In this document: piece by piece, positions 1 through 64,000 of the stretch | How the letters are laid out: every line of letters starts with the position of its first letter | Numbering within the stretch: the stretch's first letter is position 1 | Source of the DNA: an uncultured Clostridia bacterium | Lineage (GTDB): Bacteria > Bacillota > Clostridia > TANB77 > CAG-508 | NCBI GenBank assembly: GCA_944391955.1 | Contig: CALXVG010000001.1 | Span: 315,601-379,600 of the forward strand | Length of the DNA stretch: 64,000 nucleotides | Reading direction: 5' to 3' | Translations under genes and position numbers: made by a program | Notes under the pieces: model-generated | The model's database searches: none | What the model was told of the DNA's origin: nothing | Seen by the model: only the letters and a program-made list of their open reading frames with translations

Positions 1-1
1 T

Positions 2-979
2 GAATGTATAAAGCTTTGTAGATTATATAATAATGGTTATGTTACATTTGTAGAATTGCATAAACTAATAAATTCCACTAATTATTATGAGTCTAAGCTA
101 TCGTATTTAAGGGAACTTTTTCAGTCTGGTAAATTATCTCAAAAAGGTGTTTATGATTTGCATTCAGCAATTAGTTTTTTCGAAAGTGAGTTTAAATCTT
201 TAGATTCTAGGGTTATGTCTATTTTAAAATCTGAGATTTCTCGTATAACAAATACTTTTATATCTGATTATGATATTTTACATACGTTTTCTCCAAAAAG
301 GGAAGAATTAAATTTTACAGGTTTCAAAGAGGTTATTGAAAATGGAAAAATTATTGTTTTAAATATGAATATTGGTACTTACAAAAATCTATCCAAACTT
401 ATTGCAGCTTATTTGAAATTAGATTTTCAGGCTGAAGTATTATCACAGCTATCTAAAAATAAGGCTAAACCTTGTGCTTTTATTTCTGATGAATTTCATG
501 AATATGTTACTTCTACTGATGCAGATTTTTTTGCCCAAAGTAGAGAAGCTAAATGTATTAATATTGTTGCTACTCAAAGTTATACTTCTCTTCTTAACTC
601 TTTAAAAGAGCAGTCTGCTGTTAAAGTTATTGTGCAAAATTTAATTAATAAATTATGGTTTAGAACTGATGATTCATTTACAATAGAAGATATACAAAAA
701 CAAATTGGAAAAGAAGATAAGCAAAAAATTTCTAAAAGCATTTCTGAAAATGCTCAAGAAACAAATTTTAATTATTTTACAAATTCACTTAATTCAAAAA
801 ACTCTAATGTTTCCGAAAGTATTACCACATCTATGAGTTTTGATTATGTATATGATTCAAACTTTTTTACACAGCATTTAGAAACTTTTTCTTGTCTTGC
901 TTTTCTTTCAAATGGTTTTAAAATTATTACTCCCCAGAAAATATTGTTGAAACCATATTTTAGGGATAATAATAAATAA
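2..979 (+). CDS. Conjugative transfer ATPase, C-terminal portion (TraG/TraD/VirD4- or FtsK/HerA-like coupling protein); 5' end lies outside the window
   Basis: ORF is open from the window edge. Walker-B-like 'FISDEFHEY' and a downstream 'IVATQSYTSL' motif are typical of T4SS coupling/AAA-like ATPases. It is followed by small membrane-protein genes, as in Firmicutes conjugation modules. Confidence 0.45.
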   Translation, partial: ECIKLCRLYNNGYVTFVELHKLINSTNYYESKLSYLRELFQSGKLSQKGVYDLHSAISFFESEFKSLDSRVMSILKSEISRITNTFISDYDILHTFSPKREELNFTGFKEVIENGKIIVLNMNIGTYKNLSKLIAAYLKLDFQAEVLSQLSKNKAKPCAFISDEFHEYVTSTDADFFAQSREAKCINIVATQSYTSLLNSLKEQSAVKVIVQNLINKLWFRTDDSFTIEDIQKQIGKEDKQKISKSISENAQETNFNYFTNSLNSKNSNVSESITTSMSFDYVYDSNFFTQHLETFSCLAFLSNGFKIITPQKILLKPYFRDNNK

Positions 980-1002
980 ATTTACTAAGGAGGTTTTTAT
1001 TT

Positions 1003-1341
1003 ATGAAAAAATTATATTATGTTTTTTACATTATTTTTTTAATAATAATTATTATGAATGTTTTATCTATTACAAGTTTTGCTTCTTATCCTAAGCTTGT
1101 AAACACTATAACAAGTGCATTTGATAGAATTAAAACTTGGTTTTTAAGAATTGCTACACCTGCTGCAGCTGTAGCTGTTGGCACTGGTGTTTTTATGAAA
1201 AAGTTTAGCTTTGGTGATGAAGAAAGACTAAGAACTGGTAAAAGACTTATTCGTGGTAGTTTATTCTCATATGCATTTATCTTATGTATTGATTTAATTT
1301 TATCTACAATTAAATTATTAGTTTCTACTGGTGAAGAATAG
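1003..1341 (+). CDS. Small two-TM membrane protein, T4SS-associated (VirB2/TcpD-like?)
   Basis: 112 aa with a hydrophobic N-terminal segment and a second hydrophobic segment near the C-terminus. SD 'AAGGAGG' lies 7 nt upstream. Context is next to the coupling-ATPase gene. Confidence 0.4.
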   Translation: MKKLYYVFYIIFLIIIIMNVLSITSFASYPKLVNTITSAFDRIKTWFLRIATPAAAVAVGTGVFMKKFSFGDEERLRTGKRLIRGSLFSYAFILCIDLILSTIKLLVSTGEE

Positions 1342-1344
1342 GAG

Positions 1345-2235
1345 GTGTTTAGTATTGATTCTATAATTACTAATCAATTAATATCAAGTGTAAATGCTTT
1401 AATTTCAAATTTATTGCAGTCTGTATATTCAAGTATTTCTTCTGTTCTTGATAAATTGGCTTTTGTTGATTCTTCCATTACTACTGATTTAGTAAATATA
1501 ATCGGAACTGATATAACATCTGGAATTTTACTAATATGTAATTCTTTAATCTATGGTTTTATTCTTTATTATGGTATTGAATATTTACTTTCACATCTTA
1601 CATTTAGTCAAGTTGAACATCCCTCTCAATTTATTTTTAAATTATTGCTTTGTGCTCTAGCTATAAATGGTAGTTTGGCTTTTTGCAGTTTTCTCATTGA
1701 AATTATTTCTACTATATCAAATGCAATATTAATGATTGGTAGTAACCTTTTTGGAAAAGAAATTTCATTTATTACATTGTTTAATAACTTAAATCCACAA
1801 AATTATTTTCTTGAAGGATTGTTTAATTTGTTTAGTTTTGATGGATTACTGAAAAGCTTGATTTCCATTAGCTTTATTACTATTACAGTTTCATATGCTA
1901 TAAGATTTGTAATGATTAAAGTCTTTATCTTGATATCTCCTTTTGCTATTCTCTCCCTTTCTAGCAATAAATCCAGTTGGTTTTTTAAATCTTGGCTAAA
2001 AATATTTCTATCTATGTTGTTTTTGCAAGTATTAATTGCTTTGATTTTAATTATATATTTTTCATTAAGTTTAGAAAATAATATTATAATTAAACAATTA
2101 ATTCAATTTGGCATTATTTTTGCTCTTGTAAAAGCTAATTCTTTTATGAAAGAATTTATGGGTGGTTTATCTTCAGATATTAGCTTAGGTAATGTTACTA
2201 TGTTTCGCATGTTTAAAGGAGGTAGTTTTAAATGA
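1345..2235 (+). CDS. Polytopic membrane protein (VirB6/TrbL-like conjugal channel component?)
   Basis: 296 aa with at least 6 predicted TM helices. SD 'AGGAGGTG' is present and the start overlaps the stop of the upstream ORF, suggesting translational coupling. Confidence 0.4.
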   Translation: MFSIDSIITNQLISSVNALISNLLQSVYSSISSVLDKLAFVDSSITTDLVNIIGTDITSGILLICNSLIYGFILYYGIEYLLSHLTFSQVEHPSQFIFKLLLCALAINGSLAFCSFLIEIISTISNAILMIGSNLFGKEISFITLFNNLNPQNYFLEGLFNLFSFDGLLKSLISISFITITVSYAIRFVMIKVFILISPFAILSLSSNKSSWFFKSWLKIFLSMLFLQVLIALILIIYFSLSLENNIIIKQLIQFGIIFALVKANSFMKEFMGGLSSDISLGNVTMFRMFKGGSFK

Positions 2236-2516
2236 AATTTATAATTCCCCAGAATTACAATTTTAAAAATAAGTTGTTTGGTTTTATGGATTATTCAACT
2301 GCTGTTTTTAATGTTACTTGGATGTTATTTGTTTTCTTTTTACTAAATTTATTTACTTTTTCTATTAATCTTAAAATCTGTATTTTCATCACTTTATATT
2401 TCCCACTTTTTTTATTTAGTGTTTTTGGATTTCATAATGAAAATATTATTTATGTACTTTTTTATATGTTTAAATTTATTAAGAATAGAAGGGTGTATTT
2501 TTTCAATAAAGATTGA
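2232..2516 (+). CDS. Small membrane protein (TcpE-like?)
   Basis: 94 aa with two hydrophobic helices. A 4-nt overlap with the upstream ORF and an 'AAGGAGG' SD are present. Confidence 0.3.
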   Translation: MKFIIPQNYNFKNKLFGFMDYSTAVFNVTWMLFVFFLLNLFTFSINLKICIFITLYFPLFLFSVFGFHNENIIYVLFYMFKFIKNRRVYFFNKD

Positions 2517-2573
2517 CAAATTGCAGTTTTAAAGATAAAATTATGTATATCAATTTTAAAGGAGATTTTGTAA

Positions 2574-3686
2574 ATGTGGGGAGACATAGCAATTGCTTTT
2601 TTATTAGCATTTATAACAGCTTATGTTATTACACCTTATACAATTAGGTTTGCTAGAAAAGTGGGTGCAGTAGATATTCCAAAAGAAACTAGAAAGATAC
2701 ATAAAAAGCCTATGCCCAGACTTGGTGGACTAGCTATTATTGCAGGCTTTGCCGTTTCTGTTATTTATCTTTTGATTATGATGTCTATTGAAAATACTAT
2801 AGATTTAAATGATTCTAATCAATATTATATTAAATTATTAGGTTTGTTTGGAGGAGCAATAGTTTTAACTGCATTTTGTATTTTTGATGATATAAAAGGA
2901 ATTAATCCTTTTGTTAAATTGTTAGGTCAAACTTTAGCTGCCATTATTGTTTCTTCTGCTGGTATAAGAATAGATAGAATAATCTTTTCTTCATTCCTAA
3001 ATACTGTTATAACAGAAGAAATTTTTGCAATAATTATTACAGTTATTTGGATTGTTGGTATTACAAATGCAATTAATTTAATAGATGGCTTAGATGGCTT
3101 ATCTAGTGGAATTTCACTTATTTCATGTATATCATTATTAATGATTTTTGCATTAAATGGTTCACCTATGATTTCTATTATTTTAGTTACAGCTCTTGCA
3201 GGTGCTATACTTGGATTTTTACCATTTAATTTTACTCCTGCTAAAACATTTTTAGGTGATACTGGTTCAAATTTTCTTGGTTATACTTTGTCCATAATTG
3301 CTATTTTAGGAGTTGCTAAAACATATACGGCTATTGTTTTGATTGCACCTTTAATTGTTTTTGCTTTACCACTATTAGATACTGGTTTAGCTATTTTAAG
3401 AAGATTAGTTAAAACAAAATCTGTTAAAGGAATATTTAAGGCAGATAAAGAACATCTGCACCATAAGATAATGAAAAAAGGATATACCCAAAAGCAAGCT
3501 GTTCTAATTTTATATGCTTTTAGTGCTACTTTTGGTATGTTTGCAATAATTCTTTTAGAAAGTGGTTTTTGGAAATCTGTATCTTTTGCTTTAATGGTAT
3601 TTGCTATAGCTGCTATTGGTTATAAGGATTTCTTTAAAAAGGTAGATGATACTATTCCAGAAGAAACTGCAAAAAAAACTAAATAA
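2574..3686 (+). CDS. tagO: Undecaprenyl-phosphate GlcNAc-1-phosphate transferase (TagO/WecA, MraY-like GT4 family)
   Basis: 370-aa polytopic protein with MraY/WecA family motifs (PRLGGLAI, NAINLIDGLDGL, FLGDTGS). SD 'AAGGAG' is present. Confidence 0.9.
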   Translation: MWGDIAIAFLLAFITAYVITPYTIRFARKVGAVDIPKETRKIHKKPMPRLGGLAIIAGFAVSVIYLLIMMSIENTIDLNDSNQYYIKLLGLFGGAIVLTAFCIFDDIKGINPFVKLLGQTLAAIIVSSAGIRIDRIIFSSFLNTVITEEIFAIIITVIWIVGITNAINLIDGLDGLSSGISLISCISLLMIFALNGSPMISIILVTALAGAILGFLPFNFTPAKTFLGDTGSNFLGYTLSIIAILGVAKTYTAIVLIAPLIVFALPLLDTGLAILRRLVKTKSVKGIFKADKEHLHHKIMKKGYTQKQAVLILYAFSATFGMFAIILLESGFWKSVSFALMVFAIAAIGYKDFFKKVDDTIPEETAKKTK

Positions 3687-3720
3687 GAAAAAAATCTTCC
3701 TGAAAATCAGGAAGGTTTTT

Positions 3721-4152
3721 TTATTTTGTTTTCTCTTTTTTAAATACGAATACTTTACTTATTATGTAGTTTCCAACAATTACTAATATTTGTGCTATAA
3801 TTTTCATTATTTTGTCATTAAATTTTAATACTGTTACTCCTAAGTACATTACAAACATATCTAATAATAGTGTTGTTATTCTTGAGCCAACAAATTTTGT
3901 TGCTTCTTTTATTTTATTTGGATTTTTACTTTCAAATACAAACTTTCTATTAGTAAAATATGCAAACGTTACTCCTGCAATCCATGATAAAATATTTGCT
4001 ATTTGTAATTGTATTGGTATTTCAGGATTTAAAAACGTCAGTACACATATATAGTATACAATCAAGGATATAAATGTTGTTAATCCCCCAACTATTAGAT
4101 AATTTATTATTTCTTTATACTTCAAATATAGTTCTTTTATCTTATTTATCAT
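3721..4152 (-). CDS. GtrA family polysaccharide-synthesis membrane protein (GtcA-like flippase)
   Basis: 143 aa with 4 TM helices and the typical GtrA signature 'YLIVGGLTTFISLIVYYI...NRKFVF'. Confidence 0.8.
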   Translation of the reverse strand: MINKIKELYLKYKEIINYLIVGGLTTFISLIVYYICVLTFLNPEIPIQLQIANILSWIAGVTFAYFTNRKFVFESKNPNKIKEATKFVGSRITTLLLDMFVMYLGVTVLKFNDKIMKIIAQILVIVGNYIISKVFVFKKEKTK

Positions 4153-4174
4153 TTTGTTTATATCCCCTTTTTAG

Positions 4175-5113
4175 TTATTTTTCTATGTTTATTGTTTTAT
4201 CTATTATATATTGTGGTCTTTGTTTGCTTTCATCATATATTCTTCCAATATATTCTGAAAGTATCCAAACAGATAGTAGTTGTATACCTGCAAAAAATGT
4301 TATAGCTACCATCAAAGAGGTCCATCCTGGGGTTAGAGTTCCCCAATCAAATGCAAATGAAAGTAGTGCATATATTAAAATTATGAATGATATGAATATT
4401 GATAAAATACCTAATCCGCCTAATAGTTTTAGTGGCTTAGTTGAAAATCCTATTATTCCATCTGCTGCTAATTTTAACATTTTCTTTAGTGGATATTTTG
4501 TTTTTCCTGCAAAACGTTCTTTTCTTTCATATTTGAATGCATATTGTTTATATCCTACCCAACTAAATAGTCCTCTTAAAAATTTATTATGTTCTGGCAT
4601 TGAATTTATTGTGTCTACAACTTTTCTATCTACTAATCTAAAGTCTCCTGTGTTTTTAGGAATTTCTACATCTGATAGTGCATTTAATGTTTTATAAAAC
4701 ATACTTGCTGTAAATAATTTGAATTTTGATTCTCCTTCACGAGATTTTCTTTCACCATATATTACTTCATTTCCTTCTTCCCAAAGTTTTAGCATATCTG
4801 GTATTAATTCTGGTGGATCTTGAAGGTCTGCATCTATTATAAGTATTACGTCTCCTGTTACATATTGAAGTCCTGCTGTTACTGCTGCTTGATGTCCAAA
4901 GTTTCTTGAAAAAGAAAGTATTTTCACTTTTTGATTATTTTTTGCTATTTCTGATAATAATTCTAATGTTTTGTCTTTACTTCCATCATTTACAAAAATA
5001 ATTTCATAATCATATCCGTTTAAATTTGTTAATACTTTTTCTAATCTGTTATAACATTCATTTACTACTTCTTCCTCATAATACATAGGTATTACAATAG
5101 ATAATTTTTTCAT
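4175..5113 (-). CDS. GT2 polyprenyl-phosphate glycosyltransferase (GtrB/CsbB/ArnC-like)
   Basis: N-terminal 'LSIVIPMYYEEE...NDGSKD...DADLQDPPE' GT2 DxD region plus two C-terminal TM helices. Confidence 0.85.
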   Translation of the reverse strand: MKKLSIVIPMYYEEEVVNECYNRLEKVLTNLNGYDYEIIFVNDGSKDKTLELLSEIAKNNQKVKILSFSRNFGHQAAVTAGLQYVTGDVILIIDADLQDPPELIPDMLKLWEEGNEVIYGERKSREGESKFKLFTASMFYKTLNALSDVEIPKNTGDFRLVDRKVVDTINSMPEHNKFLRGLFSWVGYKQYAFKYERKERFAGKTKYPLKKMLKLAADGIIGFSTKPLKLLGGLGILSIFISFIILIYALLSFAFDWGTLTPGWTSLMVAITFFAGIQLLSVWILSEYIGRIYDESKQRPQYIIDKTINIEK

Positions 5114-5132
5114 AATTTCTTCCTCCTATTTA

Positions 5133-6032
5133 TTATTTTCTATTATATGGCACTGCATATTCTATTGCTTTGTTTATATTATTTATTTCTACCTCTTTTG
5201 TTTTTTCTATTCCTTCTCCATCTAAGGTCCATTTTACTTCTGTTTTAAAATGGATTTTGATATTTTTTACTTGTGAGTATATAAAATATGGTTTAATATA
5301 TTTTTTTCTTAACATTAGAATTAATATTTTGAAAAATTGTATTACATTTTTAGGTTTTCTTATTAATACCATCTCTAATTTACCATCATCTAACTTAAAA
5401 TCCACTTTTTTATACCATCTGAATCCTCCGATAGATTCTGAATTACTGATTCCACCATATAAAAATTTTCCACTTTCTTTTTTTCCATCATACTCTATTT
5501 CAGCTTCATAGGATTTCATTTTGAATAAATACTTTATTGCTACTCCAAAATATGCTAATTTACCAAAAATATTTTTTAATTTTTGTGGTGTTTCATAGGC
5601 TACTTCTGTAAATGCTCCAAATGCTGCAATATAATTAAAGTACCTTTTATTAAATATGCCAATATCTACTTTAACTGTTTTTAATTCTTTCTCTTTCTTT
5701 ATTGAAAATAACTGTCTTTTTGATATATTTAATGTTTTTGAGAAATCATTCATTGTACCTAATGGTACAAAAGTTAATTTTGTTTTTATGTTTAATTCAA
5801 TCATAATGCTAATAGTTTCATTTAAGGTTCCATCTCCACCACAGCACACTATTAAATCCGCTTCTTCCAAATATTTATGTGCTTTTTCTAGTATTGAAAC
5901 ATCTTTTTCTGTGTATATTGTATTTATTTTATAATTTAATTTTTCAAAATTATGTATTAGCTTATTTATTTTTTTTTCTACGTTTCCTTTTCCTGAATTT
6001 GGATTAATTATCAGTAATAAATTTTTTTTCAT
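5133..6032 (-). CDS. Diacylglycerol kinase family lipid kinase (DgkB/YegS-like)
   Basis: 'LLIINPNSGKG...CCGGDGTLNE...VPLGTMNDF' DAGK catalytic-domain motifs; 299 aa. Confidence 0.8.
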   Translation of the reverse strand: MKKNLLLIINPNSGKGNVEKKINKLIHNFEKLNYKINTIYTEKDVSILEKAHKYLEEADLIVCCGGDGTLNETISIMIELNIKTKLTFVPLGTMNDFSKTLNISKRQLFSIKKEKELKTVKVDIGIFNKRYFNYIAAFGAFTEVAYETPQKLKNIFGKLAYFGVAIKYLFKMKSYEAEIEYDGKKESGKFLYGGISNSESIGGFRWYKKVDFKLDDGKLEMVLIRKPKNVIQFFKILILMLRKKYIKPYFIYSQVKNIKIHFKTEVKWTLDGEGIEKTKEVEINNINKAIEYAVPYNRK

Positions 6033-6059
6033 TATTTCCTCTTTACTTTTATTTACTAC

Positions 6060-7628
6060 TTATCTTATATTATTTTTCATTTGTGTCTCCCTTATTAGCT
6101 CATAGTCTTCCCCTAATAGTGCTTCATTATAAAATGTTGATTTTTTTCTGATTTCATTATTTACATATTCATAACCCAATTCCTCAATAAGAGTTTGTTT
6201 TCCTGAGAATAGGTTTGTTCCTAATCCTAATCTTTCTCCTTCAATTTGAACTCCAATACTTGCAAGTATTGTTGGGAACATGTCTATTGTTGAGAATTGT
6301 CTATTAGTTGTATTTGTTCCTTCAATTGCAGAATTGATAATAACATTATATACTGTTCTTTCATAATCTTCTTCTATATGTGCTTTGTAAAATTCACTTT
6401 GCATTCCTAGATGGTCCCCAACAATTACTATTGTGGTATTATCATAAAAATCTTGTTCTTGTACCCATTTTACAAAATCACTTATTAGTTTTGATGAATA
6501 TGCATGTACATTTTCATATTGTGTGTCAAATTTATTTTCTGCGTATTGACTTAAATATCCATCTACAAAATGTGTATCCACTGTATGTATGATTATATTG
6601 AAAGGTTCTTCTTGATTTGATAAATCTGTTATTTCTTCTCTGGCCCAAGCAAATAATTTATCATCTTCAAATCCCCACCATACTTTGTCTTCTATTGTCA
6701 TTCTTCCTGTGTCTATGGCATAGTTTAAATCAAAAATTTTATAATTTCCATTTGTTCTAAAATATTGTGCTCTTCCACCATATTCTCCTTCAGAGCCCAT
6801 CATTATTTCTAAGTTATATCCTTGTTCTTCTAATATATCTCCTAATGTATATGCATTATCTAAAAATCTACCTGTGCCTGAGTAATTACCACTATCATTA
6901 TTTACAGTAGCAGGCGTTACTAATGGAATTCCTGCTGTGTGTGCTACTAGACCACCTGATGTGAATGCGGTTCCATAAAGTGTTCGTGCTCCCCCTAGCT
7001 TTTCTGTATTAGAAAAGTTTATATTTTCTAATTGCAATTGTTCTAGTTCTGGAATGATAGAGTATTCCCAACCTCCACCATTTTCTCTAGAACAAAGTGT
7101 TGTTTCTAAGCTTTCTACTGATATAATTATTAAATTTCTTTTTTGTTCTGGGAAAGTTATATTTACACTGTCTCCAGCCACATAATATTCTTCATATATT
7201 TTTGTTTCTTGCAAGTTATACATTATATATGCATCTACTTTAAATCCTTTTATTGTAGTTATTAATGCTATTATGAAAATAATTGTTACAAATAATACTT
7301 TATGGTTTGATATTGTTTTGATTGGATATATTTGTATTTTAGCTTTTTTATCTTTAAATTTTAGATTTAAATATACATTGTTTTTTAAATTTCCAATCAT
7401 AAGTACACATAATATTATAAATAAAATTATTACTGGTATAATATTAGCTGATATAATTGCTTTAGTTACATCTGGTGCTGTATTTTCTGCTCCATTCAAT
7501 AAATAATATAATATTTGGTCAAAATCTTGATCTGCATATTCTCTAGCATAATAAATAGTCCCCATTATCATTACTGAAGATAATAATAAAACTAATATTA
7601 TAATAATTGTACTAATCTTCTTTTTCAT
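6060..7628 (-). CDS. LTA synthase family protein (sulfatase / phosphoglycerol transferase, LtaS-like)
   Basis: N-terminal TM helices followed by an extracytoplasmic alkaline-phosphatase/sulfatase-like domain (…ISVESLE…, VGDHL). It sits next to the DAG kinase gene. Confidence 0.7.
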   Translation of the reverse strand: MKKKISTIIIILVLLLSSVMIMGTIYYAREYADQDFDQILYYLLNGAENTAPDVTKAIISANIIPVIILFIILCVLMIGNLKNNVYLNLKFKDKKAKIQIYPIKTISNHKVLFVTIIFIIALITTIKGFKVDAYIMYNLQETKIYEEYYVAGDSVNITFPEQKRNLIIISVESLETTLCSRENGGGWEYSIIPELEQLQLENINFSNTEKLGGARTLYGTAFTSGGLVAHTAGIPLVTPATVNNDSGNYSGTGRFLDNAYTLGDILEEQGYNLEIMMGSEGEYGGRAQYFRTNGNYKIFDLNYAIDTGRMTIEDKVWWGFEDDKLFAWAREEITDLSNQEEPFNIIIHTVDTHFVDGYLSQYAENKFDTQYENVHAYSSKLISDFVKWVQEQDFYDNTTIVIVGDHLGMQSEFYKAHIEEDYERTVYNVIINSAIEGTNTTNRQFSTIDMFPTILASIGVQIEGERLGLGTNLFSGKQTLIEELGYEYVNNEIRKKSTFYNEALLGEDYELIRETQMKNNIR

Positions 7629-7950
7629 TTTTTGGTTCCACCTTTACTTCAATATTTATGTTTGCTCTCACATATTTTTCTAGTACTGGATATATTATTG
7701 CAATTATTGTTGCTATAATCATATATTTAACTGTAAATTTATTTGTAAATATAAATTCTGGTTCTTTTAACATATATATTGCTATTAAGTACATAGATAG
7801 ATTAATAATAAATATTGCTTTCAAATATTTCTTTATTATTTTTTGTACTCTTATTTCTTCTCCTTCTAATTTTTCATATATTTTTAATGTTATTACTCCT
7901 GGTAATAATAAAGCCATCAATTGATTAATCAACATTTTTACACCGCCCAT
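7612..7950 (-). CDS. Small hypothetical membrane protein
   Basis: 112-aa ORF with 3 hydrophobic helices. Its 3' end overlaps the start of the LtaS-like gene. Confidence 0.3.
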   Translation of the reverse strand: MGGVKMLINQLMALLLPGVITLKIYEKLEGEEIRVQKIIKKYLKAIFIINLSMYLIAIYMLKEPEFIFTNKFTVKYMIIATIIAIIYPVLEKYVRANINIEVKVEPKNEKED

Positions 7951-7957
7951 ATTGCAT

Positions 7958-9067
7958 TTATTTTGAATATTTTTTTATTATTTCATTTACTATTCTTTGG
8001 CTTGCTTTACCATCTCCATATGGATTTGAAGCTTTGCTCATTTTTTCATATGTTTCTTTATTATCTAATAGCTCGGTTGTTAATTTATATATTGTGTCTT
8101 CATTTGTTCCAGCAAGTTTTAAAGTACCTGCTTCTATTCCTTCTGGTCTTTCTGTTGTATCTCTTAATACTAGAACCGGTTTTCCTAATGATGGTGCTTC
8201 CTCTTGTATTCCACCACTATCTGTAAGGATTATATGTGATTTATTTATAAAATTATGGAAATCTATTACTTCTAGAGGTTCAATTAATTTTATTCTATCA
8301 TCATTTCCTAAAATTTCATCTGCAACATCTTTAACTTTTGGATTTAGATGAACTGGATATACAACTCTTACATCTTCATGTTCATCTACTACCCTTTTTA
8401 TTGCTTTAAACATATGTCTCATTGGTTCTCCTAGGTTTTCTCTTCTATGTGCTGTTAGTAATATTAATCTGTTATTTCCTATCCAATCAAAAATAGGATG
8501 TTTATAATCTTTTTTTACTGTTGTTGCTAATGCATCAATCGCAGTATTTCCAGTAACATATATATTTTCTTCTTTTTTTCCTTCTTTTAATAAACTTTTT
8601 TTACTATTTGCTGTAGGAGCAAAATGCATGTCCGCTACTACTCCTACCATTTGTCTATTCATTTCTTCTGGGAATGGAGAATATTTATTCCATGTTCTTA
8701 GTCCTGCTTCAACATGTCCAACATCTACTTGATTATAAAATGCTGCAAGTGCTCCAGCAAATGTTGTTGTTGTATCTCCATGAACTAATATAATATTTGG
8801 TTTGACGGTTTTTATAACCCCTTCTAACCCTAATAATGCTTTGGTTGTAATATCACTTAATGTTTGTCCTTGACTCATGATGTTTAAATCATAATCTGGT
8901 TCTATATTAAATGCTTCCAATACTTGGTCTAACATTTGTCTATGTTGTGCTGTTACACAAACAATACACTCAATTTCATTTCTTGATTTTAATTCTTTTA
9001 CTAGTGGAGCCATTTTTATCGCTTCTGGCCTTGTACCAAAAATTGTCATTACTTTTATTTTTTCCAT
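7958..9067 (-). CDS. mnaA: UDP-N-acetylglucosamine 2-epimerase, non-hydrolysing (MnaA/WecB)
   Basis: 'IFGTRPEAIKMAPL...VHGDTTTT...HVEAGLRT' is a strong match to the WecB family. Confidence 0.9.
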   Translation of the reverse strand: MEKIKVMTIFGTRPEAIKMAPLVKELKSRNEIECIVCVTAQHRQMLDQVLEAFNIEPDYDLNIMSQGQTLSDITTKALLGLEGVIKTVKPNIILVHGDTTTTFAGALAAFYNQVDVGHVEAGLRTWNKYSPFPEEMNRQMVGVVADMHFAPTANSKKSLLKEGKKEENIYVTGNTAIDALATTVKKDYKHPIFDWIGNNRLILLTAHRRENLGEPMRHMFKAIKRVVDEHEDVRVVYPVHLNPKVKDVADEILGNDDRIKLIEPLEVIDFHNFINKSHIILTDSGGIQEEAPSLGKPVLVLRDTTERPEGIEAGTLKLAGTNEDTIYKLTTELLDNKETYEKMSKASNPYGDGKASQRIVNEIIKKYSK

Positions 9068-9188
9068 ATTATTCTCCTATTCATGTAAATTTCACAATAC
9101 TTATAATAACATATTTTGGGGTAAATAATCAAATTTTAGGGGATATTTTCATAAATAAATTTTATGTTTTATCTTAATATAATTGTAA

Positions 9189-9217
9189 TTGACAAATGCA
9201 TATTTTAAATATACAAT
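9189..9217 (+). promoter_or_regulatory. SigmaA-type promoter (TTGACA-17-TACAAT) upstream of the Wzy_C-like gene
   Basis: TTGACA at 9189-9194, a 17-nt spacer and TACAAT at 9212-9217, about 35 nt upstream of the 9254 start. Confidence 0.4.
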
Positions 9218-9253
9218 ACTATTATTAAAATATACTAAAATTTCGGTGATTTT

Positions 9254-10771
9254 ATGGAACAAACTAGATTAAATAAAATGATGAATACTATTTTATTCAT
9301 TTTTTTGATTATACAACCTATTTTTGACCTTAAATATTTTTATAACTCTATTTCTACTTTAATTAGAGTTATTATAATATTTGGTTTATTTTCATATTAT
9401 TTTTTAACAAGTAAGAACAAACGAAAATATTGGCTTGTACTTTATCCCTGTATTATTGGAGTATACTTTATATTTCATCATATCAATGCTTTAAATTTTT
9501 CTTCTTTAATACCTGGAAATTTTAATTATTCAATGTTAAAAGAAGGTTTATATTTTGTTAAAATGTTATCTCCTTTTTTGTTAATTTATTCATTATATAA
9601 AGCACAATTAAACAAAGAATCTATTATGAAGATTATAACTATTTTATGTTTAACTATTAGTTTAATAATTATTGTAACTAATTTACTTTGTATATCTTAT
9701 GGAAGTTATAGTGATGCTCCTATTAAAGCAAATTTCTTTGAATGGTTTAACCCAAATTCCGAGTATACATATAGAAATTTGGCTTCAAAAGGGTTATTCG
9801 AATTTGGTAATCAGATAGCTGCAATTTTAATTATGTTTTTACCTTTTGTAATTTGTAATGCCTTTAAAAGTAAACATTTTTTAAATTGGATTACTTTAAT
9901 TTTTAATGTCTGGTCTTTAATCTTGTTGTCTACCAGAGTTGCAGTAATTGGTACTATAATAGTTTTTATTTATACACTTTTTGTTTTTGTTTTTATTTCT
10001 CTACTTCAAAAAGAAAAGGTAATAATAAAGCATTATATACCACTTTGTATAGTATTAATATGTTATTTAGTATTACTACCAATAAATCCTATGTTTAATA
10101 GGCTTGAAACACGTTCTACTCTTATTGAAACATTTAATGAAGAACATTCTTCTGTTGTTTCAAATACGAATGAAGAACAAAATTCAGAAAACAATGTTGA
10201 TAATATAAATAGTGATTTGACTGAAACATCATCTGAAAAAACAGGTACAGGATATATGATAGAATTTATAGAATCTAATTATCAAGACAAAAAACTTCAT
10301 GAAGATTTCATTTTTGAATATTATCCATATAAATATGACCCTGAATTTTGGTATAATTTCTTGCAAGAAGATATTTCTTTAGTTTCAGATAATCGTTTTA
10401 TTGAGATTTCAATGATTAAAAGAGTTGTAGAAATTAATAATTCACCTCTTGATAAATGGTTTGGAATTACAAATACAAGATTACAAAATATATTTAATAT
10501 TGAAAAGGATTTTGTAGTTCAATATTATGCATTAGGTATAATTGGCTTAATTTTGGTATTTGCTCCATACTTTGTATTATTAGCAATATTTATATTCAAG
10601 AGCTTACACTCGAAATTAAAAAGCTTAACTATATTAAATTCTCTATCGGGAATAACAATAATATTTGCATTTGGAATTTCATATATGTCTGGCAATTTGC
10701 TAAATTCATTAAGTTTTACAATTTATTTTACATTATGTTTCTATTTATTATTAGACAAGAATGTAGATTGA
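9254..10771 (+). CDS. O-antigen ligase / Wzy_C-family polytopic membrane protein (polymer ligase or O-oligosaccharyltransferase candidate)
   Basis: 505 aa with at least 10 TM helices and a large hydrophilic loop between helices, the WaaL/WsaB-like architecture. It is the only plus-strand gene inside the glycan island. Confidence 0.55.
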   Translation: MEQTRLNKMMNTILFIFLIIQPIFDLKYFYNSISTLIRVIIIFGLFSYYFLTSKNKRKYWLVLYPCIIGVYFIFHHINALNFSSLIPGNFNYSMLKEGLYFVKMLSPFLLIYSLYKAQLNKESIMKIITILCLTISLIIIVTNLLCISYGSYSDAPIKANFFEWFNPNSEYTYRNLASKGLFEFGNQIAAILIMFLPFVICNAFKSKHFLNWITLIFNVWSLILLSTRVAVIGTIIVFIYTLFVFVFISLLQKEKVIIKHYIPLCIVLICYLVLLPINPMFNRLETRSTLIETFNEEHSSVVSNTNEEQNSENNVDNINSDLTETSSEKTGTGYMIEFIESNYQDKKLHEDFIFEYYPYKYDPEFWYNFLQEDISLVSDNRFIEISMIKRVVEINNSPLDKWFGITNTRLQNIFNIEKDFVVQYYALGIIGLILVFAPYFVLLAIFIFKSLHSKLKSLTILNSLSGITIIFAFGISYMSGNLLNSLSFTIYFTLCFYLLLDKNVD

Positions 10772-10821
10772 TGAATAAATTAAAAATTGGGGCAAGCACA
10801 AGACTTGCCCCTACATTATTC

Positions 10822-11550
10822 TCAATTAGAATTATTTTTTTTATCTTTTAATACTAGGAATATAAATTTTACTAGTTTGAGTTGTCTAAAAAATCTTTTT
10901 GGTTCTTGTAATGTTCTATATAACCACTCTAGATTACAATTTATCATCCATTTTGGAGCTCTTTTTTTCATTCCACTTATTACATCAAATGAGCCTCCTA
11001 CTGGCATGAATATTTTTATATTTTTCAGTTTTTCTCTGTTTTGCAAAATAAATTCTTCTTGTTTAGGTGAACCTAATCCTACAAATAATATGTCTACAGG
11101 TAATTTTGACAATTCATCTACAATTATTTCTTCATTATCATATCCATGATGTGTTCCTATTATCTTTATATTTGGATATTTTTTTTGCAGATTTTCTTTT
11201 GCTTTTTCTGCAATTCCTTCTTTACCGCCGTATAAATATATATTACTAGAATATTGCTGTGATTTTTCACATATTTTATCCATTAAGTCTATTCCCGTGA
11301 TTCTTTCTTTTATACTGCCTTTCTTTTTCTTTGAAGCCCATACTATTCCGCTTCCATCTGGAATTTGATATTTTTCTTTATTTAATTTTTCTTTGAACTT
11401 TTCATTTTTATAATTAGCAACTGCTATTTCAGGATTTATATTTACAATAAAAAGTTTTTCATTGTTCTGATAATCCTGAAAGATTTTATCAATGAGTTCT
11501 TCCGAATTATATGTAATTAAATTAAATCCTAAAATTTGTTCTTTTTTCAT
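10822..11550 (-). CDS. tagA: WecB/TagA/CpsF family glycosyltransferase (N-acetylmannosaminyltransferase)
   Basis: 'LYGGKEGI...VGLGSPKQE...PVGGSFDVISGMKKRAPKW...EWLYRLLQEPKR' is a canonical TagA signature. Confidence 0.85.
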   Translation of the reverse strand: MKKEQILGFNLITYNSEELIDKIFQDYQNNEKLFIVNINPEIAVANYKNEKFKEKLNKEKYQIPDGSGIVWASKKKKGSIKERITGIDLMDKICEKSQQYSSNIYLYGGKEGIAEKAKENLQKKYPNIKIIGTHHGYDNEEIIVDELSKLPVDILFVGLGSPKQEEFILQNREKLKNIKIFMPVGGSFDVISGMKKRAPKWMINCNLEWLYRTLQEPKRFFRQLKLVKFIFLVLKDKKNNSN

Positions 11551-11559
11551 GTATTACTC

Positions 11560-12852
11560 CTAGTTATTTTTTTCATATTTTTCTAATAGCTTAATAATAT
11601 CCTTTGTTTTTTCTTGCCACGTATTTTCTAGTGCTTCTTTTTTTAATATTTCAAAATATTCTCTATTAGATTTTGTATTTAGTGATATTGCTTTATCTAT
11701 TAAACTTATAAATTCTTCTTTATTTTTAGCAATCATCACTGATTGATATTTTCTACATTCATTCATATCAGTTGTTATAATTGGTTTTCCTAATGCCATA
11801 TACTCAAATATTTTTAATGGTGAAGTAGCTTTTGTAATATCATTGATGATAAATGGTACTGTACATACATTGAATTTATCTGCATAGTTTTTTAATATTT
11901 TATAATCTTTAGTTCCTAAATAAAATACATTATCTAGTTTTTCAATATTTGATTCTTCTAATGAATTATCATATTTGCTTCCTATTAATACTACATTATA
12001 TTCTGGTCTTTGTTTTGCCAAATTGCTTACCATTTCATAATCAAACCAACTAGCAAATGCTCCATAATATCCTATGATAGGTTTGTTTTGGTATAATATT
12101 TCTTTAAATTTTTTGTCAAATTCAAAGGTTTTATCTATATTCTGATAATGTTCATAATCTACTCCATTACAAGCAAATACTAATTTTTCCATTCCTCTTT
12201 TTTCTTCTATGTCTTCTTTTAACTTGTCCGCTGTAACTACAACAAATACATTTTCTTTATCTGATAACATATACTCATATTTTTCTTTTATATTTATTGG
12301 TATATCTTTTGTTCCAGATAATATTGGATTTATTTCATCTATATATTCATATATAATTTTATATCCTTTTTCTACATATTTTTTTAAATCTGTTAATCTC
12401 ATATTCCAGTCTGTTGAATATATTTGAATATATTTAGGCTTGTCTATTTTTTGTAGTTTTGTAAACAATCTTTTTTGTATACTTTTATTTTCTAAGTTTA
12501 TTAATATTAGATTTTTATTTATTTCTTCTAAATCTTTAATCTTATCCGTAAAGTGTGTTACTTCATAAAATACTAGACATTTTTGTTTTGATAATCCAAG
12601 TGATATATGTTGTGGTCTTTGAAATAGTGGAACATTCCAACCAAAGTTGCTACGCCAAATTATAATTCTATCATAATTATTTTTTTCTAGAATTTTGTCT
12701 AATTTTGTTGATACATTTCTGTTTCTTATAAAATTCATACTGTTAAATATATTAATTATTTTTGATAAAATATAACTAATTATTTTTTTTATAGTTTGCA
12801 CAAATCCATATTTTTTTATTAGAGATTTGAATTTACTTAGTTTATCTTTCAT
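11560..12852 (-). CDS. Glycosyltransferase, GT-B fold (family 1/4-like)
   Basis: C-terminal 'LKIFEYMALGKPIITTDM' GT1-family motif; 430 aa. Confidence 0.6.
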   Translation of the reverse strand: MKDKLSKFKSLIKKYGFVQTIKKIISYILSKIINIFNSMNFIRNRNVSTKLDKILEKNNYDRIIIWRSNFGWNVPLFQRPQHISLGLSKQKCLVFYEVTHFTDKIKDLEEINKNLILINLENKSIQKRLFTKLQKIDKPKYIQIYSTDWNMRLTDLKKYVEKGYKIIYEYIDEINPILSGTKDIPINIKEKYEYMLSDKENVFVVVTADKLKEDIEEKRGMEKLVFACNGVDYEHYQNIDKTFEFDKKFKEILYQNKPIIGYYGAFASWFDYEMVSNLAKQRPEYNVVLIGSKYDNSLEESNIEKLDNVFYLGTKDYKILKNYADKFNVCTVPFIINDITKATSPLKIFEYMALGKPIITTDMNECRKYQSVMIAKNKEEFISLIDKAISLNTKSNREYFEILKKEALENTWQEKTKDIIKLLEKYEKNN

Positions 12853-12853
12853 A

Positions 12854-14446
12854 TTAATCCTTTTTCTTAAATATTGTGTTAAATTTATACTGTATGCTGT
12901 TTTTTAATCTTGACCTGTCTTTAATTAATAAAATCATTGCATTTTTTATTTGTATAAATAAATTATGTGTTCTTTTGTTTACTATAACATCATATAATTT
13001 ATTATTATATTCATTTATTATTTTTTGAACATTCCAGTCTGCATAGATTGTTTTTTCATCTATATTATTTATGTTTTTATATTTTAATATTTTGTATTCT
13101 TCACTAGTCTCTTTAAAATTTGCCATCGTAAATTTATTTAATCGATTTTGAATTTGTTTACTTGCTTTAGTATTACTTTCTATTTGAGTTAAATCCATCA
13201 CTTTTTCTATCGTTCTTTTTTCTTTTATTTCTTTATATAGATTAATTAAACTCCTATTATATTTGTCTATACTATAATGTTCTTCACATAGTTTTCTGCC
13301 TAGTTTTCCTCTTTTTTCTCGTTCTTCTTCATTTGTTATTAGTTGTTCTATTGCTTCCATTAGTTTATCTGAATTTTTGTTTTCAACTAATACTCCGCAT
13401 TCTGGAGCAAATGTTACATCTGGAAGTGCTGTATTATTAAATATAATTACTGGTTTTGAACATGCCATTGCTTCAATTGCCATCATACCAAAAGTTTCAC
13501 CTGTTGACGGCATTAGAAAAATATCACACGCATTATATGCATACAGTAAGTCTTTATTATTCATCTGCCCAAAATCAATTACATTGTATCTATCTTTTAT
13601 TTCTGCAAATCTGTCTTTTTCATCACAGGTAAGAATAGTAATTTTTCTGTCGGTGTGCAGTTTTTTTAAGGTTTCTAATACATATTCTGTCCCTTTTAAA
13701 GCTTTTTGTGCCCTTAAAAATAAAACAATGTCTGTTTCTGGAATATTGAATTTTTTTCTTGCCTCTGTTTTTTGAATTTGATTATTAAAAAACTTTAAGT
13801 CTACTCCTAATGGTATAATATGTACATTTGTAAAATGTTTTGTTAATGGACTTTGTTTTACTAAATTATACATGTATTTGCTAGAAACTACAATATCTGG
13901 ATTGATTTTTTCATAAATCATTTTTTTTAATTTCCACATTTCATTGCAGTTATCTTCTTTGAATTGAAATAATGTATCTAGATTTTTACAGTCTACACAT
14001 CCTGTTTGCCATTTTGTACATTCTCCGAAATGTACACATCGTCCTGTTATTGACCATGGGTCATGAAATGACATTACTACTCTTTTTTCACTACACATTT
14101 GTAATAATGATATTAGTGAAAGTTTTGTATTATGAAACATATGAAAATGTATAATGTCTGCTTCCTCATATTCTTTAGTTTTCAATAATGCTGGAGATGT
14201 GATAGATAAATTAGAGTGAACTGATAATTCCTGTTTTTCGAAATTTTCTAGTTTTTCCAGCATTTGCATTTGTTCATAATTTAATAATATTTGCTTTACT
14301 TTATCATTTTTTGATTGTTTAAATATTACTGTTTGATTTATATTAATATTTTCATCTTTTATACTGTTCACCAAGTCATATCCATTAAATCTTCTTCCTG
14401 GTAAATCAACATTATTAACTTCTAATATGTTTATCTTTTTTTCCAT
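12854..14446 (-). CDS. Glycosyltransferase family 4 (GT-B)
   Basis: 'FLMPSTGETFGMMAIEAMACSKPVI' is the EX7E-type GT4 motif; 530 aa. Confidence 0.75.
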   Translation of the reverse strand: MEKKINILEVNNVDLPGRRFNGYDLVNSIKDENININQTVIFKQSKNDKVKQILLNYEQMQMLEKLENFEKQELSVHSNLSITSPALLKTKEYEEADIIHFHMFHNTKLSLISLLQMCSEKRVVMSFHDPWSITGRCVHFGECTKWQTGCVDCKNLDTLFQFKEDNCNEMWKLKKMIYEKINPDIVVSSKYMYNLVKQSPLTKHFTNVHIIPLGVDLKFFNNQIQKTEARKKFNIPETDIVLFLRAQKALKGTEYVLETLKKLHTDRKITILTCDEKDRFAEIKDRYNVIDFGQMNNKDLLYAYNACDIFLMPSTGETFGMMAIEAMACSKPVIIFNNTALPDVTFAPECGVLVENKNSDKLMEAIEQLITNEEEREKRGKLGRKLCEEHYSIDKYNRSLINLYKEIKEKRTIEKVMDLTQIESNTKASKQIQNRLNKFTMANFKETSEEYKILKYKNINNIDEKTIYADWNVQKIINEYNNKLYDVIVNKRTHNLFIQIKNAMILLIKDRSRLKNSIQYKFNTIFKKKD

Positions 14447-17385
14447 ATCCTGTCCTTTATTTTCTTTAATATTGTTTTTACTGTTTTTTTGAAACCAAAT
14501 TTTTTGTAATAATTTTTTAATTTTACTAAAGCCCTTTTTATTGTAGATACTCGTGCATTTCCTATATTGTTTTCCGGTGTAATTATTACTTTATTGTTTT
14601 TAATTATAGCATATCTTTCTAGTACTTCTGGGATTGAATCTACAACTATATCATAATCTTTCTCATTCCAGTTGAAATATTCTTTGAATTTCTCTGCTAT
14701 TTTTATTAAAAATCTATTAACAACTTTTATATCTTCTGCAATTATTTGTGTATCTTTATCTTGAAAACATGTTAAATTTTCATAATATTGTGGTATTTCA
14801 ATATCCACTACTTGTTTTAAATAATTTTTACTAATTTCCAATGAATTATTAAATGTTTCTTTCAAATTACTGTTAAATAAACTATTTGTTGTATGTCTAT
14901 ACAAGTATAATGCTTCTGGAATCATATATATTTTATTTTTTAATATTATATGAGATAAAAACTCATAATCTTCTGCTGTTTTTAGATTACTAAATAATAT
15001 ATTAGTATCTTTTATTATATTTTTTCTATACATACATGGAGCATTGGGTATTGGGTTTGTCCATAAGAAAGTCCATTCATGTGGGACTATTGAATCTGGA
15101 TAAACACTATTATTATAAATATTTCCTAACTCATCCATCATAGAAATATTTACAGAACATACTCCATATTCTTCGTTATTTTGTAAAAAATTAACTTGGC
15201 TTTCTATTCTTGTTAAAACACTTATATCGTCACTATCCATTCGTGTTAAGTATTCTCCTACTGCATGCTTGATTGCAGTATTCATAGCACCTGAAACACC
15301 TTTTTCAAATTCATTTGATAATACTTTTATTCTAAAATCTTTTTCTGCATACTGTTTTATTTTTTCCATTGTATTATCTGTTGATTTATCATCTACTATT
15401 AACAATTCAAAATTACAATAAGTTTGCTCAAGTATACTTTCTATTGCCTTTTCTAGATGCTTTGAAGAATTATAACATGGCATCGCTATACTTACTTTTG
15501 GGGTTATTTTTTTATATATAGATTTAGCCTTTTCATAAGCTAGTTTTGCCGCTTCATCAAATCTACTATTTTTCATTTGTATATATAAAGTCATATATAC
15601 ATTAAATATATCAAATCCCCAATTTTTAATGGTTTCTTCTGATAGTGCATTTATTATATTTTTCCATAGTTCATTACATTCTGATATATATACTGGATTT
15701 TTATTTGTATCTTGGTTTGGGTGTATTCTATATTTTATTGTTGGTTCTTCAATAAAATATGATGGATATTTTCCAAACAATCTTATCCACATTTCATAAT
15801 CATTTGTTGTTTTTAACTCTTCTTTAAAGTATCCAACATCTTCAAAACATATTTTAGGAATAAGTATTGCACAACCATTTACTGCACCTTTTAATACTGG
15901 ATATATACCTTGGCAAAATTTTTCTTTTTCTATGTTTTTTGTAAAATCTGTTGTTGAAAATGTTATTCCATTTTCATCTATTAATTCAAAATTTGAGAAT
16001 ATGATAGTATTGTCGTCCTCTACATTTTCTAGTGCCTGAACTTGTTTTTCTATTTTATTTGGTAAATATACATCATCATGACTAAGCCATGCAATATATT
16101 CACCTGTTGCTTCTCTTATTCCTAAATTTAATGCAGAAGCAACTCCTCCATTTTCTTTTTTAATATATCTAACTTTATCTCCAAATTCCATTATGGCTTT
16201 TTCTGTTTTTCCATTATCTGTAGAACCATCATTTATTACCAAAATTTCAATATTTTTATATGTTTGGTTTATGGCACTTTCTATTGCTTGTTTTATGAAA
16301 TTTGAACCATTATATACTGGTATTAAAATTGTAATTTTGGGATTTAATATAGTTTTCATGTTTTCTCCTAATAATTTTTTAATTTTAATTGCATTGATAA
16401 AATCTGTTAGTTGATTTTGTATTAAATATTTATACATCTTAGGTTTGATGTTGTTCATTATTAAGAATCTTTTAAAATATTTACTGTTTTTCATGCTTTC
16501 AAACAAGTCTACTTGGTATGTTATAAGTTTAATGTAGAAATTTTTCATACATCTTTCTCGTAAATTTTCTTCTTCTATATTTGCTAGCACATAATAAAAA
16601 TATTTCATACAGTTATTAAAAAATAATATCTCTTTTTCTTTTTGTGCTAGTATTTTGTCTAATAATTTGAAAGCGATAACCATAGATTCAGCTACCGAAT
16701 CATACGATTCTTCATCATTTTTTCTTGATAGCGATTTTTCTACTACCCTGTAGTATTTATATAATTTAGGATAATAAATTATTTTTTTTGCTTCTGCCAT
16801 TATTGGATATATACAAGGAACATCATTTGCTTTTGTTCCTATGAATTTATATTTATCAAAATATTCTTTTTTTATTATTTTAGTACTTGAAGATGATGCT
16901 GTCCAATGACCTAATAAAAATGTGCTATCTACTTCAATTGGTTCAGTTGTATATTCGTATTTTGTTTCTACAACATTACCATCTTCAATATTACAATATG
17001 TTGTCTTATCTAGTTCTTCATTATACTCTGCTATATTTGCACATACAACATCAGCATCTTTTTTAAATGCTATATCTAACATTTTTTGATAATATCCTTC
17101 ATCTACGAAATCATCTGAACTGTTTATGCCTATATATAAACCTTGGGCTATTTCTAGTCCTCTATTAATACTGTATGCACATCCATGATTTTTGTCATTT
17201 TCTAATATTTTTATATTAGAAAACTCTTTTTGTAATTGTTTTACTTTATTTATTGAATTATCTGTAGAAGCATCATTAACAACAATGACCTCAACATTAT
17301 ATGTTAATCCTTTTATCATACTTCTTATAGCTTGTTCGATATATTTTTCATGATTATATACCGGTATAATTATTGATAAGTCCAT
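14431..17385 (-). CDS. Multidomain glycosyltransferase with three GT2 domains
   Basis: Three separate GT2 N-terminal signatures: 'LSIIIPVYNHEKYI...VVNDASTD', 'ITILIPVYNGSNFI...VINDGSTD' and 'VSIAMPCYNSSKHL...IVDDKSTD'. Confidence 0.8.
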   Translation of the reverse strand: MDLSIIIPVYNHEKYIEQAIRSMIKGLTYNVEVIVVNDASTDNSINKVKQLQKEFSNIKILENDKNHGCAYSINRGLEIAQGLYIGINSSDDFVDEGYYQKMLDIAFKKDADVVCANIAEYNEELDKTTYCNIEDGNVVETKYEYTTEPIEVDSTFLLGHWTASSSSTKIIKKEYFDKYKFIGTKANDVPCIYPIMAEAKKIIYYPKLYKYYRVVEKSLSRKNDEESYDSVAESMVIAFKLLDKILAQKEKEILFFNNCMKYFYYVLANIEEENLRERCMKNFYIKLITYQVDLFESMKNSKYFKRFLIMNNIKPKMYKYLIQNQLTDFINAIKIKKLLGENMKTILNPKITILIPVYNGSNFIKQAIESAINQTYKNIEILVINDGSTDNGKTEKAIMEFGDKVRYIKKENGGVASALNLGIREATGEYIAWLSHDDVYLPNKIEKQVQALENVEDDNTIIFSNFELIDENGITFSTTDFTKNIEKEKFCQGIYPVLKGAVNGCAILIPKICFEDVGYFKEELKTTNDYEMWIRLFGKYPSYFIEEPTIKYRIHPNQDTNKNPVYISECNELWKNIINALSEETIKNWGFDIFNVYMTLYIQMKNSRFDEAAKLAYEKAKSIYKKITPKVSIAMPCYNSSKHLEKAIESILEQTYCNFELLIVDDKSTDNTMEKIKQYAEKDFRIKVLSNEFEKGVSGAMNTAIKHAVGEYLTRMDSDDISVLTRIESQVNFLQNNEEYGVCSVNISMMDELGNIYNNSVYPDSIVPHEWTFLWTNPIPNAPCMYRKNIIKDTNILFSNLKTAEDYEFLSHIILKNKIYMIPEALYLYRHTTNSLFNSNLKETFNNSLEISKNYLKQVVDIEIPQYYENLTCFQDKDTQIIAEDIKVVNRFLIKIAEKFKEYFNWNEKDYDIVVDSIPEVLERYAIIKNNKVIITPENNIGNARVSTIKRALVKLKNYYKKFGFKKTVKTILKKIKDRIWKKR

Positions 17386-17399
17386 GCCTTATCTCCTTA

Positions 17400-18509
17400 T
17401 TAATATTTCTTCCAAACAGTTCTATTTATATAGTCTGTATAGCTTAATATAATTCTTACAACTTTTGCTGCTACATGGTCTGCATCATAATCATTTACTA
17501 TATGCATTTTTTCTGTTTGGCTTGTAACTACATCTATTGCAGTTATTATGTTTTCACTTTCTAATCCACTCATTATTAGTGTTCCTTCGTCCATTCCTTC
17601 TGGTCTTTCATGAGCTTGTCTTACTGTTATTGCTGGGAATCCTAATATTGAAGATTCTTCTGTTATTGTTCCACTATCTGATATTACACAAAATGCATTT
17701 TGTTGTAATTTATTATAATCTGCAAATCCTAGTGGTTTCATATATTTTACTGCATCATTAAACTGGAAATCTATACTTTCTATTTTCTTTCTTGTTCTTG
17801 GGTGTGCTGAAAATATTATTGGCATTTTATATTTTTCTGCAATTTTATTTATTGAGTTTAATAAATTTTCAAAATTTTTTGGATTATCAACATTTTCTTC
17901 TCTATGTGCACTTAACACAAAGTATTTTTGTTTTTCTAATCCTAAAGTCTCTAGTACTTTGCTTTCTTCGATTGTTTTTGCATTTTTTCTTAGCACTTCT
18001 TTCATGCTAGAACCTACTTTTATAATAGTTTCTGGTCTAATTCCTTCTGCTATCAAATATCTTCTGGCATGTTCTGTTATTGTCATATTTATATCACTTG
18101 AATGGTCTATAATTTTTCTATTAATTTCCTCTGGTACTCTTTGATCAAAGCAACGATTTCCTGCTTCCATATGAAATACTGGAACTTTATTTCTCTTTGC
18201 AGAAATTACTGCTAAGCAAGAATTTGTATCTCCATATAAAAGTATTGCATCTGGTTTATGTTCTTTTATTAGTTTATCTGAAATACTTATTGTATTTCCT
18301 ATTGTTTCTGCTGGAGTTTCTCCTGCAGCATTCATATATATATCTGGTTTTCTTATGTTCATTCCATCAAAGAATATCTCATTTAGTTCATAATCATAGT
18401 TTTGTCCTGTATGTACCAAAATATGTTCTGTGTATTTGTCCAACTCTTCTATAACACATGCTAATTTTATTATTTCTGGTCTTGTGCCAACTATTGTCAT
18501 TACTTTCAT
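17400..18509 (-). CDS. UDP-N-acetylglucosamine 2-epimerase (FnlC/Cap5G/WbvD-like)
   Basis: 'MTIVGTRPEIIKL...LYGDTNS...HMEAGNRCFD' WecB-family motifs. It is the third gene of an FnlA-reductase-epimerase triad. Confidence 0.8.
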   Translation of the reverse strand: MKVMTIVGTRPEIIKLACVIEELDKYTEHILVHTGQNYDYELNEIFFDGMNIRKPDIYMNAAGETPAETIGNTISISDKLIKEHKPDAILLYGDTNSCLAVISAKRNKVPVFHMEAGNRCFDQRVPEEINRKIIDHSSDINMTITEHARRYLIAEGIRPETIIKVGSSMKEVLRKNAKTIEESKVLETLGLEKQKYFVLSAHREENVDNPKNFENLLNSINKIAEKYKMPIIFSAHPRTRKKIESIDFQFNDAVKYMKPLGFADYNKLQQNAFCVISDSGTITEESSILGFPAITVRQAHERPEGMDEGTLIMSGLESENIITAIDVVTSQTEKMHIVNDYDADHVAAKVVRIILSYTDYINRTVWKKY

Positions 18510-18510
18510 A

Positions 18511-19368
18511 TTATTCCTCCATCTTTTTTATTAAATTTGGATATAAATCTTTATTGTCTAATACCCATTGTTTCATTTCTTTTATCATTTCTTCATAACT
18601 TGGGATTTTAAATTTATAATCATCTTCTTTTAGTATTAGACTTTTATCTGAAACAAAACTTGCATCTTCAACAACTTTTGTAGATGGTTTAAAATATTTA
18701 GCAAACAATTTTAATAAATCTGCTTTTGCAATTTTGTCTCCATTTACTGCGTGATATAGTCCAGTTAAATCGTTTTCTATTGCTTCTTCCATACATTTTG
18801 CAAATTGAATTGTTGTTATTCCTGTCCATATTGCTTTTGAATATCCCTTTGTTTCATTTTCTTGATTCATGAACCATTGGAATAGTCCTATACCTCTTGG
18901 ATTTTCATCTGGACCTACTATTGATGTTCTCAATGTTACACTTCTATTGTTATTTATTTCTCCTAATGCCTTTGATTGTCCATAAAAGCTATATGCATCT
19001 TTGAAACTATCTACTGTATATTTTCCTTTTTTTCCATCAAATACACAGTCTGTGCTTACATGTATAAATTTAAAATTTTTCTTTTCTGATAGTTCATCCA
19101 TGTAATGTGGTAAATATGAATTTATTAAAACTGCAAGTGCTTGGTTTTCTTCTGCCACTTTATTTAATAAGCCTATACAGTTAATTACAACTTGTGGTTT
19201 TATTCTATCTACGATTTCATCAATATTTTTTATGTTATCTGCAACATCAAAATAATTTTCATTTTCTTTATTTCTGTTTGTAGAATAGACTTCATGTTTT
19301 TTATTTTCAAAGTATCTTTTTACCACATGTCCTAGCATTCCTTCGCTTCCTAGAACTAAAATCTTCAT
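18511..19368 (-). CDS. NAD(P)-dependent sugar-nucleotide reductase (RmlD/WbvR/FnlB-like SDR)
   Basis: 'ILVLGSEGMLG' glycine-rich loop and a 'YGQSK' catalytic YxxxK motif. It lies between the FnlA-like and 2-epimerase genes. Confidence 0.65.
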   Translation of the reverse strand: MKILVLGSEGMLGHVVKRYFENKKHEVYSTNRNKENENYFDVADNIKNIDEIVDRIKPQVVINCIGLLNKVAEENQALAVLINSYLPHYMDELSEKKNFKFIHVSTDCVFDGKKGKYTVDSFKDAYSFYGQSKALGEINNNRSVTLRTSIVGPDENPRGIGLFQWFMNQENETKGYSKAIWTGITTIQFAKCMEEAIENDLTGLYHAVNGDKIAKADLLKLFAKYFKPSTKVVEDASFVSDKSLILKEDDYKFKIPSYEEMIKEMKQWVLDNKDLYPNLIKKMEE

Positions 19369-20369
19369 TCTTCAATTTCTCCCATCTTTATCAATAATTT
19401 TATCATTCCGTCTACATCTAGTCTTTCAGTATTATGTGATGTATATTCCTCTACTTTATCAAATGATTCATTTCCATGTATTTCATATTTGTTATAATTT
19501 AAATCTCTATTATCTGATGGTATTCTAAAATATTTTCCTAAATCTTCTGCATTTAGCATTTCTTCTTTTGTTACAAGCACCTCATATAATTTTTCACCAT
19601 GTCTTGTTCCTATATGTTTTATATTTGGTTTTACATTTTCCATTTTGCTTACAGCTTCTGCTAAAGTTCTTATAGTTGCTGCTGGTGCTTTTTGTATAAA
19701 TAAATCTCCTTGTTTACCATGTTCAAAAGCATATATAACTAAATCTACTGCGTCATTTAATGTCATCATAAATCTAGTCATATCAGGATTTGTTATTGTT
19801 AATGGGTTTCCTTCACTAATTTGTTTTTTAAATAATGGAATTACTGAACCCCTTGACCCCATTACATTTCCATATCTTGTTCTACATATTATTGTACCAT
19901 CTTCTCCTATATTTCTTCCCTTTGCAACTGCTACTTTTTCCATTAAAGCTTTGCTCATTCCCATTGCATTTATTGGATATGCTGCTTTATCTGTGCTTAA
20001 TACTATAACTTTTTTCACCTTTTTTGCAATTGCTGCATCTAGCACATTTCCTGTTCCAATTACATTTGTTTGAACTGCCTGTAATGGAAAGAATTCACAT
20101 GATGGAACTTGTTTTAAGGCTGCTGCGTGAAAAACAAAATCAACTCCATCCATTGCATCTGCTACACTTGAATAATCTCTTACATCTCCTATGTAAAATT
20201 TTAATTTTGAGTTGCTATATTTTTTTCTCATATCATCTTGCTTTTTTTCATCTCTTGAAAATATTCTTATTTCTTTTAGTTCTGAATCTAAAAATCTTTT
20301 TAAAACAGCATTACCAAAAGAACCTGTTCCCCCTGTAATTAATAATACTTTGTCTTTAAACATTTGCAT
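19365..20369 (-). CDS. UDP-GlcNAc 4,6-dehydratase/5-epimerase (FnlA/CapE/WbjB family)
   Basis: 'LLITGGTGSFGNAV...STDKAAYPINAMGMSKAL' is the characteristic CapE/FnlA signature. Confidence 0.85.
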   Translation of the reverse strand: MQMFKDKVLLITGGTGSFGNAVLKRFLDSELKEIRIFSRDEKKQDDMRKKYSNSKLKFYIGDVRDYSSVADAMDGVDFVFHAAALKQVPSCEFFPLQAVQTNVIGTGNVLDAAIAKKVKKVIVLSTDKAAYPINAMGMSKALMEKVAVAKGRNIGEDGTIICRTRYGNVMGSRGSVIPLFKKQISEGNPLTITNPDMTRFMMTLNDAVDLVIYAFEHGKQGDLFIQKAPAATIRTLAEAVSKMENVKPNIKHIGTRHGEKLYEVLVTKEEMLNAEDLGKYFRIPSDNRDLNYNKYEIHGNESFDKVEEYTSHNTERLDVDGMIKLLIKMGEIEE

Positions 20370-20385
20370 AACTATTACCTCTTTC

Positions 20386-22365
20386 CTATTTTATATATTT
20401 TAAAAGTTTAGGATTTATTTTTTTCCATTTTTGCACAAAATAGTCACCATTATTTTGTATTAAATTTTCATGTTCTTTACTGATATTATCAGTTGTCTGA
20501 TGTGGAAGATGTCCTACTCCCAAATATGTTGTATATGCTAGTTCTTGTCCTTCATTTCTTATTTTTAACGACAAATCTGTATCTTCATAACATGTTGGAT
20601 CATACTTTAAGTCAAATCCTTCCAATTTATCAAATAAAGATTTCTTCATTATTAATCCACCTGTTCCCAAATATCCTATATCGCTTCTGTATAAACCAAT
20701 TGGCGGCATATATTTATATGGAAAACTATCTACTATATGATATGAATATCCTTTTTTATTAAACCAACCAGCTGCCCAACCTAATCCTCCTATTCCTTTA
20801 TGTTCGTTTAATATATCTATATATGGTTCTAACCAGTATTTATGCAATATCCATTGATCACTATCCAAAAACATTATATATTCTTTAGTGGCCTTTGCTA
20901 CCCCTAGATTTCTACCTGATGAACAGCCATTTTTTGAATTTCTGTACAATTTAATTTTGTCCTTATATTTCTCTTGCAACATTTCGTATGAACCGTCTGT
21001 ACTCTGATTGTCTACAACTATTATTTCTATATTATATCTTTCATTAAATTTTATGATTGAGTCTATACAATTTCCAATAACATTTTTGTTGTTGTAGTTT
21101 AATATAACCATTGAAATATTATCATAAAATTTTAAATCACACTTGTTTTGTTCTCCTAAATTGTCTATAATGCTAGTACAACGTGAAAACCAATTATTAT
21201 TTTCTATAAATTCATTTCTGTCATTTATATCAAACTCTATTCCTTCTTTTATCCATTTTATCCAGTCTTTACTATCATTTGAACAATATACATTTTTATA
21301 TTCCACAATATCATCTAGTCTTGTTGAAATAACTGGTTTGTTCATCGCTATATACTCAAATAATTTTAGTGGTGATACATATTTTCCTATTTCATCTGGT
21401 TTAAAAGGTAGTATTGCATAATCTGAATAATATAAATAACTTGGTAAATCTGTTTGTTTCTTTAATCCTAAAAAATGTATATTAGATGGCATTTTTTTCG
21501 TTATATCTATTATGCCTGCATAATCTCCAATTAGATTAATTGAAATTTGTTTGCATTCATCTGCAATTTTCTTTAATATTTCCCAATCAAACCATGTTCC
21601 CCATAATGAGCCATAATAAATAAGTGTTTTTTCCCCTATTACTAAGTCTTTAGGTTTATCATAATTCTTTCTTGGTTCAAATAAATCAGAATCTACTGCA
21701 TTTGGTAAATATAATATTTTTGGAGATTTTACATTGTATTTTTTTGCATATTCTTCTAATTGTTTTACTAATAGCTTTGAGGTACCTACTAAAATTGTAG
21801 ATTTCTTTAAAAATTGTTTTAATGCATTTTCTGAAAAAAACATATTTCCAAGAGAAGTTTCCCAATTATCTATATTTTCATAAATTATTTTGCATCCCTT
21901 GGTTTTAGCCTCTTCAAGATATGGTAAAAATACATCCATTGGTGCCTCAAAAATAAAAATATCATTTTTTTCTATTTTATTTTTAAATTCTTCTTCCTTT
22001 ATTTTATTTACTTTTTTATGTACTGTAACTGGCAACAACATTGAATGTTTGACAGTCTCACTAGAATCAAATACATAATAGTATTCAACTAAATATCCCA
22101 TATTGTTGAAAGTTTTTGCCAACTGCGCTGCTCTTTGTCCTCCTCCTACATCAAAATACGGAATATTTGTAAATATATAAACTCTCTTTTTAGTTTTTAT
22201 TTTTATTTCTTTTTGTTCTTTTTTTGATAATTTATATACTGTATTTGATTTACTAGGATTTTTTACTTTCATTCTAAATGAAGTATATCTATATACTTTT
22301 TTAATTGTTTCCTTAAATCCATTTTCATTGTAATAGTCTTTTATTTTTTGTATTTTAGAATTCAT
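20386..22365 (-). CDS. Bifunctional glycosyltransferase (N-terminal GT4-like + C-terminal GT2)
   Basis: N-terminal half has a GT-B-type 'LKLFEYIAMNKPVIST' motif. C-terminal half has the GT2 signature 'ISMVILNYNNKNV...VVDNQSTDGS'. Confidence 0.7.
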   Translation of the reverse strand: MNSKIQKIKDYYNENGFKETIKKVYRYTSFRMKVKNPSKSNTVYKLSKKEQKEIKIKTKKRVYIFTNIPYFDVGGGQRAAQLAKTFNNMGYLVEYYYVFDSSETVKHSMLLPVTVHKKVNKIKEEEFKNKIEKNDIFIFEAPMDVFLPYLEEAKTKGCKIIYENIDNWETSLGNMFFSENALKQFLKKSTILVGTSKLLVKQLEEYAKKYNVKSPKILYLPNAVDSDLFEPRKNYDKPKDLVIGEKTLIYYGSLWGTWFDWEILKKIADECKQISINLIGDYAGIIDITKKMPSNIHFLGLKKQTDLPSYLYYSDYAILPFKPDEIGKYVSPLKLFEYIAMNKPVISTRLDDIVEYKNVYCSNDSKDWIKWIKEGIEFDINDRNEFIENNNWFSRCTSIIDNLGEQNKCDLKFYDNISMVILNYNNKNVIGNCIDSIIKFNERYNIEIIVVDNQSTDGSYEMLQEKYKDKIKLYRNSKNGCSSGRNLGVAKATKEYIMFLDSDQWILHKYWLEPYIDILNEHKGIGGLGWAAGWFNKKGYSYHIVDSFPYKYMPPIGLYRSDIGYLGTGGLIMKKSLFDKLEGFDLKYDPTCYEDTDLSLKIRNEGQELAYTTYLGVGHLPHQTTDNISKEHENLIQNNGDYFVQKWKKINPKLLKYIK

Positions 22366-22392
22366 GTACTTTCCTTCCTCAAACTTAATATT

Positions 22393-23129
22393 CTACTTCA
22401 TTTGATTTTGATAATACTCTTTACAAATTTCTTCTGCTTTTCCTATTTTCTTTACTTGTCCATGCTCTAGCCATACTGCTCTATCACATATATTTTCTAT
22501 TTGTGCTAATGAATGTGATACAAAAAGTACTGTAGTTCCTCCATTAATCATGCTTTTCATTTTTGCTTCACTTTTTTGCTGAAATGCTATATCTCCTACT
22601 GATAATATTTCATCAACTATTAGTATTTCTGGGTCAACTACTGTTGCTACTGAAAAGGCTAAACGTGCTGTCATACCTGATGAAAAATTTCTTACTGGAA
22701 CATCTAAGAATTCTCTTAATTCTGAAAATTCTACTATTTCTTCAAATTTTTCTTCTATAAATTTTTTACTATAACCTAATACTGCTCCATTCAAGTATAT
22801 GTTTTCTCTTGCTGTTAAATCCATATCAAAGCCTGCTCCTAGTTCTATCATAGGGCATATATTCCCTCGTACTTCTACTTTTCCCTTAGTAGGTTTCATT
22901 ACACCTGCTATAACTTTTAACATTGTTGATTTTCCTGCTCCATTACTTCCTACAAAACCTATTACTTCTCCTCTTTCTACTTCAAATGAAACATCTTTAA
23001 GGGCCCAAAATTCTTCTTTTTTAGGTCTCTTTCTTTTGGGTTGAAATAAGTTTATGAAGAACTGTTTTATTGAAAAGTTTTTTTCTATTCCAAGATTAAA
23101 TCTCATTGATATATTATCTACTTTAATCA
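22393..23129 (-). CDS. ABC transporter ATP-binding protein, polysaccharide/teichoic-acid export type (TagH/Wzt-like), set 1
   Basis: Walker A 'GSNGAGKST', signature 'SSGMTARLAF' and Walker B 'ILIVDE'. Preferred start is MIKVDN at 23129, which has an AGGAGG SD. Confidence 0.85.
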
Positions 23130-23143
23130 TATTTCCTCCTAAA

Positions 23144-23932
23144 TTATACGTAATAAATAAATTTGTCTTGAGTTTTCTTGAAAACAATAACACCTATAAA
23201 TAATACTATTGCTGATGAAATTAGACATACTGCCCAAGTGAAAGGTTGTGGTATTCTGCCATATAAAATTATTTCCCTTGCAAAATTAATATAGTGATAT
23301 AATGGATTTAGTTTTAATATAGGCTGTAATTTTGTTGAAATCATGCTTATGTCATACATTATTGGTGTTAGATAAGTCCACATCATCACTATAATTCCAT
23401 ATATATAAAACATGTCTCTTAAAAAAACTGAAACTGCTGATAATATAAATCCCATTCCTAAAGTAAACATGAATAAGCATACAAATGCATAAGGTAAAAA
23501 TATATGATATATATTAATTCCTGTGCCTGTTGCAAAAAGTACTATGTAAAGTGGAATTAGTGTAAGTAAAAAATTTATTCCTACAAATAAGCATTTTGAT
23601 AATGGAAATATATATTTGGGTATATAAATTTTATTTAATAGTGAAAAACTTCCAACTACTGAACTCATGGCCAAATTTGATGCTTCACTAAAATAGTTGA
23701 ACATTACTAACCCTGATAATAAATAAGCTAAATAACTTACTCCTGGTGTGCTAAATCTAAATACATTTGAAAATACTATTGCCATAACTGTCATTGTTAA
23801 TAATGGATATAATAAGCTCCAAACTATTCCTAATACTGAGCGTTTATATTTTACTTTAAAATCTCTAGAAACCAGTTGTTGTAATAGAAATGAGTATCTT
23901 TTTAAATTTATCATAACGTTTTTCAAAAACAT
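23144..23932 (-). CDS. ABC-2 type transporter permease (TagG/Wzm-like), set 1
   Basis: 262 aa with 6 TM helices, immediately upstream of the ATPase gene. Confidence 0.8.
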   Translation of the reverse strand: MFLKNVMINLKRYSFLLQQLVSRDFKVKYKRSVLGIVWSLLYPLLTMTVMAIVFSNVFRFSTPGVSYLAYLLSGLVMFNYFSEASNLAMSSVVGSFSLLNKIYIPKYIFPLSKCLFVGINFLLTLIPLYIVLFATGTGINIYHIFLPYAFVCLFMFTLGMGFILSAVSVFLRDMFYIYGIIVMMWTYLTPIMYDISMISTKLQPILKLNPLYHYINFAREIILYGRIPQPFTWAVCLISSAIVLFIGVIVFKKTQDKFIYYV

Positions 23933-24104
23933 GCTATACCTCCGATTTTTCTTGAGTTATTATATAACAAAACCTATAAATAATCAAGCTTTTTGGGCTT
24001 AAGTTCAATATTGTTTTTATTTATTGCTAATATTTTAATTTTGCATTTAATATTAAATTATGATAATATTTTTAATGATATATTAAAATTTTAGGAGGTA
24101 AATT

Positions 24105-25790
24105 ATGAACTCTAAGAAAAGTAAATTTAATCTAAATTTTGACTACAATAATTTAATAAAAAATACAAAAATAAACAGTAGTACAATTGATATTGCTAAT
24201 CTTATAATGAACAATACGTTTTATGAATCTCCTCAATATGATAAAATTGAATTTGGAGATAAAATAAAATGGGATTACCAACATTTTACAGCAGCTAACA
24301 GTTATCAGCTATATATTCACTCTTTAAATATGATTAGTTATCTAACAGACGCATATTTAGTATCTAAAGATATTAAATATTTAAAAAAAGCATATTCTAT
24401 TTTAAAAGATTGGCAAGAATATAATAAATCAAACTGCAAAGTTAAAAAGAATTATGTTTGGTCTGACCATTCCACAACCTTCCGTACTATAAATATATTA
24501 TATTTTTATTTAGTATCATATAATTTAATTAAAATAAATCATAAAGAAATATATTCTATAATAATAGAACATCTTGATTATTTAAATAATTTTCCTTATT
24601 ATTCTAATGATAATCATGGTATTATGATAGATAGAACTTTGTTATTATCTTCTTTTATATTAAATGACACATTGCTAAGTGCAGTTTATTTCAATAAAAG
24701 TTATTATCGTCTACGAGAAGCATTTTTTCGTGATTTCAGTAAAAAAGGAGTTCATCTAGAAAATTCTGTAGATTATCATTGTATAGTAAAGCGATTGTTT
24801 AAAGAAATAAATGAATTTTTGGTAAAAATGAATTTGTCATTAGGTGATGATATTACTAACATTTTATACGATGATATAGATTATCTAGGGTATATTGAGA
24901 AGCCAGATTGTCGTTTTCCATTAATTGGAGATACAAGTGGAACTCAGGTTAATAAAATAAAAAAACATTTTGATAATTTTATAGATACTAGTGCTGGTAT
25001 TGCAATTTTTCAAAAAGAAAATATAGAAAACCCTTCTAAGTCTTTATGGTTAAGCTTCATTTGTGGCTATGGAAATTCCAACCACAAACATAATGATGAT
25101 TTATCAATTCTTTTATCTAATAATGGATATGATTTATTTGTAGATGCAGGTAAATACAATTATAACCGTAAAGACCCTATAAGAATTTATTGTAAATCTA
25201 TTGCAGCCCATAATACTATTCAAATAGGGGATGATACAAAAGGATATGAAATATTAGCAAATGCTACATCTAGCAATAAACCTCATATTACTGATTTTTT
25301 CCAGGGTTCACAGTATAATTTAATTAAAGGTATAAATGCAAATTATACCAATGCCTGTGTGGAAAGAGCTGTCATTTTGATAAAATCAACTATACTTGTT
25401 ATTTATGATAAAATAGAATGTACTGATGTACAAGATTGCATTCAATCTTTTAATTTAGCTCCTGGTATGACTTATAAGAAGATAAATAAAAATAAATTTG
25501 TGCTTACAAATCATGATTATAATATTATTTATGAACAACATAAACCAATTGACCAAATAGATTTTTTAGAAGCAAATAAAGATTTACCACAAGCTATTAT
25601 TTCAGAAACTTTTAGCAATTTGACTGATATTACTCAAATAAAAGCTCATAAAAAAGGAAAATCAAATTATTTTTTAACTTCTATTAATCTAGATCCTAAT
25701 AACTATCAAATTAATAATTTAGCAGTTGATGATAATAAAAAAATTATTAGTATAAAGATTAATGAAGAAAATTTAGAAATTTTCATATAA
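24105..25790 (+). CDS. Heparinase II/III-like family protein (polysaccharide lyase/epimerase-like)
   Basis: 561 aa with weak matches to conserved heparinase II/III C-terminal regions ('GNSNHKHNDDLS', 'IAAHNT'). SD AGGAGG is present. Transcribed divergently from the ABC exporter genes. Confidence 0.55.
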   Translation: MNSKKSKFNLNFDYNNLIKNTKINSSTIDIANLIMNNTFYESPQYDKIEFGDKIKWDYQHFTAANSYQLYIHSLNMISYLTDAYLVSKDIKYLKKAYSILKDWQEYNKSNCKVKKNYVWSDHSTTFRTINILYFYLVSYNLIKINHKEIYSIIIEHLDYLNNFPYYSNDNHGIMIDRTLLLSSFILNDTLLSAVYFNKSYYRLREAFFRDFSKKGVHLENSVDYHCIVKRLFKEINEFLVKMNLSLGDDITNILYDDIDYLGYIEKPDCRFPLIGDTSGTQVNKIKKHFDNFIDTSAGIAIFQKENIENPSKSLWLSFICGYGNSNHKHNDDLSILLSNNGYDLFVDAGKYNYNRKDPIRIYCKSIAAHNTIQIGDDTKGYEILANATSSNKPHITDFFQGSQYNLIKGINANYTNACVERAVILIKSTILVIYDKIECTDVQDCIQSFNLAPGMTYKKINKNKFVLTNHDYNIIYEQHKPIDQIDFLEANKDLPQAIISETFSNLTDITQIKAHKKGKSNYFLTSINLDPNNYQINNLAVDDNKKIISIKINEENLEIFI

Positions 25791-25806
25791 TATGTCTTTA
25801 AAATAT

Positions 25807-25848
25807 AAAAAACAAATAGTCTATTATAAAAATAGATTATTTGTTTTT
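25807..25848. terminator. Bidirectional rho-independent terminator between convergent genes
   Basis: A ~15-bp imperfect inverted repeat (AAAACAAATAGTCTA ... TAGATTATTTGTTTT) flanked by A- and T-runs. Confidence 0.5.
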
Positions 25849-25852
25849 TAGT

Positions 25853-28800
25853 TTATAACTTATCATATAATTTCTTAATTTCATCTATTATTTCTAATGA
25901 TAATTGTTTTTCTTTATCATCTTCAATTAATTCTAATTTTGCTAAATACCAATTATTCATAAAATGTTCATATCGTCTGTTAATATATTCATTAAGTAAA
26001 TTATATTCTTTTAATTTTTGTACTTGATACCTTTCCATTATTAAGAATTTTTCGAAGAATTTATGATTTATAGTATTTACAACCGAATCATTTCTTGCAG
26101 CATAATAGATGTGAATTGGTATATTAATATAATAAGCTTTTTTTGCATTTATCATTAACTCTTGGAAGAACAATGAATCTTGCCCTGCTGCTCCAACTGG
26201 ATTTTCAATTTTATTTTTAGTAATCAATTCTTTTTTTATAACACATGCTTGTATGCTATTGGTCTTAAAATCTTTTTTTATTAATTCTGCTTTAGGATTA
26301 TTAATTTCTTTATCTGATGAAAAATAATTAAAAGTAGCTTCTCTGTCACTTAATTTCATTATACCACCAAAAGCAAAGTCATAATCATTCTTACTTACTA
26401 TTTCAAATAACTTAGCATACCCATCATTTATTGCTTCATTATCTGGATCTAAGTAAGTAACATATTTAGCTGTTGCAAGTTCAATTCCTTTATTTCTAGG
26501 TCTTGAAGCAGTACCACTTCCTCCGTCTGTAAAAGAATAAGTTCTTACATTTGTATATTTATTTTTAATATCGCTGATGGTATTTATAGTTTCTTCGTCT
26601 GTTGAACCATCATCTATTAATAATATTTCCATTTTGTCAAATATTGAGCTTCTCAATAAACTATTAAAACATTTATAAAGCAAGAATTTTCCATTATTAT
26701 ATATTGGTACTATTACTGATAATTCTGGAGTACTAAATTTAGAGTACTTAATAGTAGTTATACCAAATGGATCTATACTATATCCATTTCCTTCAATATG
26801 TTTATCTTTAATTGTTTCTATTACATTATATTTTTTTGAATCAAAAATAGAAATTCTTACATCTGAAGGTTCATTAATATAGTCATGATTAATTCCTTCT
26901 ATTTTTCCATTTTGAATTCTACTATTAATTGTTATATAGTCACATGCTGTATATTTAAATGCGTTAATCATATCTTCTATATAGTGTCTCTGATAGTTAA
27001 TATCATCTGACATATATGCAATATAATCATATTGCACTGCAATTTCATCTGTTAATTTTTCTAATTCTATAATGTCTTTATTTGTATATGTTTGACTTTG
27101 ATACATGCTTTCAATCTTATCTGTAATCTTATCACAAACTACTAATACTCTTTTGTCTTTAATAATATATTTATTTTCATCAATACATCTAAATATATAA
27201 TTTAATTTATCATATACTGTATGATGTGACATTACATTTCTAATTCCATCAATTTGCATTTTATATATTTCTACTTCATTGTATGAATTTAAAATTTTAC
27301 TAACTTCAAAAAAATTTTTAACAATAAAAATATTTGGAAATTTGTTATTTACAGCTATACTATAATTTGAAATCATAAGATTTCCAATTGCTTGTAACTC
27401 ATAAACCCTCATTGCACACATTGTAGGGCTATATTTAATGCTGTTTAAATTTAATGACCAGTTAAAAAGTTTATGAACTTTTTGCAATTTTTCATGGTCA
27501 ATTGCTGGTATAATATATTTATTATATTCTATTGGAAATTCATATCCAGAAATATTGCAGTTTCTATCCGCTAATATTAGATTATTATTTGATTGAATTA
27601 CTCCATCAAATAGTATTCTAGCATCTTGACATCTTTCTTTATATCTTGGTGCCCAACTTCCTGCAAAAAATACGTCACTTGTTAGCTTTAATTTTTCATT
27701 TTTAAACCCGATTGGATTATGGAACTGCGGATTTACACCATAATCTAACAAAAATACATTTTCATTTCCAGTATCTATTTTATAATTTTCTATCATTTCA
27801 CTTGCTGTAGTAAAAATATAATTTGCATGTTTTGCAATAGGTAAAAATACTTCATAATTACTTGGATCTTCAATCGTCTGAAATATTACTTTTTTATTCT
27901 GCTTTTTTGCATATTCCAATACTTCTATTACTCTGTTTCGTCCTGCCTCACTAGTCATACCTCTCCAATCGTTATTATTCATTCCATGCCAACAACTTAC
28001 AAATAATACTATATCTACTTGGTTTATTATTTCTTTATAGTTTAAATATGATATATATATTAATTGAGTAGCATCCTTGTAGTAATTAAACATATATTCA
28101 TCTGTTATTATTCCTATCTTAACTCGAATTTTTTCATAATAATTCGACCCATTTGAATTAGGAATATCTTTTATTAAATTATCAATATTTTTATAAAAAT
28201 CCATATTTACTTTTGGTTCATTTTTTATTTTTGCTACTACTTTTCTATTAAAAGAAGGTAATCGGTTTGTAAAAATAGAATTTTTAAGATTTTTAATTTT
28301 TCTTAATATTTTGATAATCTTCCTTTGATTAAATCTCTTAATAACATTGTTTAATTCTTTAATTTGCTTCATATTTTTTTCTTTTTCCTCTTCTAGTAGA
28401 ATTTTTTTTCTTTCTTCTTCTTGTAATAGCTGAGAAAGATTTGTTATCTTCTTTTCTAAATTTTCTATGTCTTTTTTATATTTTTGAACTAGATTTTCTA
28501 TAACTTTTTTATTTTCTTTAACTTTATTTTCTAAGTCCATATTTTTTTTATTACTTATTTGTAAATCTTGAAGTGTTTCATAATAGTTTATATATAGCTT
28601 GTTTTCTTTTTCATATAATGATTTTTCCATTTTTTCTAAATACTTTAACGGCATTACTTGTTTTTCACTATTAGATTTAATGCATTTAATCCCTATCCAT
28701 TCATCGAAAAATTCCATGTTTATAATTTCTAGCATTCCATTAGTTTCTTTAAAAAGATCATATACATAATATGTTTTTTTATGGTCGAAATAACTATTAA

Positions 28801-29242
28801 TTCCAAATGGGACTGTAATTATTATTGCTCCATTGTCATTTAAAAGTGTTACTACTTTTTTTAAAATTTCTACAGGATAAAATACATGTTCTAATATTTC
28901 CGAAAGAATTATTGTATCATATTTGTTTGTTGTTTCTAAATCATTTATAGAAACATTAATAAAATTAACCTTTTCTTGTATTTCCTTTTCTTCTTGTTCT
29001 TTAATTTTGTTTGCTTTTTCAATTGCACTTTTATCTATATCAATTCCTAAAGCTGTTTTTCCCTCTCTTGCCATGAGAATAGGAAAAATTCCAGATGAAC
29101 AACCTACATCAAGAATACTGTCTCCTTGTACCATCTGAGACATCCAAAGAAACCTTTTTTGAATCTTCATTTGAAATTCTTTTCCTAACGCTCCTTTATA
29201 TCCTTCGTAAATTTTATCATTGTTTAGTATTTTTTCATCCAT
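25853..29242 (-). CDS. Multidomain SAM-methyltransferase / coiled-coil / GT2 glycosyltransferase (WsaE/WbdD-like chain-capping enzyme candidate)
   Basis: N-terminal class I MTase motif 'ILDVGCSSGIF', about 120 aa of heptad-like K/E-rich coiled coil, and a C-terminal GT2 domain 'LSVIVPIYNNGKFL...LIDDGSTDE'. It is co-located with ABC exporter set 2. Confidence 0.7.
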   Translation of the reverse strand: MDEKILNNDKIYEGYKGALGKEFQMKIQKRFLWMSQMVQGDSILDVGCSSGIFPILMAREGKTALGIDIDKSAIEKANKIKEQEEKEIQEKVNFINVSINDLETTNKYDTIILSEILEHVFYPVEILKKVVTLLNDNGAIIITVPFGINSYFDHKKTYYVYDLFKETNGMLEIINMEFFDEWIGIKCIKSNSEKQVMPLKYLEKMEKSLYEKENKLYINYYETLQDLQISNKKNMDLENKVKENKKVIENLVQKYKKDIENLEKKITNLSQLLQEEERKKILLEEEKEKNMKQIKELNNVIKRFNQRKIIKILRKIKNLKNSIFTNRLPSFNRKVVAKIKNEPKVNMDFYKNIDNLIKDIPNSNGSNYYEKIRVKIGIITDEYMFNYYKDATQLIYISYLNYKEIINQVDIVLFVSCWHGMNNNDWRGMTSEAGRNRVIEVLEYAKKQNKKVIFQTIEDPSNYEVFLPIAKHANYIFTTASEMIENYKIDTGNENVFLLDYGVNPQFHNPIGFKNEKLKLTSDVFFAGSWAPRYKERCQDARILFDGVIQSNNNLILADRNCNISGYEFPIEYNKYIIPAIDHEKLQKVHKLFNWSLNLNSIKYSPTMCAMRVYELQAIGNLMISNYSIAVNNKFPNIFIVKNFFEVSKILNSYNEVEIYKMQIDGIRNVMSHHTVYDKLNYIFRCIDENKYIIKDKRVLVVCDKITDKIESMYQSQTYTNKDIIELEKLTDEIAVQYDYIAYMSDDINYQRHYIEDMINAFKYTACDYITINSRIQNGKIEGINHDYINEPSDVRISIFDSKKYNVIETIKDKHIEGNGYSIDPFGITTIKYSKFSTPELSVIVPIYNNGKFLLYKCFNSLLRSSIFDKMEILLIDDGSTDEETINTISDIKNKYTNVRTYSFTDGGSGTASRPRNKGIELATAKYVTYLDPDNEAINDGYAKLFEIVSKNDYDFAFGGIMKLSDREATFNYFSSDKEINNPKAELIKKDFKTNSIQACVIKKELITKNKIENPVGAAGQDSLFFQELMINAKKAYYINIPIHIYYAARNDSVVNTINHKFFEKFLIMERYQVQKLKEYNLLNEYINRRYEHFMNNWYLAKLELIEDDKEKQLSLEIIDEIKKLYDKL

Positions 29243-29244
29243 TT

Positions 29245-29994
29245 TTAAGATTTTTTTACTCCTTTTCCATCCATGAATTTGGTATAATTATCTACCACCT
29301 TTTCTGTTGTATCAAAATCAATTAAATTCCCATTATCTATCCATATAGTTTTAGAACATATTTCTTTTATTGTATTTAAACTATGTGAAACTATTAGAAT
29401 AGTTTTATCTTTATTTTTTATTATTTCTTTTATCTTAGCATAACTTTTTTCTCTAAAGCTTATATCTCCTACACTAAGTACTTCATCAATAAGTAATATA
29501 TCAGTATCTAATAGTGTTGTAATAGAAAATGCTAGTTTTGAGTGCATTCCACTTGAATATGTTTTTACAGGTTTATATATGAAATCTCCGAGTTCTGAAA
29601 ATTCAATAATTTCATCTATTTTTTCATTGATTTTTTCCTTTGTAAACCCTAAAAGGAGACCTGATAAAATTATATTTTCATATCCTGATAATTCAACATT
29701 AAAGCCAAGTCCAATAGATAATAATGCTACAGTATTATCTTTTATATCTACAGTTCCTGTATCTGGTGAAAATATTCCTGCAATAGTTTTTAATAATGTA
29801 CTTTTTCCACTACCATTTCTACCAATTACTCCAATAACACTACCTTTTTCTATTTTAAAATTAATATTTTTTAATGCTGTAAAAACATCTTTCTTTTTCC
29901 ATATTTTTAAAATGTTAGACTTAATTCTAAAAGATTTCATAGAACGATAATTTACAGATAAATTGTCTACTATTATAGCATACTCTTTTTTCAC
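29245..29994 (-). CDS. ABC transporter ATP-binding protein (Wzt/TagH-like), set 2
   Basis: Walker A 'GRNGSGKST', signature 'SSGMHSKLAF' and Walker B 'ILLIDE'. Confidence 0.85.
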   Translation of the reverse strand: MKKEYAIIVDNLSVNYRSMKSFRIKSNILKIWKKKDVFTALKNINFKIEKGSVIGVIGRNGSGKSTLLKTIAGIFSPDTGTVDIKDNTVALLSIGLGFNVELSGYENIILSGLLLGFTKEKINEKIDEIIEFSELGDFIYKPVKTYSSGMHSKLAFSITTLLDTDILLIDEVLSVGDISFREKSYAKIKEIIKNKDKTILIVSHSLNTIKEICSKTIWIDNGNLIDFDTTEKVVDNYTKFMDGKGVKKS

Positions 29995-29995
29995 T

Positions 29996-30778
29996 TTACA
30001 TCACCTTTGCATATGAATTTTCATATTTATGAATTAATTTAATTCCAATAATAGTTAAAAGTACTACTATTACTGTCCAATAAGCAAATAATTGAAAGTT
30101 TAATCCTGTTCCATACATGAAAACATTTCTAAAATCTTCAATTATATATGCTATAGGGTTTATTCTCATCATAATATTAGTTAAGTTTGCAGGCAATGTC
30201 TCTGAAATAGAATAGAAAATTCCTGATAGATAAAAAACTAGCCTTAATATAATTTGTAAAATATTTGCAGAATCTTCAATAAATACTCCAAAATGGGATA
30301 AAATGGTTGATAATGCAAACGATAATAAACATAATAAAAGCATTAATGGTATAGTATAAAGTATATTAACTGTAACCTCTACTTTTAAAATTATTGACAT
30401 TACTGCTAATAAAACAAGAGAGATAAGAAATTTAATAAAATTAACATATATTTTTTCCACAACTAACATATATTTAGGAATATATTTTTGACTTATTATT
30501 CCCTTATTGCTACGAATTATTTTTACACAGGTTAGTAAATTTTTATTAAAAAAATTCCATATTGTTATTCCACACATAACAAAAACTGGCAAATTTGGTA
30601 CAGAAGTTTTAAATACAACTTGAACAATAAATGTATATATAAGCATAAAAAATAAAGGGTCTAGTATCCACCATAGCCATGTTAAATAAGAACTTGCTAC
30701 CTCTGCTTTTAGCTCTGATTTTGCAGCATACATAGCATATGGATTATATTTTTTAAAATTTTTAATAAACTTTCTCAT
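29996..30778 (-). CDS. ABC-2 type transporter permease (Wzm/TagG-like), set 2
   Basis: 260 aa with 6 TM helices, directly upstream of ATPase set 2. Confidence 0.8.
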   Translation of the reverse strand: MRKFIKNFKKYNPYAMYAAKSELKAEVASSYLTWLWWILDPLFFMLIYTFIVQVVFKTSVPNLPVFVMCGITIWNFFNKNLLTCVKIIRSNKGIISQKYIPKYMLVVEKIYVNFIKFLISLVLLAVMSIILKVEVTVNILYTIPLMLLLCLLSFALSTILSHFGVFIEDSANILQIILRLVFYLSGIFYSISETLPANLTNIMMRINPIAYIIEDFRNVFMYGTGLNFQLFAYWTVIVVLLTIIGIKLIHKYENSYAKVM

Positions 30779-30844
30779 TATATAACTTTCTCCATTTCAT
30801 ATAGTATAAATACCAATTAAATAATTGGTATTTATACATACAAT

Positions 30845-32050
30845 TTAAATCTTATATGTTCCTTCTAAATTACATATGTTTTGTGTGTCTAATATTGTTT
30901 TACCTTTTAATAAATTCATATTGTCTATTATTTCTTTATGTTTTACCATTATTATTACAAAGTCAACATCATTTAAGAAGGTTTTTAAATCATGATATTG
31001 GTTTTCTACAACATCTTCTTTTATAAATGGGTCATAAACCTTTAAAGGTTCTGCTAAATGTTTTTTCTGTGCTTCTAATAATTGTAATGTTGGGCTTTCA
31101 CGATAATCGTCAACATCTTCTTTATATGTTAATCCATATATTCCTACACGTTTATAGTCTTTTAGCCCTTTTTCTTTCATTATTTTACTTGTTAATTCTA
31201 GCACAAATGATGGCATTGAATCATTAACTTTCATTGATTCTCCTATTACTTTTGTTAAAGAAGGATAATCTCCTACTAAGAACCATGGGTCAACAGAAAT
31301 ACAATGTCCTCCAACGCCTGGTCCTGGATTTAGTATATTTACTCTTGGATGCATATTGCAAATTTTAATTATTTCATATACATTCATTCCGTTATGATTA
31401 CATATTTTTGCAAGTTCATTTGCAAAAGCTATATTTACTGCACGAAATGTGTTCTCTACTACTTTTGTCATTTCTGCACTTTTTATATCTGTTATTATTA
31501 CATCTCCACTAGTTGTTTTACGGTATATTTCAGCAACTTTTTCTCCTATTTCTTTTTCATCTGCTCCTATTGTTCTTGAATTATGTTTTAATTCGTAAAT
31601 CATGTTTCCAGGTATTATTCTTTCTGGTGCATGTACAAGATGAACTTTTTTGTTAATAATAGGTTTTACATATTTTTCAATAGTACCTGGAGATACTGTT
31701 GATTCAATAGCAATTATTGCTCCTTCATCACACACTTCTAATACATTTTTTACTGCATTTATAACATATGTTGCATCAACTTTTTTACTAAATTTATCAT
31801 ATGGTGTTGGCACAGAAACAATATACATTTCTGTTTTTGGATATTTATTTGTGAAAGTAATGTTACCACTCTTTATTGCTTTACTAAAAAGTTCTTCTAG
31901 TCCATCTTCTTTAAATGTTACTCTTCCTGCATTAAGTTCATCTACTAATTTTTTGTTATAATCTGTTCCTATTACCTTGTAACCAGCATTTGCCATTGTA
32001 AGTGCTGTTGGTAATCCTATGTATCCTAATCCTACCACGTTTATTTCCAT
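30845..32050 (-). CDS. Nucleotide-sugar dehydrogenase (UDP-ManNAc dehydrogenase WecC/Cap5O-like, or Ugd)
   Basis: N-terminal Rossmann 'INVVGLGYIGLPTA' and a catalytic-Cys region 'PGVGGHCI'; 401 aa. Confidence 0.8.
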   Translation of the reverse strand: MEINVVGLGYIGLPTALTMANAGYKVIGTDYNKKLVDELNAGRVTFKEDGLEELFSKAIKSGNITFTNKYPKTEMYIVSVPTPYDKFSKKVDATYVINAVKNVLEVCDEGAIIAIESTVSPGTIEKYVKPIINKKVHLVHAPERIIPGNMIYELKHNSRTIGADEKEIGEKVAEIYRKTTSGDVIITDIKSAEMTKVVENTFRAVNIAFANELAKICNHNGMNVYEIIKICNMHPRVNILNPGPGVGGHCISVDPWFLVGDYPSLTKVIGESMKVNDSMPSFVLELTSKIMKEKGLKDYKRVGIYGLTYKEDVDDYRESPTLQLLEAQKKHLAEPLKVYDPFIKEDVVENQYHDLKTFLNDVDFVIIMVKHKEIIDNMNLLKGKTILDTQNICNLEGTYKI

Positions 32051-32051
32051 A

Positions 32052-32792
32052 TTATTTACATCTCCTTTTATTATTTATGTTTTTTTCTAGTATTACATCA
32101 AATATAAATGAAACTATCTTAGTCTGCCTAAAAATTCTTTTCGGCTCTTTTATCAAACGATACAGCCATTCAAGACCTTTATTCTGTACCCATTTTGGAG
32201 CTCTCTTTTTGTGTCCGCTAATTACGTCAAATGAGCCACCTACTCCCAATAATATTTTACAATTTAATTTATTGAAGTTTTTAGATATGAATTTTTCTTG
32301 TTTTGGCGATCCTAGCGCTACAAATAGAATATCTGGATTACTATTATTGATTGTCTTTATTATTTTCTTTTCATCGTTTTCATAGCCATTTATATATCCG
32401 CAAATATTTATATTTTCATATTGTTCTTCAAGTTTTTGTTTTGCTTTTTCTATAATATCTGCTTTTGCGCCATACATAAATATTCTAAAGTTTTCTTTAT
32501 TTGATAAATCACATATCATTTCCATTGTGTCAATTCCGGTTATTCTTGATTTTATGTTTCCTTTTTTTATTTTTGATGCATAAATAATTCCTATTCCATC
32601 TGGTATTTGATATTGAGCATTATTCAAAATTTTTTTTAGTGATTCATCTTTTTTTGCTTTAATAACTTTTTCCGGATTTATAGTTACTATGTATGATTTT
32701 TTGTTTTTTTCTATGTCATTTTTAATAGCATTTCGCAGTTCTTCATAAGTTGTGACGCAAACATCTATTCCTAAGATTTTTTCCTTTTCCAT
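32052..32792 (-). CDS. WecB/TagA/CpsF family glycosyltransferase, second paralog
   Basis: 'MYGAKADI...VALGSPKQE...GVGGSFDVISGHKKRAPKW...EWLYRLIKEPKR'. Near-identical nucleotide stretches are shared with the 10822-11550 copy. Confidence 0.85.
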   Translation of the reverse strand: MEKEKILGIDVCVTTYEELRNAIKNDIEKNKKSYIVTINPEKVIKAKKDESLKKILNNAQYQIPDGIGIIYASKIKKGNIKSRITGIDTMEMICDLSNKENFRIFMYGAKADIIEKAKQKLEEQYENINICGYINGYENDEKKIIKTINNSNPDILFVALGSPKQEKFISKNFNKLNCKILLGVGGSFDVISGHKKRAPKWVQNKGLEWLYRLIKEPKRIFRQTKIVSFIFDVILEKNINNKRRCK

Positions 32793-33031
32793 AAATGCTC
32801 CTAAAATGTGATAATTTATTTTTAATCATCATATGAATTATTTGAAATAGTATCATAAAATGTAGACAATTGTCAAGATAAACGGGATAAAAATAATTTC
32901 CATAACAACTATTATGCATTTTTTTAAAATTTTTTTCTTCTTTTTTCCATGTAATTTTATCGTTTTTTTGCACATAATATTATTAGAAAAATGAATTAAC
33001 AGAAATCCATTTTTCTAAGGAGGATTTAAAG

Positions 33032-33199
33032 ATGTCAAGAAGTGAAAACTTAATGTCTGAAAATCTAAAAACAGAAATTGCAAAAGAGTTAGGAGTATAT
33101 GATATAGTTAAACGAGATGGTGGTTGGGGTAATGTTTCTGCACAAAAATGTGGTTCAATGGTAGCAAAAGCAATAGAAATAGCTAATAGAAGTGTTTAA
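33032..33199 (+). CDS. Small acid-soluble spore protein, alpha/beta type
   Basis: 55-aa ORF below the ORF-track cutoff: MSRSENLMSENLKTEIAKELGVYDIVKRDGGWGNVSAQKCGSMVAKAIEIANRSV. It has the SASP motifs 'K.EIA.ELGV' and 'S..CGS'. A strong SD (AAGGAGG, 8 nt upstream) and a terminator follow. Confidence 0.8.
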   Translation: MSRSENLMSENLKTEIAKELGVYDIVKRDGGWGNVSAQKCGSMVAKAIEIANRSV

Positions 33200-33214
33200 G
33201 TAAAAGACAAAAAT

Positions 33215-33246
33215 ATAACCCCAAATTTGGGGTTATATTTTTTTAT
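33215..33246. terminator. Bidirectional rho-independent terminator (SASP gene / LPXTG gene)
   Basis: Perfect palindrome ATAACCCCAAATTTGGGGTTAT followed by a T-run. It lies between convergent stops at 33199 and 33253. Confidence 0.7.
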
Positions 33247-33252
33247 TGTTTA

Positions 33253-36200
33253 TTATCTTCTTCTTATTCTTCTGTATTCAAATATTGCAAATACACTTAA
33301 TGCAATTACTGCAATTACTAATATTATTATTATTGAATAATTACCTGTATATGGTAGTTCTCCTGGGTTAGTTGTATCTTTAGGCTCTGCACTAATTCCT
33401 ACTGTATTTGATGATGTTTCTTCTCCATTGTTAGCATTTACTGTTGCAGTATTAGAAATTCTTACATTTCCTGTTAATGAATTTACTATTACTGAGAACT
33501 CTAGTGTTTCACTTTCTCCTGGTTCCAATAGTTCAATTGTTTTTGTTACTTGTGTTCTTGTATTATCACTTATATATTCGTTTCCAACTTTTTCTACATA
33601 AGTTGTATATTCTGGTATATTATCTGTGATTATTACATCATGTGCATTGCAGTCTCCTGTATTTGTAACTGTAATTGTATATGTTATGATATCTCCTTCT
33701 TTTACTGTTGTACCTGTTGATATAGAACTTGTTTTTTGAAGGCTTAATTGTGGCACACTTATTTGTGAGTCAATACCTACTTCATTTGTAGAAATTTCTG
33801 GACTATTTTCTGCACTTACTTTTGCTGTATTTTTTATAGTTCCATTTGTTGGAATTTCATCAACAATTACTTGGAATGAGAATGATCGATGTTCTCCAGC
33901 TGCTAATACAGGTATTGTATGTGATATATCAGTTTTATCAGGATCTTTTGTATTATTTTCATAATAAATTGTATGCTCTGGTACTGTATCACTTATTACT
34001 ACGTTATATGCTGGTGTATCACCATCATTATAAACTGTAATTGTGTATGTTATGATGTCTCCTTCTTTTACTACTGTTCCCTCAGCTATAGAACTTGTTT
34101 TTTCTACTCTTATATTTGGTACTGTTATATCTGCTGATATTCCAACAGTGTTAGATGATGTGTCTGGTACATTGTCTCCTGTTACAGTTGCTGTATTTCT
34201 TATTTGTGTTGCAGTACTTATTCTGCCTACTTTAACAGTGAAAGATATTGAGAAGCTATCTCCTGGGTCCAATGTTGCTCTGGTTTCTGATATTTCTGTT
34301 ATTGAAGAATTTTCTGTGTTTGTTGTTGTATCATAATATGTTGTTCCTGTTGGTACAGTATCTTTTATTGTTATATTTTCTGCTGCTTCATATCCATCAT
34401 TGTAAACTGTGATTGTGTATGTAATTAAATCCCCTTCTTTTACTGTAGCTCCAGCAGCTATTGAACTGGTTTTCTCTACTCTTAATATTGCTTCTGATGT
34501 ACTTGCTGGAATTTCTACTGTATTAGAAGTTTCTGTTTCTCCTCCATCATATGTAACTGTTGCAGCATTTTGTATAATTGTATCTTCAGTTATTGGGTCA
34601 ACAACAACTGTAAAACTAAATTCATATGTTTCTCCTGGTGCTAAAACATCTTTAGGATCTGAAGAAATACTTACTTTTTCTGGGTCTAATGCTCCTGTTG
34701 TTGGGTCTTTATATGTTGTATTTTTTGGAATAGCGTCATGTATAATTACATTTTTTGCTATACCGTCTCCATCGTTACGAACAATTATTGTATATGTTAT
34801 TTCGTCTCCTTCTCTTACTGTTTGTCCATCTGGTATTGAACTTGTTTTAGTAACAGTTAAGTTTGGTGTACTTGTAACTGCAGATATTTCTGTTGGGTTT
34901 GATGGTACTGTCTCTATACCATCAGCTGAAACATTTGCTGTATTGTTTATTGTTGTATTTGCTGTTATTTCTGTAACCATTACTGAAAAACTATATGTGT
35001 ATGAATCTCCTGCTGCTATTGTTCCAATATCTTCTGTAATTGTAGTTTTACTTGCATCTTGAATATATCCTCCTGCTCCATCTGAAGTTACATATATTGT
35101 ATTTGCTGGTATATTATCAGTAAGAACTACATTTTCTGCATCTACTTCTCCACTATTTCTAATAGTAATTGTATATGTTATAATGTCTCCTTCTTTTACT
35201 GTAGCTCCATCAGCTATTGAACTTGTCTTCTCTGCACTTATTATTGGACCTGTTCCTGTTGTTAAACCAACTTTTGCTGATTCTGAAGTATTCGTTGTTC
35301 CATCTGCTGTATAGTATCCTCCAAAGTTTGCAAAAAGTTCTTTTCCATAGTTTAATCCTGGCATAACATAGAATTCATATGAAAATTTTACTTGTTCGCC
35401 TACATCTAAAGTATCATCTATTACTATTAAATATGATTTAATTGATGATAGCGCATCTGGTGATGTTGTCCAATTGTTTGATGCTAAATCTAAATCTTTT
35501 GTTGCATTTAAATTATCTGAATAGTATATTGTAACATTGTTTTTACTTGTTAGTTGGGTTATTGTGCTTGTTAATACTGTATCTATTGTTGTTCCTAAAT
35601 CGCCTCCAGATATTGCATATTTGTTTCCAGTATAAGGAATTCTTCCTAATAATGTTATTCCACTAACAGGAACTGTATGATTGTTTTGAGCTATTAATGT
35701 CATTACTGGGAAAGCACCATCTCTTCCCATAACTGCTGCTGTATCTTTATCATTTACTGAATTTACTGTTTCTGTTCCATTATAATTACTTATTTCAGAT
35801 ACACATAGAAGATTTGTATCTGTAACAAAGTTTATGTCGCTAGTTGCTACACCACATGCTGTACCATCTGCAAAAACATGGTCTCCTTCTGCTTCACCTG
35901 TTGCTGAAGTTGTTAAAGCCCAAGTTCCCGGATTTTGATACTCGCATGCTGCGTCATTTATATAATATAATTTAACTTCTTGTGATAAGTTTGATGCATA
36001 TTTGTTTACTAATACTTTTAGTTTTAATGTTATACTTGTAGGTTTGTCGTATATGTCTTTTTGAGCACCTGTACAATTAAATACCAAATGTAATTTTCCA
36101 TCAACCACTTTAATTTTAGCTTCATTAAATGCTATATTCATTTGTGTTGTGCCATCACTTTGATTAGTGAATTGATATTCAAAACTAGTATTTAAACCAG

Positions 36201-38097
36201 TTATATATGATGGTAATTCTACGTCAAAAGTTGGAGTATACCATGCATCTGTATAATCTTCTATATCATCTAATACTATTTTTAGCTCTAACTCTTGTGG
36301 TTCTGGATTAGTTGCATCTAAAGTTGATGTCATAACATTAATATTTGCGTTTGTATAACTATCTGCAAAAGTTATTTCATCAATTACCAATGGTGAACGA
36401 TCATCTATTTCAAAATTTGTTGGATCTGCCACTGTAGCTTTATATAAATTGAAATGTGCATATGCACTTGTCATTTGTTGTATTTGCTCAAGTGTAAATG
36501 GCAAATCTTGTGTAATTTTTCTTGTGTAACTTACTTCTATTGAACTTAGGTCTGTTTGAGGTTGACTCGTTTCTAACACTATATTTTCTGCACTGCTTTG
36601 ATATGTATCTGGCATATCAAACTCATATTCATTATTCGAATTAAGTGTTGTACTACTATTTATCGTTCCTATAAGGTATCCATTATTATCATAAACATTT
36701 ATATATCCTGAACTACCTAAGAATTCTGTGAATGAATCTTTACTAACTCTAAGTTGTGAAATAGGTGCATAATTTACTCCTCCAATATATGAATCAGTTT
36801 CTACACCATTTATCATAAATTTTAATTGTGTAAATTCCAATTTAAAAGAATTTACATTTGAAGTGTTCTCTGTAGATAAACGAAGGGTTCTCTCAAATGC
36901 TTGATAATATCTTCTTGTTCCTGGTAATGAATTTATATACATAGGTTTCTTATCTGTTGCATTTTGTTCTACGCCCATCAATCTGTTTATCGCTAAAGTT
37001 TCATCAATTGCTGACGAAATATCAATAGTTGATGTATTAGAATATAATGTCATCGTTCCTGTTGCTTTACTCGTAATTGTAACTGGTAATGCAAATGCAT
37101 CATATGCTGCTTTTGGATATGTATATTTAATAACATATTCATCTGCTCCTCGATAAAACGCAACTTTTCCTGAAGCATCTGCTGGATTATCTACTGTAAT
37201 TGTAATTTTTCCTGTAGCTGAATCCCAATTATAATTACTTGAATTAAAACTTACATTAGTTTCATCTTCTCCATTTGTTGCTAAAGTTTTATTAGCTGTT
37301 ACTTCAACACTTGTAGGAGCCACTCCTTGATATGTAGGAACATCAACAACAATTTTTGTTTGTTTTACTGGTAATAGATTAGTTTTTCCAGTAAAATTTA
37401 TCATATTTTTTACTACAGTTTCTACTGTAATTGTTTCATTCTTATTCTTTGTATGTGTTTGAACAAACTGGTCTAAATCCATTGTAAGATTTGCAGTCCA
37501 ACCAACATTAAAATTTATTTCCTTATAAACAGTCGAAATTCTTCCGCTACTATCTGTACATGTAGCAGTAAATACCGCTTTACTTGTTTCATTTAATTTA
37601 GCTGGATTTATTTCATTAGGAAAGTCTGGAAATATGTTGCAAGCTAAACTAAGTCCTGATGTTAAAGTATTAAAATTAACTGTTTTTGTAGTATCATTTG
37701 AAGATGCAATATATTCATTAGATATTGTTCCAAAACCTATACTCCAGTTTAAATCTGTTCCATTAGAAGAATCATAAAATTGAATTTGTGCATTTGAAAG
37801 TGTACAACCTGAAAGAAGTCCAATATTTAAATAAATTCTTGGATATTCTGGATTGACATCTGCTACCAAGCTATGATTTGTTATATTATGCTCACCGTCT
37901 TGTTCAAATCCAACATCAAATAATACATTGCTATTGTTCGTTGTATTTGTTTGATCTTCTAATCCTGCAGCATAGCTAGAATCTTCGGTTATAAAGAATA
38001 ATCCCAATGTTGCTATTCCCAATATGCTTAAAATCATAAAAATTAAAATGATGTTATTGATAGTTTTTCTACTCAAGACGAAAACCTCCCATTTCAT
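33253..38097 (-). CDS. LPXTG-anchored cell-surface protein with multiple DUF11-type repeats
   Basis: 1614 aa with an N-terminal signal/TM. There are ~8 tandem ~125-aa repeats of the form '...KTSSIA.G.TVKEGD.ITYTI.V.N.G...'. The C-terminus 'LPYTGN' plus a hydrophobic stretch plus 'RRIRRR' is a sortase sorting signal. Confidence 0.85.
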   Translation of the reverse strand: MKWEVFVLSRKTINNIILIFMILSILGIATLGLFFITEDSSYAAGLEDQTNTTNNSNVLFDVGFEQDGEHNITNHSLVADVNPEYPRIYLNIGLLSGCTLSNAQIQFYDSSNGTDLNWSIGFGTISNEYIASSNDTTKTVNFNTLTSGLSLACNIFPDFPNEINPAKLNETSKAVFTATCTDSSGRISTVYKEINFNVGWTANLTMDLDQFVQTHTKNKNETITVETVVKNMINFTGKTNLLPVKQTKIVVDVPTYQGVAPTSVEVTANKTLATNGEDETNVSFNSSNYNWDSATGKITITVDNPADASGKVAFYRGADEYVIKYTYPKAAYDAFALPVTITSKATGTMTLYSNTSTIDISSAIDETLAINRLMGVEQNATDKKPMYINSLPGTRRYYQAFERTLRLSTENTSNVNSFKLEFTQLKFMINGVETDSYIGGVNYAPISQLRVSKDSFTEFLGSSGYINVYDNNGYLIGTINSSTTLNSNNEYEFDMPDTYQSSAENIVLETSQPQTDLSSIEVSYTRKITQDLPFTLEQIQQMTSAYAHFNLYKATVADPTNFEIDDRSPLVIDEITFADSYTNANINVMTSTLDATNPEPQELELKIVLDDIEDYTDAWYTPTFDVELPSYITGLNTSFEYQFTNQSDGTTQMNIAFNEAKIKVVDGKLHLVFNCTGAQKDIYDKPTSITLKLKVLVNKYASNLSQEVKLYYINDAACEYQNPGTWALTTSATGEAEGDHVFADGTACGVATSDINFVTDTNLLCVSEISNYNGTETVNSVNDKDTAAVMGRDGAFPVMTLIAQNNHTVPVSGITLLGRIPYTGNKYAISGGDLGTTIDTVLTSTITQLTSKNNVTIYYSDNLNATKDLDLASNNWTTSPDALSSIKSYLIVIDDTLDVGEQVKFSYEFYVMPGLNYGKELFANFGGYYTADGTTNTSESAKVGLTTGTGPIISAEKTSSIADGATVKEGDIITYTITIRNSGEVDAENVVLTDNIPANTIYVTSDGAGGYIQDASKTTITEDIGTIAAGDSYTYSFSVMVTEITANTTINNTANVSADGIETVPSNPTEISAVTSTPNLTVTKTSSIPDGQTVREGDEITYTIIVRNDGDGIAKNVIIHDAIPKNTTYKDPTTGALDPEKVSISSDPKDVLAPGETYEFSFTVVVDPITEDTIIQNAATVTYDGGETETSNTVEIPASTSEAILRVEKTSSIAAGATVKEGDLITYTITVYNDGYEAAENITIKDTVPTGTTYYDTTTNTENSSITEISETRATLDPGDSFSISFTVKVGRISTATQIRNTATVTGDNVPDTSSNTVGISADITVPNIRVEKTSSIAEGTVVKEGDIITYTITVYNDGDTPAYNVVISDTVPEHTIYYENNTKDPDKTDISHTIPVLAAGEHRSFSFQVIVDEIPTNGTIKNTAKVSAENSPEISTNEVGIDSQISVPQLSLQKTSSISTGTTVKEGDIITYTITVTNTGDCNAHDVIITDNIPEYTTYVEKVGNEYISDNTRTQVTKTIELLEPGESETLEFSVIVNSLTGNVRISNTATVNANNGEETSSNTVGISAEPKDTTNPGELPYTGNYSIIIILVIAVIALSVFAIFEYRRIRRR

Positions 38098-38294
38098 TTG
38101 TTATATTTTCTTAAATCTTACTCTCAAAAAAACAAAGTGTCAATATATGTTGAAATATCAATGAAAATGAAAGATTTTTCTTTTTTTACGGAAATACGGC
38201 TAAAAGAAAGATTTTTATCAAATATTAAATTTATATTACAAGGATATAACCAAAATATGATTATATCCTTAATTTCCTTAGGGCTGTGCTAGTT

Positions 38295-39659
38295 TTATTG
38301 TGTTAGTATTCCATTTGGTGTTTCTATTATTACTAAAATATTTTCTTCTTTTCCTGTGTTAGCATTTATATATACTAAAAAATCTGTGTCATAAATTTTA
38401 CCTTTGAATTCATAACAAAATACTTCTGTTTTCCACTCTGTTGGAATGATTGCTAATCCTGAACTTGTAATTTCTAGTTTTTGGTTTAAACTGTCTTTTG
38501 CTTCATCCATTGTTATAGTTGGTTCTTCAATATTTCTTTCAGTATGATTGTTCAAATATCCTGTTGTTTCTATCCCTAATATTTCTCCATTATCTAATGC
38601 AACTTTTAATTTTATTAAATCTGCATATATTGTTACATCTTCTTGAACATATGCATAATTTATTGTAACAGCTCCTCCTTCTTTTAGATAATAAGTTGCT
38701 TTCATATTTGGTATTCCAAGACTTTCTAGGAACTTTTGTCCTATCTCATTTGCTTCATCTTGTGAAAGTTTTTCTTCTTGTACATCTCTATTATGATTTG
38801 CTACTACTATGTGTCCACCTTTTTTTGATATTGCAATTGTAAGGATTCCCTCATTTTTTAATGTTGCCATAAAGTCATATACTACTATATTTCCATTTTC
38901 TACTAAACTAGTTAATTCTATTTTTTCCAATCTGTCTTCACCAATAAAACTTATTGCTTTTTCTTTTGCTTGTTCTTCTGTTATTTCTTCTCCAACTAAT
39001 CCTTTCTTTTCTGCACTTTCCATATGTTCTGAATATGCTCCATCATAGATGAGTCCTTCATATTCTCCAAAGTTTTTATCAATATTACTAAAACTTGTTG
39101 CAGATAAATTATCTACTTGTTGCGCAAATGCAGTATCTACATCTTCAGTTAATTCTTTCCAACTTATTCTACCACTACTCATATCTGCTGATAATTGTTC
39201 TAATATATCTGATAAATCAACTGAATAATCATATAGCTCTTTTAAATTATCTAATTCTTCTTGTGTTAAGTTTTCACCTTCTATGGATTTTGTTGCAAGT
39301 GTAAAACTATAATCACTTACTTGATTTAAAAATTTATCTGTATTTGATAATTCATTACTTGATATTGGTAATTGAGTCATATAACTTAATGCTAAGTTTG
39401 CTTCTCTCCATACATGCATTAAGGTTTCTGCTGCATGCTCTGATGAGCTTGAAATCATGGCTTTTGCAAGATAGTTTTCTACATCTTTTACATAGTCTAC
39501 AACTTGATAAAATGCAAAATTATAGTTGTTTTCTGTTGCAATAGTGTATTGATTTTTCTCTTTATATAGCATTATTCCTAATACAACTAGTGCAATTATA
39601 AGAATTATTGCCACTCCATACATGTAATTTTTTTTCATTGTTTTTAAAATTTTATTCAT
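38295..39659 (-). CDS. ypeB: Germination protein YpeB
   Basis: 454 aa with an N-terminal TM and two predicted C-terminal PepSY-like regions. It is immediately downstream of the sleB-like gene, in the conserved sleB-ypeB order. Confidence 0.85.
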   Translation of the reverse strand: MNKILKTMKKNYMYGVAIILIIALVVLGIMLYKEKNQYTIATENNYNFAFYQVVDYVKDVENYLAKAMISSSSEHAAETLMHVWREANLALSYMTQLPISSNELSNTDKFLNQVSDYSFTLATKSIEGENLTQEELDNLKELYDYSVDLSDILEQLSADMSSGRISWKELTEDVDTAFAQQVDNLSATSFSNIDKNFGEYEGLIYDGAYSEHMESAEKKGLVGEEITEEQAKEKAISFIGEDRLEKIELTSLVENGNIVVYDFMATLKNEGILTIAISKKGGHIVVANHNRDVQEEKLSQDEANEIGQKFLESLGIPNMKATYYLKEGGAVTINYAYVQEDVTIYADLIKLKVALDNGEILGIETTGYLNNHTERNIEEPTITMDEAKDSLNQKLEITSSGLAIIPTEWKTEVFCYEFKGKIYDTDFLVYINANTGKEENILVIIETPNGILTQ

Positions 39660-39680
39660 TTTATCTTCCCTTCCATTAAT

Positions 39681-40136
39681 TTATTTACAAAAATGATGTT
39701 TTCCAATTGTTTTTACTATTGTTTTTGACCAAATCCAACTATTTGTTGCTGTATTTGGATTGAAATAATATATACAACCATTTGTTGGGTCCCAGCCGTT
39801 CATTGCATCTCTTGCTGCTTTATATACTGTTGAATTTTCATCTATTGGATGATTTATTTGTCCATCTGATACTGCTGTAAATGCACCTGGTTGATATATA
39901 ACTCCTGCTATTGTGTTTGGGAAATCTGGATGTTTTACTCTATTTAAAATAACTGCACCAACTGCAACTTGTCCTTCATAGCTTTCTCCTCTTGCTTCTC
40001 CATTTATAGCTCTTGCTAGTAATTGTATATCTGATGTTTGACTATTTTGTTGTGCATATTTAGTATTTTCTGTTGAAAAAAATACTAATAGAAACACTAA
40101 CATGATGCTCGTAAAAAAAATAATTAATTTTTTCAT
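39681..40136 (-). CDS. sleB: Spore cortex-lytic enzyme / cell wall hydrolase (SleB/CwlJ family)
   Basis: Signal peptide followed by the Hydrolase_2 domain motif 'ARAINGEARGESYEGQVAVGAVILNRV'. Confidence 0.8.
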   Translation of the reverse strand: MKKLIIFFTSIMLVFLLVFFSTENTKYAQQNSQTSDIQLLARAINGEARGESYEGQVAVGAVILNRVKHPDFPNTIAGVIYQPGAFTAVSDGQINHPIDENSTVYKAARDAMNGWDPTNGCIYYFNPNTATNSWIWSKTIVKTIGKHHFCK

Positions 40137-40317
40137 ATATCTCTTTACTCCTTGTTTTAATTATATTTTAATATGTTTGTAATATAATATTATAAATTTT
40201 CTTTAAGCTTTTAATACATTTAGCTTTAATATGGTTATTTTGCCTGAATTTTATTAAAATATACTTTTTTTGTTAAAAATATGCTATAATGTATTGTTAG
40301 AAGAAATGTGAGGTTTT

Positions 40318-41466
40318 ATGAAAAAAATATTAATTTTTTATGGTTCTTATGGAGGAGGACATATAGCAGCTGCTAGAAATATTAAGGAATATTTTGAAAA
40401 TAGTTACGATGATTATGAGATTTCCATGATTGATTGTGTTGAATACACAAACAAAATCATAAATAAAATAACCACAAAGGCATATGCTGATTTATCTAAA
40501 TATGCTCATTGGCTTTGGAAAAAAATATATTTTTCTTCTGAAAATGGTTGGTTAGCTTCATTTAGTAATTTTTTTAATAAATTAATGGCCAATAAATTAA
40601 ATAAATTGATACAAAAATTTTCTCCAGATATAATAATTTCTACACATCCATTTAGTAGTCAAATGTGCGCCGTTCTAAAAAAGAAAGGCAAACTAAATTG
40701 TTTGCTTGCAACTGTTATGACAGATTATGTAGAACATAATCAATGGTTTATTTTACATGAGTTTGTAAATTTCTATTTTGTCGCACATGATGAAATGAAA
40801 GATTCTTTGATAAAAAAGGGTGTAGATGCTAACAAAATTTATGTTACTGGAATTCCTTTTTCTAATAGATTTTTAGAAAGTTATAATAAGAATGATATTT
40901 TATCTACTTATGATTTAAGAGAAAATAAGTCAATTGCTTTATTTTTTGCTGGTGGTGCTTTTGGCTTTGGCAAAAAGCAAGTTTGCAATATGCTAAAATC
41001 AATTATACATCATTTTCCAGATTTACAAGTAATTGCAATTTCTGGTAAAAATCCTAAAATCAAAAAAAGTTTTGATACTATTGTAAAAGAAACCAGAACT
41101 GATGATTATGTAAAAATTTTATCTTTTACTGATAAAGTTCCTGAGCTTATGCATATTTCTGATTTTGTAATAACTAAACCTGGTGGTCTTACTACTACTG
41201 AAAGCTTAGTTTCTGGATTACCCATGGTTATTATTAATCCTATTCCTGGTCAAGAAGAAGAAAATGCAAACTTTGTTGTAAAAAATGGGGCTGGTGTTTT
41301 GATGAAAAAAGGTGACCATTTAGAAGATATTTTAGATGAACTTTTAAGCTCTAAAGATAAATTGCCTACTATGGCAGAAAATGCAAAATCTATTTCAAAG
41401 AGAAATGCTACTAGAGACATATGTGAAACTTTATTGTCTGCTATGTGCGAAAAAAATACATTATAA
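40318..41466 (+). CDS. ugtP: MGDG-synthase family glycosyltransferase (processive diacylglycerol glucosyltransferase UgtP/YpfP-like, GT28)
   Basis: 'ILIFYGSYGGGH' N-terminus and C-terminal 'ITKPGGLTTTESL' motifs of the MGDG synthase / GT28 family. Confidence 0.8.
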   Translation: MKKILIFYGSYGGGHIAAARNIKEYFENSYDDYEISMIDCVEYTNKIINKITTKAYADLSKYAHWLWKKIYFSSENGWLASFSNFFNKLMANKLNKLIQKFSPDIIISTHPFSSQMCAVLKKKGKLNCLLATVMTDYVEHNQWFILHEFVNFYFVAHDEMKDSLIKKGVDANKIYVTGIPFSNRFLESYNKNDILSTYDLRENKSIALFFAGGAFGFGKKQVCNMLKSIIHHFPDLQVIAISGKNPKIKKSFDTIVKETRTDDYVKILSFTDKVPELMHISDFVITKPGGLTTTESLVSGLPMVIINPIPGQEEENANFVVKNGAGVLMKKGDHLEDILDELLSSKDKLPTMAENAKSISKRNATRDICETLLSAMCEKNTL

Positions 41467-41520
41467 GAAAAACAATAGCAAAAATGAAGGTGTATCTATT
41501 GCACCTTCATTTTTCATATA

Positions 41521-42120
41521 TTATATTTCACGTCTTCCTTCAAGAGCTTTACTTAGAGTGATTTCATCTGTGTATTCTAAATCGCCACCAACTGGTATTC
41601 CATGTGCTATTCGAGTAACTTTTATGCCTAATGGTTTTATTAATTTAGATAAATAAATTGCTGTTGCTTCTCCTTCTACTCTTGGGTTTGTTGCTATAAT
41701 AATTTCTTTTATATCTGTGTTGTTTATGCGTTCTAGCAATTCTTTAATTTTTATATCTTCTGGTCCTATACCATTCATAGGCGATATTGAACCATGTAAA
41801 ACATGATAAACACCTTTAAACTCATGTGTTTTCTCCATTGCTGCAATGTCTTTTACATCTTCTACAACACATATAGTTGATGAATCACGTTTTGGACTGC
41901 TACATATTGGGCATGGGTCTGTATCTGTTATATTAAAACATTGTGAACAATATTTTAAGTTTTTCTTTGCTTCTACAATTGAATTGATAAATTCATTTAC
42001 ACCTTCTGTATTTTGATTTAACATGTAAAAAGCTAGTCGAGTTGCAGTTTTATGTCCAATGCTTGGCAATCTTTCAAAATTTTCTATTAATCTTTCTATT
42101 GATGGTGAATAGTATGACAC
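41521..42120 (-). CDS. recR: Recombination protein RecR
   Basis: C4 zinc finger 'CSQCFN...CPICS' and a Toprim region; 199 aa. It follows ybaB. Confidence 0.95.
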
Positions 42121-42129
42121 GTTTTCCTC

Positions 42130-42471
42130 CTACATTAAGCCTGGTATATTATATTTACCAAATTGTGCTGATTGTGCTGCATCAACTTTTCTCATTGCAT
42201 CATTTACGCAAGTTATGATTAGGTCTTGTAGCATATCAACATCATCTGGGTCTACTACATCTTTACTAATTTTAATTTCTTTAATTACTTTTCCTCCTGT
42301 AACTTTTACAGTTATGGCTCCTCCTCCAGCTGTTGATTCAAATTCTTGTATTTGTAATTCCTCTTGTGATTTTTCCATATCTGCTTGCATTTTTTTAGCT
42401 TCTTTCATTAATTGATTGATGTTCATTCCACCAAATCCTCCCATTCCTGGGAATCCTCCTCTTTTTGACAT
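42130..42471 (-). CDS. ybaB: Nucleoid-associated protein YbaB/EbfC
   Basis: 113 aa with the typical 'GMGGFGGMNINQLMKEAKKMQ' N-terminus. Confidence 0.9.
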   Translation of the reverse strand: MSKRGGFPGMGGFGGMNINQLMKEAKKMQADMEKSQEELQIQEFESTAGGGAITVKVTGGKVIKEIKISKDVVDPDDVDMLQDLIITCVNDAMRKVDAAQSAQFGKYNIPGLM

Positions 42472-42486
42472 TATCTTTTCCTCCTC

Positions 42487-42906
42487 TTATTCATCTATTA
42501 TATTTATTGGAATATCTAATTCATTTGCAATACTTTCTATTGATGTTTTTTTGGTTTCTTTTTTCCCTTCGTTTTTTTCTAGTATTCTGATTTGCATATT
42601 TGAACCTTGTTCCATTGATACTATTTTTTCAATAAAAGCTTTGTTTTCATGTTCTTCTATTACCTTTTTGGCAAAGTCTGTAACTTTTTTAGGAAATTCT
42701 ATTCCAACAACCATGTCATTTACTAATACACCCTTTGTACTTAGTAAATTTGCATATATAGTCATTTTGCCTGATTGTTTTATTTTGTCTAAGACATTTT
42801 GCCAATAAGGCACATATTTTCCAGTTGATTGTATTTTATCATCTAGTTCTACATCTTGATTTTCAAAATTTACACTTTGTTTTTTGACTTCAGACTTTCC
42901 GCTCTT
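42487..42906 (-). CDS. dnaX: DNA polymerase III tau subunit, C-terminal (domain IV-V) fragment; separated from the N-terminal part by in-frame stops
   Basis: It is in the same reading frame as the 42925-44070 ORF. TAA (42925-42927) and TAG (42907-42909) interrupt the frame. The C-terminal region is tau-like. Confidence 0.6.
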   Translation of the reverse strand, partial: KSGKSEVKKQSVNFENQDVELDDKIQSTGKYVPYWQNVLDKIKQSGKMTIYANLLSTKGVLVNDMVVGIEFPKKVTDFAKKVIEEHENKAFIEKIVSMEQGSNMQIRILEKNEGKKETKKTSIESIANELDIPINIIDE

Positions 42907-42924
42907 CTACCTTTGTCTTCTGTC

Positions 42925-44070
42925 TTACGACATCTTCCCTCTGAGCTCCGGCCTCCGCCTTCTGACCTCCGCCATCCGACCTCTGACCTCCGTCTTTAGA
43001 CATCCGCTAATTATACCTGTTTGAAAAATTATATTTTTCTGTGTTGACATTTTCATATTATTAGCTAATTCTGATAATTCATATATTAGTCTAAGCAATT
43101 CTTCTTTTGATGTTTTCTCTGATAATTGCTTAATAAAATCCATTTCTTCTTTTGTATATAATTCTAAATGAGATGTAACTTTATATACTAATATATCTTT
43201 TACATATTTTATTACTTCCCAAAGGAAATTATCTAAGTCTTTTCCTTGGTTAATCACTATATCCATTGTTTTTATTGCATTTTCAGCATTTTTTTCTATA
43301 ATACATTGCACTAATTCTCTTATGTATGTTAATTTAGGTAATCCTACTAGTTCTCTTATTACATCTTCTGTTATTTCTCTATTTGCATCTTGGCTACATC
43401 TTTCTAAAATACTTATTCCATCTCTTAAAGCACCTTCTGCTAAAATTGCAATCATTTTTAATGCTTCATCTGTTATTTGTATTTTGTCTTCTTTACATAT
43501 AATATTTAGTCTTTTTATTATATCTTCTACTGATATTCTTTTAAAATCAAATCTTTGACAACGTGAAAGTATGGTTGCTGGTAATTTTTGTGGTTCAGTT
43601 GTTGCTAATATAAATTTTACATGTTCTGGTGGCTCTTCTAATGTTTTTAATAATGCATTGAAGGCTCCTGTTGATAACATATGAACCTCATCTATAATAT
43701 ATACTCTATATTTTGCAATTGTTGGTAAAAAGTTTACTTCATCTCTTATTGCTCTCACATCTTCTACACTATTGTTAGATGCTGCATCCATTTCTACAAC
43801 ATCTGTTAAAGAACCATCTAAAATTCCTTTGCAAATTTCACACTCATTACATGGTTCTCCATCTTCATGTGGATGTAAGCAGTTTATAGCTCTTGCCATT
43901 ATTTTTGCTGCAGTTGTTTTTCCTGTTCCTCTTCCACCACTAAATAAATATGCATGTCCTATTCTATCTGCTAATATTTGATTTTTTAATGTTTTTGTAA
44001 TATGTTCTTGCCCAACCATTTCATTAAAAGAAATTGGTCTAAATTTCCTATATAATGCTGTGTAGCCCAT
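42925..44070 (-). CDS. dnaX: DNA polymerase III subunit gamma/tau, N-terminal domains I-III (gamma-length product)
   Basis: 'LFSGGRGTGKTT' Walker A, a Zn-module 'CNECEIC' and SRC/sensor motifs. The ORF ends in a GC-rich repeat segment with an R-rich aberrant tail. Confidence 0.85.
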   Translation of the reverse strand: MGYTALYRKFRPISFNEMVGQEHITKTLKNQILADRIGHAYLFSGGRGTGKTTAAKIMARAINCLHPHEDGEPCNECEICKGILDGSLTDVVEMDAASNNSVEDVRAIRDEVNFLPTIAKYRVYIIDEVHMLSTGAFNALLKTLEEPPEHVKFILATTEPQKLPATILSRCQRFDFKRISVEDIIKRLNIICKEDKIQITDEALKMIAILAEGALRDGISILERCSQDANREITEDVIRELVGLPKLTYIRELVQCIIEKNAENAIKTMDIVINQGKDLDNFLWEVIKYVKDILVYKVTSHLELYTKEEMDFIKQLSEKTSKEELLRLIYELSELANNMKMSTQKNIIFQTGIISGCLKTEVRGRMAEVRRRRPELRGKMS

Positions 44071-44099
44071 TTTAGTATTCTTCCTTTCAAGATACTTAT

Positions 44100-44218
44100 A
44101 AATTAACCCCTTTATGGAAAGTAATTCACATAAATATTACTATTTATCGCTGCTTCCTTCCAGACCTGACGAGATTCATAGCTCTTTATTGAATTACTCT
44201 CCATAAAGAGGTTAATTC
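44100..44218 (-). ncRNA. ffs: Signal recognition particle RNA (4.5S/scRNA-type, ffs)
   Basis: Minus-strand sequence contains the universal domain-IV motif GUCAGGUCUGGAAGGAAGCAGC. It is enclosed by a ~26-bp terminal helix (44102-44127 pairs with 44191-44216). It is located directly upstream of dnaX, as in Bacillus/Clostridium. Confidence 0.75.
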
Positions 44219-44280
44219 GCAAATATTATTATATAATGATATTATAAAATTATCAAGTATTTTTAGTTAATTTCTTATAG

Positions 44281-45027
44281 CTATATTCTTTTAAATACTG
44301 CCTTAAAATCTGTTTGTTCATATATTTCCACACCATTTTCAACAATATTTCCCTTTGGTAATTCGGTTGTTATTGTAGTTTTAAATTTTATTCCACTTTC
44401 TATTTCTATTATCATATCAAATGTTAATTTGAATTTGATTTCTTCATTTGTTTTTCCTATCTTGTTTAACAATGTACCATCTATTGCTGTTTGTTCATTT
44501 TCTGTGTATTGCATTTCTCCAATGTTGTTTTGTATTACTGAAAATTCTAATATTCCTCCCTGATTTGAAATTTGTAAATTATCAGCTTTTATATTAGTTT
44601 CTGTTCCTCCTGCATATTTTAATTCATCTTTTACAATATTTTGTTCTAAGTAATCGTATAATTCTTCTCCTGTTGATGGTCTGTATATTTCTACACTATT
44701 TGAATTATCTCTATCTGTTATTTGTATATTGTTAATTGTTATTTGTCTTATTTTTGCTTCTTTTTTGTAATTTTCATTTTTTTCTATTGCGATTTTTATG
44801 TCATTATTTTGTAAAATTGAAGCTGTATATCCAGCCTCTCCTTGTATAATATTTGAAGTTTTTGCACTACTAGTAATAATTATTTTTGATATTATAAATG
44901 GTGGTCTACTTTCTCCTTCAACACTATATTTATACATCAAAAAAGCTACTATTATTAGTATAAAAACTATAATTAATATTGTTATATATGCTCCAATAGA
45001 AAACTTTTTTCCTCCAACTTGTATCAT
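44281..45027 (-). CDS. Hypothetical membrane-anchored protein
   Basis: 248 aa with a single N-terminal TM helix and a polar Asn/Ile/Glu-rich ectodomain. No recognisable family. Confidence 0.45.
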   Translation of the reverse strand: MIQVGGKKFSIGAYITILIIVFILIIVAFLMYKYSVEGESRPPFIISKIIITSSAKTSNIIQGEAGYTASILQNNDIKIAIEKNENYKKEAKIRQITINNIQITDRDNSNSVEIYRPSTGEELYDYLEQNIVKDELKYAGGTETNIKADNLQISNQGGILEFSVIQNNIGEMQYTENEQTAIDGTLLNKIGKTNEEIKFKLTFDMIIEIESGIKFKTTITTELPKGNIVENGVEIYEQTDFKAVFKRI

Positions 45028-45031
45028 ATAT

Positions 45032-45496
45032 TTAGCCTCCGTTTTTTCTTAAATCCTTAAAAAATTTTTTTAAAATATCTTCACATTCTTCTTGTAATAT
45101 TCCTATTTTTATATTTATTCCATATTTTTTTTCATATTCCTTTAATCTATTTTCTGCTTCTTGTTCCTCATTTTTTGGATCTATTGTTCCTATATATATG
45201 TTTTTAATTCTTGAAGATATTATTGCTCCTAAACACATCATGCAGGGTTCTAGTGTAACATATAAATCACAATTTAGCAATCTCCAATTTTGAAGTTTTT
45301 TATTTGCTTTTTGTATTGCAAGTATTTCTGCATGAGCAATAGCTGTTTTCTTTAATTCTTTTAAATTATGTGCTTTTGCTATAATTTTGTTGTCCTTTAC
45401 AATTACCGCTCCAACTGGTATTTCTTCCTTGCTATATGCTTTTTGAGCTTCTTTTAATGCTTCTTTCATCCATTTTTCTTCCATAAAACATAGCAC
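45032..45496 (-). CDS. tadA: tRNA-specific adenosine deaminase TadA
   Basis: 'HAEILAI' and 'LEPCMMCLGAI' CDA zinc-binding motifs; 154 aa. Confidence 0.9.
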   Translation of the reverse strand: MLCFMEEKWMKEALKEAQKAYSKEEIPVGAVIVKDNKIIAKAHNLKELKKTAIAHAEILAIQKANKKLQNWRLLNCDLYVTLEPCMMCLGAIISSRIKNIYIGTIDPKNEEQEAENRLKEYEKKYGINIKIGILQEECEDILKKFFKDLRKNGG

Positions 45497-45610
45497 CCTT
45501 TTTCCTTTTACTTAGGCTCATTTTAGCATATATTTTGCTGTTTTACAACATGTAGTTTGAAATTATACAATAAAAAAGTTATCGCCCTGCAAGTGACGAT
45601 AACTATAAGA

Positions 45611-45787
45611 TTACTCTTCCTTATAGATTGCTTGGTAATACGTGTTTCTAGAGGAAAACAAATCTATCCTTTCGGAAATAACAACAATTCCTCCCTGGGG
45701 TTTCCACCCCTGCTTTATGTATTTGTTTACCATTTCCTCCAAGTCATCGACTGAATAGTCGGTAATAATAACCTTGTATTCACCCAT
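45611..45787 (-). CDS. Small DUF1737-like protein
   Basis: 59-aa product when started at MGEYKVI, which has a GAGGTGAAG SD. The sequence 'YKVIITDYSVDDLEEMVNKYIKQGWKPQGG' resembles DUF1737. Confidence 0.35.
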   Translation of the reverse strand: MGEYKVIITDYSVDDLEEMVNKYIKQGWKPQGGIVVISERIDLFSSRNTYYQAIYKEE

Positions 45788-45899
45788 TTTCTTCACCTCT
45801 AAATTCATAAAGATTGAATTGTATTTGTCTTGCACCAAATACTAAGGAAAATGCTATTTTTATTATAGCATTTTTTCTATATATTGTAAAATTTTATAA

Positions 45900-46790
45900 T
45901 TATATATTCATTACCTTTTCTATAATATCTAAATCCTCTATTTTATTAATTCCAAAACATTTTTTGCCTAAATCTTTTATTGAAGCTCCTAAATGATACA
46001 TTTCTTTATTATCTATTACTATAAATCTATCGTGAAATTTATTTGTTTTGGTAACTTTCAATATAGGATATTCTTTATTAAATTTTTGAATATCTATTTT
46101 TTGTATAGCGCTTTTATCAGAAGTTAATATTACAATTTCTACATTTTTATTTTTCTTTGTAAGCATTTTCAAAACACTGTCATCTATGTAGTTATCTATT
46201 ATCAAAATTTTCTTATTTGCTTTTTTAATAATATCAATTATTAAACTGTAAGCATCATAAATTTGACCTTCAAAAAATATTTTTTGTTTAATATCTTCTT
46301 CATGCTGTAATTGGTCAAATACTTTGTCAAACTTTTTATCGTGTTCTAATAATTTATATTCTACATTTATTAATCTTTCAAATAATTGCCCATTTGAAGA
46401 TAAAAATTTTCTCATTTCTACAAATGCTTCTACAATTTTTACACTTACTTCAATAGCTACTTCATTTTTTAACAAACCTGAAAGCATTAAAATTCCTTTT
46501 TCTGTAAATACATAAGGCAGTTTTTGTTTTCCACCTCGTATGTTTGAAGTCGCAATTTGCGACTTCAAAGTTTCATACTCTTTACTAGTTAATTGAAAAC
46601 AAAATTCTATTGGGAAACGTTCAGAATTTCTTTTTACAGTCTCGTTTATTCTTCTAGTTTCATAATAGTATAATCTGGCAACATCACTATCTAACATTAC
46701 TTGTTTTCCTCGGATTGTATATATTAAACTTTTTATTTCTTCATTTGATATGTTGTCTTGAACTACCAAAGTATTTATTTCATTTTCCAT
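45900..46790 (-). CDS. ORF6N (KilA-N-related) domain protein with an uncharacterised C-terminal domain
   Basis: N-terminal 'IRGKQVMLDSDVARLYYYETRRINETVKRNSERFP' is the ORF6N/antirepressor-like motif. The ~150-aa C-terminal domain has no recognisable family. Confidence 0.55.
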   Translation of the reverse strand: MENEINTLVVQDNISNEEIKSLIYTIRGKQVMLDSDVARLYYYETRRINETVKRNSERFPIEFCFQLTSKEYETLKSQIATSNIRGGKQKLPYVFTEKGILMLSGLLKNEVAIEVSVKIVEAFVEMRKFLSSNGQLFERLINVEYKLLEHDKKFDKVFDQLQHEEDIKQKIFFEGQIYDAYSLIIDIIKKANKKILIIDNYIDDSVLKMLTKKNKNVEIVILTSDKSAIQKIDIQKFNKEYPILKVTKTNKFHDRFIVIDNKEMYHLGASIKDLGKKCFGINKIEDLDIIEKVMNI

Positions 46791-47125
46791 AATTTCACAT
46801 CCTTATATAAAACTACATATAGTTTAAAACATTTGTTTGTAATTGTCAAGTATTTTTCATTCTTTATATATTTTTTATTTATTGTTAACGAGTAATCCTA
46901 TCTAATTTATCGTCTACAATATACTTAAATTTTCATTTATTTATACCTGCAAACATTTCTTGAAATGCTGCTCTATATGCCATATCTTTTACTAATAAAG
47001 CAAAATGCACCTCCTAAAATTAGATTTTTTATCTAACTTTTGGGGTACACTTCATAAAATTTTGTAATCCATATTATTGCTTAAAATTGTTTACATTATG
47101 ATTCCATATATAAGTAAAACTTTTT

Positions 47126-47202
47126 TGGTGTCCTTGGGCGGATTCGAACCGCCGACTTCTTCCTTAGGAGGGAAGCACTCTATCCAGCTGAGTTACAAAG
47201 AC
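47126..47202 (-). tRNA. tRNA-Arg (anticodon CCU)
   Basis: 77-nt cloverleaf GUCUUUGUAACUCAGCUGGAUAGAGUGCUUCCCUCCUAAGGAAG...GGUUCGAAUCCGCCCAAGGACACCA. The anticodon loop CUCCUAA gives anticodon CCU. Confidence 0.9.
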
Positions 47203-47252
47203 ATAAACTTGGTATATTTTCATAATTTTGTGAATATAATATATTAAAAGTG

Positions 47253-47283
47253 TTGACATTCACTAAAAAAAGTATTATAATAA
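47253..47283 (+). promoter_or_regulatory. SigmaA-type promoter for the tRNA-fMet gene (TTGACA-17-TATAAAAT)
   Basis: TTGACA at 47253-47258 and TATAAA at 47276-47281, about 15 nt upstream of the tRNA 5' end. Confidence 0.5.
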
Positions 47284-47297
47284 TTGTCGTGTTCACA

Positions 47298-47374
<77 letters not shown>

Positions 47375-47435
47375 ATTATAAGTCTAGTTTTCTAGACTTT
47401 ATTTTTTTACATGTATTTATATTATAAAAATTTAA

Positions 47436-47711
47436 TTAACAGTAAAACTTAATTTCTTTTATATCATTAATATGATAATACTCTTTCCATTTTGAAACAA
47501 TAAAAAAATAGTGTTTAGATATTATATCTAGCAATTTATTTAAATCATTTTGAGGGATTTTGCTTTTATTATTAGCCAATATGCAACCTCCAGATTGTGT
47601 TAACCAAATCTTAGTAGAATTTTGAGTAGGACTTCCTTTTGAAATATGAATATGAATAGGTTCATTATTCTCATTTGACCAAAAATATATTTTATAACCG
47701 AAAACTTTCAA
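47436..47711 (-). CDS. DUF4160-like small protein
   Basis: 91 aa, 'IYFWSNENNEPIHIHISKG'. It is paired with the upstream small gene in an operon-like arrangement. Confidence 0.45.
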   Translation of the reverse strand: MKVFGYKIYFWSNENNEPIHIHISKGSPTQNSTKIWLTQSGGCILANNKSKIPQNDLNKLLDIISKHYFFIVSKWKEYYHINDIKEIKFYC

Positions 47712-47716
47712 AAATA

Positions 47717-47998
47717 CTAGGCAAATTTAAGACCCCCTTCTTTAGCATATTTATAGAACAAATCACAACTATTTTTTACTACTTGTTTAAAAAAATCAAT
47801 TTCTTCATTGCTATAATTGCCTTCCCAAATAGTTATTTCGTAAGTAGGTAATTTTATTCTAACAGAATCAAAACCGTTTTCAGTAGGTCTTTCAAAGTGA
47901 ACATCTATACATTCTTTATTATTTTCTATATATATATTAGAAAAAACAACTTCTGTGCCATCAGAATATTTTACATATGGATACATCATAATATACAC
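47717..47998 (-). CDS. DUF2442-like small protein
   Basis: 93 aa, 5-nt gap to the downstream DUF4160-like gene. This pairing is commonly conserved. Confidence 0.4.
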   Translation of the reverse strand: MYIMMYPYVKYSDGTEVVFSNIYIENNKECIDVHFERPTENGFDSVRIKLPTYEITIWEGNYSNEEIDFFKQVVKNSCDLFYKYAKEGGLKFA

Positions 47999-48240
47999 AC
48001 TCCTTCTACTAGATAACTACTTATTTTTATCATATTTAATATTATAGCATTTTAAAAGAAAAAATTCTACCACTTTTTATAAAATTTTACTCTTACTAAA
48101 ACCTTCTCAATATTTTATCTTTAAAACTTACTTTTTTTATGAAAAACTATTGTTTATCCCAGAAAAATGTGTTAAAATGCATTAATATAAAGGTTTATAA
48201 TATAAATATTATAAAAGCTAATAGGAGGAACTAATAAAAA

Positions 48241-48900
48241 ATGACAGACACAATAATTAATCCTATTTTTAATTATGAGGATTTACCTGATGAAGATGTT
48301 ATTGGGAAAGTGCAACAGGGCGATAACAATGCATTAAATTATATTATAAATAAATATTATGATTTAGTTAATATGAAAGCTAATAAATTTTTTATTGTCG
48401 GTGCTGAAAAAAGTGACATTATTCAAGAAGGTTTAATTGGACTATATAAAGCAACAAAATCTTTTAATATTCAAAAGCAAAATTCGTTTAAAACATTTGC
48501 AAATATGTGTATTGAGAGACAAATTATAACAGCAGTGAAAACTGCAAATAGACAAAAAAACATACCCTTAAATTCTGCTTTTTCCATAAATACACAATTA
48601 TATGATGATAATGAAGATAATAATACTGAACTAGTAGATATTTTAAACACTAACTATGTTGAAGACCCTTCTGATTCTATAACAAGAAAAGAATATTTTG
48701 ATTACATAAATAAATCTATTGCTGAAAATTTGAGTCAACATGAAAAAGATGTTTTAAAATATTTTAGACAAAATAAAAGTTATCAAGAAATTGCTGAAAA
48801 ATTAAATTGTAAAACGAAATCAGTTGATACTGCAATGACTAGAATACGTAGAAAAGCTAATAAGATAAAACAAGAAGTTAAAAAAAGAGATGAAGGATAG
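48241..48900 (+). CDS. sigH: RNA polymerase sporulation sigma factor SigH (Spo0H)
   Basis: 'VQQGDNNALNYIINKY...SDIIQEGLIGLYKA...CIERQIITAVKTANRQKNIPLNS' is near-identical in pattern to B. subtilis SigH. Confidence 0.85.
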   Translation: MTDTIINPIFNYEDLPDEDVIGKVQQGDNNALNYIINKYYDLVNMKANKFFIVGAEKSDIIQEGLIGLYKATKSFNIQKQNSFKTFANMCIERQIITAVKTANRQKNIPLNSAFSINTQLYDDNEDNNTELVDILNTNYVEDPSDSITRKEYFDYINKSIAENLSQHEKDVLKYFRQNKSYQEIAEKLNCKTKSVDTAMTRIRRKANKIKQEVKKRDEG

Positions 48901-48924
48901 AATATATTATCCTTCATCTTTTGC

Positions 48925-49986
48925 TTATAAGCTGTTTATAACATTTATTCTTAAGATTTGCCCTACATATATTAAATTAGGATTTGCTATATTGTTTAAT
49001 CTTACAATATCCTCAATACTTACACCATATTCTCGTGAAATCTGTGTTAATGTATTTCCTGGTTTTACCACATATAAAATATGACTTACATCATGTATAT
49101 CATTATTATCAATCTCTGGAACTATAAGCCTTTGACCAACATATATTAAATTTGGATTTGCTATATTATTTATTTGTGCTAAATATTGGTATGATGTATT
49201 ATATTCTGTTGCGATTTGACTTAAAGTATCCCCTCTTTGTACGATTATTGTTGTAGTTGATGGAGTTCTATCTGGTGTTGTATCTCTCGGTATTTCTGTT
49301 GTGTTAGATAGAAAAACTCCACTTGTAAAGTAATCTCTGTCTACATTCCCAGAAATTCCTGTAACTCTTCCTTCGTCTGTATATTGAAATCCATCCCATC
49401 GTACCCAGTTTCCGTTTCCTGGTTCTTCTACACCATAATCAGCAACCCATATTGGATATCTTTCTGCTAGCTCACTTGAAAATGTGTATGCTGCATTATA
49501 TGCGTCACTGTAGATTATTACTTCTTTTCCGCTTAATCTTTCAACTTCTTCTAAGAAAACTTCAGAAATCTCATTGATTTCCGTAATAGACAATCCATCA
49601 AAATATTCAAAGTCCATAGCCAATCTACAATCTACATTTAATCCTTTGATATTAGAAACGAAAAATTCTGCTTCATCTTGTGCTTCTTCTGTATTTCTTG
49701 CTGTTAAATAATGATAAAATCCTACTTTTATTCCATTTTCTTTTGCTCCATTATAATTTTCAATAGCATATGGATCAACATAATTATTTCCTTCACTTGC
49801 TCTTACATATACTACTTCTATTCCAAAATCTTTTACTTCTTCCCAGTTTATTTCTCCTTGCCATTCGCTTACATCTATTCCTTCATATGTTGGTGTTGAT
49901 GAAGCCGGGAAAGCATTTACCTCTGTAGACTCTATTACTATAAAACTAACTATAATAACTAATAATAAGCTTAAAAATTTTTTCAT
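48925..49986 (-). CDS. GH25 family lysozyme (muramidase) with two C-terminal LysM domains
   Basis: Signal peptide, then 'GIDVSEWQGEINW...VYVRASEG' GH25 motifs. Two LysM repeats follow ('RGDTLSQIATEY...', 'PGNTLTQISREYGVS...'). Confidence 0.85.
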   Translation of the reverse strand: MKKFLSLLLVIIVSFIVIESTEVNAFPASSTPTYEGIDVSEWQGEINWEEVKDFGIEVVYVRASEGNNYVDPYAIENYNGAKENGIKVGFYHYLTARNTEEAQDEAEFFVSNIKGLNVDCRLAMDFEYFDGLSITEINEISEVFLEEVERLSGKEVIIYSDAYNAAYTFSSELAERYPIWVADYGVEEPGNGNWVRWDGFQYTDEGRVTGISGNVDRDYFTSGVFLSNTTEIPRDTTPDRTPSTTTIIVQRGDTLSQIATEYNTSYQYLAQINNIANPNLIYVGQRLIVPEIDNNDIHDVSHILYVVKPGNTLTQISREYGVSIEDIVRLNNIANPNLIYVGQILRINVINSL

Positions 49987-50093
49987 ATTAACCTCCTATT
50001 TTATATTATGATATTAGCTGTTTTTTGGTTAATACATTTGTATTTTATCTATTTATATGATAAACTATTTTATTATATTAATTGGAGGTGTTT

Positions 50094-51146
50094 ATGACTT
50101 TTTTTGATGAATTTATAGATACATTAATGAAGAATTCTACTACTGATTATGTTGTAGCTATTGCAATTATTTTAATTTTTACAATTATCGGTCCTGCACT
50201 TTCTAGTTTTTTACTTAAATTATTTCATGTAAAAGAAAAAAGGCTTTTGAGAATTAAGAGGCATGCTTTTTATAAACCTCTTAAGAGTTTCTTTTCTGTT
50301 TTAGGTATCTATATTGCTCTAAGAACTTTAACTTTACCTGATAGATTAGCGCTTTTTATTGAAAAAGCTTTTAGAATCTTAACCATTATATTAGTTGCAA
50401 ATGCTTCCTCTAATTTGTTTAGTTCTAATTCAAACAGTTATGAACGTGTTCAAAAATTACTGAACTTTACTGGAAATGATGCTTTAATCGGATTTGTGGC
50501 CAAATTAATAAGAGTTATAATTTACATTATTGCCGGATTTATAATAGTAAATGAACTTGGATACGATTTAAGCGGTCTTGTTGCTGGTCTTGGTATTTTC
50601 AGTGCTGTTATAGCTTTAGCAGCTCAGGATTTAGCAAAAAACATAATTGCTGGATGTTCAATAATTACTGATAAACCTTTTGATGTTGGAGACTATATTG
50701 AGCTTAATGCTCTTTCTGGAACTGTGGAAGATATAACATTTAGAAGTATAAGAATTAGAAATGTAGAAAATCAGGTTATTGTAGTACCAAATAGTGTAAT
50801 ATCTACATCTACTTTAATTAATTATACAAAAATGCAAAAAAGACGTTATTTCTTAACGCTTACCCTTGAACATTCTACAGACTTAAACAAAGTTTTAGAA
50901 TTATTAGAGAAAATTAAATCATTACTTTTTGCACATGATAATGTATTGCAAGATAATATAAAAGTTTATTTTAATACTTTTTCTTCAAATGGTATTGATA
51001 TTTCAATAGATTTTTATACAGATATTGTGGATTATGCAGAGTATTTACAATTTAAACAAGAAATGAATTATGAATTATTAGATTTAATACAAAAAGAAAA
51101 TATTAAAATTATACATAATGCTCAAACAGTATATGTAAAAAGTTAA
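50094..51146 (+). CDS. Mechanosensitive ion channel protein (MscS family)
   Basis: TM region plus 'AGLGIFSAVIALAAQDLAKNIIAG...GTVEDITFRSIRIRN' MscS beta-domain motifs. The ATG at 50094 has a GGAGGTG SD; the ORF track used an upstream TTG. Confidence 0.85.
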   Translation: MTFFDEFIDTLMKNSTTDYVVAIAIILIFTIIGPALSSFLLKLFHVKEKRLLRIKRHAFYKPLKSFFSVLGIYIALRTLTLPDRLALFIEKAFRILTIILVANASSNLFSSNSNSYERVQKLLNFTGNDALIGFVAKLIRVIIYIIAGFIIVNELGYDLSGLVAGLGIFSAVIALAAQDLAKNIIAGCSIITDKPFDVGDYIELNALSGTVEDITFRSIRIRNVENQVIVVPNSVISTSTLINYTKMQKRRYFLTLTLEHSTDLNKVLELLEKIKSLLFAHDNVLQDNIKVYFNTFSSNGIDISIDFYTDIVDYAEYLQFKQEMNYELLDLIQKENIKIIHNAQTVYVKS

Positions 51147-51209
51147 TTTATTAAGCAGAATACAAAATTAGCCATATATGCACATTTTAAACATATATGG
51201 CTCTTTATT

Positions 51210-51395
51210 TTAATTAATTCTATTTTCAATTACATAAGTATTATTATTTACTTCTTTGTTTACATCTTTCGTAAATGAATTAGTTATATAACCTGCAAAA
51301 AAGCCTAATAGGAAAACTATTATAAAAATAACAGTAGTTTTTAAAGATTCTTGTTTATTATACATTTCTTTATCATATACTTTCATACTTATCAA
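51210..51395 (-). CDS. Small hypothetical membrane protein
   Basis: 61 aa, one TM helix; weak support. Confidence 0.2.
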   Translation of the reverse strand: MISMKVYDKEMYNKQESLKTTVIFIIVFLLGFFAGYITNSFTKDVNKEVNNNTYVIENRIN

Positions 51396-51587
51396 CTTCT
51401 TTCTTTGGAAATTGTATATATCTATTTTATCCTATTATATGATTTTTTGCAAGTCCATTGTGTTTTTTTTAATAATCATTTTGAGACAATATTTTAACTT
51501 ATTTCTTGCTTTTCGATATAATTTTGTTTTACATTTTATAAATTTATGATATTATATTTTTATAAATATATATGTGAGGAAAATCAA

Positions 51588-51971
51588 ATGAAAAAATTTA
51601 ATAATAATTGTTCGGGTATTACCCTTATTTCTTTAATTATTACTGTAATTATTTTGATGATATTAGCTGCTGCAACTATTAATGTTGCTATTGATGGAAA
51701 TTCGTTTAGAAAAGCAGAAAACTCTTTTTATAAAACTGATGATAAAATATCTCAAACACAATCTAAAACTAATGAATTAATTGAAGATTTTGACGGTTTA
51801 AATATTGACAATAATATTGCTGATAATTCTATGTATGAAACTCATGCTTGGGTTAGAGGTACTGGTGCAACTATAGATCATATACATTGCACTCTTTGTG
51901 GTCTTGAATTTGATATTGGTGATGAAGTACTTTATTCTCCAACAACTAAAACAACTTCAGAAACCTCTTAG
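51588..51971 (+). CDS. Prepilin-type N-terminal domain protein (type IV pilin/pseudopilin-like) with C-terminal Cys/His cluster
   Basis: 'MKKFNNNCSG|ITLISLIITVIILMILAAAT' resembles a class III signal peptide, with Ser instead of Glu at +5. A GAGGA SD is present. The C-terminal 'HIHCTLCG' cluster is unusual. A terminator follows. Confidence 0.35.
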   Translation: MKKFNNNCSGITLISLIITVIILMILAAATINVAIDGNSFRKAENSFYKTDDKISQTQSKTNELIEDFDGLNIDNNIADNSMYETHAWVRGTGATIDHIHCTLCGLEFDIGDEVLYSPTTKTTSETS

Positions 51972-52027
51972 ACCTGTTGTTGCATTTACTCATGGAGCAC
52001 CTGAGAAAAAATAATGTATATCTTTAT

Positions 52028-52067
52028 TCCACCACATTACTTATACAAGTAATGTGGTGTATTTTTT
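52028..52067. terminator. Bidirectional rho-independent terminator (pilin-like gene / sigE)
   Basis: 13-bp perfect stem CCACCACATTACT/AGTAATGTGGTG with loop TTATACA, followed by TATTTTTTA. Confidence 0.65.
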
Positions 52068-52074
52068 ATCCTGT

Positions 52075-52795
52075 CTTACTTAATATATCTTTTTTCATTT
52101 TATGCATTATTTTTTTTTCTAATCTCGAAATATAGCTTTGAGAAATTCCGTAACATATCTGCTACTTCTTTTTGAGTTTTCTCTACTCCAGTTTTAAAAC
52201 CAAATCTCAGTTCCATTATATTTTTTTCTCGTTTAGTTAGTTTTAATATTGCATCTTTTAACAAAACTCTATCGACTTCATCTTCTATTCTTCTATATGT
52301 TACATCTTCTTCTGTTCCTAGGATATCAGATAGCAATAATTCATTTCCATCTCCATCTTGATTTAGTGGTTCATCTATGGATATCTCACCTTTTATTCGA
52401 TTACTTCTTCTTAAATACATTAGAATTTCATTTTCTATACATCTTGAAGCATATGTTGCTAATTTAATATTTTTTTCTGCATTAAATGTATTAATTGCTT
52501 TCATGAGTCCTATTGTTCCTATTGAAACTAAATCTTCTATTCCTATTCCTGTATTTTCAAATTTTTTTGCTATATATACAACCAATCTTAAATTGTGTTC
52601 AACTAATATTTGTCTTGCTTCGAAATCATTATTATCTAATTTCTTTATCATCTCCTCTTCGTCTTCTGCTTTTAGAGGGGGTGGTAATGTTTGGCTTCCA
52701 CCTATATAAAAAATTAAATTTTCTTCTCCATTTTCTGATTTTAAATAATTCTTTATTTTAGTTTTTAATATATCTAAAATATTCATTATAATCAT
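52075..52795 (-). CDS. sigE: RNA polymerase sporulation sigma factor SigE (pro-sigma-E); apparent +1 frameshift in region 4.2 near 52148-52150
   Basis: '[12 protein letters not shown]...[37 protein letters not shown]...[18 protein letters not shown]' is SigE. The annotated frame ends '...[20 protein letters not shown]' at 52100. The neighbouring frame encodes the conserved '...[24 protein letters not shown]', with its stop at 52075-52077. Confidence 0.8.
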
Positions 52796-53717
52796 CTCCT
52801 TCTTCCAAGATATTTAAACCTATTAAAGCTGAATATGCATTGTTATTGCTTAGTTTCTTTTCATATATTCCAATAATTACATTTTTTATGAATTTTTCTA
52901 TGCCTTGATAAAATATAATAGCTCCTTTTGCTTTTATACCTACTAATAATCCATTTTCTTTCCCTAATGATTTAAATGGAATAACTCTTAATTTTGATAG
53001 ATATCCTTCCATTTCCATATTTTCCCCATTTATAAAATTAAGAGTATTTTCCATAATGGTTTTAGGTAAAACATTTGTTAATTTTTCTTTTTCTACGATT
53101 ATGACTGGCATTTTGCTTATTGGATCAGTTAAAAAATTTCCTGTATCAATGATGGCTTTTACTTTTATTTTTTCATTATCTAATAAAATCTCTATTTCAC
53201 ATACAATATCTTTTTTACTAATTTTTCCTTTAATATTTTTAAAGGAAATTGTTATAATAATGAATCCAATTATTCCACCTATTAATATTATTTTTATTGG
53301 TGATACCCCTATCAAGACTCCATTTTCAAATGATATGTTTTGTGGTTTTACAAAGTATAGAAGTGCAAAAGTTACACCTCCAAAAGTAAATGATGTTAAA
53401 TAAAATATCATTAGTTCTTTTAAAAAAATTTTGATGTTTGTAGGCTGAAATGCTATATATATCATTGCTATTGATAATGCTATTTTTAAAAATAAATTTG
53501 AATATATGATTAATTGTGAAGTATAACTTATAATTGCATATATGCTTCCTATACTGCTTGAAGCAATTAGTCTTAAAATCTTTTTAGGAATTCTTAAAAT
53601 TGTTGCTGTTGCAAATAAAATTATGCAATTCATGAATAGATTTTCTAAAAAAATTATATCTATGTATACTGTCATAATAGTTGAATTATAGCATGTTTTA
53701 TTTGAAAAGCTTGTCAT
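52758..53717 (-). CDS. spoIIGA: Sigma-E processing peptidase SpoIIGA
   Basis: Polytopic N-terminus plus the aspartic-protease '[13 protein letters not shown]' motif. It is immediately upstream of sigE and overlaps it. An alternative start (MTVYIDII) lies at 53675. Confidence 0.8.
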
Positions 53718-53792
53718 TTCTTGAACGCGAAAAAAAGAAATAATCTACTTTTTAGATTATTTCTTTTTATTTTTTTCTATTTATCTATTTCC

Positions 53793-54923
53793 TTATACTT
53801 TATTTCCTTTTTTTCTTAAGAATGAAGGAATATCTAAATCTCCTTGTTGTTCTTTATTTGGAGTTTGTTGTTGTATTGAATTTATTTTTCCGTTCCATGC
53901 TTTGTTTACTAAACTTTCTACACCCATTGCTGATAAATCTTCTGTTTTTTCAAATCCTGTTGCTATAACTGTAATAACAATCTCATCGCCTAAGCTTTCA
54001 TCTGTTACTACACCGAAGATGATATTTGCTTCAGGGTCTACACTGCGTTGAACTAGTTCAGCTGCTGTATTTGCTTCTTGTAATCCTAAATCATTTCCAC
54101 CTGTAATATTTATTATAACTCCTCTTGCTCCTTCAATAGAAGTTTCTAGTAATGGACTTTGTATTGCTTGTTTTGCTGCATCTTCTGCTCTATTTTCTCC
54201 ACTTGCTCTACCTATACCCATGTGAGCCATACCTGTATTCAACATTACTGTTTTTACATCTGCAAAGTCTAAGTTGATTAGTCCTGGTGTTGAAATTAAA
54301 TCTGAAATTCCTTGTACACCTTGTCTTAATACATCATCTGCCATTTTGAATGCTTCTATTATTGATGTTTTTCTGTCAATGATTTGTAATAATTTATCGT
54401 TTGGAATAACAACTAATGTGTCTACTTTTTCTTTTAATGCTGTAACTCCTCTTTCAGCTTGTGTCAATCTTTTTTTACCTTCAAATGTAAATGGTTTTGT
54501 TACAACACCTATTGTTAGTATTCCTAATTCTTTTGCTGTTGCTGCAACTATTGGAGCTGCTCCTGTTCCTGTTCCTCCACCCATTCCAGCTGTTACAAAA
54601 ACCATATCTGCTCCGCGTAGAGCTTCTGCTACTTCTGATTTGCTTTCTTCTGCTGCTTGAGTTCCAATATCTGGATTTGCTCCTGCTCCTAATCCTCTTG
54701 TTAACTTTTCACCTATTTGGATTTTTGTACTAGCTTTTGAACGTTGTAATGCTTGATTATCTGTATTTACAGCAATAAATTCAACACCTTTTATTCCTGA
54801 TTCAATCATTCTGTTTATTGCGTTATTTCCAGCACCTCCAACTCCTATAACTTTAATTGTTGCTGTGCCATCAATATTATTAACAAAACTGTTATTACTT
54901 TCATCATAATTTGCTTCTATCAT
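53793..54923 (-). CDS. ftsZ: Cell division protein FtsZ
   Basis: '[13 protein letters not shown]', '[18 protein letters not shown]' and '[11 protein letters not shown]' tubulin-like motifs. Confidence 0.95.
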
Positions 54924-54968
54924 AATGTAATTTCCTCCCTCTTTCTATATAAAATTTAAAATTAAAAA

Positions 54969-56198
54969 CTAAGTATAAAAGAATTCTTTAATTCTTTCCA
55001 ACACTGTCTTTATGACATTTCCACTTGACTTAACATCTATTTTACTTGCTACATTTTTCGAAGTATTTCGAGCTGAAATATATCTAATTAATGCATAACT
55101 TGATCTATATTCTGGTTTTATTGTACTTACTAGTCGTCCTGTTGATATTTTTACTGGTATATTTAAAACTATTTTTCCTGCGACATCACTTTTGCTTATG
55201 CAAGTTATCCCTTGTCCTGTTAGTATTACATTATTTATACTTGCTTTAACCCCAGCGTTTATTATTTGTTTATTTACTAAACTAAATATTTCTTCTATTC
55301 TCGCTTCAATGACTTCTATTAGTTGAGAACTTTTTATGATTTTATTTTTTTCATCGCCTTTATATGTATTTAAAATTATATCTGTATCATTGTCAATAAA
55401 AGATTTTAGGGCTAATGCATATTGTTTTTTTAGTCTTTCAGCTTCTTCTTCTGTAATGTTAAAAACTAGAGCAATGTCATTTGTTATATTTTCTCCACCT
55501 AAAGGAATTGTGTTTGTATAGATATAATTTTGTCCATTAAATATTCCAATATCTGTATTTCCAGCCCCTATATCTAATATCATAACATTATCATTAACTT
55601 CATTTTTATCTAGTACCAATGTCCTTTGTGCTAATATGTTAGGGATTATTCCATCTATTTCTAAATTGGCTTTTTTTAATATTCCTGTTAGTTGTCTTAC
55701 ATAATTTTTATTAGCCAAAATAACTTGTCCATTAACTGTAAATGTTGAACTTAATGCACCTACCGGATTATCTACTACCCTACCATTATCTAGTTTTATT
55801 TCATTTGTTATAATGTCAATTATTACTTTATCATCTGGAACATCTATATCTTTTATTTGTAAAAGTGCTGAATTTAAGTCTTTTGATGTTATTCCAACAA
55901 TTTTATCTTTTGCTTCTTTCACAATGCTATTTTGAACAATTGTCACATGCTTACCAGTAATTGTTATATATGTTGAATTTATTTTTATGTTTGCTTGCTG
56001 TTCTAAGTCTGAAACTGTTTTCGATATAGCAGAGGTAATTTCGTTTTCATCTGTTATTTTTGATTTTTTTATTCCAAAGCATTTGTATTCTGCTGTTGCA
56101 ATAACTTCAACTTGATTAAAATTGTTTATTTCTGCTACTACTCCGCTGACTTTGGAAGTTCCAATATCAATTCCTACAATTATATCTCCAATAGCCAA
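54969..56198 (-). CDS. ftsA: Cell division protein FtsA
   Basis: Actin-like ATPase with 'IVGIDIGTSKV' and 'ILDIGAGNTDIGIF'. It lies upstream of ftsZ. Confidence 0.9.
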   Translation of the reverse strand: MAIGDIIVGIDIGTSKVSGVVAEINNFNQVEVIATAEYKCFGIKKSKITDENEITSAISKTVSDLEQQANIKINSTYITITGKHVTIVQNSIVKEAKDKIVGITSKDLNSALLQIKDIDVPDDKVIIDIITNEIKLDNGRVVDNPVGALSSTFTVNGQVILANKNYVRQLTGILKKANLEIDGIIPNILAQRTLVLDKNEVNDNVMILDIGAGNTDIGIFNGQNYIYTNTIPLGGENITNDIALVFNITEEEAERLKKQYALALKSFIDNDTDIILNTYKGDEKNKIIKSSQLIEVIEARIEEIFSLVNKQIINAGVKASINNVILTGQGITCISKSDVAGKIVLNIPVKISTGRLVSTIKPEYRSSYALIRYISARNTSKNVASKIDVKSSGNVIKTVLERIKEFFYT

Positions 56199-56421
56199 AA
56201 TATTCCCTCCATTTTTTTATTAGTATAATAATATATTTTTTTTTAGAAAAAGTCAATACTATTCGTTATATTTTTGTAATAAATTTGTAATATTGCTGTA
56301 ATAAATTTTCTTGTTTTTTTTGTAAACTCTGCATGTTTTGTATTATATCAATAGTTACAGAAATTTTATTTGCTTTTTATTATTTTTTATGATATATTGA
56401 AAAAATATTGAGGAGAAAAAA

Positions 56422-57723
56422 ATGGAAGAAAACGAAAGATTGATTAAAGCACGTAAGAGAAATATGAAGCTATATCCTATCTACCGTATGGTAGGTTTTG
56501 ATATTGTCTTTTTGTATGCAATAAAAATGTTGTTTCTTACTCAAGTAAAAGGTGTTAATCCTCAAGATGTAATCTTATCTATTTCTTTTTATGCATTATA
56601 TATGGTTCTCTTGCAAGTTCCTGTCACAATGGCAATTAAAAAGATAGGATATGTTAGAAGTGTATTTATTAGTAATATATTTAATATTATTTATATTTGT
56701 TTGTTAATGGTTAGTACTAATATTTGGTGGTTATTATTTGCGGAATTTATTAGTGCTCTAACTTTTTCTTTTAAAGATGTTGCTGAACCTAGTCTGCTTA
56801 GCATGTCTATTCCAAAAACTGAAAATAGAGGAAATATATATTCTAAATTAGATGGTAAAGGAAACTCTAGATATAATTTATTAAATAGTTTTGCAAATGT
56901 GATTTCTGGTTTTGTGTATTTAATAAATCCATATTTGCCTCTAATTCTTTCTATTTCTTGTTCTGTAATTGCTTGTATTATAAGCTTACAATTTCAAGAG
57001 ATTGGTAAAAAACATAAGAAAAAAGAGAAAGAAGAAAATGTTTTTGCAAATTATATAAATGATTTAAAAATTTCTTTTAAATTTATATTAAAATCACGTA
57101 GATTGCGTGCATTATTACTATTTTCTGGAGTTTTTTGGGGATTACGTTGTTTAGTAATGGAATACAAAGATTCTATATTAATTGATATTGAAACATCTGC
57201 TTTTATTATTGGTATTATTGGTGCAATATTAGAACTATCTTCATCAATAGCTGCTAAAAAGCAAGGTAAATTTCATAAGAAATTTAGAAATAAATCATTA
57301 ACATATATTGCAATTAGTTTTGTTCTTGGAATCCTTATTACCGGAATTATTGCAGAACTTCATGCTCCTTTTGTTGTACAATTAATCTTTATAGTAATAT
57401 CATTTATTGTAATAAGTGTAGATAATGCCATGACTGCAGTTCTAATGAATAGATATTTGTCGAATTTCTCAAATTATGAAATATTGCCTAAAATATATTC
57501 TGCAAATTCTATTGCTAGAAATTTTTCTAGATTATTATTTGGTGTTTCTGGTGCTATATTGCTATCTATTACTGGTAGTGCACATGCAATGATAATCGCT
57601 GGTATTTTTGCTTTAATTATTATGACGCTTATTATAAGAATGATGAAATCTAATGTTGGGTTAAAACCTGAACAATACAGAAAAGAAGATATTGAATTTA
57701 AATTAAAAAATGTCAATAAATAA
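56422..57723 (+). CDS. MFS transporter
   Basis: 433 aa with ~12 TM helices and a GAGGAG SD. Confidence 0.6.
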   Translation: MEENERLIKARKRNMKLYPIYRMVGFDIVFLYAIKMLFLTQVKGVNPQDVILSISFYALYMVLLQVPVTMAIKKIGYVRSVFISNIFNIIYICLLMVSTNIWWLLFAEFISALTFSFKDVAEPSLLSMSIPKTENRGNIYSKLDGKGNSRYNLLNSFANVISGFVYLINPYLPLILSISCSVIACIISLQFQEIGKKHKKKEKEENVFANYINDLKISFKFILKSRRLRALLLFSGVFWGLRCLVMEYKDSILIDIETSAFIIGIIGAILELSSSIAAKKQGKFHKKFRNKSLTYIAISFVLGILITGIIAELHAPFVVQLIFIVISFIVISVDNAMTAVLMNRYLSNFSNYEILPKIYSANSIARNFSRLLFGVSGAILLSITGSAHAMIIAGIFALIIMTLIIRMMKSNVGLKPEQYRKEDIEFKLKNVNK

Positions 57724-57745
57724 TTATTGACATTTTTTAATTTAT

Positions 57746-58243
57746 TTATTCTTTTACTTCTGTTGTTGTTTTTTCTGTTACTGTATCAACTGTTTCTTGT
57801 ACTTTTGGTGTTTCTGTTTCAACTGCTGGTGCTTCTTCTGGTGCTGCTGCTTCTTCTACAATCTCTTCTTTTAATATAATTTCGTTTGTTTCAATTCTTG
57901 CTCCAATTTTTTCTTTTGTCTTAGCAGATTTTCCTAATCTATCTCTTAAATAGAATAGTTTTGCTCTTCTTGCTTTACCTACTCTTGTTACTTGCACCTT
58001 TTCTACTACTGGTGAATGAATTAAGAATGTTTTTTCAACACCTACTCCTGATGCAATTCTTCTTACTGTAAATGTTTTATTTACTCCTGCTCCTTGAACT
58101 TTAATTATAATTCCTTCGAAAATTTGAATTCTTTCTCTGTTTCCTTCTTTTACTCTAACATGAACTTTAACTGTATTTCCTACTTTTAGTTCTGGAATCT
58201 TATTTTTCATTTGTTCACGTTCTATTGATTTTATGATATCCAT
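57746..58243 (-). CDS. rplS: 50S ribosomal protein L19 with ~50-aa acidic C-terminal extension
   Basis: '[13 protein letters not shown]...[26 protein letters not shown]' has its own GGAGG SD at 58243. The ORF-track N-terminal 34 aa belong to the trmD reading frame. Confidence 0.9.
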
Positions 58244-58364
58244 TCGATATCCTCCCTTCTTAATTTCTATTTTCTGACTCTTTACTTCCGATTTCCGGAA
58301 TAAATCTGGTCTTTTTTGTTTTGTTATTTTTAATGATTGTTCCATTCTCCAATCATTAATTTTT

Positions 58365-58955
58365 TTATGGTTTCCGAGAAGTTAATACTTCTGGCACTTT
58401 TCTATTTAAAAATATTTCTGGTCTTGTATATTGTGGATATTCTAATAAATTATTTGTAAAAGTTTCTTCTTTCACAGATTCATCATTTAATACTCCATCT
58501 ACATATCTTGATACTGAATCAATTAATACCATTGCTGGTAGTTCTCCTCCTGTTAATACATAATCTCCGATTGAGATTTCTTCTGGATTAATTTCTTCTA
58601 TTACTCTTTGGTCTATACCTTCATAATGACCACATATCAATATTAAATGTTCCTCTTTGCTTAATTCTTTCACTTTGTTTTGATTTAATGTTTTTCCTTG
58701 TGGTGTTAAATATATTGTTTTTGCATTTGGCTTTTCTACACTTTTAAAAGCATCATATACAACATCTGGTCTTATTACCATTCCAGCTCCTCCACCATAT
58801 GGTGTATCATCTACTTTTTTGTGTTTGTCTTTTGAAAAATCTCTGATGTTTATTAAATTAATATCTATTATATTTTTCTCAGTTGCTTTGCCTACAATAC
58901 TTTGTTTTATAGGTTCAAACATCTCTGGAAAAAGTGTTAAAACATCTATTTTCAT
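58365..58955 (-). CDS. trmD: tRNA (guanine37-N1)-methyltransferase TrmD; C-terminus truncated by apparent +1 frameshift near 58382
   Basis: SPOUT knot motifs '[13 protein letters not shown]' and '[20 protein letters not shown]'. The ORF ends '...[10 protein letters not shown]'. The conserved continuation '[12 protein letters not shown]...QKRPDLF' is in the next frame. Confidence 0.85.
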
Positions 58956-59458
58956 ATTAAGCCTTCCATTAATTTTACAATTATTTTTTTGTTTTGAATA
59001 TCTACCTTTTTTACAACATCTTTTATTGCTGGAAGTAAAATTTCTTTTCCATTCTCATTTTTTACAACATATACATCATTACTTCCTGTTTGTAAAACGT
59101 CTATCATTTTTCCTAATAGTTCGTTTTCTTCAGTGTAAACTTCACATTTTAGCATATCTACAATTAAATATGAATTTTCTGGCAATTCTTTTATGTCTTT
59201 TCTATTTATTTTGATGTATAAATTTCTGTATTTTTCTGCTTCATTTATATCAACAATACCTTCTAATTTAAGAAGTACCATATTTTTTACATATCTTACT
59301 TTTTCTATTTTTTTTTCTACTAATTGTGAATGAATTTGTATATAAATGGTTTCTAATTCTTCAAATCTTGTAATATCATCTGTTAAAGGCTTTACTTTTA
59401 ATAATCCTTTTAAACCATTTGTATTTACGATTTGTCCTATTTCTAAATATTCTTCCAT
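58952..59458 (-). CDS. rimM: Ribosome maturation factor RimM
   Basis: 168 aa with a PRC-barrel C-terminus. It overlaps the trmD start, in the conserved operon position. Confidence 0.85.
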   Translation of the reverse strand: MEEYLEIGQIVNTNGLKGLLKVKPLTDDITRFEELETIYIQIHSQLVEKKIEKVRYVKNMVLLKLEGIVDINEAEKYRNLYIKINRKDIKELPENSYLIVDMLKCEVYTEENELLGKMIDVLQTGSNDVYVVKNENGKEILLPAIKDVVKKVDIQNKKIIVKLMEGLI

Positions 59459-59467
59459 TACTATTTC

Positions 59468-59698
59468 CTATCCAATAAATTCTATTGTTACTCTTTTTGA
59501 TTGCTTAGCTGCTAGTGCTTTCATTACTGTTCTAATAGCTGCTGCCATTTTGCCTTCTCTTCCAATTACTTTGCCCATATCTTTTTGAGCTACCTTTACT
59601 TCAAATACTATATTTTTTTCATCTTCTTTTTCGCTTACTGAAACTTGTTCAGGAAATTCTACTAGACTTGTTATTATTGTTGTCAATGTTTCTTTCAT
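59468..59698 (-). CDS. KH domain RNA-binding protein (YlqC-like)
   Basis: 76 aa with the 'GKVIGREGKMAAAIRTV' KH motif. Confidence 0.8.
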   Translation of the reverse strand: MKETLTTIITSLVEFPEQVSVSEKEDEKNIVFEVKVAQKDMGKVIGREGKMAAAIRTVMKALAAKQSKRVTIEFIG

Positions 59699-59707
59699 TT
59701 TTTCCTC

Positions 59708-59935
59708 CTATTTTTCAATTAAACGTTTTACTGTATCTGTTGGTTTTGCTCCATTTTTAATCCATTTTTCTACTTTTTCTTTGTCTATAACTAATTCTGA
59801 TGGTTCTACCATTGGATTGTATGTTCCAATTTGTTCAATTATCTTTCCATCTCTTGGTGATTTAGAATCAGCTACTACAATGTGATAGAAAGGTGCTTTT
59901 TTCTTTCCTACTCTTTGTAATCTAATTTTTACCAT
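59708..59935 (-). CDS. rpsP: 30S ribosomal protein S16
   Basis: '[41 protein letters not shown]'. Confidence 0.95.
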
Positions 59936-59999
59936 TTCTTTTCCTCCCTTTTTTTGTTTTTATTTATAAATTTAAAAAATTAAAATCAATTCAAATTAT

Positions 60000-61349
60000 T
60001 TATCTAAGATTTTTTAGTGAATTTAAGTCCATCCCTTGAAGAGCTTTTCTCATTCCACCTTTACTATTTTGCATCCTTTTCATTAATTTTTGTGTCATTT
60101 CAAAAGAAGTCATAAATTTGTTTATATCTTGAACTGTTGTACCGCTTCCTTTTGCTATTCTTTGTCTTCTACTTGCATTAAGTATTCTTGTATTTCTTTT
60201 TTCTTCTTTTGTCATTGAACATATTATAGCTTCTATTTTTACAAATTCTTTATCATCCACTTTAATATCTCCAAATTTATTCATACCTGGAATCATTTTT
60301 AGTATTGATGAAAATGAACCTAATTTTTTCATTTGCCTTAATTGTGATAAATAATCATCTAAATCAAATTCTTGTTTTTTTAATTTTTTTTCTAATTTTA
60401 ATGCTTCCTCTGCATCAAAAGCTTCTTCCGCTTTTTCTATTATTGAAAGCATATCTCCCATTCCTAGAATTCTTGAAGTCATTCTATCTGGGTGGAATTC
60501 TTCAATATCACTTAGTTTTTCGCCAGTTGCTGCAAATTTGATTGGTCTTCCTGTAACTTTTTTTACTGAAAGTGCTGCACCTCCTCGAGTATCACCATCC
60601 AACTTAGTAAGCACTACACCATCAATTCCTAAGTTTTCATTGAAACTTTGTGCAACATTTACAGCGTCTTGACCTGTCATTGAATCAACTACTAATAAAA
60701 TTTCATGTGGTTTTACATTTGATTTTAAATTTCTTAGTTCCTGCATTAATTCTTCATCAATATGAAGTCGTCCGGCAGTATCTAGAATTATTACATCATT
60801 TAATTTAGAATATGCTTGTGATATTGCTTGTTTTGCTATATGCACTACATCTTTTGAGTTTTCGTTTGCAAATACTGGAATATTTAATTGTCCACCAACT
60901 ACTTGTAATTGCTTTATAGCAGCTGGTCTATATACATCACATGCAACAAGTAAAGGTTTTTTCCCTTGTTTTCTTAGAAGATTGGCAAGTTTTCCACAAG
61001 TAGTTGTTTTGCCTGATCCTTGAAGTCCTACTAGCATTATAATTGTAGGTGGATTTGGAGTAAAATTAATTTTACTTGTTACTCCTCCTAAAAGTTCTGT
61101 CATTTCATTTCTTACTATTTTAACAACTTGTTGCCCTGGAGTTAATGATTTTAAAACATCTTGACCTAATGCTTTTTTTTCTACCTCTGATATGAATTCT
61201 TTTACAATTTTAAAATTAACATCTGCCTCTAATAAAGCCAGTTTTACTTCTCGTAAGACCTCTTTTAAATCTCCTTCTGTAATTCTTGCTTTACCACTAA
61301 GCTTTCTTGTAATACTTTGTAATCTTGATGATAATCCTTCAAAGGCCAT
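60000..61349 (-). CDS. ffh: Signal recognition particle protein Ffh
   Basis: NG domain 'GLQGSGKTTT' and 'DTAGR', plus an M domain with a Met-rich C-terminus. Confidence 0.95.
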   Translation of the reverse strand: MAFEGLSSRLQSITRKLSGKARITEGDLKEVLREVKLALLEADVNFKIVKEFISEVEKKALGQDVLKSLTPGQQVVKIVRNEMTELLGGVTSKINFTPNPPTIIMLVGLQGSGKTTTCGKLANLLRKQGKKPLLVACDVYRPAAIKQLQVVGGQLNIPVFANENSKDVVHIAKQAISQAYSKLNDVIILDTAGRLHIDEELMQELRNLKSNVKPHEILLVVDSMTGQDAVNVAQSFNENLGIDGVVLTKLDGDTRGGAALSVKKVTGRPIKFAATGEKLSDIEEFHPDRMTSRILGMGDMLSIIEKAEEAFDAEEALKLEKKLKKQEFDLDDYLSQLRQMKKLGSFSSILKMIPGMNKFGDIKVDDKEFVKIEAIICSMTKEEKRNTRILNASRRQRIAKGSGTTVQDINKFMTSFEMTQKLMKRMQNSKGGMRKALQGMDLNSLKNLR

Positions 61350-61364
61350 ATCATTTCCTCCTTT

Positions 61365-61712
61365 TTAAACTACACAATTTAGTTCTTCTTTGATGTGTTC
61401 TAGTATTTCAGCAATTTGTTCATCTGTAAACTTTGTTTGAATTTTTGTAAGTTCTGATAATATGCTTGCTATTTTTTCTTCTTGTCTTTGTGTCTTTTTC
61501 ATAATTCCTAACTTCTCTTCAAATTCGAAAAGTTTATTCTCCCCTTTCTTCATAATGTCTCTAACCGCTTGTCTTGTAATACCTTCATTTTCTGCTATTT
61601 CTGAAAGAGACAAATCTAAGTTATAATAGTTATCTAAAATATTTAATTGTTTTTCAGTTAAAAGTTTGCCATAAATCTGGCATAATAAACTAATTTCTAC
61701 TTTTCTATCCAT
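61365..61712 (-). CDS. ylxM: YlxM/p13-like putative DNA-binding protein (UPF0122)
   Basis: 115 aa with a sigma-70 region-4-like HTH. It is the first gene of the ffh operon. Confidence 0.8.
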   Translation of the reverse strand: MDRKVEISLLCQIYGKLLTEKQLNILDNYYNLDLSLSEIAENEGITRQAVRDIMKKGENKLFEFEEKLGIMKKTQRQEEKIASILSELTKIQTKFTDEQIAEILEHIKEELNCVV

Positions 61713-61805
61713 AACTATTACATCCTTTTGTTTTTTGTAATGCTAATATACTTTACACTATTTTTTTACTTTTGTCAAGCCTTTTTCAGAAAATTTTTAT
61801 AAAAA

Positions 61806-61834
61806 TTGCAATTTTATGTTAATTATGCTAAAAT
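61806..61834 (+). promoter_or_regulatory. SigmaA-like promoter (TTGCAA-17-TAAAAT) upstream of the GC-rich ORF
   Basis: TTGCAA at 61806-61811, a 17-nt spacer and TAAAAT at 61829-61834, about 70 nt upstream of ATG 61903. Confidence 0.4.
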
Positions 61835-61902
61835 TATATTAGTTGTTAAGCTTTTAGCTGAACCAACAATTTATTACCCTATATGGGAAGGAGGTTCTCA
61901 TT

Positions 61903-62196
61903 ATGAGAATCATGAAAATCGAGCAAACTGTATGGCCTCTGGTTGTACAGTGCAAGCACCACAACACACCGGTTACCTTCGAGGTCAATATGCCCAGCGA
62001 TATGCTGGTGCATCTCGACTATGATGTATCCGAAGTGCCTGGTGCCAATTGGAGGCATGCCGCTGTTGTGGGACGGCACATCTGGACTCACTGCCCCATT
62101 TGTGGGAGAGTCCATGAACTCCCGTTTGATGCGATTCCTGAAATGGTTCGTCGGCTGATTCCGTTGGATCAGTCCAACAAGCCAGTCTTAGGTTGA
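61903..62196 (+). CDS. Hypothetical 97-aa zinc-ribbon-like protein encoded in a compositionally foreign (~55% GC) cassette
   Basis: Strong SD GGGAAGGAGG 7 nt upstream. Codon usage is unlike the rest of the window. It has 'QCKHH' and 'HCPICG' potential metal ligands, and a dedicated terminator follows. Confidence 0.5.
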   Translation: MRIMKIEQTVWPLVVQCKHHNTPVTFEVNMPSDMLVHLDYDVSEVPGANWRHAAVVGRHIWTHCPICGRVHELPFDAIPEMVRRLIPLDQSNKPVLG

Positions 62197-62216
62197 CTCG
62201 CACGATTTTCAAGCAG

Positions 62217-62250
62217 AAAACGGTGTAACCGAATGGTTGCACCGTTTTCA
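62217..62250 (+). terminator. Rho-independent terminator of the GC-rich ORF
   Basis: AAAACGGTGTAACC-GAAT-GGTTGCACCGTTTT hairpin followed by TTTTCAATT. Confidence 0.7.
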
Positions 62251-62267
62251 ATTAATTCTATATTTTG

Positions 62268-62936
62268 CTATAACTGTAGCATAATCTTTATTGAATCTCT
62301 TATCGCCCTATAATTTGTTGATTTGTTTTTATTTATATAAACACTTTGTATATCAACTTCTGATATTTTTATATTCATCTTTATAGCATATAGTATTACA
62401 TTTGTTTCATATTCAAATCTTTCCCCTTTAATATCTGTAAGTTGTTCTAAATGGCAAAAAGGAATTGCTCTTAAACCTGTTTGGGTGTCTTTTATTTTTA
62501 CTTTTGTTTTTAGGTTTAATATATATCTAAATATTTTATTTCCTATTTTGCTTTTTAAAGGAATATTTTTTGCTTTAAAATTTCTACTTCCCAAAATAAT
62601 AGCGTTTTTTTCTAAGTAAAATTTGTTATATACCTTGTTAATATCTTCTATACGATGTTGTCCGTCTGCATCTACTGTAATAATTCCAATAATGTTTTTG
62701 TAACTATCATAGCAATATTCTATTCCTGTTTTTATTGCAATTCCTTTGCCTTTATTTGATTTATGAGTTATAATCTTTACTTTTTCTGCTAGCTCCTCAA
62801 AAATTTTAGTGTTTTCACTCCCATCATTTATTATTACTATTTTTGTATATTGACTTTTCATTAAATCTTCTATTAGATTATATAATTCCTTACTTGGATT
62901 ATATGCTGGAATAATTATTGCAACATCATCTTTCAT
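62268..62936 (-). CDS. Glycosyltransferase family 2 (soluble, DPM1/GtrB-like catalytic domain)
   Basis: 'VAIIIPAYNPSKEL...IINDGSEN...TVDADGQH' GT2 motifs; 222 aa. Confidence 0.75.
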   Translation of the reverse strand: MKDDVAIIIPAYNPSKELYNLIEDLMKSQYTKIVIINDGSENTKIFEELAEKVKIITHKSNKGKGIAIKTGIEYCYDSYKNIIGIITVDADGQHRIEDINKVYNKFYLEKNAIILGSRNFKAKNIPLKSKIGNKIFRYILNLKTKVKIKDTQTGLRAIPFCHLEQLTDIKGERFEYETNVILYAIKMNIKISEVDIQSVYINKNKSTNYRAIRDSIKIMLQL

Positions 62937-62939
62937 TTT

Positions 62940-63992
62940 CTAATCTCCACATTCTTCGATATGTTTTATTAATCTTGATTCTTTATCTATCTTTAATAGC
63001 ACACCATTTGTTATTGTTGGTATGTCTTCATATATCATTATTTCTTTTAATGCCGTTTGTGCTAGTGGCGAAAATATATTCTGATAATCCTCTATTAGTT
63101 TTTCGTCTGAATTTATGACATAAACATATGTATAATTTTCTTCAATTAATTTATCTATAAATTCTTCTTCTGAAATTATTATTTTATAAAAATTATCTTT
63201 TTTTTCTGTTCCTATATTCCACTCATATAATAAATTTGTTTTTATTGGTAAAATATAATATCTTGTTTTCATAAATTCATATCCGTTATCTTCCTGTTGA
63301 TCAATTAAATACACTTTTTCACTTTCTTTTATACTGTTTTTTATATAATTAGCATTTTCAATTGTAATTATTTCATTTGGGTTTTCCAAGATTTTATGTG
63401 CATATTTTGGATTTAACATCAGTTGATTTAATCCTTTTTGCATGATTATTAACATTAGTGCTATTACTAATATTCTTCTCCATTCTGTTTTTTCAAATAT
63501 TAAATATATTAAATTAAGTAGCATTGCTAATAAATATGTTGATATATATCTTGTAAATCCTAGTAGTTCATTCCCTTGTCCTTCTACAAAAACAAACATA
63601 AATAATATTAAAACTGTTAATATATATATGATTATTCCAATATTTATGCTTATTAAATTTGATATTTTTTTTATTTTTTGTTTACTGATTATTATATAAA
63701 ACATAAATAACAAATTTAATATTATAAAAATATTAGTTGGTGTATTATATTTATTTTTTCTAATAATTTTTTTATTATCTAAATTATATAGAAAATCATT
63801 TACTACATCTCTATTTCTTTCATCTGCCTCTTCATCTTGTTTAATAGCATTTATTAGTTCTTCTATATCTATATTTTGAACATAGTTTTTGTCATGCCTA
63901 TCATCTACTTGTTTGCCATTTGCTAAACAATAAATTTTCCAAGTTGCATACACAATTATAATAGTTGTTAACAATATTAACACTATATACAT
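62940..63992 (-). CDS. Hypothetical polytopic membrane protein (operonic with the GT2 gene)
   Basis: 350 aa. There is one N-terminal TM, several TM helices in the middle and a hydrophilic C-terminal domain. A 3-nt gap separates it from the downstream GT2 gene. Confidence 0.4.
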   Translation of the reverse strand: MYIVLILLTTIIIVYATWKIYCLANGKQVDDRHDKNYVQNIDIEELINAIKQDEEADERNRDVVNDFLYNLDNKKIIRKNKYNTPTNIFIILNLLFMFYIIISKQKIKKISNLISINIGIIIYILTVLILFMFVFVEGQGNELLGFTRYISTYLLAMLLNLIYLIFEKTEWRRILVIALMLIIMQKGLNQLMLNPKYAHKILENPNEIITIENANYIKNSIKESEKVYLIDQQEDNGYEFMKTRYYILPIKTNLLYEWNIGTEKKDNFYKIIISEEEFIDKLIEENYTYVYVINSDEKLIEDYQNIFSPLAQTALKEIMIYEDIPTITNGVLLKIDKESRLIKHIEECGD

Positions 63993-64000
63993 TTTTTTAA

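Follow-up and report, generated by a model that had tools for sequence, protein, structure and literature searches.

Proteins that join a chain terminator to glycan polymerase modules have been described in several bacteria. ORF6 of K. pneumoniae O7 comprises a methyltransferase-kinase terminator, a coiled coil and two GT2 modules (PMC11231755). A related format is known from WbbB of O12, which is described in the same paper in a summary of Williams et al. 2017. Among Gram-positives, WsaE of G. stearothermophilus NRS 2004/3a is a trifunctional protein with an N-terminal 2-O-methyltransferase, which forms the cap, followed by two glycosyltransferase (GT) domains (PMC2943079). All terminated OPS examples carry a carbohydrate-binding module (CBM) on Wzt that recognises the cap (PMC11231755).

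We analysed a DNA stretch of 64,000 nucleotides (hereafter the window) that stems from a MAG of an uncultured clostridial lineage. An uninterrupted ORF on its minus strand (25853-29242) encodes a protein of 1129 aa without any TM segment. Since two glycosyltransferase modules reside in this one protein, it is most likely a glycan polymerase fused to a probable terminator and thus more than a mere capping enzyme.

The operon and related loci

The genes are arranged in the order TagA, UDP-ManNAc dehydrogenase, Wzm, Wzt and 1129-aa protein. The latter is preceded, and on its other side faced, by the following genes:

32052-32792, minus strand: first operon gene, a glycosyltransferase of the TagA/TarA/WecG family acting as linkage-unit transferase for ManNAc or ManNAcA (PF03808, E 1.9e-63; TarA, 205 bits)
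30845-32050, minus strand: nucleotide-sugar dehydrogenase, best match UDP-ManNAc dehydrogenase, which would make UDP-ManNAcA (TIGR03026, 414 bits, above cut-off)
29996-30778, minus strand: Wzm/TagG-type ABC-2 permease, 260 aa (PF01061, E 4e-11; six hydrophobic segments)
29245-29994, minus strand: Wzt/TagH-type ABC exporter ATPase, 249 aa (PF00005, E 4e-21)
24105-25790, plus strand: 561-aa cytoplasmic protein of heparinase II/III fold, its gene convergent with that of the 1129-aa protein (PF07940, E 1e-18; PF16889, E 3e-15)

Promoter-like sites were found at 32847-33038, with a terminator hairpin further upstream (33209-33242), and a TagO-like gene is located within the window at 2574-3686. Against PRK11064 UDP-ManNAc dehydrogenase, the dehydrogenase reached 323 bits, which is under the cut-off of 459 bits. 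For the ATPase, NCBIfam gave 218 bits with TagH and 191 bits with galactan Wzt, likewise below the cut-offs. Permease and ATPase form the ABC-2 exporter pair that an earlier sequence-only reading had placed next to the gene; the pair lies at 29245-30778, directly upstream and in the same operon. The Wzt of the window consists of the ABC_tran domain alone and has no CBM. The same applies to its orthologues (246-255 aa) in eight of eight related loci possessing an ATPase gene (L001-L006, L009, L010). Cap-gated export is unsupported, because the module is missing here and in all eight loci.

The gene set of the operon recurs in eight further loci, in seven of them as a set (L001, L002, L004, L005, L006, L009, L010) and in L008 partially, so that synteny extends over gut and environmental Firmicutes plus other lineages. 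An LCP ligase is encoded in L006 and L010. By its gene content, the operon predicts a wall-anchored polymer containing ManNAcA. The heparinase-fold protein, which has neither a signal peptide nor a TM segment, matched heparinase III (4fnv) with E 2e-8. Its gene is adjacent or near in L001, L002, L004, L005, L009 and L010. Furthermore, P0040 and P0066 are fusions of the heparinase fold with the polymerase family, and L004 and L005 encode it fused to a different GT2. It is thus a conserved partner.

The window also contains the sporulation and germination genes YpeB, SleB-like and SpoIIGA, and a gene for an O-antigen-ligase-like membrane protein (9254-10771), which belongs to a second cluster about 15 kb off. 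A 1614-aa DUF11-repeat surface protein is encoded immediately upstream.

Modules of the 1129-aa protein

From the N- to the C-terminus, the protein is composed of a methyltransferase, a coiled coil, a basic helix, a GT-B module, an alpha/beta domain and a GT2/GT-A module, all encoded on the minus strand:

28673-29242, minus strand (residues 1-190): class I SAM-dependent methyltransferase, putative chain terminator (Pfam, AlphaFold fold, motifs)
28328-28648, minus strand (residues 199-305): heptad-periodic coiled-coil spacer (AF2 helices, periodicity, register)
28223-28327, minus strand (residues 306-340): basic amphipathic helix through which the polymerase module may contact the membrane (AF2 helix 308-340)
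27173-28156, minus strand (residues 363-690): glycosyltransferase of GT-B fold, putatively a divergent, CgeB-like member of DUF3880 + Glyco_trans_1_2, and first of the polymerase modules (fold, Foldseek, conservation)
26738-27148, minus strand (residues 699-835, ~135 aa): small alpha/beta domain, possibly a degenerate GT-A-like remnant (confident AF2 fold)
25853-26728, minus strand (residues 839-1129 and stop codon): GT2/GT-A glycosyltransferase whose C-terminal part is a helical bundle, the second polymerase module (PF00535, Foldseek, motifs)

Pfam Methyltransf_31 matched residues ~28-146 with E 1.9e-16, and five further methyltransferase families gave E<1e-11; the families matched within residues 1-190 were Methyltransf_31, 23, 12, 11 and 25 (E 1e-16 to 1e-11). 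AlphaFold returned a seven-strand Rossmann-type fold (pLDDT ~86-94) as is characteristic of class I enzymes, with a glycine-rich motif I and the acidic D68 at the end of strand 2. Motif conservation was assessed in alignment A1, the methyltransferase motifs in its methyltransferase-bearing homologues, across which motif I LDVGCSSG (LDxGCSxG), D68, E115 and E118-H119 are conserved. The nearest sequence relatives of the domain are generic UbiG-like enzymes. Its fold and its position at the protein end distal to the GT modules are established, and it is a candidate terminator of the chain.

Both GT modules lie C-terminal to the coil, and their catalytic motifs are conserved. The sub-model of the GT-B module (pLDDT 93.8, pTM 0.92) was confirmed by structure search as a two-Rossmann GT-B fold, with Foldseek matches in the PDB between E 6e-10 and 1e-7, namely PglA 8dqd (6.4e-10), BA1558 2jjm, Gtf3 3rhz, BshA 3mbo and PimA 2gej. 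In the window protein, PF13524 scored only 19 bits (17.7-19.2 bits) against a cut-off of 25 bits, whereas relatives from the family passed it with 47.7 and 40.4 bits over the same region. Conservation within the family is highest in this module, which holds all 26 invariant alignment columns, including E458-D459-P460, D559-R560-N561, R612 and E615. In the small alpha/beta domain, the 'SDD' at 745-747 is not conserved in the alignment, and hhalign gave a probability of 3% for a relationship to the GT2 block of the family. The two-domain enzymes K4CP and EXTL3 could be aligned across 520-640 columns, with a high rmsd. For the GT2 module, PF00535 matched residues 842-976 (E 1.1e-18; 68 bits, cut-off 23.3 bits), and the motifs D877-D878-G-S (DDGS) and D932-P-D934 (DxD) are conserved. 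The NCBIfam matches of the GT2 block, PRK10073 (E 1.7e-27) and TuaG (E 3.8e-15), were both sub-cut-off. Sequence matches in the PDB comprised 3bcv, TarP 6h1j, GalT1 5hea, RmlT 8bz4 and TarS 5tze; Foldseek yielded TarP, TarS and RmlT (E ~1e-15 to 1e-13).

The sequence-only reading had reported the same coordinates and protein length, which were reproduced exactly, and had named a SAM methyltransferase, a coiled coil of ~120 aa and a GT2 domain. All three features were recovered. Pfam families, fold and SAM-binding motifs agree on the first, the AlphaFold model showed both the methyltransferase fold and a long helical linker, and the GT2 assignment was borne out by PF00535 with its two motifs. 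The list was incomplete in that ~480 residues between linker and GT2 had been missed. Architecture and comparative data back its general idea of an ABC-transporter-dependent pathway with a methyltransferase spaced by a coiled coil from GT activity, but a mere chain-capping enzyme does not account for the GT-B and GT-A modules, which make a role as polymerase most likely.

Linker, proposed chain termination and alternative readings

AlphaFold placed helices at residues 199-258, 266-305 and 308-340. The 3.5-residue hydrophobic periodicity of the first two was reached by 0.65% and 1% of shuffled sequences, respectively, and the heptad register does not change between ~203 and ~300, being strongest over the low-confidence break of the AF2 model at 258-267. 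The spacer would thus comprise ~100-107 aa, close to the ~120 aa estimated before, and measure ~15 nm if continuous. In the AF2 monomer model, the helix is broken at 258-267; a folded-back hairpin at this site may bring the methyltransferase near the GTs. The helix 308-340 showed no heptad, its 3.5-residue periodicity not exceeding that of shuffles. It is amphipathic, with a hydrophobic moment of 0.51 and a net charge of +7 over residues 304-321, and homologues without methyltransferase keep a basic form of it at their N-terminus. These properties suggest a membrane role.

Among the homologues, the linker between methyltransferase and GT-B varies from 110 to 357 aa, whereas the catalytic blocks are constant in length (GT-B 311-323 aa, small domain 152-194 aa, GT2 ~281-309 aa where present). 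In none of the measurable methyltransferase-bearing homologues (32 of 34) is the linker shorter than 110 aa, while the polymerases without methyltransferase possess just ~23-74 aa ahead of GT-B. Linker and methyltransferase thus co-vary, which means that the long coil accompanies the methyltransferase rather than the polymerase. Both the variation in length and the restriction of long linkers to methyltransferase-bearing proteins would fit a ruler. Counted modulo 7, 14 of 32 linker lengths fall into the same class, a bias that is not significant on unique lengths alone (Bonferroni p 0.14). The methyltransferase itself is missing from ~73% of the family members, and the whole operons of L004 and L005 do not contain any. 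We therefore concluded that capping is not intrinsic to the polymerase; across these sequences, the cap would be an optional add-on within the family.

With a probability of about 0.58, the protein unites in a single polypeptide the polymerase and the terminator of a cell-wall polysaccharide that is produced via an ABC-transporter-dependent route. A TagO/WecA-type enzyme (2574-3686) would prime undecaprenyl phosphate with GlcNAc-1-P, and TagA (32052-32792) would add a ManNAc-type linkage sugar. GT-B (363-690) and GT-A (839-1129) would then alternate to extend a ManNAcA-containing repeat, the ManNAcA probably being supplied by the dehydrogenase of the operon together with a UDP-GlcNAc 2-epimerase. 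The polymerase end would be held at the membrane, possibly via the basic amphipathic helix 306-340, and the SAM methyltransferase at the N-terminus would be kept at a distance from it by a continuous coiled coil of ~100 residues (~15 nm). A chain would first have to grow to the length at which it reaches the methyltransferase; only then would it be O-methylated at the non-reducing end, and its extension would be blocked. Finally, the lipid-linked polymer would be exported by Wzm/Wzt and joined to peptidoglycan by an LCP-type ligase such as those in related loci.

Alternatively, the two GT modules might polymerise while the methyltransferase decorates internal residues, in all or some repeats, or the uronic-acid carboxylate, the coil merely dimerising or trimerising the enzyme. 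The missing Wzt CBM, without which a terminal cap would not be read, and the optional occurrence of the methyltransferase across the family speak for this, as does the structural resemblance of GT-B to, among others, mannosyltransferase 7qsg of the mycobacterial methylmannose polysaccharide pathway. That pathway alternates methylation with glycosylation. We nevertheless regard such a decorating enzyme as unlikely. It would not benefit from a spacer of 110-357 aa, and the long coil occurs solely where the methyltransferase is present; since polymerases without methyltransferase do without it, the coil is not needed for their oligomerisation. Moreover, the characterised coiled-coil proteins of the pathway all carry a terminator as their distal domain (PMC11231755).

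It is quite improbable that we are dealing with a dedicated capping and regulating enzyme of the WbdD type, as the sequence-only reading had proposed; such an enzyme would mainly terminate chains, its GT2 adding just a terminal or adaptor sugar while other enzymes polymerise. A methyltransferase and a coiled coil beside an ABC-2 exporter would be expected of it, and at L009 and L010 a separate paralogue without methyltransferase is encoded in the same operon, which could be the main polymerase. However, both in the window operon and in that of L002, a compact set of seven genes, the 1129-aa protein or its counterpart is the sole GT besides TagA and for this reason must polymerise. The two conserved GT modules, GT-B being the family's best conserved region, the lack of a kinase domain and the marginal similarity to WbdD (E ~0.01) also argue against it. 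Equally improbable is a product outside the wall, be it a capsule, a glycan of the spore surface or exosporium, or one linked to protein (S-layer type, as for WsaE). GT-B may indeed belong to the DUF3880/Glyco_trans_1_2 group, labelled 'spore maturation protein CgeB' by sources, and the window harbors YpeB, SleB-like, SpoIIGA, the O-antigen-ligase-like protein and the DUF11-repeat protein. Yet TagA and a TagGH-like exporter in the operon, combined with an LCP ligase in two related loci, are the signature of a peptidoglycan-anchored polymer, and the O-antigen-ligase-like gene resides with the distant second cluster.

A wider version of the polymerase-terminator reading is doubtful. It envisages a CBM-independent terminator-ruler for a Gram-positive, peptidoglycan-anchored, glycosaminoglycan-like polymer, in which an exostosin-like GT-B/GT-A co-polymerase would build the ManNAcA chain, a coupled heparinase-fold enzyme would remodel the nascent chain, and the methyltransferase on its variable coil would set the length without a cap-reading exporter. 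If this were true, a cytoplasmic heparinase-II/III-fold enzyme, physically coupled to the polymerase and in some species fused with it, would act on the nascent lipid-linked chain, e.g., by C5-epimerisation of ManNAcA to L-GulNAcA or by beta-elimination cleavage.

Comparison with described enzymes

O7 ORF6 likewise unites an N-terminal SAM methyltransferase, a central coil and two C-terminal polymerising GT modules in one polypeptide; its gene resides beside wzm and wzt, and chain synthesis starts from a GlcNAc primer linked to undecaprenyl. Likened here by published layout, the two proteins differ in that ORF6, which adds methyl-phosphate, has its methyltransferase and coil separated by a kinase and a CBM-like Ig domain, whereas the clostridial protein lacks both domains. 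ORF6 uses two GT2 modules on rhamnose in place of GT-B, small alpha/beta domain and GT2 with predicted ManNAcA supply, and the O7 Wzt has a CBM (PMC11231755), unlike the clostridial one. WbbB of O12 and Raoultella terrigena, as portrayed in the summary cited above, combines terminator, coiled-coil molecular ruler and two-GT polymerase in a single protein, the simplest format (PMC11231755). According to that summary its terminator is a beta-Kdo glycosyltransferase (GT99) instead of a methyltransferase, a CBM is present on its Wzt, and it serves a Gram-negative organism in making LPS O antigen.

WsaE, to which the sequence-only reading had also pointed, proved an apt comparison, both proteins having an N-terminal methyltransferase and two GT domains (PMC2943079). 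It too is a soluble protein of a Gram-positive, ABC-transporter-dependent pathway, encoded directly after wzm and wzt, in which the methyltransferase makes the non-reducing-end cap and two GTs build the repeat. The name was not among the source-named sequence hits, and the likeness rests on the published description. WsaE produces a poly-L-rhamnan for O-glycosylation of the S-layer protein, with initiation by WsaP (Gal-1-P transferase) and transfer by an oligosaccharyltransferase, whereas the clostridial locus is predicted to have TagO/TagA initiation, ManNAc/ManNAcA instead of rhamnose supply, and LCP-type anchoring in relatives. Furthermore, one clostridial GT module is a GT-B, and a coiled coil is not described for WsaE in PMC2943079.

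By contrast, the likeness to WbdD claimed at the same time is only partial. In E. coli O9a WbdD, too, a class I methyltransferase precedes an extended coiled coil; the coil sets chain length, and the terminator lies at the membrane-distal end, as is proposed for the clostridial protein (PMC3482155; PDB 4azs/4uw0). However, it contains a kinase and no GT, relies on a separate polymerase, WbdA, which its membrane-proximal C-terminus recruits, and operates with a Wzt bearing a cap-binding CBM, whereas the clostridial protein has two GTs of its own. Kinase families gave no match to the latter, and its model shows no folded domain between the methyltransferase (ending at ~190) and the coil (starting at 199). 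In phmmer searches against the WbdD chains of the PDB, only residues 42-137 of the methyltransferase core matched (E 0.008-0.011), and no homology was detected outside this generic core.

The order of GT-B followed by GT-A, with a uronic-acid precursor supplied by the operon, recalls GT-B/GT-A co-polymerases of uronic-acid polymers, namely the exostosins EXT/EXTL3 and the teichuronic acid enzymes TuaH plus TuaG of B. subtilis. EXTL3 aligned over more than 600 columns at an rmsd of 13-14 A with no detectable exostosin sequence homology, a likeness of architecture only; for TuaG, it lies in the sub-threshold TuaG and PRK10073 matches of the GT2 block. The closest layouts are those of K. pneumoniae O7 ORF6 and O12 WbbB, and the layout is also that of Geobacillus WsaE, not of WbdD. 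Enzymes of this type were known before, and rather than introducing a new principle the clostridial protein is a further example of them.

Domain layout and operon

The sequence-only reading had described a protein of 1129 aa encoded at 25853-29242, and this open reading frame exists exactly so on the minus strand. Six Pfam families of class I methyltransferases matched residues ~28-146 (E 1e-16 to 1e-11), a GT2 domain (PF00535, E 1.1e-18) was located at 842-976, and a simple heptad score together with an AlphaFold monomer model (mean pLDDT 89.4, pTM 0.72) disclosed long helices at 199-258, 266-305 and 308-340. The methyltransferase (MT), the coiled-coil linker and the GT2 domain claimed previously were therefore all recovered. 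However, approximately 480 residues between the coil and GT2 had been overlooked.

This part of the protein contains the most conserved portion of the family, residues 363-690, in which 26 of the 26 invariant alignment columns reside. A sub-model of residues 345-840 (pLDDT 93.8, pTM 0.92) revealed that this domain has a GT-B glycosyltransferase fold, whose Foldseek matches include PglA (E 6.4e-10), BA1558, Gtf3, BshA, PimA and MshA as well as a methylmannose-polysaccharide mannosyltransferase. By sequence it is a divergent DUF3880 plus Glyco_trans_1_2 ('CgeB-like') module, scoring 19 bits in the window protein (sub-threshold), while the same region of relatives gave 47.7 and 40.4 bits (above threshold). 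Residues 699-835 form a small alpha/beta domain, confidently folded in the predicted structure; no conservation of its 'SDD' was seen, and a comparison with the GT2 block by hhalign gave a probability of 3%. The C-terminal GT-A module, with conserved DDGS and DxD motifs, resembles TarP, TarS, RmlT and CgT. In front of GT-B, residues 304-321 make up a very basic amphipathic helix (net charge +7). Since MT-less homologues keep a basic form of this helix at their N-terminus, it belongs to the polymerase module, to which it may provide membrane contact.

Features of the locus and its surroundings:

25853-29242 (-): polymerase gene, last of a tightly packed five-gene operon with the order TagA/TarA-family glycosyltransferase, nucleotide-sugar dehydrogenase, ABC-2 permease, ABC ATPase, polymerase
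33209-33242: terminator hairpin ahead of the operon, which promoter-like sites also precede
24105-25790 (+): heparinase-II/III-fold gene, convergent with the operon
10822-23932 (-): second complete ABC-transporter-dependent glycan cluster, directly downstream
7958-9067 (-): UDP-GlcNAc 2-epimerase, elsewhere in the window
2574-3686: TagO/WecA-type initiator, elsewhere in the window

The best match of the operon's dehydrogenase was a UDP-ManNAc dehydrogenase. Sporulation and division genes in the window (YpeB, a SleB-like hydrolase, SpoIIGA, FtsZ, FtsA; G+C ~25%) identify the host as an uncultured endospore-forming Firmicute. A copy of the protein with 98% identity was found in L001, a related locus from a MAG labelled 'uncultured Clostridia bacterium'.

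The second cluster possesses its own TagA and its own Wzm/Wzt pair, Wzt (266 aa) being devoid of a carbohydrate-binding module (CBM). Its sugar genes (CapE/FnlA-like, RmlD-like, Epimerase_2) represent a UDP-L-FucNAc-type pathway, and its glycosyltransferases comprise a 659-aa GT-B plus GT2 protein, a 984-aa protein with three GT2 domains and the products of two GT4 genes. It is followed by an O-antigen-ligase-like membrane protein (9254-10771, +) and the 2-epimerase gene. Directly upstream of the operon, 33253-38097 (-) encodes a 1614-aa protein bearing a signal/TM segment at the N-terminus, a hydrophobic segment at the C-terminus and five DUF11 repeats, which also match DUF7507/DUF7927. The G+C content of this gene (0.30-0.33) exceeds that of its surroundings (~0.25). 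The likely product is a large surface protein, which could be a partner associated with the glycan. A TraG/TrwB-type coupling-protein fragment at the start of the window (56-979, +) and an ORF6N-domain protein (45900-46790, -) may be left over from mobile elements in the neighbourhood of the glycan loci.

The linker and the distribution of the methyltransferase

A hydrophobic periodicity of 3.5 residues as pronounced as that of the first two helices was reached by only 0.65% (199-258) and 1% (266-305) of shuffles; in helix 308-340 it was not above shuffles. The absolute heptad register is unchanged from ~203 to ~300 and is strongest across 258-267, the low-confidence 'break' of the monomer model. 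Thus, the sequence argues for one continuous coil of ~100 residues, which would span roughly 15 nm if each residue contributes 0.15 nm.

An exhaustive homologue search yielded 1303 50%-identity representatives at E<=1e-30. The best 150 of these all had E<=4e-136, and most aligned over residues ~345-1127 only, indicating that the conserved unit is the polymerase core composed of GT-B, the small domain and GT-A. Among 216 members having the GT-B anchor, 58 (27%) contain the MT. The linker between MT and GT-B, measured in 32 of the 34 MT-bearing homologues, comprised at least 110 aa in every case (range 110-357 aa), and the catalytic blocks were constant in length (GT-B 311-323 aa; GT2, where present, about 281-309 aa). 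MT-less forms have ~23-74 aa ahead of GT-B. Consequently, the long coil travels with the MT and not with the polymerase, which would be the behaviour of an MT spacer, unlike that of an oligomerisation element of the polymerase. The variation in linker length is seen, for example, when the homologues P0032, P0033, P0080 and P0081 are set against the window protein (linker residues ~190-356). Of the 32 linker lengths, 14 (values 133, 154, 168, 175, 182, 189, 196, 357) fell into one modulo-7 class (p 0.0003). With each length counted once and a correction for seven classes, this bias was not significant (p 0.14); it is no more than suggestive of indels in whole heptads.

The largest group of N-terminally extended MT-less members shares a common domain, typically of ~230 aa, ahead of GT-B; it gave no Pfam match in P0171, P0132, P0157 and 26 other representatives (N-termini of ~190-390 aa). 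P0143 and P0133 carry unassigned N-termini of ~540 aa, including ~136 coiled-coil-like residues. Such unassigned N-termini of MT-less members could be uncharacterised terminator modules.

Related loci and the heparinase-fold partner

The gene set of TagA, dehydrogenase, Wzm, Wzt, polymerase and 2-epimerase, often accompanied by a heparinase-fold protein, recurs in MAGs labelled Clostridia, Bacilli, Clostridium, Eubacteriaceae and Eggerthellaceae and also in Anaerofustis. Locus L002 is a compact seven-gene operon between cysS and ogg, whose only glycosyltransferases are TagA and the homologue of the window protein, leaving the latter as the polymerase by elimination. An LCP (LytR-CpsA-Psr) ligase additionally present in L006 and L010 points to a peptidoglycan-anchored polymer. 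No MT was found in the operons of L004 and L005. Two loci, from Anaerofustis and one other genome, harbor MT-less and MT-bearing polymerase paralogues side by side:

L009, 4799-7360 and 10001-13423: paralogue pair
L010, 4896-7364 and 10001-13912: paralogue pair

The MT-less (822-853 aa) and MT-bearing (1140-1303 aa) copies flank Wzm/Wzt and the epimerase within the same operon, and a conserved 587-aa protein, which has no Pfam match, follows the MT-bearing copy. The pairs suggest a two-domain or four-linkage polymer with a terminator on one polymerase only. Close homologues of the Firmicute-type TagA/dehydrogenase/MT-polymerase operon were also seen in Bacteroidota- and Actinomycetota-assigned MAGs (L007, contig CAYNLX010000060, 4.4 kb, labelled Muribaculaceae; L008, labelled Eggerthellaceae). 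Horizontal mobility of the operon, or mis-binning of the 4.4-kb contig, may account for this.

A heparinase-II/III-fold protein accompanies the polymerase as a conserved partner; it was found in L001 and, besides the window, at:

L002, 13413-15080
L004, 12531-16964, and L005, 8873-13315: fused to another GT2 (proteins of 1477-1480 aa)
L009, 15208-17592, and L010, 15703-17832: the paralogue-pair loci

In the 1882-aa homologue P0040 the whole polymerase is fused (MT, coil, GT-B, GT2, Hepar_II_III_C), and in P0066 the polymerase core is joined to the heparinase fold. Neither a signal peptide nor a TM segment was found in the window's heparinase-fold protein. Given this and the fusions to cytoplasmic glycosyltransferases, its substrate is probably the nascent uronic-acid chain. 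The conserved proximity and the fusions imply a biosynthetic role on such a polymer, as a lyase or C5-epimerase. A conceptual precedent is V. cholerae VpsJ, recently proposed to C5-epimerise ManNAcA once incorporated into the lipid-linked intermediate (PMC13463779).

Proposed mechanism and comparison with known systems

Our favoured reading, with a probability of roughly 0.6, is that the window protein is a single-polypeptide polymerase-terminator. A lipid-linked primer would be made by TagO and TagA, and the GT-B and GT-A modules would alternate in extending a ManNAcA-containing repeat. As a rule, GT4-like GT-B enzymes retain the anomeric configuration and GT2 enzymes invert it; a backbone of alternating alpha and beta linkages, as in the beta-ManNAcA/alpha-hexose motif of Micrococcus luteus-type teichuronic acids, would fit this pair. 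The coiled coil would hold the MT ~15 nm from the membrane-proximal polymerase, so that only sufficiently long chains would be O-methylated at the non-reducing end, whereupon growth would stop and the chain would be exported by Wzm/Wzt.

A Wzt devoid of a CBM and the optional occurrence of the MT would also agree with an MT decorating internal residues, but this is unlikely because the long spacer is specific to the MT. That the protein is a dedicated capping enzyme, with polymerisation carried out by others, is improbable in view of the minimal operons containing no further glycosyltransferase besides TagA. The CgeB-like label and the surface-protein and ligase-like genes nearby might indicate a glycan of the spore surface, a protein-linked glycan or a capsule; TagA, the TagGH-like exporter and the LCP ligases in relatives speak for a wall polymer instead, and we give the former little credence. 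Rather doubtful is also the combination of a CBM-independent ruler system, a glycosaminoglycan-like wall polymer and a coupled heparinase-fold remodelling enzyme.

So far, what is known of the coiled-coil ruler strategy comes almost entirely from Gram-negative O antigens. The family studied here is a compact Gram-positive test case (seven genes, e.g., L002) with a more than three-fold natural variation of the linker, and its MT-bearing and MT-less paralogues, served by an exporter without a cap-reading module, could show whether capping alone suffices to set chain length when export is not gated. The conserved heparinase-fold partner, fused in some cases, suggests an as yet uncharacterised step in the cytoplasm that acts on a uronic-acid polymer. 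The family occurs mostly in uncultured Firmicutes of the gut and the environment, so its polymer would be a surface antigen not described before.

The closest layouts are those of three known proteins. In K. pneumoniae O7 ORF6, a methyltransferase at the N-terminus and a coiled coil in the middle precede two GT modules at the C-terminus. K. pneumoniae O12 WbbB is made up of a terminator, a coil and a polymerase with two GTs, and in Geobacillus WsaE two GT domains accompany an N-terminal methyltransferase that forms the cap (PMC2943079). WbdD, which possesses a kinase and lacks a GT, is a poorer match, its similarity to the window protein (E ~0.01) being confined to the methyltransferase core. 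The sequence-only reading had thus turned to the right family of ideas, but its emphasis on WbdD and on a 'capping enzyme' was misplaced. In every characterised terminated system, a CBM on Wzt gates the export of capped chains (PMC11231755). The system described here departs from these by its optional MT and by its Wzt, for which no CBM was found in the window (249 aa) or in 8 of 8 related loci including the ATPase gene (246-255 aa); hence the MT, if a terminator, works without cap-gated export. Since the architecture of terminator, coil and polymerase has already been described and is called widespread in the literature, our finding extends known biology and changes none of it. The window protein is a member of this known kind in an uncultured Firmicute, distinguished by a different set of polymerase modules.

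What the first reader, a model, noticed from the sequence alone, without database searches (positions are those of the whole stretch)
42813..43015. dnaX split at the gamma/tau boundary by in-frame stops within a GC-rich, repeat-containing ~85-bp segment
The N-terminal 381-aa ORF (domains I-III, clamp-loader core) and the C-terminal tau fragment are in the same frame. Two stops separate them, TAA at 42925-42927 and TAG at 42907-42909. Between them lies a ~65% GC stretch (42925-43010) with imperfect direct repeats of GGCGGAGGTCAGA(A)GG. All three frames through it contain stops, so no simple single indel restores a tau-length product. The break falls where E. coli generates gamma by programmed frameshifting. 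Possible explanations are a hypervariable tau linker corrupted by assembly, a foreign insertion, a genuine pseudogene with a gamma-only product, or an unusual recoding element.
Basis: seen in the sequence. Interest (0 to 1): 0.7.

Follow-up and report, generated by a model that had tools for sequence, protein, structure and literature searches.

The report
Seven-base repeat array splits dnaX
The GC-rich stretch is a decayed 7-base tandem repeat that encodes the flexible linker of the replication protein DnaX, and repeat slippage plus point mutations have cut the gene into a clamp-loader half and a still-conserved C-terminal half in this gut Clostridia species and several relatives.

Summary
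dnaX (minus strand) is one 381-aa ORF (44070-42925). In-frame TAA (42927-42925) and TAG (42909-42907) follow, then the C-terminal DnaX_C domain in the same frame. The junction DNA is identical in six independent metagenome assemblies, so it is not an assembly error.

The "16-mer/21-nt repeats" are a degenerate heptanucleotide array (coding-strand unit GNCRGAR / TCGGAGG, about 17 units, 42994-42876). Three units encode one heptapeptide (xEVRxQK). Each unit gained or lost shifts the reading frame.

Alleles of this species differ by exactly 14 or 21 nt and are interrupted in four different ways. None of the listed alleles at about 97% identity or more is intact. Two other lineages with expanded arrays are also split: TGA directly followed by ATG, or the C-domain in the +1 frame. 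Relatives with short AT-rich arrays are intact. The array is therefore a native linker, not an insertion.

The C-domain evolves under the same constraint as the N-part (omega about 0.08). It folds as a self-contained domain.

Best reading: a slippage-prone coding microsatellite has permanently uncoupled a gamma-like clamp-loader ORF from a separately made C-terminal module. How the C-module is translated in this allele is unresolved (weak SD at GTG 42813). Low-level recoding is not excluded. No E. coli-type or poly-A-type dnaX recoding signal is present.

The parts
42925..44070 (-). dnaX N-terminal ORF, 381 aa. It covers clamp-loader domains I-III (gamma-like) plus a tail of about 22 codons read from the array, ending in TAA.
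   Evidence: ORF list. Pfam DNA_pol3_delta2 3e-44, AAA, DNAX_ATPase_lid and DNA_pol3_gamma3. 79-97% identical to DnaX of related Clostridia MAGs.
42876..42994 (-). Degenerate heptanucleotide tandem array of about 17 units. Units 1-13 are in register GNCRGAR, then there is a 1-nt register slip. This is the DnaX inter-domain linker.
   Evidence: Period-7 self-match of 0.55 exceeds all 2000 shuffles. Alleles differ by -21, -14 and -14 nt. The same array family is present in L087-L093 and L335.
42938..42992 (-). Best-preserved, GC-rich core of the array (TRF period 7, 7.9 copies, + strand consensus CCTCCGA = TCGGAGG on the coding strand). It holds three SD-like GGAGG motifs.
   Evidence: TRF. GGAGG at 42952, 42966 and 42987. 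GC 60-67%.
42925..42927 (-). First in-frame stop (TAA), in degenerate unit 10 (GTCGTAA). It ends the N-ORF.
42907..42909 (-). Second in-frame stop (TAG), in degenerate unit 13 (GTAGAAG).
   Evidence: Shared by alleles L336 and L338, absent from L087.
42890..43003 (-). -1 frame ORF through the array (MSKDGGQRSDGGGQKAEAGAQREDVVRQKTKVEERKV*), ending CGG AAA GTC TGA. In the 388-aa allele P0152/L338 the N-ORF runs in this frame.
42876..42889 (-). AGTCAAAAAACAAA. In the +1 frame this reads TCA AAA AAC, an A_AAA_AAC heptamer that would lead back into the C-frame. It lies downstream of the N-ORF stop and is not conserved in L087 (TAA in that frame).
   Evidence: Sequence. Considered as a recoding site and judged unsupported.
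42487..42906 (-). C-frame open stretch after the TAG: 139 codons plus stop. Residues 1-27 are a disordered post-array linker and residues 31-111 are a folded domain.
   Evidence: Translation. AlphaFold2 pLDDT 92-97 for residues 31-111 and below 50 for 1-27.
42487..42813 (-). Called C-terminal ORF (GTG start, 108 aa), which is the complete DnaX_C domain. GTG 42813 is the only canonical start codon in this frame after the TAG, and its SD is weak.
   Evidence: ORF list. Pfam DnaX_C 23.7 bits against a cut-off of 26.2. Aligns to the C-termini of full-length DnaX. SD -3.3 kcal/mol against a median of -7.1. Omega 0.02-0.15 within the species and 0.08 against L335.
44110..44205 (-). Small SRP RNA (ffs) immediately upstream. 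With downstream ybaB (42130-42471) and recR (41521-42120) it gives the conserved tadA-orf-ffs-dnaX-ybaB-recR context.
   Evidence: Rfam RF00169, 65.3 bits. ORFs and Pfam context.

Best explanation
SHOWN. The GC-rich segment is a degenerate heptanucleotide (7-nt) coding microsatellite. It forms the disordered linker between the clamp-loader core (domains I-III) and the C-terminal DnaX_C domain of DnaX/tau in a clade of uncultured, roughly 27%-GC gut Clostridia. Because 7 is not a multiple of 3, three units encode one heptapeptide (xEVRxQK), all three frames of an intact array encode the same kind of peptide, and every unit gained or lost moves the downstream domain into another frame. In this species, unit indels (alleles differ by exactly 14 or 21 nt) and point mutations in degenerate units (GTCGTAA gives TAA, GTAGAAG gives TAG) have uncoupled the two halves. 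All listed alleles at about 97% identity or more are interrupted, in four different configurations. INFERRED. The 381-aa ORF yields a gamma-like clamp-loader subunit ending in a short rare-codon tail. The C-terminal domain remains under purifying selection and is a self-contained fold. It is made as a separate polypeptide, by re-initiation after the N-ORF stop or by weak independent initiation at GTG 42813. This would parallel relatives in which the stop abuts an ATG (TGA-ATG) or an SD-preceded ATG opens a 162-169-aa C-ORF. The array is thus a mutational hotspot that repeatedly converts a one-gene tau into a two-gene arrangement. Confidence is about 0.9 for the anatomy and origin and about 0.5 for the separate-polypeptide step; the overall figure given is for the whole statement.
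For: Anatomy: 7-nt periodicity. L090 splits cleanly into about 26 TCAGAAG units. Origin in situ: arrays sit at the same site in L087-L093 and L335, with intact read-through in L335, L088 and L093. An AT-rich remnant 'IRSEKLEVRNQ' is found across the clade. Slippage: the ACAGG..TATTGGCA segment is 221 nt in the window, 200 in L336, 207 in L338 and 207 in L087. Fixation: the 381-aa product is on 14 contigs. The cluster holds 374/381/388-aa variants, and its only intact member (P0151, 532 aa) is clearly more diverged, with dS about 0.45. Independent split lineages: the L090-92 type (358 aa ending in TGA; 51-member cluster, all 15 listed members 358 aa) and L089 (+1 frame). Expanded arrays are associated with breaks: 6 split against 2 intact clusters, while about 100 clusters without expansion are essentially all intact. 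The C-domain is retained. Omega against intact L335 is 0.08 (25 syn / 12 nonsyn), compared with 0.085 for the N-part. In the TGA lineage omega is 0.05 (21/6), and three array alleles all keep phase with the C-domain. The fold is confident and starts at the GTG codon. Separate initiation is plausible in relatives: TGA-ATG in L091/92 and an ATG in L089, with SD of -5.7 to -5.8 kcal/mol. The varying frame relation between alleles of one species (0 with two stops, or +1) fits independent expression better than one programmed site.
Against: In this allele the only canonical start in the C-frame is GTG 42813. Its SD is weak (-3.3 kcal/mol, weaker than 86% of long-ORF starts, and matched by 23% of random positions). 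It lies 111 nt downstream of the N-ORF stop, and no significant promoter is nearby. In E. coli the covalent link between the clamp loader and the polymerase-binding domain is the essential feature of tau (Blinkova et al. 1993, 'only tau is essential', from my own knowledge; the title occurs in 8 papers of the library). A free domain V therefore has no obvious role. Much of the low dN/dS may have been earned before the break or in donor lineages, because the C-domain shows imported-looking haplotypes (dS 0.2 against 0.06 or less in flanking genes). No expression data exist, and all sequences are metagenomic.
Confidence: 0.5

Rival explanations
1. Tau is still made from this allele by translational recoding inside the array. 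The frame-tolerant repeat, with SD-like GGAGG motifs and very rare codons (AGG CGG AGG), lets some ribosomes change frame, pass the two stops in the +1 or -1 frame and return to the C-frame (for example at A_AAA_AAC, or at AAA_G before the -1-frame TGA). The zero-frame product is gamma and a minor product is tau.
For: Both alternative frames are open across both stops. The N-ORF tail uses the rarest codons of the genome: CGG at 0.27 per 1000, CTC at 0.64, CCG at 0.91 and AGG at 2.0. There are three GGAGG motifs within 40 nt. Both 388-aa alleles end at the same CGG AAA GYC TGA with the C-frame at +1, so one +1 shift would give tau there. Two-ORF dnaX genes in which tau requires recoding are known (Antonov 2013, PMC3711429; Atkins 2016, PMC5009743). 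A retained C-domain makes most functional sense if it is sometimes fused.
Against: This allele needs two compensating shifts. There is no X_XXY_YYZ site in the N-ORF frame. The A_AAA_AAC site is replaced by a stop in that frame in L087. No stimulatory structure was found (z = -1.3) and there is no Rfam match even at E of 1 or less. The frame relation differs between alleles of the same species, and the most abundant allele is the one hardest to rescue.
Confidence: 0.25
2. The array is a phase-variable contingency locus. Reversible gain or loss of 7-nt units at the DNA level switches cells between tau-ON and gamma-only states, as in NeuO.
For: It is a coding repeat with a unit that is not a multiple of 3. 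Alleles of one species differ by whole units. NeuO uses a coding heptanucleotide VNTR in exactly this way (PMC13001214). The TGA lineage shows length variants of 219, 186 and 165 nt.
Against: The array is degenerate (66% matches), which suppresses slippage. The same allele is base-identical in six samples from different studies. In the window allele the N and C parts are already in phase and are blocked by two stop codons, so no unit change can turn it ON. No ON allele was found at about 97% identity or more. dnaX is a core replication gene, not a surface or restriction function.
Confidence: 0.08
3. The locus is a recently inactivated pseudogene. The C-terminal part is an untranslated relic that has not yet decayed, and tau function is supplied by another dnaX copy or is dispensable.
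For: The ORF is interrupted by two stops. The SD at the only C-frame start is weak. Within-haplotype singleton changes in the C-domain are few and not clearly biased towards synonymous changes.
Against: The break predates the diversification into four allele types. The C-domain has no stop or indel in any of at least 10 distinct sequences from at least 60 contigs in a 27%-GC genome. Omega equals that of the N-part. Two further lineages keep the same split with omega of 0.05. The N-part is clearly functional (omega 0-0.05).
Confidence: 0.1
4. It is an assembly or sequencing artefact in a repetitive linker, or an insertion of foreign or mobile GC-rich DNA.
For: GC is 60-67% in a 27%-GC genome, and repeats are error-prone for assemblers.
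Against: The junction is identical in six independent assemblies made with different assemblers and cohorts, and the product is on 14 contigs. There is no other copy in the window, and none outside dnaX in the 94 loci held at that point. The array is at the same site in diverged relatives, including intact genes, and gene length is conserved.
Confidence: 0.02

Closest known systems
Two-ORF dnaX genes in which tau needs recoding (Antonov et al. 2013, NAR 41:6514, PMC3711429; reviewed in Atkins et al. 2016, PMC5009743)
   Same: dnaX is annotated as two adjacent ORFs. The zero-frame product is the short gamma-like protein. The break is at the gamma/tau boundary.
   Different: Those genes have a conserved poly-A run (7-10 A) at the frame transition and a uniform -1 relation, which implies transcriptional or ribosomal slippage. 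Here there is no A-run upstream of the stop, the two halves are in the same frame separated by two stops, and the relation varies between alleles. The underlying sequence is a 7-nt microsatellite.
E. coli dnaX -1 programmed ribosomal frameshift (A_AAA_AAG with an upstream SD-like element and a downstream stem-loop)
   Same: It acts at the same position in the protein, at the end of domain III. SD-like sequences and an A-rich heptamer are present in the neighbourhood.
   Different: In E. coli the zero frame gives tau and the shift gives gamma. Here the zero frame terminates. There is no slippery heptamer in the N-ORF frame, no significant stem-loop (z = -1.3) and no Rfam match.
NeuO O-acetyltransferase heptanucleotide VNTR (5'-AAGACTC-3')n of E. 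coli K1 phage CUS-3 (PMC13001214 and references therein)
   Same: It is a coding heptanucleotide repeat. Three units make one heptapeptide. Only unit numbers in the right phase give the full-length protein. Unit number varies between strains by strand slippage.
   Different: The NeuO tract is perfect, long (3-53 units), hypermutable and sits at the 5' end, acting as an ON/OFF switch for an accessory gene. The dnaX array is degenerate, stable across samples, lies mid-gene in a core replication gene, and leaves a functional N-terminal product.
Ohno-type frame-invariant oligomeric repeats (Ohno 1984; from my own knowledge, not retrieved here)
   Same: A repeat whose unit length is not divisible by 3 encodes the same periodic peptide in all three frames and tolerates frameshifts internally.
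   Different: Ohno proposed this for primordial or newly born coding sequences. Here it is a linker inside an old, essential gene, and the consequence is at the array's exit, where downstream phase is lost.
Other routes to gamma: Thermus thermophilus transcriptional slippage on A9 and Caulobacter crescentus derivation of gamma from tau (Atkins 2016, PMC5009743; ClpXP processing from my own knowledge)
   Same: A short DnaX lacking the C-terminal module is produced alongside or instead of tau.
   Different: In those systems tau is encoded intact and gamma is derived from it. Here the intact tau ORF no longer exists.

Membership tests
DnaX (gamma/tau) clamp-loader subunit | N-terminal AAA+ module with the delta'-like fold, ATPase lid and gamma/tau domain III | tested here: met
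   Pfam PF13177 3e-44, PF00004, PF22608 and PF12169 above their cut-offs. 79-97% identity to DnaX of related MAGs. Conserved ffs-dnaX-ybaB-recR synteny.
DnaX (gamma/tau) clamp-loader subunit | C-terminal tau-specific domain (DnaX_C / domain V type) | tested here: inconclusive
   The fragment aligns to the C-termini of full-length DnaX relatives. Pfam DnaX_C scores 23.7 bits, below the 26.2 cut-off. Foldseek matches E. coli tau C14 (2aya, 5fku_E) only at E = 0.16, and DnaA domain I matches better. Homology to relatives' tau C-termini is clear. Equivalence to the E. coli polymerase-binding domain is not shown.
E. coli-type dnaX -1 programmed ribosomal frameshift | Slippery heptamer A_AAA_AAG (X_XXY_YYZ) in the N-ORF reading frame at the gamma/tau boundary | tested here: not met
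   There is none in frame 0. The only heptamer (A_AAA_AAC, 42876-42889) is in the +1 frame, downstream of both stops, and is not conserved in L087.
E. coli-type dnaX -1 programmed ribosomal frameshift | Downstream stimulatory stem-loop, or a match to the curated RNA family | tested here: not met
   RNA fold z = -1.34, with 17 of 200 shuffles folding as well. No Rfam match at gathering score or at E of 1 or less.
Poly-A two-ORF dnaX (transcriptional realignment type) | Run of 7-10 or more A at the frame transition, upstream of the N-ORF stop, with a uniform -1 relation | tested here: not met
   The only A-run is A6 at 42880-42885, 40 nt downstream of the N-ORF stop. The N and C parts are in the same frame here and at +1 in sister alleles.
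Slipped-strand phase-variable (contingency) locus | Intragenic tandem repeat with a unit length not divisible by 3 | tested here: met
   Period-7 array.
Slipped-strand phase-variable (contingency) locus | Unit-number polymorphism among close strains | tested here: met
   Alleles differ by -21, -14 and -14 nt, with about 1% or less flanking divergence.
Slipped-strand phase-variable (contingency) locus | Near-perfect tract giving frequent, reversible ON/OFF switching, with both ON and OFF states in the population | tested here: not met
   The tract has only 66% matches. The allele is identical in six samples. The window allele cannot be switched ON by any unit change, because two stops lie in the correct frame. 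No intact allele is listed at about 97% identity or more. Within-sample heterogeneity was not testable with these tools.
Mobile element or foreign insertion | Additional copies elsewhere, insertion signatures, and absence from orthologous sites of relatives | tested here: not met
   There are no other copies in the window, and none outside dnaX in the 94 loci held at that point. It is present at the orthologous site in diverged relatives, and the linker length is conserved.
Decaying pseudogene | Relaxed selective constraint on the disrupted parts | tested here: not met
   The C-domain has omega of 0.08 against 0.085 for the N-part, and 0.05 in the TGA-split lineage. No disruptions occur within the 108 codons in any allele. 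Caveat: part of the signal may predate the break.

The most novel reading that the evidence does not exclude
These gut Clostridia naturally run replication without a covalently intact tau, in one of two ways. Either the clamp loader is built only from gamma-like DnaX while the polymerase-binding module is delivered as a separate small protein. Or the frame-invariant heptanucleotide array (SD-like GGAGG motifs plus the genome's rarest codons) acts as a new kind of recoding platform, on which ribosomes change frame often enough to make the few tau molecules a cell needs from any allele. Either would be a fourth, previously undescribed route to the gamma/tau pair, and a natural test of whether the tau tether is universally essential.
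Probability: 0.3. Interest if true: 0.8.

Novelty: new variant of a known kind. Interest (0 to 1): 0.6.

Why it matters
How and why bacteria make a short (gamma) and a long (tau) DnaX is an old question in replication biology. It has three known answers: ribosomal frameshifting, transcriptional slippage and proteolysis. Firmicutes are thought to make tau only.

Here several abundant gut Clostridia lineages have lost the continuous tau ORF at the gamma/tau boundary, yet they keep both halves under purifying selection. The cause is a coding heptanucleotide microsatellite that makes the boundary a frameshift hotspot.

If the halves work as separate proteins, the tether between clamp loader and polymerase, which is essential in E. 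coli, is not universally required as a covalent link. If tau is rescued by recoding, the array would be a new type of recoding signal.

There is also a practical point. Annotation pipelines will call these loci pseudogenes, or a truncated dnaX plus a hypothetical protein. The 7-nt signature gives a simple way to recognise them.

Tried and rejected
1. Assembly artefact. Rejected: the junction is identical in six assemblies.
2. Foreign or mobile insertion. Rejected: there are no other copies, and the array occupies the orthologous site in relatives.
3. Stimulatory RNA structure at the window junction. Not significant: z = -1.3. There are no Rfam matches, including at E of 1 or less.
4. Internal promoter for the C-fragment. 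Only a 9/12 match at 42866-42838, and the regional count is not above shuffles.
5. Strong RBS at GTG 42813. Not found: -3.3 kcal/mol.
6. A_AAA_AAC as a conserved -1 site, and GTC-TGA-A-GTC as a 7-nt 'hop' in L338. Neither is conserved in L087.
7. Stop-codon reassignment. Rejected by inspection: neighbouring genes, including dnaX-C itself, end in TAA or TAG, and table-11 ORFs are of normal length.
8. Scan of metagenome and viral collections with a degenerate 5-unit pattern, to test whether the array is specific to dnaX. The pattern proved too permissive. At least 240 unrelated heptanucleotide arrays were returned, none in dnaX. The scan shows only that such arrays are common.
9. C-terminal-fragment protein search for a census of split against intact genes. 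It returned only 22 short proteins because of the word prefilter, so it was useful for examples and not for frequencies.
10. PDB sequence search with the C-fragment. Nothing relevant.
11. GTDB representatives. Mostly too distant and without expanded arrays. Three further split cases (L017, L032, L043) lack arrays and were not pursued, as they may be MAG errors.
Full report
**1. Observation**

dnaX lies on the minus strand. The first ORF (44070-42925, 381 aa) carries the DnaX AAA+ module, lid and domain III and ends in TAA (42927-42925). Six codons later there is an in-frame TAG (42909-42907).

The same frame then stays open for 139 codons to 42487. It contains the C-terminal DnaX_C region. Gene callers annotate this as a 108-aa ORF starting at GTG 42813.

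The window is 26.8% GC, and 42940-42999 is 60-67% GC.

**2. Not an artefact**

The exact 381-aa product is encoded on 14 contigs from unrelated metagenome assemblies. The 300-nt junction is base-identical in six of them, while synonymous SNPs a few dozen bases downstream differ. The protein is also recorded from NCBI, Logan and ENA sources.

**3. What the repeat really is**

The 21-nt period is three copies of a 7-nt unit. Self-similarity peaks only at periods 7, 14, 21 and 28 (0.53-0.57 against about 0.30). The value at period 7 exceeds all 2000 shuffles. TRF independently reports a period-7 array.

Written on the coding strand from 42994, the array reads: GACGGAG GTCAGAG GTCGGAT GGCGGAG GTCAGAA GGCGGAG GCCGGAG CTCAGAG GGAAGAT GTCGTAA GACAGAA GACAAAG GTAGAAG, then a 1-nt register slip and about four more decayed units. 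The two stops are point-mutated units (GTCGTAA, GTAGAAG).

A relative, L090, shows the archetype: about 26 units of TCAGAAG read as the heptads SEVRxQK.

Because 7 is not divisible by 3, three consequences follow. Three units make one heptapeptide. A clean array encodes the same peptide in all frames and has no stops in any frame. Each unit indel shifts the downstream frame by one.

**4. Native linker, not an insertion**

The array occupies the same site, immediately after '...QTGII..C' at the end of domain III, in relatives of 74-93% identity. It is read straight through in intact genes of 522-533 aa (L335, L088, L093).

Most intact relatives retain a short AT-rich remnant (ATTAGAA GTGAGAA ATTAGAA GTTAGAA = 'IRSEKLEVRNQ'). 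Total gene length is conserved at about 520 aa. No copy exists outside dnaX in the window, or in the 94 loci held at the time of the scan.

**5. Allelic series in the window's own species**

The 90% cluster contains products of 381, 374 and 388 aa (two different 388-aa types), and one more diverged intact 532-aa member.

| Allele | Length of ACAGG..TATTGGCA | Difference from window |
|---|---|---|
| Window | 221 nt | - |
| L336 | 200 nt | -21 |
| L338 | 207 nt | -14 |
| L087 | 207 nt | -14 |

All differences are whole units.

- In L338 the N-ORF runs in the window's -1 frame to CGG AAA GTC TGA, and the C-frame still carries TAA and TAG.
- In L087 the unit sequences differ. The C-frame is open through the whole array and contains an ATG.
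- No listed allele at about 97% identity or more is intact.

The break therefore predates the diversification of these alleles. Since then the array has kept evolving by unit slippage.

**6. Independent split lineages**

- The L090/L091/L092 lineage ends the N-ORF right after domain III ('GIIRRKQ' TGA). Its cluster has 51 members, and all 15 listed are 358 aa.
- In L091 and L092 the TGA is followed directly by ATG, which opens a 162-169-aa ORF covering the array and the C-domain. In L090 the ATG is ACG.
- Three array alleles of this lineage (219, 186 and 165 nt from TGA to the C-domain) all stay in phase with the C-domain.
- L089 has the C-domain in the +1 frame, with an SD-preceded ATG.

Among the 120 best DnaX clusters, those with expanded arrays are split in 6 cases and intact in 2. 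About 100 clusters without expansion are essentially all intact. These counts are not phylogenetically independent and represent roughly three events.

**7. Is the C-terminal half still used?**

- Against the intact sister L335, the C-domain shows 25 synonymous and 12 non-synonymous changes (omega about 0.08). The N-part shows 72.5 and 31.5 (omega about 0.085).
- Within the species, two C-domain haplotypes differ by 10 synonymous changes and 1 non-synonymous change.
- In the TGA lineage omega is 0.05, from 21 synonymous and 6 non-synonymous changes.
- No allele has a stop or indel within the 108 codons.
- AlphaFold2 gives a compact alpha/beta domain (residues 31-111 of the 139-aa fragment, pLDDT 92-97). 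It begins at the GTG codon, and the post-array stretch is disordered.
- Foldseek finds KH-like domains: DnaA domain I first, then E. coli tau C14 at E = 0.16.

Caveat: the C-domain is locally much more diverged than its flanks (dS 0.2 against 0.06 or less). That suggests recombination, so part of the constraint signal may have been earned in intact backgrounds.

**8. How is it expressed?**

Known dnaX recoding signals are absent.

- There is no slippery heptamer in the N-ORF frame.
- There is no A-run upstream of the stop.
- There is no significant structure (z = -1.3).
- There is no Rfam match.

The frame relation between the halves varies within one species, and the commonest allele would need two compensating shifts. 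This argues against a single programmed site. It favours separate expression, as the TGA-ATG and SD-ATG arrangements of relatives suggest.

Against this, in the window allele the only canonical start is GTG 42813. Its SD is weak (-3.3 kcal/mol against a median of -7.1, and 23% of random positions do as well). There is also no convincing promoter.

The N-ORF tail is made of the rarest codons in the genome (CGG at 0.27 per 1000, CTC, CCG, AGG). Three SD-like GGAGG motifs lie within 40 nt. Elevated spontaneous frameshifting in the array therefore cannot be excluded.

My estimates are:

| Explanation | Probability |
|---|---|
| Separate C-module, by re-initiation or weak initiation | about 0.5 |
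| Low-level recoding that makes tau | about 0.25 |
| Relic pseudogene | about 0.1 |
| True phase variation | under 0.1 |
| Artefact or insertion | about 0.02 |

**9. Comparison with what is known**

Two-ORF dnaX genes in which tau needs recoding are known, but they rely on poly-A runs with a uniform -1 relation (PMC3711429; PMC5009743).

Coding heptanucleotide VNTRs that are in frame only when the unit number is divisible by 3 are known from NeuO (PMC13001214).

Literature searches combining dnaX with tandem or simple-sequence repeats found only non-variable (C)7 tracts in Neisseria. I found no description of a heptanucleotide array in dnaX, or of naturally split dnaX in Firmicutes.

The finding is therefore a new variant that combines two known kinds, rather than a categorically new one.

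**10. Verdict**

The finding is real and reproducible, and mechanistically more interesting than a simple pseudogene. The anatomy and evolutionary origin are well supported, at about 0.9. The mode of expression of the C-terminal module is inferred and needs experiment. Interest is 0.6.

Noticed in passing
L095-L334 (metagenome and viral contigs): At least 240 unrelated loci carry purine-rich heptanucleotide arrays of the same unit class (TCAGAGG, TCAGAAG and TCGGAGG are the commonest). Contig GC ranges from 27% to 73% and includes viral contigs. None is in dnaX. A crude ORF check gave 46 arrays inside continuous ORFs and 33 flanked by long ORFs in different frames. Frame-invariant 7-nt coding repeats may be a general source of ORF splits.
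   Followed up: partly
window 42643-42795 (-), codons 7-57 of the C-terminal ORF: Two haplotypes differ by 10 synonymous changes and 1 non-synonymous change confined to this stretch (dS about 0.2, against 0.06 or less in flanking genes). The window's haplotype has C/G-ending codons (GTC GAC GGC AAG GAC GAC AAC) where the other haplotype, and at most of these sites the intact sister L335, have T/A. This is a local AT-to-GC enrichment next to the GC-rich array. It could be recombination import or biased conversion, and remains unexplained.
   Followed up: partly
L091:694-895 and L090:2760-2791: Arrays of the TGA-split lineage contain inverted units (TCCGACC, x4 to about 10, encoding PPTSD repeats) after the forward units. 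In L091 this gives a long imperfect hairpin directly after TGA-ATG (MFE -62.6 kcal/mol, z = -3.8, 0 of 200 shuffles as good). In L090 the fold is not significant (z = -0.6).
   Followed up: partly
window 61903-62196 (+): A lone 97-aa ORF of about 55% GC sits in the 27%-GC genome, between a ylxM-like gene and a glycosyltransferase. It has a weak, sub-threshold DUF6274 hit (19 bits) and no Rfam match. It may be a horizontally acquired small gene.
   Followed up: partly
L001:5432-5443 (codons 59-62 of the C-terminal ORF): GCTTTTATTGAA is replaced by GAAAAAAAAAAA (AFIE to EKKK) in one assembly only. This is a single clustered event or an assembly error. It inflates the apparent non-synonymous count for that locus.
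   Followed up: no
window 44281-45027 (-), 248-aa ORF between tadA and ffs: This uncharacterised ORF has a predicted N-terminal hydrophobic segment. It shows a 246/248-aa length polymorphism between strains and has no Pfam hit on record.
   Followed up: no
window 47126-47374: A divergently oriented tRNA pair: tRNA-Arg(CCU) on the minus strand and tRNA-Met(CAU) on the plus strand. tRNA-Arg(CCU) decodes AGG, one of the rare codons enriched in the array.
   Followed up: no
L017, L032, L043 (GTDB MAG representatives): Three further related MAGs have dnaX interrupted by frame changes without an expanded heptanucleotide array (L017 +1, L032 +2, L043 within the AAA+ part). These may be MAG consensus errors or further real splits.
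   Followed up: no
protein cluster of the window's DnaX: The 90% cluster lists an unrelated 46-aa Paraglaciecola hypothetical protein (P0144), apparently a clustering artefact. L094 also has a run of N inside dnaX.
   Followed up: no

Follow-up and report, generated by a model that had tools for sequence, protein, structure and literature searches.

A GC-rich family of small predicted zinc-ribbon protein genes, resident beside ylxM in AT-rich uncultured Clostridia

Among described proteins, the C(P)xCG zinc-finger or zinc-ribbon micro-proteins, represented by Halobacterium Brz and the Haloferax C(P)XCG set, stand close to the gene studied here, and some proteins of this type are regulators acting via partner binding (PMC2253796, PMC11241148). 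The gene lies in a window of 64,000 nt (the whole stretch of DNA that was analysed) from an uncultured Clostridia bacterium. Its product resembles these micro-proteins in being shorter than 100 aa and predicted soluble, with two Cys knuckles of which the second is a literal CPxCG, and it is likewise encoded by a stand-alone gene. A long beta-sheet insert that separates its knuckles, and its WP and PSDM motifs, are specific to its family and set it apart from them, and its host, unlike those of the Halobacterium and Haloferax proteins, is bacterial and AT-rich. Lar (PF14354/TIGR03655) is also a small zinc-ribbon protein, to be set beside a family that is fast-evolving and variable in copy number, but matches between the two remain below thresholds (E 0.003-0.0085), and the present family occupies a fixed chromosomal site rather than a prophage and has no phage homologues. 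Among solved structures, the best sequence match to the family profile is PDB 2k5c (E 1.3e-4 over ~35 residues), which is PF0385 of Pyrococcus furiosus, an uncharacterised zinc-ribbon protein of similar size (95 aa).

The stabiliser leaders found at the 5' ends of Firmicute messages, such as those of aprE, ermC and cryIIIA (STAB-SD), combine 5'-proximal stem-loops with a strong Shine-Dalgarno sequence. The cassette leader would resemble them in its hairpin near the 5' end, its A/U-rich spacer and its perfect GGAGG, but it also keeps its exact sequence, along with a second hairpin, in paralogues whose proteins have only ~30% of residues in common. This conservation of the exact leader, together with that of the promoter spacer, suggests a specific trans-acting factor. 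Like integron gene-cassette arrays, the locus consists of small tandem units in the same orientation at one fixed site, their number varying between strains; unlike in integrons, each unit has its own promoter and terminator, the units are paralogous rather than unrelated genes, and neither attC sites nor an integrase family were found among the neighbours on record. In GC-rich Streptomyces, the rare TTA codon and the bldA tRNA gate the expression of particular genes. Genes written in host-rare codons, as here (31% of codons used fewer than 3 times per 1000), may be comparable, although the composition is the mirror image, many codons rather than one are concerned and no dedicated tRNA is known.

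The GC content of the window is 26.8%, and 294-nt windows along it average 26.8% (sd 4.3%). Maximal-segment analysis placed the best-scoring GC-rich block, which is unstranded, at 61920-62244 (325 nt, 52.3% GC), ~6 sd above the window mean, the maximum elsewhere in the window being 40.1%. A sequence-only reading of the same DNA had described a compositionally foreign cassette of 52-55% GC here; this value holds for the core and is slightly high for 61840-62260 (47.0%), and the ORF itself, at 61903-62196, has 51.0%. That the composition is grossly non-native was confirmed at every codon position, with a GC3 of 0.57 in the ORF against 0.11-0.19 in ylxM, ffh, GT2, rpsP and rplS and with GC1 and GC2 likewise elevated. 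The codons that native genes use fewer than 3 times per 1000 make up only 3.2% of those genes, roughly a tenth of their share in the ORF. Most members of the family have a GC3 of 0.5-0.84, compared with 0.11-0.27 in native genes. The change in composition occurs within the unit, ~20 nt after the start of the ORF, and the GC-rich block coincides with a hyper-divergent block (61921-62216) between two alleles of the same species.

The codon-position pattern, the family alignment and an AlphaFold2 model (all-beta, pLDDT 85.4) indicate that the block is a genuine gene on the plus strand, running from the ATG at 61903 to the TGA at 62194-62196, for a 97-aa, predicted soluble and cytoplasmic beta-ribbon protein with one predicted zinc-ribbon site (C17/H19-20 and C64-P-x-C67). 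In genomes of low GC, an intergenic island of high GC is often the sign of a structured RNA (PMC6429828), and the ORF region folds better than shuffled sequences (z ~-3.1 to -3.3), so that a structured non-coding RNA with an accidental ORF had to be weighed. The fold z-scores are inconsistent across members, though, and nothing in Rfam matched the block, either with the region at E up to 1 or with the whole window at gathering thresholds. The annotated frame is the only one free of stops, and the window allele differs from a second allele at 17, 11 and 45 sites in codon positions 1, 2 and 3, i.e. at third positions in 45 of 73 cases (dN 0.148, dS 1.69, dN/dS ~0.09). The start, the stop, the Shine-Dalgarno site and the Cys ligands are, moreover, kept across members with 20-35% identity. 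Because the substitution pattern is codon-periodic, the non-coding RNA is refuted, and we consider it extremely improbable.

The Cys/His pairs that had suggested a zinc ribbon, QCKHH and HCPICG, are both present in the protein, and C17, C64, P65 and C67 are invariant in the alignment of 17 family members. The second ligand position, H19/H20 in the window protein, is a Cys in most homologues (CxxC, CxC or Cx4-5C), so the family alignment displays two metal-binding knuckles with four ligands, as in a zinc ribbon. The alignment as a whole has no run of 7-10 conserved columns. Public gene calls at the locus are wrong, some running past the TGA stop as if under code 4 and one omitting the gene. Genetic code 4 was considered for the host and rejected, as native genes are intact under code 11 and the C-termini of the family align at the stop.

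The gene was expected to form a complete, self-contained expression unit, and all its parts could be located. A sigma-A-type promoter on the plus strand (61806-61834), recognized by promoter scan and by its sequence, comprises a -35 element TTGCAA at 61806-61811, a 17-nt spacer and a -10 element TAAAAT at 61829-61834, which a TG at 61826-61827 extends (TGcTAAAAT, 61826-61834). Paralogous cassettes retain the spacer sequence TTTTATGTTAATT, and the same promoter, including the spacer, precedes the cassettes of other species. The leader contains a two-tiered hairpin on the plus strand (hairpin 1, 61842-61867; outer GUUG/CAAC, inner AGCU/AGCU, UUU loop), which folding predicts in 11 of 12 leaders. 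In the alignment, 90.8% of its cells are paired and three of six pairs show changes on both sides, a result equalled by none of 500 shuffles, and controls slid along the alignment reached 24-51% pairing. The rest of the leader (61868-61902, plus strand) consists of the A/U-rich AAUUUAUUA, a second hairpin, the Shine-Dalgarno sequence GGAGG at 61890-61894 and an 8-nt spacer ahead of the ATG. In hairpin 2, CCC (61877-61879) pairs with GGG (61885-61887); the two triplets are invariant in 14 leaders and are replaced by CUC/GAG, a compensatory change on both sides, in one further cassette. With moderate confidence, we regard the predicted two-hairpin leader as a conserved structure backed by compensatory changes among 14-16 sequences, all of them related by descent.

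A covariance model of the leader (R1) scored 67.9 bits at 61836-61905 and, in 184 kb, recovered only these units; within the window, promoter and leader searches found no further copy. A weak R1 match at L033 359-412 turned out to be an ordinary AT-rich leader. Behind the same leader, one locus (L037) has an unrelated, acidic 49-aa ORF, which is also GC-enriched (GC3 0.43). The unit ends with an intrinsic terminator on the plus strand (62216-62249), formed by a 15-pair stem with one G-U pair, a GAAU loop and a T run, the inverted repeat being 93% complementary. An A-tract lies upstream of the stem and a T-tract downstream, and the terminator is therefore probably bidirectional, serving as well the convergent GT2 gene that ends at 62268. 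The predicted transcript of the unit would run from about 61841 to about 62249.

On one side, the cassette is flanked by ylxM (UPF0122; 61365-61712, minus strand; assigned from the Pfam matches on record), the first gene of the ylxM-ffh-rpsP-KH-rimM-trmD-rplS operon, which is transcribed divergently from the cassette and has a promoter-like site beside it (TTGACA-17-TAAAGT, 61778-61750). On the other side is the GT2 glycosyltransferase gene (62268-62936, minus strand), the first of a ~6.8-kb strain-specific island that also contains three large ORFs without a Pfam match. The cassette had been thought to be inserted between the ffh operon and GT2, but the inserted DNA is that on the GT2 side, as neither the other haplotype (L001) nor related species have the island. 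A 248-kb scaffold of the same strain (L020) shows that the island separates the window cassette (unit 1) from a second cassette of 79 aa (unit 2), which lies beyond the window end; in the window strain, the island was thus inserted between the two units.

In related species, this site is bounded by ylxM and an ABC-F gene and is occupied by one to three tandem paralogous units: three in L027, at least two in L041, L039, L043 and L024, and one in L033, L038, L040 and L044. Each unit has a sigma-A promoter with an extended -10, a ~60-nt two-hairpin leader, a GGAGG, a GC-rich ORF and a GC-rich terminator. A unit is present at this site in all the related loci recovered. The family has a single resident site on the chromosome, flanked by the ylxM-ffh operon (divergent) and an ABC-F/CorA gene pair (convergent), where one to three autonomous units stand in tandem. 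Presence in close relatives, coupled with an ordinary function, had been named in the sequence-only reading as a sign against its own proposal; the cassette is indeed at the same site in them, but it has no ordinary annotated function there.

The neat layout of a minimal unit, with a HindIII site (AAGCTT, 61848-61853) just upstream of the Shine-Dalgarno sequence, had also raised the idea of a laboratory or synthetic insertion, to which an assembly chimera may be added. The identical ORF, likewise flanked by ylxM and GT2, is found in at least 10 metagenome contigs that were assembled independently (L007-L016), from different samples and pipelines, as well as in the 248-kb scaffold; samples with the cassette include ERZ28614052 and SRR32182651; the AAGCTT is part of the stem of the covarying hairpin 1 and reads GAGGCT in the other allele; and a check for a vector origin gave no plasmid or vector match. 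An artefact of either kind is refuted, its probability being practically nil.

A search of 1.84e9 cluster representatives returned 13 family matches, and one of 5.8e9 sequences returned 13 clusters; every one is unnamed and comes from Logan, ENA or JGI, and these 1.84e9 to 5.8e9 proteins contained no homologue from outside the AT-rich clade. In GTDB species representatives, scanning with a protein pattern gave no match, and a leader-pattern scan of the same set found one true locus (L024) and five chance matches (L021-L023, L025 and L026). Phages and plasmids gave no match by blastn or tblastn, viral contigs gave none by leader scan, and the Pfam and NCBIfam libraries held no homologue above threshold. 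Only generic zinc-knuckle matches, all sub-threshold, came from PHROGs, NCBIfam and PADLOC. The curated zinc-ribbon profiles, none of which reached its threshold, include Zn_ribbon_4 (PF13717; 9 of 17 members, best E 1.8e-4) and the NCBIfam model MJ0042_CXXC (TIGR02098; best E 0.0016). The sole match of the window protein is to DUF6274 (PF19790), at residues 53-80 with 19 bits against a cut-off of 25 (E 0.002), and this domain matches 2 of the 17 members. These sub-threshold profile matches agree with the earlier view of a small Cys/His protein without an annotated family. No description of the family was found in the literature. The family is previously undescribed, fast-evolving and confined to a small clade of uncultured, gut-type Clostridia with ~27-30% GC.

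The sequence-only reading had suggested a regulator or an anti-defence factor, either of which the protein may be. Weak matches to Lar restriction-alleviation proteins in 6 of 17 members (best E 0.003; TIGR03655 at E 0.0085) and to a PADLOC candidate model in 4 of 17 (E 0.003) raise the question of whether these are anti-restriction, anti-defence or defence-linked Lar-like zinc-ribbon proteins engaged in an arms race. Variable copy number, rapid protein evolution (the cassette dN is 12-37 times that of ylxM), the coexistence of divergent alleles in one species and a site that adjoins a variable island would all suit such a role. However, none of the matches reaches its family threshold, and such matches are usual for any CxxC knuckle; the family was not found in phages, plasmids or viral contigs, no defence genes are among the neighbours on record, and dN/dS, at 0.09-0.41 across comparisons, indicates purifying rather than positive selection. 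We consider a Lar-like function decidedly unlikely.

A GC content of 52% against 27%, host-rare codons and elevated GC1 and GC2 are what recent horizontal acquisition from a GC-rich donor would leave if the composition were still that of the donor, and the weak DUF6274 match is to an actinobacterial domain. Among the marks of a recent islet, atypical composition was indeed found, whereas patchy presence, mobility signatures and a donor-like homologue were not. The searches of 1.84e9 to 5.8e9 proteins gave no homologue from a GC-rich setting; the gene keeps its fixed position, with synteny preserved, in species that differ by a ylxM dS of 0.25-1.2; the promoter and leader are conserved, AT-rich and of native type; and the compositional boundary is located within the ORF rather than at the edge of a mobile element. 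Neither an integrase nor a tRNA gene lies nearby, the flanking repeats are short, at chance level and without meaning, and GC3 has been retained through saturated dS. The proposal that the cassette is foreign and recently acquired does not, therefore, agree with its presence at the same site in every relative found, and recent acquisition from a GC-rich donor is largely refuted and very unlikely. We are highly confident that the gene is natural and long resident.

Sliding identity between the two alleles of the same species is 100% in ylxM, 93-97% in the promoter and leader, 53-87% in the ORF body and 93% in the terminator, with sharp boundaries of divergence at 61921 and 62216 and a mosaic patch in unit 2. 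Such sharply bounded divergent patches in near-identical DNA indicate that the cassette ORFs exchange by recombination between alleles, as judged from sequence comparison. One large imported block covering both units and the island was considered and rejected, since unit 2 has just a local divergent patch.

Both alleles have a GC3 of 0.53-0.57 at a dS of 1.69, beside a ylxM that is 100% identical. Orthologues in two species likewise have a GC3 of 0.74-0.84 at a cassette dS of 0.53-1.0, where the ylxM dS is 0.25. As GC3 stays high even where synonymous divergence reaches saturation, it is probably being maintained and not inherited. With changes polarised by parsimony against distant outgroups and from few sites, weak-to-strong changes at third positions in three subfamilies are, per site, about as frequent as strong-to-weak ones or more so, whereas the native bias predicts a 6-7-fold strong-to-weak excess; these rates imply an equilibrium GC3 of 0.6-0.7, not 0.12-0.15. 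The raw counts from this polarisation show strong-to-weak exceeding weak-to-strong in six of seven triplets, and some lineages may therefore be decaying. GC-richness is not universal either, one member having a near-native GC3 of 0.23 and another 0.37; high GC is therefore not strictly required for function. Selected mRNA structure was rejected as a general explanation because the excess structure is inconsistent across members (z +1.7 to -4.3).

The gradation of GC3 across members, from 0.84 to the near-native 0.23, and the raw strong-to-weak excess in six of seven triplets would also be expected of an old transfer into the clade ancestor at very high GC, followed by amelioration at different speeds. 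The paralogues, though, share just 16-39% of residues (one pair 44%), and their synonymous sites have therefore turned over many times, yet several members retain a GC3 of 0.74-0.84. Orthologue pairs hold equally high GC3 after a dS of 0.5-1.0, the per-site rates in three subfamilies lead to the high equilibrium given above, and no donor lineage is visible. An old transfer with continuing amelioration seems to us quite unlikely.

The GC-richness might instead be a functionless by-product of GC-biased gene conversion, or of a mutational bias confined to the locus, where a recombination hot spot would coincide with a gene that is strongly transcribed and probably oriented head-on to replication. 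The hyper-divergent patches point to frequent recombination in the ORFs, between species the cassette dS exceeds that of the neighbouring ylxM 2-4-fold (within the species, the values are 1.69 and 0), the unit is on the minority strand, and the site takes up an IS element as well as the 6.8-kb island. GC3 is also 0.58-0.84 in the tandem arrays (L027, L041, L039, L043 and L024) against 0.23-0.52 at single-unit loci; the two-unit L001 haplotype, however, reaches just 0.47-0.53, which is not above the best single-unit loci. In bacteria, conversion bias is known to account for GC3 shifts of only a few percent, compared with the rise from ~0.15 to 0.8 needed here. Furthermore, the paralogues are too diverged to convert one another, and the leader and promoter, though situated between the parts that recombine, remain AT-rich. 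We regard a mere by-product as unlikely. The high synonymous-site GC is, in our judgement, probably held by a persistent force rather than being the leftover of a transfer, a conclusion drawn from sequence evolution.

The best overall explanation, held with modest confidence a little above an even chance, is that of a natural resident family with recombining alleles, maintained GC and a working model of mRNA behaviour and protein binding. That model, in which the units would be strongly transcribed, the 5' hairpin and a stable GC-rich message body would lengthen mRNA life, host-rare codons would slow translation and the product would be a small zinc-ribbon binding module docking onto a protein or nucleic-acid partner, is tentative as a whole and falls short of an even chance. 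As the family diversifies rapidly, through duplication and the swapping of alleles, the partner itself may vary between strains. A further possibility, though a doubtful one, is that the units form a leader-defined set of small genes kept by selection in GC-rich, host-rare codons, whose messages would behave unlike the native AT-rich ones. These messages might survive A/U-directed RNases, and their translation might await a change in the tRNA pool or ribosomes under stress, in sporulation or germination, or during phage infection. The shared control element would then be the promoter spacer together with the two-hairpin leader, both conserved, and the acidic 49-aa ORF would be its second client.

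The locus brings to light a family of small proteins that lacked annotation, together with a conserved RNA motif in the leader, although the confinement of the family to a few uncultured Clostridia limits its immediate reach. The cassette also illustrates that the equation of a GC island with foreign DNA can mislead. If the maintenance of GC is true, these units would provide a compact natural test case, in genomes with a GC3 of 0.1-0.25 elsewhere, for the long-standing problem of whether the base composition of a bacterial gene can be set by selection or local biased repair or recombination, as opposed to genome-wide mutation bias or recent transfer.

The GC-rich block with host-rare codons that the sequence-only reading had described between the ffh operon and the GT2 gene is borne out by composition. 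The window as a whole has 26.8% GC, and a composition scan places its top-scoring GC-rich segment at 61920–62244 (325 nt, 52.3% GC), within the interval 61840–62260 previously put at ~52–55% GC, which has 47.0%. The 97-aa ORF (61903–62196, + strand) has 51.0% GC, while 294-nt windows average 26.8% (sd 4.3%) and reach at most 40.1% outside the block. GC at third codon positions (GC3) is 0.57 in the ORF versus 0.11–0.19 in ylxM, ffh, GT2, rpsP and rplS, and codons occurring fewer than 3 times per 1000 in native genes account for 31% of its codons versus 3.2% within native genes. Other short GC-rich spikes in the window are explained by the small SRP RNA (44110–44205, - strand, 65.3 bits), tRNA-Arg(CCT) (47126–47202, - strand), tRNA-Met (47299–47374, + strand) and a dnaX repeat (42899–43007). 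The dnaX-like ORF (381 aa; 42487–44070, - strand) terminates within this 58% GC repetitive stretch at two in-frame stops (TAA and TAG), and the same frame resumes as a 108-aa ORF, with a different frame open across the repeat; this could be a split gene, programmed frameshift/readthrough or a sequencing error.

The block is a genuine gene, and its product is a small protein of zinc-ribbon type. A second allele (P0003, loci L001–L006 from other metagenomes) differs from the window ORF at 73 of 291 positions, distributed as 17, 11 and 45 over the three codon positions (dN 0.148, dS 1.69), and the frame of the 97-aa ORF is the sole one without stops in both alleles. Together with an Rfam search of the block that matched no family at E up to 1, the third-position weighting and the single stop-free frame effectively exclude a structured non-coding RNA. 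In the public gene calls P0001 and P0002 for 61903–62196, the TGA stop is taken as Trp, giving 136-aa and 126-aa products; this readthrough comes from wrongly applying a code-4 gene model to a contig of low GC. At 9150–9445 of L020, a 248-kb scaffold of the window's own strain, the 97-aa gene is missing from public gene calls.

The cassette is natural and long resident at a fixed site, where it occurs as autonomous units. The identical ORF is present in L020 and lies between ylxM and GT2 in L007–L016, contigs from different samples and assemblers, which effectively excludes a synthetic origin. Related species carry one to three tandem units at the same site, always downstream of ylxM, which is divergent, and in most cases with a convergent ABC-F gene behind them: three in L027, at least two in L041, L039, L043 and L024, and one in L033, L038, L040 and L044. 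The window's strain has a second unit ~6.8 kb past the window's right end (L020 1930–2234, - strand in the locus), adjoining the convergent ABC-F gene and sharing a terminator with it; promoter and leader of this unit are the same, and its ORF is a 79-aa CSC...CPVCG one (GC3 0.52). The ~6.8-kb island between these two units (window 62268–64000 and L020 ~2300–9100; 17–35% GC) contains GT2 and three large ORFs without Pfam match, and is strain-specific, being absent from related species and from the other haplotype of the same species (L001). In the latter, the two units are adjacent and GT2 is lacking; the inserted DNA is therefore the GT2 island and not, as had been proposed, the cassette. An IS element (DDE_Tnp_1 family transposase, 477 aa) directly follows the single cassette in L033 (10499–11932) and L034 (7300–8733), indicating that the ylxM/ABC-F gap takes up insertions repeatedly. 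A poly-C/poly-G/poly-T low-complexity run after cassette 1 of L027 (~9690–9870), missing in the otherwise matching L030, is probably an assembly artefact. Of the 41 window ORFs with 200 aa or more, 32 lie on the - strand, and GC skew on the + strand is -0.139; the cassette, being a + strand unit, is therefore probably oriented head-on to replication.

All the predicted signals were found where they had been placed: a promoter (TTGCAA-17 nt-TAAAAT, extended -10 TG; 61806–61834, + strand), AAGCTT (61848–61853), GGAGG (61890–61894, + strand), the ORF from ATG at 61903 to TGA at 62194–62196, and a 15-pair terminator (62216–62249). The promoter is near-identical in all units, including its spacer TTTTATGTTAATT, although the paralogous proteins share just ~20–35% of residues. 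Likewise common to all units is a ~60-nt leader comprising a two-tier hairpin 1, an A/U-rich AAAUUUAUU stretch, hairpin 2 (CCC-UUAAAU-GGG) and GGAGG. Of 12 leaders folded, 11 are predicted to form hairpin 1; across 14 aligned sequences, 90.8% of cells are paired and three of six pairs show changes on both sides, a result matched by none of 500 shuffles, and slid partners give pairing of only 24–51%. AAGCTT is the stem of this hairpin rather than a cloning scar, and the other allele has GAGGCT in its place. Hairpin 2 is unchanged in the 14 leaders, with CUC/GAG in one further unit. The conservation of the leaders is due to constraint rather than homogenisation, since they cluster by orthology and not by array. 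Over 184 kb, a leader covariance model matched only these units, with one exception: in L037 (6400–6610, - strand) the leader stands ahead of an unrelated 49-aa ORF that is very acidic (pI 4.05) and convergent with rplS. This ORF is also GC-enriched (GC3 0.43), and its product ends in ...IPFANDPDPYSDDDFDDDD, a tail that may resemble the acidic C-terminal tip of SSB. Within the window gene, 61913–61924 at the ORF's 5' end and 62200–62211 in the 3' UTR directly behind the stop show 12-nt complementarity (92%), whose core, AAAAUCG/CGAUUUU, is retained in the other allele; 5'-3' mRNA pairing could be formed here.

The protein family is undescribed, clade-restricted and fast-evolving. The alignment of 17 members shows an N-terminal MRIxKIxG..WP motif, a first knuckle C17-x(1-5)-C/H, a PSDM motif, a beta-rich insert, a second knuckle C64-P-x-C67-G and a conserved IP close to the C-terminus, with C17, C64, P65 and C67 invariant. 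Its profile gave 13 matches at E up to 1e-3 among 1.84 billion cluster representatives, and among 5.8 billion sequences a search recovered 13 clusters, all from Logan, ENA or JGI assemblies, none of them named or with a Pfam domain. Pfam matches were sub-threshold and of a generic zinc-ribbon kind (Zn_ribbon_4 in 9 of 17 members, with E 1.8e-4 at best; Lar_restr_allev in 6 of 17, best E 0.003; DUF6274, 19 bits where the cut-off is 25), and neither PHROGs, NCBIfam and PADLOC scans (no significant match) nor searches of phages, plasmids and viral contigs found relatives. The top PDB sequence match is 2k5c (PF0385; E 1.3e-4). A confident AlphaFold2 model from 11 input sequences is all-beta (pLDDT 85.4), its structural neighbour search being uninformative. 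Family members are soluble and range from near-neutral to mildly acidic. The nearest known kind are the small C(P)xCG zinc-finger/zinc-ribbon micro-proteins (PMC2253796, PMC11241148), whose ligand pattern the window protein shares, although it passes no curated family threshold. A literature search returned no description of such an arrangement, in which autonomous units stand in tandem, share a structured leader and have GC-rich bodies within a genome of 27% GC.

The high GC content is probably being maintained, and we infer a persistent force holding it up. GC3 is 0.53–0.57 in both alleles despite their dS of 1.69. Between the species of L027 and L041, ylxM has dS 0.25 and two orthologous units have dS 0.53 and 1.0, with GC3 of 0.74–0.84 on both sides. 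In three subfamilies, weak-to-strong changes at third positions occur at per-site rates at least as high as those of strong-to-weak changes (polarisation on few sites), implying an equilibrium GC3 of 0.6–0.7, where native bias predicts ~0.12–0.15. No GC-rich donor lineage is visible in the sequence collections searched. Recent transfer, the origin initially favoured, is effectively excluded by this, the retained GC3 and the shared site in related species. Members with GC3 of 0.23 and 0.37 count against a strict need for high GC; raw counts of polarised changes favour strong-to-weak, and excess mRNA structure is inconsistent between members (z +1.7 to -4.3).

Alleles have been exchanged by recombination. 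Between the two alleles of the window's species, ylxM shows 100% identity across 330 nt and promoter plus leader 93–97%; identity falls to 53–87% exactly across 61921–62216 and returns to 93% at the terminator. A recombination-linked process could itself underlie the GC-richness, a rival explanation that fits both the mosaic divergent patch in unit 2 and the higher GC3 of larger tandem arrays (0.58–0.84) compared with single-unit loci (0.23–0.52); the two-unit L001 haplotype stands at 0.47–0.53. We tentatively propose a working model that is less likely than not to hold: the units would be strongly transcribed, the GC-rich message with its 5' stabiliser would be long-lived, host-rare codons would slow its translation, and the product may work by binding a strain-variable partner.
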